Positions 1-18,173 of a stretch of 18,173 nucleotides of DNA are shown here, piece by piece. How positions within the stretch are numbered: the first letter of the stretch is position 1; each line of letters opens with the position of its first letter. The notes beneath the pieces were generated by a model. That model worked only from the letters and a program-made list of their open reading frames with translations. It was not told where the DNA came from and did not search any database. The stretch comes from a virus, in UHGV virus genome UHGV-1374553; one strand, given 5' to 3'. The translations under genes and the position numbers were made by a program.

Positions 1-234
1 AAATATACTTGGATTACAAATTAAAAAAATAACCGACCCCCGCCTCGATAAAATAATCAGAAAAGGAGCAATGTGGTTTAAGGGTTTGAATTTTAAAATG
101 CACTTACCATATTTATGTTTAGAGGTTTTGAATTTTTCATTAGGTTTGATATTTGATTTAGTAATTGAGTTTTATTATTTCCACTTGCGTTACGTCACTA
201 CTCGTGATATAATTTAGTTAACAATTTAAAGGAG
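1..234. repeat. Left inverted terminal repeat (ITR-L). It is the exact reverse complement of 17940-18173 and the terminus begins 5'-AAA.
   Basis: I compared the two ends block by block (1-63, 61-120, 121-180, 181-234 against the reverse complement of the right end). All blocks were identical. The identity breaks at 235 (a) versus 17939 (c, complement g). Confidence 0.9.
185..213 (+). promoter_or_regulatory. Inward-facing sigma-A-type promoter inside ITR-L. It has -35 TTGCGT (185-190), a 17-bp spacer, and a TG-extended -10 TGaTATAAT (205-213).
   Basis: The match to consensus is near-perfect (4/6 at -35, 6/6 at -10, plus the TG extension and optimal 17-bp spacing). The SD AAAGGAG at 228-234 follows immediately, with the first ORF just past the ITR. 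Confidence 0.55.
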
Positions 235-483
235 ATGTTAAATTTGAAACGTTATAGTATTAAAGGTAATTTTATATTCCCAGATTTAATTAAAGATGGA
301 ACGTATAAAAAATATATTGTTTGTCTTATGAATGATGTTCATTTAGATTTATATTCGTCATTCAATCTTATTCAACTAATTGGTGTATTAACTGAAAAAG
401 ATTTCAATATGATATATAATGAATACGGACAAAAAGAAATGATTTCGAGTAAACACATCGTTAAAATTAAGGAGGTAAAATAG
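235..483 (+). CDS. Hypothetical small protein (82 aa from ATG 235; the functional start may be TTG at 244, giving about 79 aa).
   Basis: The ORF sits directly downstream of the ITR promoter. The SD AAAGGAG ends at 234, abutting ATG 235 with zero spacing. The TTG at 244-246 has a 9-nt spacing, which is more plausible. No recognisable domain. Confidence 0.5.
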   Translation: MLNLKRYSIKGNFIFPDLIKDGTYKKYIVCLMNDVHLDLYSSFNLIQLIGVLTEKDFNMIYNEYGQKEMISSKHIVKIKEVK

Positions 484-484
484 C

Positions 485-781
485 ATGACATATAACGAAT
501 GGTTAGAAACTGAGGTAAGTAGATTGGAAAGAGGTAATAAAATATTATTGGATAAAGCTAATATTTTAGAAACAATACTCAACGAAGTACGCGACAATGA
601 ACTTGAAACAAGAGATAAAAATAAACAAATACTTAAATGGGCTTATTCCCTAGAAAAAGAAAACAAAGAATTAAAAGAAGAATTAAATACTTATACACCT
701 AACGAAGTATATAAAATTGTCAAAGAAAATAAACAACTTAAACAAGAATTATTTAATTTATATTTGAAACACTACAATTGA
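485..781 (+). CDS. Hypothetical coiled-coil protein (98 aa).
   Basis: SD AAGGAGG at 470-476 precedes ATG 485. The sequence is rich in K/E heptads. It is followed by an intrinsic terminator. Confidence 0.6.
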   Translation: MTYNEWLETEVSRLERGNKILLDKANILETILNEVRDNELETRDKNKQILKWAYSLEKENKELKEELNTYTPNEVYKIVKENKQLKQELFNLYLKHYN

Positions 782-809
782 CCACACTTTGTGTAGTCTT
801 TTTTATTTT
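771..809 (+). terminator. Rho-independent terminator after the two left-end genes.
   Basis: Stem ACTACA (771-776) pairs with TGTAGT (792-797), with an inner CACAC/GTGT pairing. It is followed by CTTTTTTATTTT (798-809). Confidence 0.55.
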
Positions 810-813
810 CCTA

Positions 814-822
814 TGATATAAT
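814..822 (+). promoter_or_regulatory. TG-extended -10 element (TGATATAAT) for the structural operon, within the recurring motif TATGATATAAT. There is no good -35.
   Basis: TATGATATAAT at 812-822. The same 11-mer recurs at 7658-7668 and 11263-11273. Upstream sequence is AT-rich and the 17-bp-upstream hexamer TAGTCT is a poor -35. Confidence 0.45.
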
Positions 823-960
823 TAATTTATCGGGTATACTTCACATTGATTTGCACAGTTTAAAATACCCTACTTCCTAACTCAAACACATTTTATATAA
901 TTTTGTTGGTTGTTTTATCGCAACCTTTTATTCGAAATTTAACGACATGGAGGTGTAACA

Positions 961-1293
961 ATGGCTGAACAAACAACAGAAGAAGAAAAAGTAACAACTG
1001 ATGTTACTGAAGACGAAAACTCTAAAGACGACACACAAGTAGAAACAGAAGAAACGCCAACAGAAACAACAACAGAAACTTCTAATACATCTAATACTTC
1101 CATGGATATGGTACAATTAGAACAACGTATTACATCTTTAGAACAACGATTATTATCGTTAGAAACACCTGCACCAACAGAAACACAAACAACTGAAACA
1201 TCAGACGACACTTCAGAAGAAACTTCTAATGGAGACGATACATCAGATTCTAACGAATCAACTGAAGACGTTAAAAAAATATTAGGTTTATAG
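961..1293 (+). CDS. Acidic coiled-coil head-assembly protein (110 aa). It sits in the phi29 gp7 scaffold position upstream of the capsid gene. A head-fibre or inner-core role is not excluded.
   Basis: SD GGAGGTG at 949-955. The protein is very acidic and T/E-rich with a LEQRITSLEQRLLSLE heptad segment. It lies two genes upstream of the major capsid gene. Confidence 0.4.
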   Translation: MAEQTTEEEKVTTDVTEDENSKDDTQVETEETPTETTTETSNTSNTSMDMVQLEQRITSLEQRLLSLETPAPTETQTTETSDDTSEETSNGDDTSDSNESTEDVKKILGL

Positions 1294-1305
1294 GAGGTAT
1301 ACGAC

Positions 1306-1494
1306 ATGGGTCTATATCAAGGTAAAAACATGCGTGGCATGACGCAGGAACATTTCGCTGACTCTAAATTAAATAAGTCACGCGAACTTAATTCAGGCAT
1401 GAGCATTGACACTTCTAAATCAGAAGACAGTTACGGTAATCAAGTTCATTCCCTATCAAAACAATCATATTCAAACGACGCAGAGGAGGTTTAA
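1306..1494 (+). CDS. Hypothetical hydrophilic small protein (62 aa) between the scaffold-like gene and the capsid gene.
   Basis: SD AGGAGG sits 8 nt before ATG 1306. The ORF is tightly packed, with its stop 3 nt before the capsid-gene ATG. Ser-rich, no motif. Confidence 0.45.
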   Translation: MGLYQGKNMRGMTQEHFADSKLNKSRELNSGMSIDTSKSEDSYGNQVHSLSKQSYSNDAEEV

Positions 1495-1497
1495 CAA

Positions 1498-2691
1498 ATG
1501 GCTATTGCAGACATTATTGCTGACAAATCAAAATCAGCGCTACAAGACTTTAACCATGACCACGGTAAAGCATGGAAATGGGGAGAAAATTGGACTAATG
1601 TTGATACAATGTTTGAAACATTTATTAACAAATACTTATTCCCAAAAATTAATGAAACATTACTTATTGACATAGCTTTAGGTAACCGTTTTAACTGGTT
1701 AGCAGAAGAAGACCCTTATATAGGTCAATATTCAGAAGAATATGTTATTATGGATACTGTACCAGTCGCTATGAACTTAGGTAAAGATGAAGAATTAATG
1801 CTAAAACGTAATTATCCACGTATGGCAACACGTCTTTACGGTGCTGGATTTGTTAAAAAACAAAAATTTACATTAAATAATAACGATGCACGTTTTAACT
1901 TTAAAGACTTAGGCGACGCTACCAACTATGCCCTAGCTGTATTGAAGAAAAAGATTTCAGATATTAACGTAGAAGAAGAAAAAGAGATACGTGCTATGGT
2001 TGTAGACTATGCTATTAACCAATTATCTGATTCTAATATTCGTTACGCTACATCACAAGAAGATTTAGCAAGCAAAGTATTTGAAGCTGTATTGAATATG
2101 CAAAATAACAGTGACAAATACAATGAAGCTAATACTGCTTCAGGTGGGTCAATTGGTCGTTACACAACAGTTTCTAAATTGTCCGATATTGCTATTTTGA
2201 CAACAGATAGTATTAAATCATTCTTATTAGATACAAAAATTGCTAACACATTCCAAGCATCAGGTATTGACTTTACAGACCATGTAATTAGCTTTGACGA
2301 CTTAGGCGGTGTGTACAAAACAACTACCGATGTTACATTAGCAGAAAATGACACAATCACTTACTTACGTGGTTTCGGGGATTACCAAGCACAAATCGGT
2401 GACATTATCCCTGAGGGTACAACGTTTACGTTTGACATTTCAGAACAAACTGAATTTGTTGGTAATGTAACCGAGGTTAAACCTGATAGTGACTTGTTCG
2501 CTTTCATCTTTGACATTAACGCATTGAAATACAAACGTAATACGAATGGTATGCTTAAAAAACCATTCTACAATGGAGAATTTGACGAGGTCACTCATTG
2601 GATTCATTATTACAGTTTCAAATCTGTTTCTCCATTCTTTAACAAAATTTTAATCACTTCTGAGCCTGATGAAGAGGAACTAGAAGAATAA
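1498..2691 (+). CDS. Major capsid (head) protein (397 aa).
   Basis: SD GAGGAGG precedes ATG 1498. Size and position, after the scaffold-like gene and before the connector, match phi29-like and 44AHJD-like head gene order. The sequence resembles the 44AHJD/P68 major head protein. Confidence 0.75.
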   Translation: MAIADIIADKSKSALQDFNHDHGKAWKWGENWTNVDTMFETFINKYLFPKINETLLIDIALGNRFNWLAEEDPYIGQYSEEYVIMDTVPVAMNLGKDEELMLKRNYPRMATRLYGAGFVKKQKFTLNNNDARFNFKDLGDATNYALAVLKKKISDINVEEEKEIRAMVVDYAINQLSDSNIRYATSQEDLASKVFEAVLNMQNNSDKYNEANTASGGSIGRYTTVSKLSDIAILTTDSIKSFLLDTKIANTFQASGIDFTDHVISFDDLGGVYKTTTDVTLAENDTITYLRGFGDYQAQIGDIIPEGTTFTFDISEQTEFVGNVTEVKPDSDLFAFIFDINALKYKRNTNGMLKKPFYNGEFDEVTHWIHYYSFKSVSPFFNKILITSEPDEEELEE

Positions 2692-2709
2692 CTTTAAAGG
2701 AGCGTTAAC

Positions 2710-3708
2710 ATGACAAATCTATCACATTCAAATAGTGAACATGTTGGCGTTGAAACAGAGTTATCTGAAGACATAAGCCTGCGTGTTATCGAACATAGAA
2801 ATCGATTCCGTAGGCTTATTTTTAATCGTTATTTAGAATTTCTCCCCCTACTGATTAACTATACAAATAAACGTAGTGTGGGCATTGATTTCTTACAATT
2901 AGAAACTGCCCTACGTCAAGGTTATCAAGTTGTTGTCGGTAAGGCTAGAAATGACCAAATTATGATTCTAGGTTATATCGAGAATAACCATTATAAAAAC
3001 AGTGGAGATTTTCTTAATAACTTTAACTTTGCTTTTGAACGCCGTTTGAATGAAAAAGACATACGCTTTACAATACCTAAATACTTACGCCCTGATTACG
3101 CATTAGAAATACAACATTATGACAATTGTAAGTCGGGAGATTTCATTGTTATGCGTAATAAACCCGTGACACTTAATAACGATTACGCGATTATTTCACA
3201 TTATTGTGATGAACTTGCTGAAATTATATTAAGTCGTTTTTCACTTATTATGCAGTCAAAATTCGCTAAAATATTTAAATCAGAAGTTAACGATGAAACC
3301 ATTAATCAGTTCATAACGCAACTGTTCAATGGCTCCCCTTTCATTAAAGTCAGTGGGTTATTTGATGCAGAAGAGGACATTATAGACTTAGCAAGTGATT
3401 ACGTTAACAATGCACTCGTTGAAATGAAACGAGAATATCAAAACAAAATAAGTGAACTATCTAACTTCTTAGGTGTTAACTCTTTAGCAGTTGATAAAGA
3501 AAGCGGTGTGAGTGATACAGAAGCAAAAAGTAACCGTTCATTTACAACGTCTAACTCAAACATTTATTTAAGAGGTCGTGAAAGTATAGAAATGTTAAAC
3601 CAACGTTTCGGGTTAGAATTACACCCTTATTACGATGATGAAGCAACATCACAAGTCGATATTCAAAACATGGCTACTGACAACTACGGAGGTGGTACAA
3701 GTGGCTAG
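2710..3708 (+). CDS. Portal / upper collar (connector) protein (332 aa).
   Basis: SD AAAGGAG precedes ATG 2710. Size and position match the 44AHJD-like order capsid, upper collar, lower collar, tail fibre. Confidence 0.6.
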   Translation: MTNLSHSNSEHVGVETELSEDISLRVIEHRNRFRRLIFNRYLEFLPLLINYTNKRSVGIDFLQLETALRQGYQVVVGKARNDQIMILGYIENNHYKNSGDFLNNFNFAFERRLNEKDIRFTIPKYLRPDYALEIQHYDNCKSGDFIVMRNKPVTLNNDYAIISHYCDELAEIILSRFSLIMQSKFAKIFKSEVNDETINQFITQLFNGSPFIKVSGLFDAEEDIIDLASDYVNNALVEMKREYQNKISELSNFLGVNSLAVDKESGVSDTEAKSNRSFTTSNSNIYLRGRESIEMLNQRFGLELHPYYDDEATSQVDIQNMATDNYGGGTSG

Positions 3709-4489
3709 ATATACAACAACCTTATTTGAAATCATTGAGAGTGAATTAGATAGAAAAGGATTTAATGAATTTGTTAATAACGGACAATTAACCATTGATA
3801 ACTTTGATTATCAATTCATTCAAAAAGTGATGCGTTTTGACGATGATGTTAAAAAAATCGTAGACGAAACCTTTTTTAAAGGATTTCACTTTACAGACGA
3901 ACATATTGACCGTTATTTTAAACAATCATTTGTTACACGTTTCTTAGATAGAGAGATTAGCAGGCAAACGGTAGAAGCTTTTGCATCACAGTTATTGTTC
4001 TATACCATTGCTCGTGAGGACTATATTTATACTGTATTCGGTAATGAAATGTATAAATACTTAGAAAACCACGTGGACTTTAACAGTGATGTGATTGGTA
4101 ATATGATTTCAGAAGAAACGTCAGAAAACACGAATAATGAAACGTCTAATAGTGACCGTAATACAACACGTAATTCAACAACTGATAATCGTGAACTATC
4201 TTCCACCCTTCCTCAATCAGAAATCAACTTAAATGTTGATAATGATGTATTAACTTATGGGGATGATAATACAATATCTAAAAATAAAAACAATGGTACA
4301 GACAAGGAACAATCAAATAGTGACCGTGAAAGTAAAGGCAATGCTTCGAAAAACGGCACACAAGATACAACAGGAAATACAAAATCATTAACAAAAACAT
4401 ATCTATTGGAAAATCTTGAAAAACTTTACTCAATGCGTGAACGTTTATTCGATGATTATGATAAAAAATTGTTTTTACAAATATGGTAA
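3701..4489 (+). CDS. Lower collar protein (263 aa from GTG 3701; the ORF-track ATG at 3635 overlaps the upstream gene by 74 nt). It has an N/S/T/D-rich low-complexity C-terminal region.
   Basis: GGAGGTGG at 3688-3695 lies 8 nt before GTG 3701, which overlaps the stop of the previous gene. The position matches the lower-collar slot. Confidence 0.55.
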   Translation: MARYTTTLFEIIESELDRKGFNEFVNNGQLTIDNFDYQFIQKVMRFDDDVKKIVDETFFKGFHFTDEHIDRYFKQSFVTRFLDREISRQTVEAFASQLLFYTIAREDYIYTVFGNEMYKYLENHVDFNSDVIGNMISEETSENTNNETSNSDRNTTRNSTTDNRELSSTLPQSEINLNVDNDVLTYGDDNTISKNKNNGTDKEQSNSDRESKGNASKNGTQDTTGNTKSLTKTYLLENLEKLYSMRERLFDDYDKKLFLQIW

Positions 4490-4503
4490 TGGAGTGATAA
4501 ACA

Positions 4504-6375
4504 ATGGCAGAAGAATTTAAACCACTAGGAAATATTGAAAGTTTTTTAAACAATATATATAAAGGTAAAAAAGAATATACACCTTTTTATTCTGACAAAG
4601 CAGATTATAATACAAACGCACCTAGTTATTATGATGATTTAGCAAGAAAATCTAAACTAATAGAAATATTAGCACATAGAATATGGGATTATGATGAAGA
4701 ATTAAGAAAAAGATTTAAAGAATGGGATGAATTAATAAAACAATTCCCGTTAATTGCGGAAGCATTATTTAGAGAATGGTTACGCAATGGAACAATTGAA
4801 AAAATTATACGTGAAGAACTTGAAGATTTTAAAGATGAAGTAAGAGATTTAATTAAAGATATTGACGATTACATCAATGGTTTTGATTTAAGAAAACTAG
4901 AACCTATTTTTATTAATGGTATTAGTGGTGTAAGAAATGCTGTTAACCAATGTTTTGCTATTGATTATGAAACGAATCACATATATACTACACAATCAGA
5001 TAGTAAAAGTCCAGAAGGTTTTCATATAAGTAAATTAACGCCTAGTGGTCATTTATTATCTACGATGTGGATAGAACAAGGTGGTCATGGTACCAACTTT
5101 GGTATTGATAGAATGACAAACGGAGAACTAAAAATTTGGTTTTATCATAGTGGTATATCTAAATTAGTTTTTATACCTTATAGAGATAATACTTCTTTAA
5201 CTTTAGATAATGCTAAAGAATTAAAAGATTTAACACCAAATAGTTTAAAAGAAACAGGTTTTGCTGTAACAATTGACCAAGAGTATGATAAATTAGTAGT
5301 AAGACATTTTGATGCTAGGATTGAAATAAGAAGTCGTAAAGACATTATTAATGGTATCGATAAAATAGAAAAAGAAATACAGGTAGACCCTAACGAAAAT
5401 AATGATGATAGACCAATGCAAGGATTAGCTGTTAATGGTAACGATTTATACTGGCAAAGTGGTTGGGGAGATTTATCAAGTCCAACTAAAGTTATAAAAT
5501 ATAACTTATCTACTGGAGAGGAAGAATATACTAGGGTTGTTGATCATTTACCATTGCAAAGAGGTAACGACGACCCTTATGACGCATACAGGGAACCAGA
5601 AGGATTATTTTTACATGTAAATCCATATAATAAAAAACAAACATTATTAATGGTTTACACTACAGGAGGTTTGGGTAAACGTTATAATGTCATGTATGGA
5701 TTTGTACAAACAGGTGCTATGAACCATTGGAACTCAATGACACAACTGGGGTCTCAAAATTATAAATTAACCAAAGATGACGGACGTGCATTGTCTGCGT
5801 TAGATACTTATACATCATTAAATGATTTTACCAACCCAGGTTGGTACTACTTAACAGGTGCCGAAGCTGATAAAATGGAAGACATGCCTTATCCTACACA
5901 AGGAGCTGGGTGGTGGGTATTTGTTTCACCTTATCACCAAAACTTTGGTTTTGTACAAACAGTTAAAAGAGCTTCAGGGGCAAGAAAAATAATTTCTTTT
6001 TCACGTTCTGGTAATAGAGATAGGTTTACAGGTGAATTTAGTTATGGAATTTGGACGGTTAATACTACTAATAGTCATCATCAAGAATATTTAAATAATG
6101 ATGATTGGAATGATTTATTATCAAATGTTACTGTTCCGGGAGAGTATTATATGACAGAAGCCACTACTTTAAGATTTAATGATGTTCCAGAAGATTTTAA
6201 AGAAGTAGGTTGTTGGCTAAATATAACATCTGGTAATAATGGTGGACAAATTAGGCAAGAGTTAAAATCTAATTCATCTCAATATTTAGATATGGCTTAT
6301 AGGAACGTTCAAGTAGATACAAACAAACCAACACATGATTGGAATGTTTATAGATTATTTGATATAAATAATTAG
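4504..6375 (+). CDS. Tail fibre / receptor-binding protein (623 aa).
   Basis: SD GGAGTG precedes ATG 4504. A large protein following the collar genes, with a helical N-terminus and a G/W/Y-rich C-terminal half suggesting a beta-propeller. This corresponds to the tail-fibre slot of P68-like phages. Confidence 0.6.
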   Translation: MAEEFKPLGNIESFLNNIYKGKKEYTPFYSDKADYNTNAPSYYDDLARKSKLIEILAHRIWDYDEELRKRFKEWDELIKQFPLIAEALFREWLRNGTIEKIIREELEDFKDEVRDLIKDIDDYINGFDLRKLEPIFINGISGVRNAVNQCFAIDYETNHIYTTQSDSKSPEGFHISKLTPSGHLLSTMWIEQGGHGTNFGIDRMTNGELKIWFYHSGISKLVFIPYRDNTSLTLDNAKELKDLTPNSLKETGFAVTIDQEYDKLVVRHFDARIEIRSRKDIINGIDKIEKEIQVDPNENNDDRPMQGLAVNGNDLYWQSGWGDLSSPTKVIKYNLSTGEEEYTRVVDHLPLQRGNDDPYDAYREPEGLFLHVNPYNKKQTLLMVYTTGGLGKRYNVMYGFVQTGAMNHWNSMTQLGSQNYKLTKDDGRALSALDTYTSLNDFTNPGWYYLTGAEADKMEDMPYPTQGAGWWVFVSPYHQNFGFVQTVKRASGARKIISFSRSGNRDRFTGEFSYGIWTVNTTNSHHQEYLNNDDWNDLLSNVTVPGEYYMTEATTLRFNDVPEDFKEVGCWLNITSGNNGGQIRQELKSNSSQYLDMAYRNVQVDTNKPTHDWNVYRLFDINN

Positions 6376-6386
6376 GAGGTAAAATC

Positions 6387-7184
6387 ATGGTCAAGATTGA
6401 AAAGAATTTAAGTTATAACAACAATTATTATCCTGAAACCAATCAAAGAAAGTACATTACTATTCACGAAACTGCAAATACGGGTGTCGGCGCAAATGCC
6501 GATGCTCATGCTAATTTCATTAATAATGGCTCAGGGGAAACATGGCATTATTCGGTTGATGACACGAAAACCGTACAACACTACTTGCATACAACATCTT
6601 GCTGGCATGCTGGCACGTATAACGGTAATGTTCAAAGTATTGGGATAGAAATGTGCGTGAACAGTGACGGTAACTACAAAAAAACACTTCAAAACACAAT
6701 TGAGTTAGTTAAAAAACTGATGAAAGAGTTAAATATTTCAGCTAGCAACGTTGTCCAACATAACTTTTGGAGTGGTAAAAACTGTCCTACCTTACTTAGA
6801 CAAGGCACACACGGTATGAATTGGGAACAATTTATTGCAGGGGTTAAAGGAAAATCAACAGAAAGTGCTAAACCGAGTAAGAAAGAAGTGCCAAAAGGTT
6901 GGGATGATGTTAATAAACACGGCACTATATGGAAAAAAGAAAAAGCTACCTTTGTTGTAGGTAGTGAAAAAATAGAAACACGTATAGGGGCACCCTTTAG
7001 AAGTGTTAAAAGTGGTGGTTTTGTAAAACCTAAACAAGAAATTAAATATGATTATGTTTGCCTACAAGACGGGCATGTTTGGATACAACTAGAAAACAAC
7101 AAAGGTCAACAAGAATTTGTACCTGTTAGAACATGGAACAGTGAAACGGGTAAAGTAGGCAAGACATGGGGTGAATTTAAATGA
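6387..7184 (+). CDS. Endolysin: N-acetylmuramoyl-L-alanine amidase (Amidase_2/PGRP fold) plus a C-terminal SH3b cell-wall-binding domain (265 aa).
   Basis: SD AGGAGG precedes ATG 6387. Zn-ligand pattern HETAN...H...NCPT is typical of T7-lysozyme-type amidases. The C-terminal 100 aa (GWDDVNKHGTIW...APFRSV...DGHVWI...VPVRTWN...WGEFK) closely resemble the LysK/phi11/lysostaphin SH3b domain. Confidence 0.85.
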   Translation: MVKIEKNLSYNNNYYPETNQRKYITIHETANTGVGANADAHANFINNGSGETWHYSVDDTKTVQHYLHTTSCWHAGTYNGNVQSIGIEMCVNSDGNYKKTLQNTIELVKKLMKELNISASNVVQHNFWSGKNCPTLLRQGTHGMNWEQFIAGVKGKSTESAKPSKKEVPKGWDDVNKHGTIWKKEKATFVVGSEKIETRIGAPFRSVKSGGFVKPKQEIKYDYVCLQDGHVWIQLENNKGQQEFVPVRTWNSETGKVGKTWGEFK

Positions 7185-7240
7185 TAAAGAAACTTAAAAA
7201 TTTATTAGTAGCAGGATTTAGAATCATCATACGTTGGTAA
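7181..7240 (+). CDS. Possible 19-aa micro-ORF (MIKKLKNLLVAGFRIIIRW) joined to the endolysin stop by an ATGA overlap.
   Basis: ATG 7181-7183 overlaps TGA 7182-7184 of the endolysin. The peptide is amphipathic and hydrophobic. There is no independent SD, so this is speculative. Confidence 0.15.
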   Translation: MIKKLKNLLVAGFRIIIRW

Positions 7241-7262
7241 TCAAAATATAGGAGGAATATAT

Positions 7263-7610
7263 ATGAGTAGTAGATTTACTAGAAATTTATCAGAGGTAAA
7301 AGACGTTAATAAGTTAGCGCAACATGTAACAACACAAAATGACTTAGTTCAAACAACTGAGGGCGATGTATTTGTTGTCACTAAAAATGGTTTCCAAAAA
7401 ATAACAGGTGGGGTTGATAGTGGAGAATTAGATACTATCAAAGATGATGTAGATAAATCAAAATCAGACATTACTAATATAAAATCTGAACAAACAAAAG
7501 TTAAAAATCGTGTTACTGAATTAGAAACGTTTAAAGATAAACAGGATACAAAAAACAGTGAATTAGATAAAACGATTGAAGATTTAACGTCACGTATTGA
7601 AGCATTATAA
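7263..7610 (+). CDS. Hypothetical protein with a C-terminal coiled coil (115 aa), possibly a minor structural or tail-associated protein.
   Basis: SD GGAGG lies 7 nt before ATG 7263. Heptad-rich C-terminus. It lies between the endolysin and the tail knob. Confidence 0.5.
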   Translation: MSSRFTRNLSEVKDVNKLAQHVTTQNDLVQTTEGDVFVVTKNGFQKITGGVDSGELDTIKDDVDKSKSDITNIKSEQTKVKNRVTELETFKDKQDTKNSELDKTIEDLTSRIEAL

Positions 7611-7659
7611 AACCCAACTGATGACATTGAAAATGAAGAACCAACAGAATAAATAATTA

Positions 7660-7668
7660 TGATATAAT
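7660..7668 (+). promoter_or_regulatory. Second copy of the TG-extended -10 (TGATATAAT) within TATGATATAAT, upstream of the tail-knob gene.
   Basis: Exact 11-mer TATGATATAAT at 7658-7668 with an AT-rich upstream region. Confidence 0.4.
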
Positions 7669-7672
7669 AAGT

Positions 7673-7700
7673 ACATACAGTTTGTATGTGCTTATTTTAT
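7673..7700 (+). terminator. Hairpin (ACATACA-GTT-TGTATGT) plus a T-rich tract immediately after the -10 element. It could be a partial terminator for the upstream genes or a 5'-end stem-loop of the tail-knob transcript.
   Basis: Perfect 7-bp stem at 7673-7679 / 7683-7689 with a 3-nt loop, followed by GCTTATTTTAT. Confidence 0.3.
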
Positions 7701-7721
7701 ATATATATAGGAGGTTAAACA

Positions 7722-9485
7722 ATGGCAGACAGACGAACAACAGAGTTTGTATTTTTTTATGATACACCTTTAACAGATTATCAAAATACCATTCATTTTA
7801 GTAGTAATAGTGAACGTGATGATTACTTTTTGAATGGAGGTCATTTTAAAGCGACTAGTTACGTAAAACTACCATTTAATTTTATACGTGATCGTTCCAT
7901 TGTCAAAGTACCACAAATGAATTGGAGTGAAGCGCAAGGCATTAATTACTGTACATTTAAATCAGGTTTTGAGAATAGACGTTATTACGCTTTTGTTAAT
8001 GCAATAGAATACATTAATGATAATGTGATTCAAATGACACTTGTCATTGATACAGTCATGACTTATACACAAGGTAATGTATTATCAAACATTCAAAATG
8101 CACGTGTTGAACGTCAACATTTACCAAAATCACAATATGAATACATGTTACCTTACCTTCGTAATAATGACGATGTATTGAAAGCAACGAATAAATACTA
8201 TTCAAGAAACAATTTAGAGCAATTCGGTAATAACTATGTCATGTTTCAATCAAGTGCAGACCTATCTAAAAAATTCGGTAGTAAAAAAGAGCCAAATTTA
8301 GATAGTTCAAAAGGATTAACATATGACTACATGACAAGTCCCGTTAATCTATACATTATGTCACATTCAAATTTTGTTAATTTTATGGATAAAATGAGCA
8401 AGTACCCTTGGATTACACAAAACTTCCAAAAAATTCAAATGATACCCGAAAAGTTCATTGATAGTGGGGACATGATAAGTGTTAAAACCGATGAAAATAT
8501 TACAGGTTTGTACACCCTAAAAAATAATGGTCGTTCCAAAACATGGTCATTACCTAACCTAAACATGAGTTTTAACGAATTTTTGAATTTAGCAGGTATC
8601 AATCAACCTGAATTACGTCATTTAGTCCGTAATGAATATTTCACAATAGAGGTTTATTCATGGAATGGTGATGTAATGTTACTAGACGCTGGTAAGATAA
8701 CACCTGAAACAGGTGTGAAATTTAGAACAAAATCCATAATTGGTTTTCATAATGAAGTTAGAATTTATCCAGTTGACTATAACAAAGGCGAAGCAGAACA
8801 AGCGATTAAGTCAACCAATGGTGAGATACTCATAGATACAGGGTCATTCTTAAACACTGCTATTACATTTGATAGTTTTGCGGAAGTACCTGTGTTAATT
8901 GATAATGGTATTTTGGGACAATCACAACAAGCAAACCGTGTGAAAAATGCTGAAAGTCAATTAATTACAAATCGTGCGCAAAATATTGCAAGTGGTGATG
9001 ACATTAAATCTAAATTCTATGACGTGGCAAGTATTGCATCAAATATCAGTCCAACACAACTATTCAGTAAGTTTAATGATGAATATACGTATTATCAAAA
9101 CCAACAAGCTGAATATAAAGATTTGGCATTACAACCACCCTCAACAACATCTAGCCAAATGGGTAATGCTTTCCAAATAGCAAATAGTATTAATGGTTTA
9201 ACAATGAAAATTGGTATACCGTCACCATTTGATTTAGGAAGTATCATGAAGTATTATTTCATGTTTGGATTTGAAAATTCAGACCCTAGTACATCACCTT
9301 ATCCAATTAACAGTTGGACGGTATGCAATTACTTAAAAATGAGTGGTACCTACACATTACCACGTATCGACCCTATGCTTCTAGAACAACTCAAAGTGAC
9401 ACTTGAAAGTGGTGTACGTTTTTGGCATAATGACGGGTCTAATAATCCAATGGCGCAAAACGTCATGAACAATAAATTTAGATAG
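7722..9485 (+). CDS. Tail knob (phi29 gp9-like distal tail) protein (587 aa).
   Basis: SD AGGAGG precedes ATG 7722. Size (phi29 gp9 is 599 aa) and position match the tail-knob slot of 44AHJD/P68-like phages. Confidence 0.6.
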   Translation: MADRRTTEFVFFYDTPLTDYQNTIHFSSNSERDDYFLNGGHFKATSYVKLPFNFIRDRSIVKVPQMNWSEAQGINYCTFKSGFENRRYYAFVNAIEYINDNVIQMTLVIDTVMTYTQGNVLSNIQNARVERQHLPKSQYEYMLPYLRNNDDVLKATNKYYSRNNLEQFGNNYVMFQSSADLSKKFGSKKEPNLDSSKGLTYDYMTSPVNLYIMSHSNFVNFMDKMSKYPWITQNFQKIQMIPEKFIDSGDMISVKTDENITGLYTLKNNGRSKTWSLPNLNMSFNEFLNLAGINQPELRHLVRNEYFTIEVYSWNGDVMLLDAGKITPETGVKFRTKSIIGFHNEVRIYPVDYNKGEAEQAIKSTNGEILIDTGSFLNTAITFDSFAEVPVLIDNGILGQSQQANRVKNAESQLITNRAQNIASGDDIKSKFYDVASIASNISPTQLFSKFNDEYTYYQNQQAEYKDLALQPPSTTSSQMGNAFQIANSINGLTMKIGIPSPFDLGSIMKYYFMFGFENSDPSTSPYPINSWTVCNYLKMSGTYTLPRIDPMLLEQLKVTLESGVRFWHNDGSNNPMAQNVMNNKFR

Positions 9486-9497
9486 GGGACATAGACA

Positions 9498-9896
9498 ATG
9501 GAACAAAATGAATTACAAGTGAGTATTCAAGATATGGAAAGTTTTCAAAAATTCATATACAGTGGGGACATGTATTTGCTATACGCTGTATTGATATTTA
9601 TGGTAATTGATATTTTAACAGGTTGGGCGAAAGCTTTAAAAAATGGGAATTTATGGTCAACCAAATCTGTATATGGCGCTGGACGTAAAGTCATGGCACT
9701 GTTCGTTGTAATCATTGCTAACATTATTGATAATATATTGAACTTAAACGGTGCTTTAGTCGTTGTTATCATGTTCTATTACATTGCTACGGAGGGGTTA
9801 AGTATTTTAGAAAATTTAGCTGAAATGAATGTACCATTTCCAGAACAAATTAAAGATAAATTGGAGGTACTCAAAAACAAGGAGGGTAACAAATAA
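9498..9896 (+). CDS. Holin (132 aa).
   Basis: Hydrophobic helices at MYLLYAVLIFMVIDILTGW, VMALFVVIIANIIDNIL and ALVVVIMFYYIATEGLSIL, followed by a charged C-terminal tail. This is the typical phage holin-4 architecture of phi29 gp14 / phiLC3 size class. Confidence 0.8.
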   Translation: MEQNELQVSIQDMESFQKFIYSGDMYLLYAVLIFMVIDILTGWAKALKNGNLWSTKSVYGAGRKVMALFVVIIANIIDNILNLNGALVVVIMFYYIATEGLSILENLAEMNVPFPEQIKDKLEVLKNKEGNK

Positions 9897-11242
9897 TGGC
9901 GAAATGGCATAATGGTTATCAAGTATGGTTAACAGAAGCACAAAGTTTAGAAAATGCCCAACTTGTCGCAAATAGAGCGCTTAAAAAAGGTTGGGTAAAA
10001 ATGGCCATATGTGGTATGTTAGGTAACATGAGACATGAATCATCTGTTAACCCTAATATGTATGAATTCGGTATGAGTTGGGGTGCTGATAGAGGTTTTG
10101 GATTAGTTCAATGGACACCTAGAAGTAAATATTGGAATTGGGCATTACAAAAAGGATATAAAGAAAGTGAATTGCGCGACGGAGAAGCTCAAATGGATAG
10201 AATCGATTGGGAAGCTAAAAACGGAGAACAGTGGATGATACATCCTAATTTCGGAGAAACATTTGCGCAATTCCGTAAAAATAAAAATAATTGGAATATA
10301 TCACAAGCTACAGAATCATTTGCAAGGGGATATGAAAGACCTTTAGAAAGTGCATTAATTCAAAGTTTACCTGAACGAATTGCATTCGCTAAAAAGTGTT
10401 ATGATAATTTAGACTTTTCAGGTGGGTCTAGTGGTGGCGACGATGATGACGATGACGGTGGAAGTAGTGGTGGTGACGGTAGCAGTGGCGTAGGCGATAG
10501 TGCATTAGAAATCATTAAAAAAGCTGTTGATAAACTTGTTAATTCTATTGAAGACGCGTTAACATGGGATTTACACAGTATCGGAACAGAAAAGTTTTTC
10601 TCAAATTCTTTCTTCGCTATGCAGAAAACGTTTAATAATACGTATCGTATTCAAATGAATGTTAAACTGCTAGACCAAATCAAAGACCTTGTAGACGGTA
10701 TAGACGCAGGTGGGTCTAGTGGTGGTGGAGATGATGACGATGACGGTGGAAGTAGTGGGGGTGGAACTAAGGCAGAATACAACCTTAAAAATATCCGTTA
10801 CACGAACGATAGTCATTTAAATTATCCATTCGACCCCGACGGTACCAATCCCAACTATCCATTCCCACGCCCTCACTTAGGTGTGGATATAGACTTTTAC
10901 AATGAAAATTTAACAAGTCCAGTGGTTGGTACAACTTACACGATTACAGACCCTGCACCTAGTTGGCAAGGAGGCACAGGTTACGGAAACCACATTATTA
11001 TTGATAGTCCCGACGGTTACCAATATTTATTCGGACATCTTAACTCATTTAAAGTTAAAACAGGGGATAAAGTTAAAGTCGGCGACCTTATAGCTATAAC
11101 CAATAATACAGGGGATTCAACAGGTCCACACTTACACTTTGAAATTAGAAAAGGAGCTAATAAAGATAAGTCTTACGGTGGGACTGGTAAAGTTCAAGAC
11201 CCTGCTGTTTGGCGTGCTATGGTCAAACGTAAAACAAAATAA
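9896..11242 (+). CDS. Tail-associated peptidoglycan hydrolase (phi29 gp13-like, 448 aa). It has an N-terminal lysozyme-like domain, a central domain of about 75 aa flanked by two Gly/Ser/Asp linkers, and a C-terminal M23 (LytM/lysostaphin-type) endopeptidase.
   Basis: The ATG overlaps the holin stop (ATAATGG). The N-terminus has CGMLGNMRHESS...GFGLVQW (phage tail lysozyme-like). The C-terminus has HLGVD (HxxxD) ... GHLN ... PHLHFE (HxH), the M23 signature. phi29 gp13 has the same lysozyme+M23 layout. Confidence 0.8.
   Translation: MAKWHNGYQVWLTEAQSLENAQLVANRALKKGWVKMAICGMLGNMRHESSVNPNMYEFGMSWGADRGFGLVQWTPRSKYWNWALQKGYKESELRDGEAQMDRIDWEAKNGEQWMIHPNFGETFAQFRKNKNNWNISQATESFARGYERPLESALIQSLPERIAFAKKCYDNLDFSGGSSGGDDDDDDGGSSGGDGSSGVGDSALEIIKKAVDKLVNSIEDALTWDLHSIGTEKFFSNSFFAMQKTFNNTYRIQMNVKLLDQIKDLVDGIDAGGSSGGGDDDDDGGSSGGGTKAEYNLKNIRYTNDSHLNYPFDPDGTNPNYPFPRPHLGVDIDFYNENLTSPVVGTTYTITDPAPSWQGGTGYGNHIIIDSPDGYQYLFGHLNSFKVKTGDKVKVGDLIAITNNTGDSTGPHLHFEIRKGANKDKSYGGTGKVQDPAVWRAMVKRKTK
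10421..10475 (+). repeat. Direct repeat copy 1 inside the tail-lysin gene. It encodes the GGSSGGDDDDDDGGSSGG linker.
   Basis: The 55-bp segment matches 10709-10763 with about 6 mismatches. The offset is 288 bp, which is 96 codons and therefore in frame. Confidence 0.8.
10709..10763 (+). repeat. Direct repeat copy 2 inside the tail-lysin gene (second Gly/Ser/Asp linker).
   Basis: See copy 1. Confidence 0.8.
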
Positions 11243-11264
11243 ACTTTATTTTTATAAAAACTTA

Positions 11265-11273
11265 TGATATAAT
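11265..11273 (+). promoter_or_regulatory. Third, orphan copy of the TGATATAAT / TATGATATAAT motif. It lies downstream of the last late gene and points into the convergent non-coding region.
   Basis: TTATGATATAAT at 11262-11273, preceded by the AT-rich TTTATTTTTATAAAAAC. There is no plus-strand CDS downstream. The next element is a strong terminator about 200 nt away. Confidence 0.35.
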
Positions 11274-11288
11274 ATTAATTAGATAGGA

Positions 11289-11320
11289 CGATAAAAATCG
11301 TTGTGCCTATCTAAAAAATA
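11289..11320. terminator. Imperfect hairpin in the convergent intergenic region. It is a possible terminator for the minus-strand (polymerase) transcript.
   Basis: AGATAGG...CCTATCT outer stem with an inner ACGAT-AAAA-ATCGT stem. On the minus strand it is followed by AATTAATATTATATCATAAGTTTTTA. Confidence 0.3.
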
Positions 11321-11440
11321 AACAAAACATAATCAGTAGTAAGACATAACTACTTTAAAAATTATGTCACGTCTAGGAAACAGACGCTAAAGGCTAACCC
11401 TCCTTTAATTGCTTGTTAAATCATAAATTTTACATTACTT

Positions 11441-11477
11441 AAACCACGTCTTATTGGGTAGACGTGGTTTTTATTTT
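11441..11477 (+). terminator. Strong rho-independent terminator for the plus-strand late operon. It overlaps the 3' end and stop codon of the convergent polymerase gene.
   Basis: Perfect 11-bp stem AAACCACGTCT (11441-11451) pairs with AGACGTGGTTT (11460-11470), with an 8-nt loop, then TTATTTT. The polymerase stop is at 11451-11453 on the minus strand. Confidence 0.65.
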
Positions 11478-13754
11478 GCTATGAATTCTTTTTAAGATTT
11501 TAATATTGGTTGCTTCATCAATCGAGTGTGTTACGGGGTAGATATCATTAATTGAGAAGATACCAAGTGGACTTTCAATATAAAGGATATCGTCATAGTT
11601 TGTTGGGTCGTAATTCTGTCTGATTGATTCAAACATTTGTTGTTTGTCTTCTTCTAATATATTACTAAAATAGGTCGGGTAATCTTGTCCCATTTCAATA
11701 TGAGTTTCAGATGGGTAGATTGAAATAGTGCCTTGTTTATTATAGATGCTTTTATTGTTGTATATAACTGCACCGTGATGAAAGTCATTATTAATGAAAT
11801 CCTCGAATGATTGATTTGTATTAAATGCGTCTAACGGTACACCTGCACTTGCTACATGAATATTACCGTTTGGTTTAAGGTAAGCATATTTCTTATGATT
11901 CAGTACATACATTTTTTCAATACGGTCATTCTCAACGTCCCATTTACCTAAAGAAATAGGGTCGAAAATAGATGCGTCAATCTTATCTTTAATCGATGAT
12001 TTAAGATATAAACTGTCTGTGTCGCAGTATATAAAATTGTCGTCAATTTCTTGTTGTGTTAAGTCTTGTAATGGTTCAAGTAGATTGTATAATGATTGTG
12101 ACGTAACAAAGGTAGAAAATAAAATGTTTCGCTCTGTATTTTTATAACCATTAATCATATTGTATAGAAAACCGTCTTCATTTTTACGAAATAAGTTGAA
12201 GTGTGAACGTAAGGCTGGTATACCATATAAACCATTGAGTACGACTTTAGATAACATAACCTCCTCAGCACTATATATGGTTTCGTTTGGCTCGTCTGTG
12301 ATTGTGTAGTCATAAGGTGTTGGCATATCTATTTTAGTTTTTAGTTTACCTTGTGTTTTAATGAAATAATTGTCGTGTATAATATCCCTAGCACCAAAAT
12401 ATTCACAATCAAAAGTTAAATAACTCATGGTTGATATACGTGATAGGTCAAGCCCTGTTAAGTCCTCAATCATACGTAATGTATTTGTGTTGATGTTGAT
12501 ATAATCCTTGTCTTCTTTTAGGGCTGTGTTGTAGTATTTAACGAGTATTTTTTTAATCATGTCACTTTCAATATGAAATAGAATGTCAAAGTTAAATGAT
12601 TGTTTCGTCATTTTGTACAATGTAAATTGGTCACGATTGTCTAAGTCTGTTGATACTACCGTTTCTTTATCATATTCGTTATATGAAGAAAGGTAAGTAG
12701 GTATTTTATCATGATACATAACATAAGGATAAGATGAATTAATATCTATAGAAAAACAAGGCTCATTGATAATTTGTCCAATATATTTAGGGTTATACAT
12801 ATTTAATCCACCATTGTAAAAACCTTTGATATAGTCATACAAGTTCCGATTGTGAAAATGATAGTCGGTGTAGGATATCGGGTCATTACCTACCTTATGT
12901 AGTAATTGAAATTTTGTTAAATCATTATTCATATAACTTTCTAAAATGTTCACACTAAACGTCATTTTTGAATAATCGAAACCTGGAAATATATCCGAAT
13001 AGTGTATATGACATTGACCTAAAATTATAACATCATTATGGATGTAAGTCATTTGGTCATGGTCTAAACGTTTAAAACATTCATAGGCGTAAGCGTATGA
13101 CTCCACATCGTCCATATCCGACTCAATATCAAATATATTATATTGAAAGTCTGTTTTAAGTTGGTCTGATGTGAGATAACCACCGTCTTTAAGTTTCTTA
13201 CCTAATGTAGCAATTGAAGCTGTTGTTTTCATGAAGTTATCAACTACAACAAATTTAAAACCTTCTAAGAAAAAGATTAGGTCTAAGTTAATTGAAGATT
13301 TAACACGTTTTTCTAAAACAATGTTATCCTCTTTGGCATCTGTTTTAGCTTCTTTCATATTAACTGTGTTTTCGTTTGTTTCTGCTGACTTCATAAACAA
13401 ATTTTCAACTTTTACATTGGGATAGATATGTTGTATATCATGCAGTAAAAAGTGATTGTCGTACTTATTACAGTTATGTGCAATCATTTCTATAGCTGTA
13501 CGTGATTTATTGATTGTATCTTTACGTTCTGCATACTTAAAGAATGTTTTAAAGAATGAGTGAAAAGAGGGGAAAACCTCAACATCAATTGTTCCTTGAT
13601 TATCCCAACCAATAGCCACACTGTAGACAACGTTTTTATAATATGTTGGTTGTTTTCTTCCCTCTATCTTATTGTATGCTAGGGTTTCAATATCCCAATA
13701 TAATGTCATTTTGCGTAAACCTTTATGTGTTTGCATTGCCTCCAATAATCCCAT
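11451..13754 (-). CDS. Protein-primed family-B DNA polymerase (phi29 gp2-like, 767 aa).
   Basis: SD AAGGAG sits 8 nt before the ATG. Exo I is YWDIETL, Exo II is HNCNKYDNHF and Exo III is YIHNDVIIL. Motif A is DINSSYPYV (Dx2SLYP), motif B is KVVLNGLYG (Kx3NSxYG), and motif C is IYCDTDSLY. TPR-like insertions are consistent with a protein-primed polymerase. Confidence 0.9.
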   Translation of the reverse strand: MGLLEAMQTHKGLRKMTLYWDIETLAYNKIEGRKQPTYYKNVVYSVAIGWDNQGTIDVEVFPSFHSFFKTFFKYAERKDTINKSRTAIEMIAHNCNKYDNHFLLHDIQHIYPNVKVENLFMKSAETNENTVNMKEAKTDAKEDNIVLEKRVKSSINLDLIFFLEGFKFVVVDNFMKTTASIATLGKKLKDGGYLTSDQLKTDFQYNIFDIESDMDDVESYAYAYECFKRLDHDQMTYIHNDVIILGQCHIHYSDIFPGFDYSKMTFSVNILESYMNNDLTKFQLLHKVGNDPISYTDYHFHNRNLYDYIKGFYNGGLNMYNPKYIGQIINEPCFSIDINSSYPYVMYHDKIPTYLSSYNEYDKETVVSTDLDNRDQFTLYKMTKQSFNFDILFHIESDMIKKILVKYYNTALKEDKDYININTNTLRMIEDLTGLDLSRISTMSYLTFDCEYFGARDIIHDNYFIKTQGKLKTKIDMPTPYDYTITDEPNETIYSAEEVMLSKVVLNGLYGIPALRSHFNLFRKNEDGFLYNMINGYKNTERNILFSTFVTSQSLYNLLEPLQDLTQQEIDDNFIYCDTDSLYLKSSIKDKIDASIFDPISLGKWDVENDRIEKMYVLNHKKYAYLKPNGNIHVASAGVPLDAFNTNQSFEDFINNDFHHGAVIYNNKSIYNKQGTISIYPSETHIEMGQDYPTYFSNILEEDKQQMFESIRQNYDPTNYDDILYIESPLGIFSINDIYPVTHSIDEATNIKILKRIHSKIKTTSTQ

Positions 13755-13813
13755 GTCTTACACTCCTTAATTGCTAATAAAACAATTATATCACGTTGCG
13801 ATTCGTCACGCAA

Positions 13814-15064
13814 TTATAATCTCATTTGCTTAACAAGGTTTTTCTTTGTCCGTTCTACATAGTTATCCTCGTACATTTTTTCGTGTCTTTCAAAGTCCGT
13901 TGGGTTAAGTTTTTTCTGTTGCGTAATGTACAATTTTATAATTTTGTTAATATTTAAATCAATGTATTGGATATTATTCACGATATATGATTTTGAATAC
14001 GCATTATCAAAATGTAAGTTAGACGGTTTATAGTATTTCTTAGCGTGTGTTTCTTTATAGAAGTTTTCTTTTAAATAAGTTGCTTTGTCTTCAACGTCCC
14101 TAACTTCTGTACAGAATGTATATTGTTCTGCATAGGGAAGCACTTTCATATTAACCGTGTAGTCGTTGACGTTATACATCACTTTAATATAAGCATCTTC
14201 TGTTTTAATGTAGAAGAAATCCCCATTATGGCTTATATGGTTACGTAATCCGTCATCGGCTAAGTTGTAGTTATTAAAATCAAATTCCCCTGTGGTCATA
14301 GCATCATTGTCACTGTCAAATGCTCTCGTGTTACGTTTTTCGTTTGAATTGTCGTTTCTGCGCATTTCAAGTAAAACATTGCCATACTGACGCATTGAGT
14401 TAATTTGATGTTTCTCAAGTTTATTAAATATGTTTAAGTTCGCCAGTAGGGGACTAGAGAAGTTAACTGCGTTACCTAATAAAACGATTTTAGGTATTTC
14501 TAAATAAGGTATGTTACCATGATTACGGTCTATGGATTCATAAATCGTTTTTAGTTTGTCCCATTCATCTGATAAGTAATCACTCTCTAACGCTAAAAAC
14601 TCATCATAAACAATAATTGGATAGTCTTTTAAAAAGTTAGAATGATATTTTAAATCAGTGGCATTATTTAAGTCTGTAATGATACACATGCTTTCTCCTG
14701 AATAACTTGCATTAATATAATCTTCATTTCTATGAAATGATAATTCTTTGTTTTTAAATTCGTTGTGTTCATCAACGATTTTAGAAATGAGTTCACGATA
14801 TGCACCTCTTAATGTATAGTGACGTGCAACCAATACAAATTTAATTCCTAATTCAATAGATAACTTCATAAAGAATGAAATGTAGTTAAATGTTTTACCG
14901 TCTGAACGGTTAGAAATTGATATTAAAAAGTCAATGTCTTTGTTCATAAGTTCGTTGGCTAATTCGATTTGGTTGTACTTCTTGGGTATATGTTTTCGGA
15001 ACTTGGTAAGCATATTTTGATATTGTTTGACTTCTTCTAGTCTGTTCATGTTTATGACCTCCAT
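13814..15064 (-). CDS. DNA encapsidation ATPase (phi29 gp16-like). The likely true start is the second ATG at 15049 (411 aa).
   Basis: Walker A is ISNRSDGKTF and Walker B is IIVYDEF. FVLVARHYTL resembles phi29 gp16 FIYVRRYKPEL, and LLGNAVNFSSPLLANLNIF resembles CLSNAVSVVNPYFLFFNLV. The first ATG lacks an SD, but its GGAGG provides the SD for the ATG 15 nt downstream. Confidence 0.8.
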   Translation of the reverse strand: MEVINMNRLEEVKQYQNMLTKFRKHIPKKYNQIELANELMNKDIDFLISISNRSDGKTFNYISFFMKLSIELGIKFVLVARHYTLRGAYRELISKIVDEHNEFKNKELSFHRNEDYINASYSGESMCIITDLNNATDLKYHSNFLKDYPIIVYDEFLALESDYLSDEWDKLKTIYESIDRNHGNIPYLEIPKIVLLGNAVNFSSPLLANLNIFNKLEKHQINSMRQYGNVLLEMRRNDNSNEKRNTRAFDSDNDAMTTGEFDFNNYNLADDGLRNHISHNGDFFYIKTEDAYIKVMYNVNDYTVNMKVLPYAEQYTFCTEVRDVEDKATYLKENFYKETHAKKYYKPSNLHFDNAYSKSYIVNNIQYIDLNINKIIKLYITQQKKLNPTDFERHEKMYEDNYVERTKKNLVKQMRL

Positions 15065-15090
15065 AATAATTTATAATATCATTAATTGAT

Positions 15091-15606
15091 TTAAACAGGG
15101 GAATAACTTCCTTTGTTAGATTGGTCATAGTAGACAATATTATATTTTTGTTGTCCGTTATTCTTTTTGTGGTTATCGTTCCATTTCTTTGTTTCTTCTT
15201 CAACCAAATCAAAAAAAGCATTCAATTTTTGAACTTGTTGTAAGGGGGTTAGGTTTGAATATTCTGACCTTACTTTTTCATAAATTTTATCTTTATGTAG
15301 TGACCCTTTAACATAATCGTGGTCTTCTTTTTGATACCTATCTAAAAGTTTAGACAATTCCTTTTCCATTTTACCACCTTTATAAGCAATAGAAACTGCC
15401 ATATTATAAGTAACAGGCTCAAACCAATCAATTTCAAGCACTCTATATTTTTCAGTTTGTTGTATATAGGTTTCTTGTAATTCTTCATCATCAAAAGTAA
15501 ATGTAACACCTTTATATTCTGTTTTTTCAAGATTTTTTGTTAAGTTTCTTAATGTTTGTCTACCTGATGCACGCTTACTTGATTTTTGGTTTTTATTTTT
15601 AGCCAT
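15091..15606 (-). CDS. Basic-N-terminus protein (171 aa). It is a candidate terminal protein or DNA-end-binding replication protein. Function unknown.
   Basis: SD GAGGAGGAG precedes the ATG. The N-terminus is MAKNKNQKSSKRASGRQTLRNLTKNLEK (very basic) and the C-terminus is S/Y-rich. It lies directly upstream of the ATPase and polymerase in the early operon. Confidence 0.5.
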   Translation of the reverse strand: MAKNKNQKSSKRASGRQTLRNLTKNLEKTEYKGVTFTFDDEELQETYIQQTEKYRVLEIDWFEPVTYNMAVSIAYKGGKMEKELSKLLDRYQKEDHDYVKGSLHKDKIYEKVRSEYSNLTPLQQVQKLNAFFDLVEEETKKWNDNHKKNNGQQKYNIVYYDQSNKGSYSPV

Positions 15607-15609
15607 AAA

Positions 15610-15723
15610 TTACTCCTCCTCGTCTTTATAAACCATATTAAAACGTTCTAATGTTTTAGGTGCTAGCAATGATAGTATACCATATAAAATAATACATGTT
15701 GTGATAATTGTCCCTATAGTCAT
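15610..15723 (-). CDS. Micro-ORF encoding a 37-aa hydrophobic peptide (MTIGTIITTCIILYGILSLLAPKTLERFNMVYKDEEE).
   Basis: SD AAGGAGG sits 9 nt before the ATG. The start overlaps the stop of the upstream 29-aa micro-ORF (ATGA). Its stop lies 3 nt before the ATG of the downstream gene. It has one predicted TM helix and an acidic tail. Confidence 0.4.
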   Translation of the reverse strand: MTIGTIITTCIILYGILSLLAPKTLERFNMVYKDEEE

Positions 15724-15809
15724 TTTTTATTACCTCCTTGTATATTGTAGTTTATTATCTCTAATTCGATTATGATAATTATTATTGATATTACAATGAA
15801 TGTATTCAT
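15720..15809 (-). CDS. Micro-ORF encoding a 29-aa hydrophobic peptide (MNTFIVISIIIIIIELEIINYNIQGGNKK).
   Basis: SD GGAGG sits 7 nt before the ATG. It lies immediately downstream of the internal terminator. Its stop TGA overlaps the next ATG. Confidence 0.35.
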   Translation of the reverse strand: MNTFIVISIIIIIIELEIINYNIQGGNKK

Positions 15810-15820
15810 AAAATAACCTC

Positions 15821-15856
15821 CAAAAATAAAAGGGTAGGGAACCACCCCCACCCTTT
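15821..15856 (-). terminator. Intrinsic terminator/attenuator on the minus strand, inside the early region between the SSB-like gene and the micro-ORF/replication gene block.
   Basis: Minus-strand RNA folds as AAAGGGUGGGG-GUGGUU-CCCUACCCUUU, an 11-bp stem including one G-U pair with a 6-nt loop. It is followed by UAUUUUU, which appears as the A-run 15822-15828 on the plus strand. Confidence 0.5.
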
Positions 15857-15918
15857 AGTATAATATAGTATTGATTTTTATGTGTGACTAACAATATTTA
15901 TAATAATAAAACCTATTT

Positions 15919-16329
15919 TTAGAAAGCAACATCTTCATCATTATTGAACGCACGACCCTTTGTACTTTCACTGGGTGCATCTGCTGTTGTGATGTTAATT
16001 GAATAACCTTGTCTACCTTGCTCTGATACGTATTCATATACTTCAAATGCTAATTGACGTGCATTAATAGCATCTGTGACTTCTTGGTCGTTTCTCATGT
16101 CCTCAATCAATTTTGTTAAGTGATTAGGTAAGTTAACGATAGCGTCACTTGTATAAATAACACCTTGGTCACCAAATTTACCTTTTGTATTGATAAATAG
16201 GGCTTCTATTGTATAACGTGTGTTTTCTCTTAAATCTTGTAACTTTTTAAAATCTCTATCGTGTTTATCGAAATCGTATTGAGGTGCGCCACCGTTTGAA
16301 TATTTGTTTAAAATGTTTTCTACTGTCAT
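15919..16329 (-). CDS. Putative single-stranded DNA-binding protein (136 aa) with an acidic C-terminal tail ending in Phe.
   Basis: SD AAAGGAG. The C-terminus ...FNNDEDVAF resembles the acidic DDDIPF/EDF tails of bacterial and phage SSBs. Size is near phi29 p5 (124 aa). No full OB-fold alignment was possible by eye. Confidence 0.35.
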   Translation of the reverse strand: MTVENILNKYSNGGAPQYDFDKHDRDFKKLQDLRENTRYTIEALFINTKGKFGDQGVIYTSDAIVNLPNHLTKLIEDMRNDQEVTDAINARQLAFEVYEYVSEQGRQGYSINITTADAPSESTKGRAFNNDEDVAF

Positions 16330-16350
16330 AATTGAATTACTCCTTTAATT

Positions 16351-16572
16351 TTATATTATTTGTCCAATTTCTTTTAATGCATCATAATCTACTCTATAAG
16401 TTTTAATATCACGTTTGATATCAATCACTTTATGTGTTTCAGGTATATGTTCTCTTGCTTCTGTTTTGAACATACGATAATGTTGCTTAATGATAAAGAA
16501 GTCGTATAACTCTCCTAAATCATTCTCACAATAGATGACAAAACCTTTAACTTCAACGTCAACTTGTGTCAT
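16351..16572 (-). CDS. Hypothetical early protein (73 aa).
   Basis: SD AGGAGG lies 7 nt before the ATG. No recognisable motif. Confidence 0.5.
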   Translation of the reverse strand: MTQVDVEVKGFVIYCENDLGELYDFFIIKQHYRMFKTEAREHIPETHKVIDIKRDIKTYRVDYDALKEIGQII

Positions 16573-16648
16573 TTGGGTACCTCCTTTACTTGATAAATCA
16601 ATTATAGCACGTTACGTAGTGTTACGCAACAAATATTTAAAATTTCTT

Positions 16649-17107
16649 TTAATAAATTGATACACCATGAGCTGAACGGAAATCTTTATGGAAATACAAT
16701 TGTTCAAAACCGTCATCTCCAGCTATTAATTGTAGTAGTGATAACTCATTTTCAGTATCTCCAATGTATTGCTTACATTCCTCGTTGTAATAAATAAGTA
16801 GGCGATTACACCCATAAATTAAAGTTGTAGCGTCGTCGTAAGTTGAAGAGGGATTAAAACGTGCTAACTTGTTAAATAGGTTGATAATATCATTGTTACT
16901 ATTTGAAGCATTGCCGTCTGTGTCTGTTTCTTCGTAGACATAACCGAATGATTCAAATATATCAGGTAATTCTTCGGTGTCTTCATATGTTGGCCATGTA
17001 TCATCTGATACGTCATCATATAAAGCAACACACTTATTTAAAAAGTCCTCATGGTCTGTAGTGGCAAATAATGTTTCATTGTCTTTTGCTAGGGAATAAA
17101 TAATCAT
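16649..17107 (-). CDS. Highly acidic early protein (152 aa). It is a candidate DNA-mimic or host-takeover protein.
   Basis: About 25% D/E with clusters DDVSDD, EDTEELPD and EETDTDG. Its start overlaps the upstream gene stop (ATGA). No catalytic motif. Confidence 0.45.
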   Translation of the reverse strand: MIIYSLAKDNETLFATTDHEDFLNKCVALYDDVSDDTWPTYEDTEELPDIFESFGYVYEETDTDGNASNSNNDIINLFNKLARFNPSSTYDDATTLIYGCNRLLIYYNEECKQYIGDTENELSLLQLIAGDDGFEQLYFHKDFRSAHGVSIY

Positions 17108-17502
17108 TTATATACTTCCTCTCTTTGTAAATATTCTTGTGATAAGCTACCGTTTTCGTTAATAACAAATTTTGGGTCTACTTTATCTCCATTAATTGTA
17201 ACATATGGATTGTCTGCTGTACCTTCGTTGATTGTTTTGTACGTCAACATCCAATTATCTGCTGTATCATCTAATTCTTGTTGTGTAGGTTGATTTGTTG
17301 ATTGGTAATCAGTGCCTTGTGATGTTTCGTTAGATGCTTCGTTAGATGTTTCGTTAGATGTTTCGTTAGTAGGTGAGTATGACGTTTCTTCTGTCGTTGT
17401 TTCTTCGTTAGTGTCAATAGGTAAATAAAAGTAAAACCATGCTCCAATAAATAATAACATACATAAGATTAAAGATGTAATAAAACCGATTAAGAATTTC
17501 AT
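17104..17502 (-). CDS. Membrane-anchored early protein (132 aa). It has an N-terminal TM helix, a tandem NETS repeat linker and a C-terminal soluble domain.
   Basis: The N-terminus is MKFLIGFITSLILCMLLFIGAWFYFYL. It is followed by TTEETSYSPTNETSNETSNEASNETSQ. The start overlaps the upstream micro-ORF stop (ATGA). Confidence 0.55.
   Translation of the reverse strand: MKFLIGFITSLILCMLLFIGAWFYFYLPIDTNEETTTEETSYSPTNETSNETSNEASNETSQGTDYQSTNQPTQQELDDTADNWMLTYKTINEGTADNPYVTINGDKVDPKFVINENGSLSQEYLQREEVYK
17321..17368. repeat. A 12-bp tandem repeat, four copies (GATGTTTCGTTA with one variant GATGCTTCGTTA). It encodes the NETS repeats in the membrane protein.
   Basis: Four consecutive 12-mers at 17321-17332, 17333-17344, 17345-17356 and 17357-17368. 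Confidence 0.85.
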
Positions 17503-17576
17503 TTAAACATAACCTCCAATAAAATAGATAATAATAAAAATATAATGATGACAATACACCATTGAATGAAAATCAT
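17499..17576 (-). CDS. Micro-ORF encoding a 25-aa hydrophobic peptide (MIFIQWCIVIIIFLLLSILLEVMFK).
   Basis: Its ATG overlaps the stop of the upstream NUMOD4-like gene (ATGA), and its stop overlaps the ATG of the downstream membrane-protein gene (ATGA). SD GGAGGG sits 9 nt upstream. A single TM-like segment. Confidence 0.35.
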   Translation of the reverse strand: MIFIQWCIVIIIFLLLSILLEVMFK

Positions 17577-17791
17577 CTTAATAAACCCTCCTTGAAAATA
17601 ACGTTAGTTAGATTTGTAATATTAAACTGTTTTCTCTTTCTATTATTGTCAACTAGGGTAATATATTTATAATAATTTCCACCGACAATTTTAAGCGTAT
17701 GTTTCAACCTTTTGTAAGTTGACAATTTAATAACTGTACCGTCCTCAAATATTCTGTAATTGGGATAACGTTCTAAAGTTTTGTATTTCAT
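17573..17791 (-). CDS. Small early protein (72 aa) with a NUMOD4-like N-terminal module. It resembles the N-terminal half of HNH_3 homing endonucleases but lacks the HNH catalytic motif.
   Basis: SD GAGGAG. RYPNYRIFEDGTVIKL resembles the FPNYEVSNLGRVRSL consensus. KQFNITNLTNVIF resembles the K.F.VHRLVA.AF strand that precedes HNH motifs. The protein ends 6 aa later with no H-N-N residues. Confidence 0.3.
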   Translation of the reverse strand: MKYKTLERYPNYRIFEDGTVIKLSTYKRLKHTLKIVGGNYYKYITLVDNNRKRKQFNITNLTNVIFKEGLLR

Positions 17792-17931
17792 TTGTTTATC
17801 TCCTCTAATTCTACAATTTTATCATATAAATTATGATTAACTTTTGTTATTTGCGTTATTGTCTCTCTTAATGCTAGTATCTCAACAACTAAATTATGTT
17901 TCTTTTTAAAGTACATAATTAATTTTTTCAC
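17782..17931 (-). CDS. First ORF of the right-end early operon (49 aa from GTG 17931, or 44 aa from ATG 17916). It is predicted helical.
   Basis: GGAGG (17943-17939, inside the ITR) lies 7 nt before GTG. The stop TGA overlaps the ATG of the next gene (ATGA). Translation: VKKLIMYFKKKHNLVVEILALRETITQITKVNHNLYDKIVELEEINK. Confidence 0.3.
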
Positions 17932-17939
17932 TGGTTATC

Positions 17940-18173
17940 CTCCTTTAAATTGTTAACTAAATTATATCACGAGTAGTGACGTAACGCAAGTGGAAATAAT
18001 AAAACTCAATTACTAAATCAAATATCAAACCTAATGAAAAATTCAAAACCTCTAAACATAAATATGGTAAGTGCATTTTAAAATTCAAACCCTTAAACCA
18101 CATTGCTCCTTTTCTGATTATTTTATCGAGGCGGGGGTCGGTTATTTTTTTAATTTGTAATCCAAGTATATTT
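17940..18173. repeat. Right inverted terminal repeat (ITR-R).
   Basis: This is the reverse complement of 1-234. Position p pairs with 18174-p. Confidence 0.9.
17961..17989 (-). promoter_or_regulatory. Mirror copy of the ITR promoter in ITR-R. It faces inward (leftward) and would drive the minus-strand early operon.
   Basis: Same sequence as 185-213 by ITR symmetry. It is followed on the minus strand by GGAGG (17943-17939) and a GTG-initiated ORF at 17931. Confidence 0.55.

Follow-up and report, generated by a model that had tools for sequence, protein, structure and literature searches.

A predicted promoter and Shine-Dalgarno cassette inside the inverted terminal repeats of a staphylococcal picovirus clade

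In phage phi29, the very early promoter C2 is switched off by protein p6, which nucleates 62–125 bp from the right genome end and 46–68 bp from the left (PMC4974454, PMC10899789). C2 is a host sigma-A promoter positioned near the protein-primed origin and directed inward into early genes, and the genome has a convergent two-arm layout with a central bidirectional terminator. A predicted promoter of the same kind and the same two-arm layout are present in the window, by which we mean the whole 18,173-bp stretch of DNA that was analysed. In contrast to the window, the phi29 inverted terminal repeat (ITR) is only 6 bp, C2 lies outside any repeat and has no second copy at the opposite end, and no Shine-Dalgarno sequence (SD) at a repeat boundary has been described for phi29. 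The ITR cassette of the window is a variant of the terminal early promoters familiar from phi29-like phages, and is real and clade-specific.

More closely related are the Andhra- and P68-like picoviruses of the same subfamily, which also have one inward promoter near each ITR, although theirs are located outside the repeat and differ between the ends, and no early-class unit precedes the structural genes. The promoter and leader of the window align with the early promoters of Andhra and of PT1-9 (TTGC..., ...ATCAAGTTA...GGAG). PT1-9 (PP212902) has a comparable arrangement: its ITR of about 186 nt carries TTGCAC-N17-TGTTAYAAT and an SD, and each end has its first ATG right at the repeat boundary. 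Its own terminal type (TTGCAC...) recurs at the internal promoters, and accessory ORFs and a terminator are situated before its structural promoter. It differs from the window in that only the outer 127 nt are the same in both copies of the repeat, the promoter and SD part having diverged between the ends, and in its -35 and spacer sequences; its polymerase is 68% identical to that of the window. In the literature that we searched, no promoters inside Rountreeviridae ITRs are described, nor is transcript mapping for any phage in the family, and the same literature gave nothing usable on ITR-embedded promoters for Cp-1 or PRD1.

Among eukaryotic viruses, adenovirus and AAV, with linear, partly protein-primed genomes, have ITRs in which transcription-factor sites or promoter activity, next to the E1A/E4 units, accompany the origin functions. 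Poxvirus ITRs also contain regulatory or coding DNA. Adenovirus and AAV have no ribosome-binding site in this position and no identical cassette feeding two first genes.

Genome layout and the copies of the cassette

A complete linear genome with a G+C content of 32%, the window is best explained as a picovirus of the Rountreeviridae (Rakietenvirinae-like) that encodes a protein-primed family-B DNA polymerase. A 767-aa ORF on the minus strand (13754–11451) is 64–68% identical to the annotated DNA polymerases of PT1-9, Andhra and P68-like phages, and PF03175 is on record for polymerase homologues of identical length; an exact look-up of the polymerase sequence returned no record. Because blastn of positions 1–700 against GenBank phages gave no match, nucleotide comparisons were drawn from contigs in IMG/VR and ENA/Logan, which contain many relatives.

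The gene content identifies the right arm as the replication arm and the left arm as the structural arm. On the plus strand, two orphan ORFs at the left end are followed by a 180-nt non-coding gap and then by the structural and lysis genes (961–11242). On the minus strand, reading from the right end, small ORFs of 47, 72, 132 and 152 aa are followed by genes for a 73-aa protein, a 136-aa protein annotated as a single-stranded DNA-binding protein (SSB) in relatives' records, a 171-aa protein, the encapsidation ATPase and the polymerase. Between the two convergent arms lies a terminator predicted to act in both directions (11441–11470, -16.1 kcal/mol). A search of Rfam at E <= 1 gave only two sub-threshold chance matches and no pRNA. 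The non-coding stretches 823–960 and 11274–11470 were considered as the prohead RNA missing in this family and set aside, as the long leader is absent from both relative B and another contig (L046), and the gap between the convergent arms in the Andhra and P68 annotations, at about 110–115 nt, counts against a prohead RNA at 11274–11470.

The left ITR (1–234, plus strand) is 100% complementary to its mirror copy at the right end (17940–18173, minus strand), each arm being 234 nt. The 5' end of the genome is AAA, such that reiterated terminal bases permitting sliding-back are present, and protein-primed replicons follow a rule of three identical terminal bases (PMC6266182). The terminus (AAATATAC...) and a C-rich block at 30–54 may together constitute the origin region, a placement taken only from membership of the family.

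At the inner edge of each repeat is the cassette that had been noticed in a reading of the sequence alone, and that observation is confirmed, with all of its motifs at the claimed positions. The left copy of the promoter (185–213, plus strand) consists of a -35 TTGCGT (185–190), a 17-nt spacer (191–207) that ends in CGTGA and includes a TG (205–206), and a -10 TATAAT (208–213), with a predicted start near 220; the right copy (17961–17989, minus strand) has its TATAAT at 17966–17961 and a predicted start near 17954. Each is an inward promoter candidate 185–213 nt from its genome end and so, like promoters of the phi29 C2 type, within a few hundred bp of that end and ahead of predicted early genes. 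The SD AAAGGAG (228–234, plus strand) forms the last seven bases of the left repeat, and at the right end, where the base following the repeat is G, it reads AAAGGAGG (17939–17946, minus strand). The claim that the repeat ends with the SD and that a separate gene begins beyond it at each end also holds, with the actual first genes beginning 7–9 nt later, a spacing seen in all contigs of the clade. At the left end, the sequence-only reading had offered starts at 235 and 244 for the first gene, ORF79 (244–483, plus strand); the start is TTG244, 9 nt from the SD, since a 78%-identical homologue in contig L109 has its ATG at the aligned position, and ATG235, with a spacing of 0 nt, is rejected. 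At the right end, the GTG start at 17931, 7 nt beyond the SD, was correctly recognized, but the ORF is 47 aa rather than 49 aa, ending at 17788 (ORF47, 17788–17931, minus strand) with a stop that shares bases with the following start codon (ATGA). Between the repeat boundary at 234 and the starts at 244 and 17931, the space is too short for a further promoter. A 48-aa ORF inside the ITR (71–217) was rejected, since its SD is only 2 nt from the ATG, and this ATG is missing in relative A, a metagenomic contig with a closely related polymerase.

The exact pattern TTGCGT-N17-TATAAT occurs four times in the genome, at 185 on the plus strand and at 17989, 16629 and 13813 on the minus strand, against a mean of 0.30 and a maximum of 3 in dinucleotide-shuffled sequences; none of 200 shuffles gave four. 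Taking the ITR pair as a single event leaves three independent copies against 0.30 expected (Poisson P ~0.004). The two internal copies, TTGCGTAACACTACGTAACGTGCTATAAT (16601–16629, minus strand) and TTGCGTGACGAATCGCAACGTGATATAAT (13785–13813, minus strand), are respectively identical and conserved in relative A. The first has AAAGGAGG 15 nt downstream, then the ATG of the 73-aa early gene; the second has AAGGAG 17 nt downstream, then the ATG of the DNA polymerase gene (13754). All four copies, which we refer to as class I, are intergenic and sense-oriented, with AGGAG 15–17 nt downstream and then a start codon (of ORF79, ORF47, the 73-aa early gene and the polymerase gene respectively), and none has a hairpin between the -10 and the SD. 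The sequence CGTG[AC]TATAAT is common to all four, giving a TGnTATAAT extended -10 in which the hexamer matches at six of six positions, and TGNTATAAT is found nine times compared with about 2.9 in shuffles. The -35 TTGCGT, which is the same in all copies and in relative A, matches TTGACA at three of six bases (TTG only), and promoter activity would therefore rest on the extended -10.

Because the genome is AT-rich and promoter-like hexamers are common, no useful information comes from a generic sigma-70 scan; it gave 104 sites against 100.8 expected, no excess over chance, and the ITR promoter is absent among the 60 sites listed, a -35 with three matching bases falling below the scan's threshold. 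Two further candidates were discarded. A class I-like site on the minus strand with two mismatches (11389–11361) has a -10 that is not conserved in contigs of the clade, and an IMG/VR search with a degenerate promoter pattern returned three matches on contigs of 8.9–59 kb that are not picovirus-sized and looked fortuitous.

Because the promoter, leader and SD module is reused in front of the 73-aa early gene and the polymerase gene, we consider it to be the early-class cassette of this phage. The placement of the two internal copies favors a transcriptional role, and the case for a promoter, probably an early one, rests mainly on membership of the ITR element in a class that serves replication genes. 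Together these data support the presence in the ITR of a putative sigma-A-type extended -10 promoter plus an SD.

An alternative with a modest share of the probability is that the promoter is real but not specifically early, and is either active throughout infection or under the control of a clade-specific factor. The class I copies share more sequence than sigma-A needs (TTGCGTNAC...CGTG), and each contains one CGTNACG palindrome, accounting for four of the six in the genome, where 1.57 are expected. The PT1-9 promoters similarly carry their own flavor at every copy, which would suit a phage-encoded regulator. However, class I promoters precede the SSB-like, 73-aa and polymerase genes, whose products are needed before replication, and the common spacer sequence may simply come from duplication of one cassette. 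We continue to favor the early assignment.

The sequence-only reading proposed that the right copy drives the whole minus-strand early operon, and this is not sustained, given the two additional class I promoters at 16629 and 13813 and a strong intrinsic terminator within the arm (15820–15856, minus strand; 12-bp stem with 6 GC pairs, -19.3 kcal/mol). Upstream of 15856–15829 the arm has no convincing terminator, the sole scan match being a weak hairpin with a 6-bp stem inside ORF152 (16814–16799). A transcript from the right ITR would thus span six genes, with the 16629 promoter adding to its output. The genes nearest the repeat after ORF47 are ORF72 (17791–17573), ORF132 (17502–17104), which encodes a membrane protein, and ORF152 (17107–16649), all on the minus strand. 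Pfam and PHROG searches with the small early ORFs gave no informative matches, and among the genes annotated in the window we recognized neither a p6 or p4 homologue nor a terminal-protein gene. The assignment of ORF72 as a NUMOD4-like DNA-binding protein is no more than a lead, as it has only weak PHROG matches to HNH endonucleases (E ~1e-3) and no Pfam match. We rejected a 46-aa ORF (17554–17414) that overlaps ORF132 in another frame and is uncalled in all related contigs.

The left transcription unit and its counterparts in relatives

The left copy of the cassette is followed by a short unit of two genes. ORF79 has homologues in 13 clusters, with gene callers giving a length of 79 aa in 10 of these and 83–86 aa in the others, and its dN/dS of 0.18 indicates purifying selection; it has no PHROG or Pfam match. 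The second gene, ORF98 (485–781, plus strand), has a homologue with 53% amino acid identity in the same place in relative A. Overlapping the ORF98 stop codon is an intrinsic terminator (780–809, plus strand), a GACCACAC/GTGTAGTC hairpin followed by a T-run. Its predicted stability is -5.7 kcal/mol in the window, -10.3 kcal/mol with a perfect stem in a near-identical contig, and -12.3 kcal/mol in relative A, and PT1-9 has an equivalent hairpin. Because this terminator closes the unit ahead of the next promoter, the left ITR promoter would drive only 244–781.

The structural arm appears to be served by a promoter of a second class, TATGATATAAT (812–822, plus strand), which has an extended -10 without a -35. 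Class II sites (TTATGATATAAT, lacking a -35 and with a hairpin directly downstream) are located at 812–822, 7658–7668 and 11263–11273. The sequence TATG[AT]TATAAT precedes the first conserved gene on the structural side in 16 of the 19 relatives checked, which include Andhra-, P68- and window-like groups.

We surveyed both ends of 28 related genomes, 26 of which have alignable ITRs. An inward promoter was identified near each end in all 28, within about 0–75 nt of the ITR. In about 23 of the 26, the terminal promoters are positioned inward of the repeat and are unlike each other, with a -35/-10 type (TTGCAA or TTGACA) at the replication end and an extended -10 type at the structural end. A promoter and SD inside the repeat were seen only in the window, in relative A with its clade, and in PT1-9. 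The arrangement had been presented as a feature of these phages in general, and the survey does not bear this out; moreover, the genomes with an in-repeat cassette are related by descent and represent about two lineages rather than many independent events.

These comparisons raise the question of whether the cassette matters only at the right end, with the left copy a by-product of ITR homogenization that has little or no role. This would be in keeping with the extended -10 promoter, as at 812–822, being all that is found at the structural end in the roughly 23 genomes described above, which have no early-class promoter there, and with the left accessory genes having no function assigned by PHROG or Pfam. 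Several features of the left unit argue otherwise. ORF79 begins 9 nt from the ITR SD with no space upstream for another promoter, it is under purifying selection and retained in its 13 homologue clusters, and the unit has a dedicated terminator that is conserved in relative A and PT1-9. We regard a passive left copy as unlikely, and prefer the interpretation that the left cassette serves ORF79 and ORF98.

Conservation and boundaries of the repeat

Relative A has a polymerase 93% identical to that of the window, and an ITR that is only about 70% identical. The differences are unevenly distributed: identity is 94% over window positions 1–16, 46% over 17–29, 100% over 30–54, 72% over 55–100, 58% over 101–184, 90% (26 of 29 bases) over the promoter at 185–213, and 81% over the leader and SD at 214–234. 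The left ITR thus contains three conserved islands, namely the terminus beginning with AAA (1–16), the C-rich block (30–54), and the promoter, leader and SD (185–234), the last being 86% identical overall, with 46–72% between the islands. From these segment identities we conclude that the promoter, leader and SD block is a conserved island in a fast-evolving ITR. The cassette is present in relative A and in more than 15 other independent metagenome contigs, representing two haplotypes, and in every contig of the clade homology stops immediately past AAAGGAG. At least four unrelated first genes are found beyond it, encoding proteins of 47, 70/72, 79 and 58 aa. In relative A, which lacks ORF47, the cassette adjoins the ORF72 homologue.

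Conservation of the 185–234 block, and its location within the ITR, a region bound by replication proteins in protein-primed phages (PMC4974454), could also be accommodated if the block were a replication or packaging protein-binding site that merely resembles a promoter. This is very improbable, as two copies are far from the genome ends, each directly 5' of an SD and gene start, and in most relatives the homologous promoter is outside the ITR.

Least probable of all is that the perfect 234-bp repeat or its inner boundary arose in assembly or finishing: perfect identity is unusual (the arms are 85–99% identical in relatives) and artefacts occur at the ends of some public records of the family, the Andhra record for example containing adapter sequence, but an IMG/VR contig 99.8% identical to the window has ends that coincide exactly with the inner ITR boundaries (starts at 235 and 17939), an independent contig assembled with MEGAHIT from a human gut sample carries the same 127 nt, equal to its k-mer size, at its two ends, up to window position 234, and relative A has the same inner boundary despite a different ITR sequence.

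Proposed origin and use of the cassette

We think it likely that the ITR cassette is a host sigma-A early promoter plus SD that feeds both genome ends, and that it came to do so by inward growth of the repeat. The inner edge of the ITR would provide a promoter of host sigma-A type, followed by about 14 nt of leader and by the SD AAAGGAG, and host RNA polymerase is predicted to initiate near 220 and 17954 and to read inward, co-directionally with replication from the nearest end. Both mRNAs would begin with the same 15 nt, including the SD. The left transcript would cover two accessory genes (244–781) and end at 780–809, ahead of the promoter for the conserved structural genes. The right transcript would include the 47-, 72- and 132-aa accessory genes, then the first of the core early genes, and would continue into the unit of the 16629 promoter as far as the terminator at 15856–15829, with the polymerase gene served by its own copy of the cassette at 13813. 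The interpretation offered by the sequence-only reading is therefore supported in part; promoter strength, early timing and the replication-origin role of the ITR are features that we infer from the sequence.

The ground plan of the family would have a single inward promoter a short way inside each ITR, the two ends differing in promoter class. On the simplest reading, the repeat in the window clade and in PT1-9 expanded inward across the early-class promoter and SD. Such an expansion would have copied the early cassette to the structural end, creating a second early slot that now heads a small accessory unit, and the repeat would be kept identical by the mechanisms that homogenize ITRs in protein-primed replicons. 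The repeat presumably extends no further than the SD because the two ends have different coding sequences from there on. The terminal protein or origin-binding proteins could occlude the ITR promoter, and origin-binding proteins could, by analogy with phi29, shut it off at the onset of replication.

A more tentative proposal, which we would not put forward as the likelier outcome, is that the cassette acts as a portable landing pad, with the two ends serving as equivalent early slots. Shared by both ends and closely copied at two internal sites, it would provide a homology arm for capturing accessory genes and exchanging them between the ends, and given its place in the origin region its activity could be coupled to the onset of replication or to a clade-specific CGTNACG operator. 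Several observations hint in this direction. In addition to the four different first genes, a comparison of the window with contig L109 shows the ITR haplotype and the ORF79 family reassorted, and ORF132 or its homologue is at the replication end in the window and relative A and at the structural end in PT1-9 and relative B. ORF47 is 72.7% identical over 44 aa (E 2e-13) to a hypothetical protein of the 151-kb Staphylococcus phage Metroid, which is unrelated to the window. Receptor genes aside, conservation is lowest in the ITR-proximal regions, of which 43–51% aligns to relative A compared with 100% for most other parts of the genome.

The PeSL cassettes of T4-type phages, which are mobile modules of an early promoter and a stem-loop that flank accessory ORFs, offer an analogy. 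The window cassette is likewise a short repeated module, putatively an early promoter, that flanks variable accessory ORFs, and it may act as a recombination arm. It differs from PeSL in having no stem-loop, hairpins following the class II promoters instead, and in being present in four copies, two of which are held identical in the ITRs.

The suggestion that such an arrangement had not been pointed out before is plausible for the family, going by the literature that we searched, although the principle is established for phi29 C2. Terminal early promoters beside protein-primed origins are textbook knowledge for phi29, nothing is overturned, and specialists are unlikely to be surprised by a compact finding confined to one clade. 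What the analysis does provide is a concrete, predicted transcription map, useful for annotation, of staphylococcal picoviruses belonging to an unstudied yet widespread clade; in the assembly collection, 178 blocks are indexed for the 73-aa early protein alone. Picovirus metagenome contigs are routinely cut in or at the ITR, and the promoter of the first genes is consequently lost. The ITR-proximal slots have a built-in promoter and ribosome-binding site and tolerate gene turnover, and would therefore be natural insertion sites for the engineering of therapeutic picoviruses. More broadly, ITR boundaries in protein-primed phages appear to be plastic, and can engulf regulatory DNA in a manner that would add an early unit at the structural end of the genome.

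A candidate small RNA gene between the convergent arms

The structural-gene arm (plus strand) and the replication-gene arm (minus strand) converge on a bidirectional terminator, and the region between them contains a candidate small RNA gene (11262–11475, plus strand). Downstream of a class II promoter, TTATGATATAAT, lies a non-coding stretch of about 195 nt that ends in the bidirectional terminator. The putative RNA has a predicted fold of -47.9 kcal/mol (z = -4.8), and a 5' hairpin and a 3' block are kept in 10 clade contigs, the 3' block including an anti-SD-like CCCUCCUUU; the middle is variable. A search of Rfam returned no match for the candidate RNA, and in the annotations of Andhra and P68 the gap between the convergent arms is only about 110–115 nt.

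Leader and attenuator-like elements at class II promoters

A class II promoter and the first structural-side gene are separated by a 130 nt leader (823–960, plus strand), which shows 96% conservation in relative A, a clade genome. In PT1-9, a related picovirus, the leader stem GGGTAT/ATACCC is replaced by GGGAGT/ACTCCC, a change that may be compensatory. CUACUUCC is paired with the SD in the predicted leader fold, the z-score of which is only -1.2. The third class II promoter, also TTATGATATAAT, lies in the gap upstream of the tail-knob gene (7658–7700, plus strand), and because a 14 bp hairpin and T-run (7666–7696) directly follow the promoter at 7658, the arrangement looks like a promoter-attenuator pair.

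The terminator stem of the left two-gene unit (780–798) has a C-A mismatch at position 783 and is perfect in a 99.8%-identical IMG/VR contig; the stem energies are -5.7 and -10.3 kcal/mol respectively.

Elements of the ITRs and class I promoters

Both ITR arms carry a C-rich block, AACCGACCCCCGCCTCG (30–54 and 18120–18144), that is 100% conserved in relative A and probably serves as an element of the origin or in packaging. A C-rich block is likewise present in PT1-9, Andhra, P68 and relative B, about 13–45 nt in from the end of the genome or record. The Andhra RefSeq record (L002, NC_047813) has an Illumina TruSeq adapter, GTGACTGGAGTTCAGACGTGTGCTCTTCCGATCT, at both ends (1–54 and the last ~54 nt), which displaces the annotated repeat_region; the actual terminus, AAATATTAAGG, is the one seen in PSU3. 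Remnants of the same adapter are present in several IMG/VR contigs.

The palindrome CGTNACG occurs six times in the genome (1.57 expected), and four of the six copies are within class I promoters, one in each (188–194, 13804–13810, 16610–16616 and 17980–17986). These could be operators, or they could merely reflect common ancestry of the cassettes.

Accessory genes and variable modules

The first gene at the right end (17788–17931, minus strand) encodes a 47-aa protein with 73% identity to a hypothetical protein of Staphylococcus phage Metroid, an unrelated 151 kb phage. Since relative A lacks the gene, it would seem to be an accessory gene that moves horizontally. The gene for a 132-aa membrane protein (MKFLxGFITS...; 17104–17502, minus strand) is at the replication-gene end here and in relative A, whereas PT1-9 and relative B have it beside the structural genes, at the other end; homologues are at 17544–17921 and 203–619 in related genome records L001 and L047 respectively.

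Divergence from relative A is not confined to the ITR-proximal parts. At 4500–6400 and 10000–11000 there is no alignment to relative A at all across the tail-fibre gene and the first, N-terminal half of the peptidase gene, a pattern typical of receptor and cell-wall module swapping.

Follow-up and report, generated by a model that had tools for sequence, protein, structure and literature searches.

The junction between the late operon and pol

In the 18,173-nt stretch of viral DNA that we analysed (UHGV virus genome UHGV-1374553; hereafter the window), which belongs to a small phi29-like phage of the Staphylococcus type, the last late gene (9896-11242, plus strand) is followed by a short region on which pol converges from the minus strand, its ORF ending at 11451. 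A preliminary description of this DNA had placed here the third copy of an 11-mer, and we indeed found three exact copies of TATGATATAAT, all on the plus strand (812-822, 7658-7668 and 11263-11273), the third lying 21 nt past the late-gene stop. Only 0.07 copies were expected, and three or more were seen in 0 of 200 shuffles. The first two copies precede genes, a hairpin is 5′-proximal after all three, and each contains a perfect extended −10 element, TGATATAAT, which in the third copy occupies 11265-11273 and has no accompanying −35 element. For TGNTATAAT we counted 9 occurrences where 2.8 were expected, most of them intergenic and upstream of genes. The third copy is thus a candidate orphan promoter. 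Its designation as 'late-type' suits the late genes that the motif precedes, but not a copy with one mismatch at 17826-17816, found upstream of an early-strand gene.

No CDS follows this promoter, as the preliminary description stated: there was no ORF of at least 20 aa on either strand in 11243-11450, and ARAGORN found no tRNA. A conserved reading frame is also absent among relatives, the micro-ORFs of Andhra and of the S. aureus phages varying in frame and length from lineage to lineage. About 170 nt downstream of the third TATGATATAAT copy lies an intrinsic terminator (11441-11477), called on the plus strand only and made up of a stem-loop with 11 pairs (11441-11470) followed by TTATTTT, the T tract reaching 11477. 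It had been named the strongest terminator in the genome, which holds for the plus strand of the window but not for both strands, as a minus-strand terminator at 15856-15829 exceeds it in number of pairs. The loop of the 11441-11477 terminator contains the stop codon of pol (minus strand, 11451-11453), and since the pol-strand side of this common hairpin lacks a U tract in the window, read-through from pol is likely. On the late strand, no terminator separates the late-gene stop from the promoter; late mRNAs therefore contain the region, and the promoter would not be strictly needed for its transcription. The terminator would then be common to the late operon and the small RNA.

Going by promoter spacing only, transcription would start at around 11280-11281. 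With promoter and terminator as bounds, we predict a small plus-strand RNA of ∼197 nt (11281-11477). The discrete plus-strand transcript proposed earlier remains a prediction with strong comparative support from layout, covariation and G.U pairs, although at a length of ∼197 nt rather than the 45 nt given as the lower end of its size range. Compared with shuffled sequences, the region folded with z = −5.1 on the plus and −6.9 on the minus strand, and the predicted transcript (11281-11480) with z = −4.85. Just before the terminator, the block ATAAATTTTACATTACTT (11423-11440, plus strand) aligns with CATA(N)TTTTACTTAC in relatives (L006, L043, L193, L197, L201, L202 and the PT1-9 group); on the pol strand it reads TAAGTAAAAT, which resembles a −10 element.

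Hairpins and conservation among related phages

Relatives were drawn from GenBank, IMG/VR, metagenomes and Logan, and amounted to more than 50 distinct sequences. One layout was common to >50 related pol/late-gene junctions, namely the promoter after the late-gene stop, a 5′ hairpin (H1), variable hairpins and a late-strand terminator, usually together with an A-rich block, AAAACAUAAUC, 3′ of H1. Every staphylococcal relative examined carries some version of this unit. An extended −10 element stands directly 3′ of the late-gene stop in almost all lineages examined; the promoter is TTGACA-17-TATACT in L199, and the extended −10 of L005 is imperfect (TTGTATACT). Homologous units are 110-337 nt long. 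Those of S. aureus and S. epidermidis phages are minimal, with ∼110 nt and one or two hairpins besides the terminator. Several lineages carry the unit duplicated as tandem mini-units, and in L006, L193, L194, L201, L202 and the PT1-9 group it has its own late-strand terminator, apart from that of pol. Phages of Streptococcus and Enterococcus, from other genera of the Rountreeviridae, were dropped from the comparison because the gene order after pol differs, so that their junctions are not comparable.

The several hairpins of the preliminary description are all present, at somewhat different positions. H1 spans 11279-11314 (not 11289-11320) and consists of a basal stem, AGATAGG/CCTATCT, and an apical motif with a bulged G, ACGAT-AAAAATC-GTTGT (11288-11305). 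The comparison of structures across relatives that had been suggested bears it out: both sides have changed in a compensatory manner in 7 of its 14 pairs, and 90.5% of cells are paired, compared with 77% in shuffles (0 of 500 reached the observed value) and 28-50% in slid controls. The inner helix requires two G.U pairs that are possible on the plus strand only, and in 19 of 22 representatives it is the late strand that gives the better fold of the H1 region. Insertions of 20-100 nt in relatives sit at the hairpin apex. Outside the family, the apical motif had only chance coding matches in IMG/VR.

H1 is followed by an A-rich linker (11315-11334) ending in an invariant block, AAAACATAATC (11324-11334). 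This block is identical in 35 of 35 short-form sequences and is also found in the window, L004, L191, L193, L194, L195, L198, L201, L202 and PT1-9, while it is missing from the L006 clade, L199 and L200. The search pattern TATAAT-N-AAAACATAATC proved too unspecific and was abandoned.

The second hairpin, H2 (11327-11367), combines an inner stem AGTAGT/ACTACT (11335-11354, formerly given as 11334-11353) with an outer stem ACATAAT/ATTATGT (11327-11333 and 11361-11367). At this position L004, L191, L193, L195 and L201 have another hairpin, ACACG-loop-CGTGT, with three different loops, and L198 has none; as relatives carry a different hairpin here, a hairpin has been kept but its sequence has not. 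The TGACATAAT-like element on the minus strand, described at 11353-11361, lies at 11369-11361. Being part of the outer stem of H2 and not kept in the closest relatives L004 and L191, it is probably a chance match, and we rejected it as a promoter. The third hairpin, CGTCT-AGGAAAC-AGACG, was found at 11370-11386 instead of 11363-11379. Together with its tail, CTAAAGGCTAACC, it forms the H3 module (11368-11400, plus strand). Beyond these three, the predicted fold has a fourth hairpin, H4 (TAAAGG-CTAACCCT-CCTTTA, 11388-11407), which includes a 16S-tail-like element, CCCTCCTTT, at 11398-11406. For H2 and H4, the support consists of replacement or sequence conservation only; in the second hairpin of Andhra-type phages, 3 of 5 pairs covary.

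Conserved G.U pairs turn into A.C mismatches when read on the pol strand, and these pairs, the polarity of the terminator and the orientation of the H3 module all point to the late (plus) strand. The 5′ module (57 nt) is more conserved than the genes flanking it, with 82.5% identity between Andhra and 44AHJD, whereas pol reaches 68.3% and the peptidase gene 70.3%; 96-97 Staphylococcus phage records in GenBank matched this module. An RNA gene is annotated at the junction neither in the GenBank records that we inspected nor in the matches listed. Rfam searches at gathering and permissive thresholds with the region, the window and three H3-bearing loci gave sub-threshold chance matches only, and our literature search returned no report of an RNA gene or a transcriptome (RNA-seq) for these phages. 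Several marks of an independent bacterial-type small-RNA gene coincide here: a predicted promoter, a terminator on the same strand, compensatory changes and no conserved frame. The junction of staphylococcal picoviruses looks as if it holds a gene for a structured small RNA, unannotated so far. With only ∼20 genes each, members of this group such as P68, 44AHJD, SAP-2 and Andhra rank among the foremost candidates for use in phage therapy. A conserved RNA gene without annotation, if present in all of them, would be a gap in the parts list and likely a regulator of the infection programme.

Possible targets and the H3 module

We put the chances at about even that 11263-11477 is a gene for a small noncoding RNA on the late (plus) strand whose product acts in trans as a regulatory or decoy RNA. 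Its transcription, start site and mode of action we infer as follows. Host sigma-A RNA polymerase would start from the extended −10 element at ∼11281 and stop at the terminator, giving the RNA of ∼197 nt, and read-through from the late operon would supply the same sequence as the 3′ UTR of late mRNAs. H1 and the terminator would cap the ends, leaving the A-rich block AAAACAUAAUC, the H3 module and, in this clade, the C/U-rich CCUCCUUU as the likely working surfaces. Through these, the RNA could base-pair with ribosome-binding regions, or with some other conserved RNA of the host or the phage, and so reduce their translation. Another possibility is that it titrates an RNA-binding factor.

Such an arrangement is familiar from bacterial sRNAs of the DapZ/MicL type, which derive from operon 3′ ends, are driven by an internal promoter of their own and end at the operon terminator. 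Here, too, the promoter lies just past the last CDS and a conserved single-stranded stretch sits between a 5′ hairpin and the terminator; because the upstream mRNA ends at the same terminator, the sequence in both cases is a 3′ UTR as well as a separate RNA. The present RNA differs in being encoded by a phage, in a Gram-positive background for which no chaperone is known, and in being modular, with exchangeable hairpins. Lambda OOP and P22 sar, antisense RNAs of temperate phages, are likewise short phage transcripts with a dedicated promoter and a terminator near a converging gene. They act in cis and overlap their targets, however, whereas the overlap with pol here is restricted to the terminator hairpin.

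The window RNA has a 16S-tail-like element, CCUCCUUU, with 8 nt identical to the 16S 3′ tail (shuffle p = 0.009), half of which is buried in H4 in the predicted fold. A match of at least 7 nt to the 16S tail was present in 7 of 14 lineages, reaching 13 of 13 in L194. In the other seven the element is absent or weak: the Andhra-type (L002, L054) and Rosenblum-type (L035, L018) phages, L006, L202 and L200. As the A-rich block and the 16S-tail-like element are each missing from some lineages, no single seed is universal. The sequence CCCUCCUUU is complementary to many phage ribosome-binding sites of the AAAGGAGG type, with no preferred one. C-rich (UCCC-type) staphylococcal sRNAs, such as RNAIII and RsaE, pair with Shine-Dalgarno regions, which the complementarity of CCCUCCUUU to AAAGGAGG-type sites resembles; in contrast to these sRNAs, the motif here reproduces 8 nt from the 16S 3′ tail itself, and about half of the lineages have it.

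The translation-initiation region of pol was considered as a specific target, but unbiased scans gave no support. Complementarities to pol of 8-13 nt, seen by eye, are lineage-specific (AGCAAUUAA-GGAG in the window, UUUUAAAGGGU in L006). With RNAduplex, the pol windows ranked 11-87 among 1300-4500 windows, and with a local pairing score they came only within the top 5-31%; among the gene starts of four genomes, pol ranked 5 of 21, 3 of 20, 2 of 20 and 21 of 23. Similarly, a 10-nt match between the holin ribosome-binding site and the 3′ arm of H1 was set aside, since it exists in the window only and is lost in Andhra, 44AHJD and PT1-9. For the complement of the A-rich block, four complete phage genomes contained no conserved site.

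Of the hairpins, H3 has the widest distribution. The module (GUCUAGGAAACAGAC...AAAGGCUAACC) is invariant in nine picovirus lineages, and we found the same module in unrelated lytic phages of Bacillales. We defined it, along the direction of transcription, as a stem of 4-5 bp, a loop (U)AGGAAAC(A) and the tail NNN-AAA(N)GC(U)AACC; a covariance model scored the window copy at 44.7 bits (E = 1.6e-14), this copy being one of the 13 training instances. In four unrelated phage groups the orientation of H3 matches that of the flanking genes or tRNAs. The stem covaries from GUCU/AGAC to GACU/AGUC, and loop and tail are invariant. The module was not found in 185,579 bacterial species genomes, nor was the sequence reported in the literature that we searched. 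H3 would thus be a phage-only RNA motif common to unrelated phages of Bacillus and Staphylococcus. Its loop and the sequence after it contain purine runs that resemble Shine-Dalgarno motifs (AGGAAA and AAAGG, respectively). Together with 5′-terminal hairpins, such runs recall the 5′ stabilisers of Bacillus and its phages (STAB-SD of cryIIIA, the polypurine stabiliser of SP82), which protect downstream coding mRNA; here, by contrast, nothing coding lies downstream.

These properties could also mean that the RNA, above all H3, is a protein-binding decoy or anti-defence RNA that sequesters a host factor or a component of a defence system. An invariant loop and tail on a covarying stem are typical of hairpins recognised by proteins, the loop contains GGA, and both the spread of H3 among unrelated lytic phages but not bacteria and the empty searches for base-pairing targets would fit. 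Even so, we regard this explanation as doubtful: Andhra-type and Rosenblum-type phages have kept the RNA gene without H3, the only protein feature that the window phage shares with the H3-bearing loci examined is an endolysin domain, and the proposal has no known candidate binding partner. With similar reserve we consider that the RNA might be a new modular phage RNA that serves as a component of a ribonucleoprotein or as a decoy and not as an ordinary antisense regulator. In this proposal, H3, as a module passed between unrelated lytic phages of Bacillales, and the copy of the 16S 3′ tail would together capture a host factor, either a ribosome or assembly component or a defence protein.

Alternative readings of the junction

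The region may instead have no separate RNA function: it would comprise the 3′ UTR of the late operon with its terminator zone, and a buffer between converging units. The promoter would then fire polymerases only to block or collide with read-through from the early strand, and the hairpins would protect mRNA 3′ ends. The presence of the region in late mRNAs and the likely read-through from pol are what such a zone would lead one to expect, as is the failure of the target searches. A buffer zone, however, needs neither an 11-nt single-stranded block that is invariant in all 35 short forms, nor a covarying H1 exactly at the predicted start, nor a terminator of its own, nor H3. The 5′ module exceeds the flanking genes in conservation, several lineages combine their own terminator with tandem mini-units, and H3 occurs in unrelated phages and other contexts. 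We therefore disfavour this explanation and judge it unlikely.

A further reading places the signal on the other strand. Read on the pol strand, 11398-11440 would provide a small gene located past pol with both a weak promoter (TAAGTAATGTAAAAT) and a strong Shine-Dalgarno sequence (AAAGGAGGG). Some relatives would have retained this gene, whereas the window would have lost it; the 'anti-SD' of the plus strand would be no more than the complement of the Shine-Dalgarno sequence. The spacing between the −10-like and Shine-Dalgarno-like motifs (∼22 nt) is indeed constant across clades, and ORFs follow in some relatives, with 56 aa after GTAAGTATAAT...AAAGGAGGTGAACAAATCATG in L194 and 12 aa after GAAAGGAG in the PT1-9 group. 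Yet the window, L004, L191, L193 and the L006 clade have no start codon after the Shine-Dalgarno-like motif, the −10-like motif lacks a correctly spaced TG and a −35 element, and no pol-strand terminator lies past the region. The modules of L199, L201, L194 and the PT1-9 group have a plus-strand promoter and terminator of their own, and H1, the A-rich block and H3 would be left unexplained. We thus find a pol-strand gene quite improbable. A pol-strand micro-ORF (..DYVLxFIY*) was rejected as well; a 1-nt indel shifts its frame in PT1-9, and the window copy has no start codon.

The preliminary description had also linked the locus, speculatively, to the packaging RNA (pRNA) of phi29. In that case the RNA would be a prohead RNA analogue that sits on the portal and scaffolds the packaging ATPase. 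In these phi29-like genomes of 16-18 kb we recognised no other conserved noncoding unit that resembles a gene, and every staphylococcal member examined carries this one. Structural RNAs typically show the pattern seen here, in which the core is conserved and insertions fall at the tips of hairpins. Searched against PDB and Pfam, the packaging ATPase of the window had no detectable similarity to phi29 gp16; it is so diverged that its sequence says nothing about RNA dependence. The Rfam pRNA model (RF00044) matched neither the region nor the whole window at the gathering score or at E ≤ 10. As pRNAs have only ∼12% of their sequence in common (PMC5066667), missing sequence similarity, taken by itself, says little against a relationship.

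The predicted fold argues against the link more directly. In pRNA, helix A is formed from the 5′ and 3′ ends and closes a three-way junction with helices C/E and D (PMC5066667). The predicted transcript has H1 alone at its 5′ end, with neither a helix A of 5′ and 3′ ends nor a three-way junction, and in the short forms, which consist of H1, with or without one more hairpin, and the terminator, a pRNA-like fold is not possible. A closing helix between TTATGAT (11262-11268) and ATCATAA (11421-11427) was discarded, as it begins upstream of the predicted start and uses the promoter itself; in L004, whose pol is 93% identical, it is broken by an uncompensated A-to-C change in the −10. Loop-loop pairing is not conserved either: the 4-nt match of ACCC in the H4 loop to GGGU in the terminator loop is confined to the window and L004, L191 and L193 have lost it, and the short forms have no second loop.

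Position and strand differ too. The RNA gene occupies a central position (11263-11477 of 18173 nt) on the late strand, with pol and the ATPase on the other strand, whereas phi29 pRNA is encoded near a genome end (147-320 bp) in the early direction. Two reviews describe pRNA only for phi29 and related Bacillus phages, and no evidence of one was found for the Lactococcus relative asccphi28. A pRNA analogue is accordingly very unlikely, and so, to the same extent, is the extreme proposal in which the RNA, as a cofactor indispensable to virion assembly or packaging, would be the counterpart of pRNA without being homologous to it. Should a phi29-like phage outside Bacillus use an RNA cofactor, this locus would offer the one concrete candidate. 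Like phi29 pRNA, the predicted RNA is a small noncoding RNA with its own promoter in a very compact genome of a phi29-like phage with protein-primed replication; in contrast to pRNA, its conserved parts are blocks of single-stranded sequence and not the fold, and its minimal forms measure ∼110 nt.

Gene layout and promoters around the gap

The window is a phi29-like picovirus of the staphylococcal type (Rountreeviridae, Rakietenvirinae-like), complete at 18,173 nt. Its perfect 234-bp inverted terminal repeat (1–234 and 17940–18173) carries a whole promoter, TTGCGT-17-TGATATAAT (205–213 and 17969–17961), and extends through a ribosome-binding site to the start codon, so that identical signals drive the first gene at either genome end. 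Structural and lysis genes occupy 235–11242 on the + strand, the last encoding a 448-aa peptidase. Replication and packaging genes run from 17791 down to 11451 on the − strand, among them the packaging ATPase (13814–15064, 416 aa, PHROG 2150) and the type-B DNA polymerase (pol, 11451–13754), whose identity to GenBank phage polymerases does not exceed 68%, with Staphylococcus phage PT1-9 as the top match. The portal weakly matches the phi29 connector family; for the packaging ATPase, sequence searches detected similarity neither to phi29 gp16 nor to any solved structure, and no Pfam family matched. Within the early block, 312 nt (15607–15918, −) lack a called gene of at least 60 aa and hold a strong minus-strand terminator (15856–15829) and a small hydrophobic ORF (15730–15894, 54 aa).

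The putative RNA locus lies in the 208-nt gap at which the two gene blocks converge. This gap contains no ORF of at least 20 aa and folds far better than shuffled sequence on both strands. A hairpin at 11441–11470 with its T tract forms a terminator on the + strand only, and the pol stop codon (11451–11453, −) is located in the loop of this terminator (11441–11477). Since only UUUAAG follows the hairpin on the pol strand, transcription from pol probably continues, in antisense, into the predicted RNA gene; in several relatives, two separate terminators replace the shared one.

Two promoter classes were found in the window, at 205, 814, 7660 and 11265 (+) and at 13793, 16609, 17824 and 17969 (−). 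The first, TTGCGT-N17-TGnTATAAT, is present at both repeat ends and precedes pol and gene 16351–16572, and the second consists of TATGATATAAT without a −35 element. Exactly three copies of TATGATATAAT occur (0.07 expected), all on the + strand and each with a perfect extended −10 element inside. All three are followed within ∼10 nt by a hairpin (∼829–870, 7666–7696 and H1), which suggests that 5′ hairpins are a regular feature of transcripts from these promoters. The first copy lies in a 179-nt noncoding stretch (782–960) between genes 485–781 and 961–1293, together with its hairpin, the C-rich run CCCTACTTCCTAACTC and, at 908–925, a hairpin resembling a terminator; this stretch may serve as a long leader or give rise to a second small transcript. 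A perfect TGATATAAT within the pol gene, on its antisense strand (12497–12505, +), could be due to chance or be an antisense promoter.

Conservation and strand of the predicted RNA unit

We compared the junction between pol and the late genes in the GenBank phages PT1-9, Andhra, 44AHJD and Portland, in 33 IMG/VR contigs and 19 metagenome contigs, and in ten look-ups from 568 polymerase homologues, which added relatives at 70–87% polymerase identity. The late-strand architecture was constant across the relatives collected except L027, where pol and the late genes are 9 nt apart and leave no space for an RNA unit; the gap otherwise measures 83–487 nt. An extended −10 lies a few nt from the late-gene stop (a full TTGACA-17-TATACT promoter in the relative L199), followed by a hairpin at the predicted transcript start and, at the end, by a terminator with a U tract on the late strand. 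Several clades end the unit at a late-strand terminator that is distinct from a pol terminator. The 5′ module is matched by 96–97 Staphylococcus phage records in GenBank; none of the listed matches carries an RNA annotation there, the labels being 'terminator', pol or, in PT1-9, spurious small CDSs. Andhra and 44AHJD are 82.5% identical over a 57-nt segment that opens with TATG and closes with the A-rich block, compared with 68.3% for pol and 70.3% for the peptidase gene, which flank it.

The basal stem of H1 (11279–11314) differs wholly in sequence between lineages, yet its pairing is always kept (AGAUAGG/CCUAUCU, AGGUAGG/CCUACCU, AGGUUAG/CUAACCU, AACAAAG/CUUUGUU, AUCUAUG/CAUAGGU; GCUAG/CUAGU in the short forms, minimal units of ∼110 nt). 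In a nine-lineage alignment, 7 of 14 pairs are altered on both sides and 90.5% of cells are paired, compared with 77% in shuffles (0/500) and 28–50% with slid partners. Lineage-specific insertions of 20 to ∼100 nt all lie at the hairpin tip, which fits an RNA and not a protein-binding DNA palindrome of fixed spacing. The apical motif ACGAU-loop-GUUGU pairs using two G·U pairs. Among the short forms, 34 of 35 sequences have more of these in their stem; others were seen in the relatives L054, L200 and L202, and Andhra-type phages have them in a second hairpin that covaries. All of them become A·C mismatches if read on the pol strand. Moreover, for 19 of 22 representatives the late strand gives the better fold of the H1 region. 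Taken together, the G·U pairs, this folding bias and the units' own late-strand terminators indicate that the window's + strand encodes the RNA. A small RNA had already been predicted here in the preliminary description, whose account of the locus is accurate apart from the placement of some elements: two hairpins and a minus-strand element were off by 7–10 nt and H2 by 1 nt.

Late-strand mini-units, each made up of a −10, a short RNA and a terminator, stand two or three in tandem in some relatives (L194 3792–4208, L201 3801–4190, L195, L198 and L001). In L194, a 56-aa ORF with a hydrophobic stretch overlaps them in antisense on the pol strand, a layout that recalls type I toxin–antitoxin pairs. 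Elements of ∼70 nt (GGTCAAC.CCTAAA.CCTAAAGGA...GACCAAAGGG) were seen in the same intergenic region of L005 (5295–5706), where two direct-repeat copies flank the RNA, and of L043 (3795–4083), with one related copy; a small mobile element or a duplication could account for them.

Modules downstream of H1

Downstream of H1, the RNA is modular. The A-rich block AAAACAUAAUC (11324–11334) does not vary among Rosenblum-type and Andhra-type sequences, all of which have it, nor in most others; the L006 clade, L199 and L200 lack it. The H2 stem reads AGUAGU/ACUACU in the window and ACACG/CGUGU, with varying loops, in five other lineages; L198 has none.

Nine picovirus lineages have the H3 hairpin (11370–11386) and its tail unchanged, and the same 30-nt module occurs in unrelated phages, among them Bacillus phages of the 031MP003 group and the 88-kb Staphylococcus phage PT1-4. 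Such unrelated lytic Bacillales phages carry it as GUCUAGGAAACAGAC-NNN-AAANGC(U)AACC (L203 and L204, both at 1201–1229; L205–L218 and L224; L220, L221 and L225; L227), after the major head gene, tRNA genes or a head protease gene: immediately 3′ of the major head gene in the about-50-kb group, 3′ of a tRNA in the 150–160-kb phages, and co-oriented with adjacent genes in every unrelated group. Its stem covaries (GUCU/AGAC, GACU/AGUC, AGACU/AGUCU). A model of H3 built on 13 copies detected the module once in each genome that has it and not at all in Andhra, 44AHJD or the L006 clade. It was also absent from 185,579 bacterial species genomes in two pattern scans, and H3 has no Rfam family. One of the RNA's modules may itself constitute a new phage RNA motif. 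L205 (OR599646.1, 'Pectobacterium phage PcaP2EGY') has a ribosome-binding site of Gram-positive type, AAGAAAGGAGTGAAAGCTATG; its host label looks doubtful, because Bacillus phage records match the same blastn query segment, MT700412.1 at 90% identity, as does PcaP2EGY.

The element CCCUCCUUU (11398–11406) has 8 nt in common with the 3′ tail of Bacillales 16S rRNA. Such matches, of 7–13 nt, were found in 7 of 14 lineages (13/13 in L194). With a terminator, the element makes up the whole unit of L199; in L201, L194 and the PT1-9 group, it forms the second or third unit of a tandem, which has a separate promoter and terminator. Read on the pol strand, the same module would be a −10-like motif and a Shine–Dalgarno sequence for a small ORF, which accounts for the small ORF in L194 and the PT1-9 group but not for the window, where no start codon follows the Shine–Dalgarno sequence.

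Probable identity and possible partners

The best explanation for the region is a small RNA gene that staphylococcal picoviruses conserve and would transcribe independently; the predicted RNA would belong to the phage-encoded small RNAs. A real + strand RNA element is likely. The fuller statement, a conserved small RNA gene including a trans-acting regulatory or decoy role, has roughly an even chance of holding, and base pairing specifically as the mode of action appears somewhat doubtful. We found no publication or annotation describing this RNA gene in the literature or records. A tRNA, a coding gene and any Rfam family were all rejected. The phi29 pRNA, to which the RNA had been tentatively likened, is encoded at the genome end (147–320 bp) and read in the early direction, whereas the gap RNA is encoded centrally, in the late direction. 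Judged by defining features taken from a review (PMC5066667), it fails each one tested; a pRNA-type, prohead-bound RNA is highly improbable.

As a pairing target, the pol ribosome-binding site was lineage-specific by eye and not exceptional in genome-wide and gene-start scans, and was rejected; the C/U-rich element matches many ribosome-binding sites. No conserved site complementary to the invariant A-rich block was found in four phage genomes. In Andhra (L061 1676–1691), the best non-self partner of the block is GGAUUAUGUUUAUAUG, 24 nt into gp5 (−17 kcal/mol), with no equivalent in the other three genomes. Phages of S. aureus, S. epidermidis and S. chromogenes share the block without a difference, so its partner would more likely be a conserved host RNA or protein.
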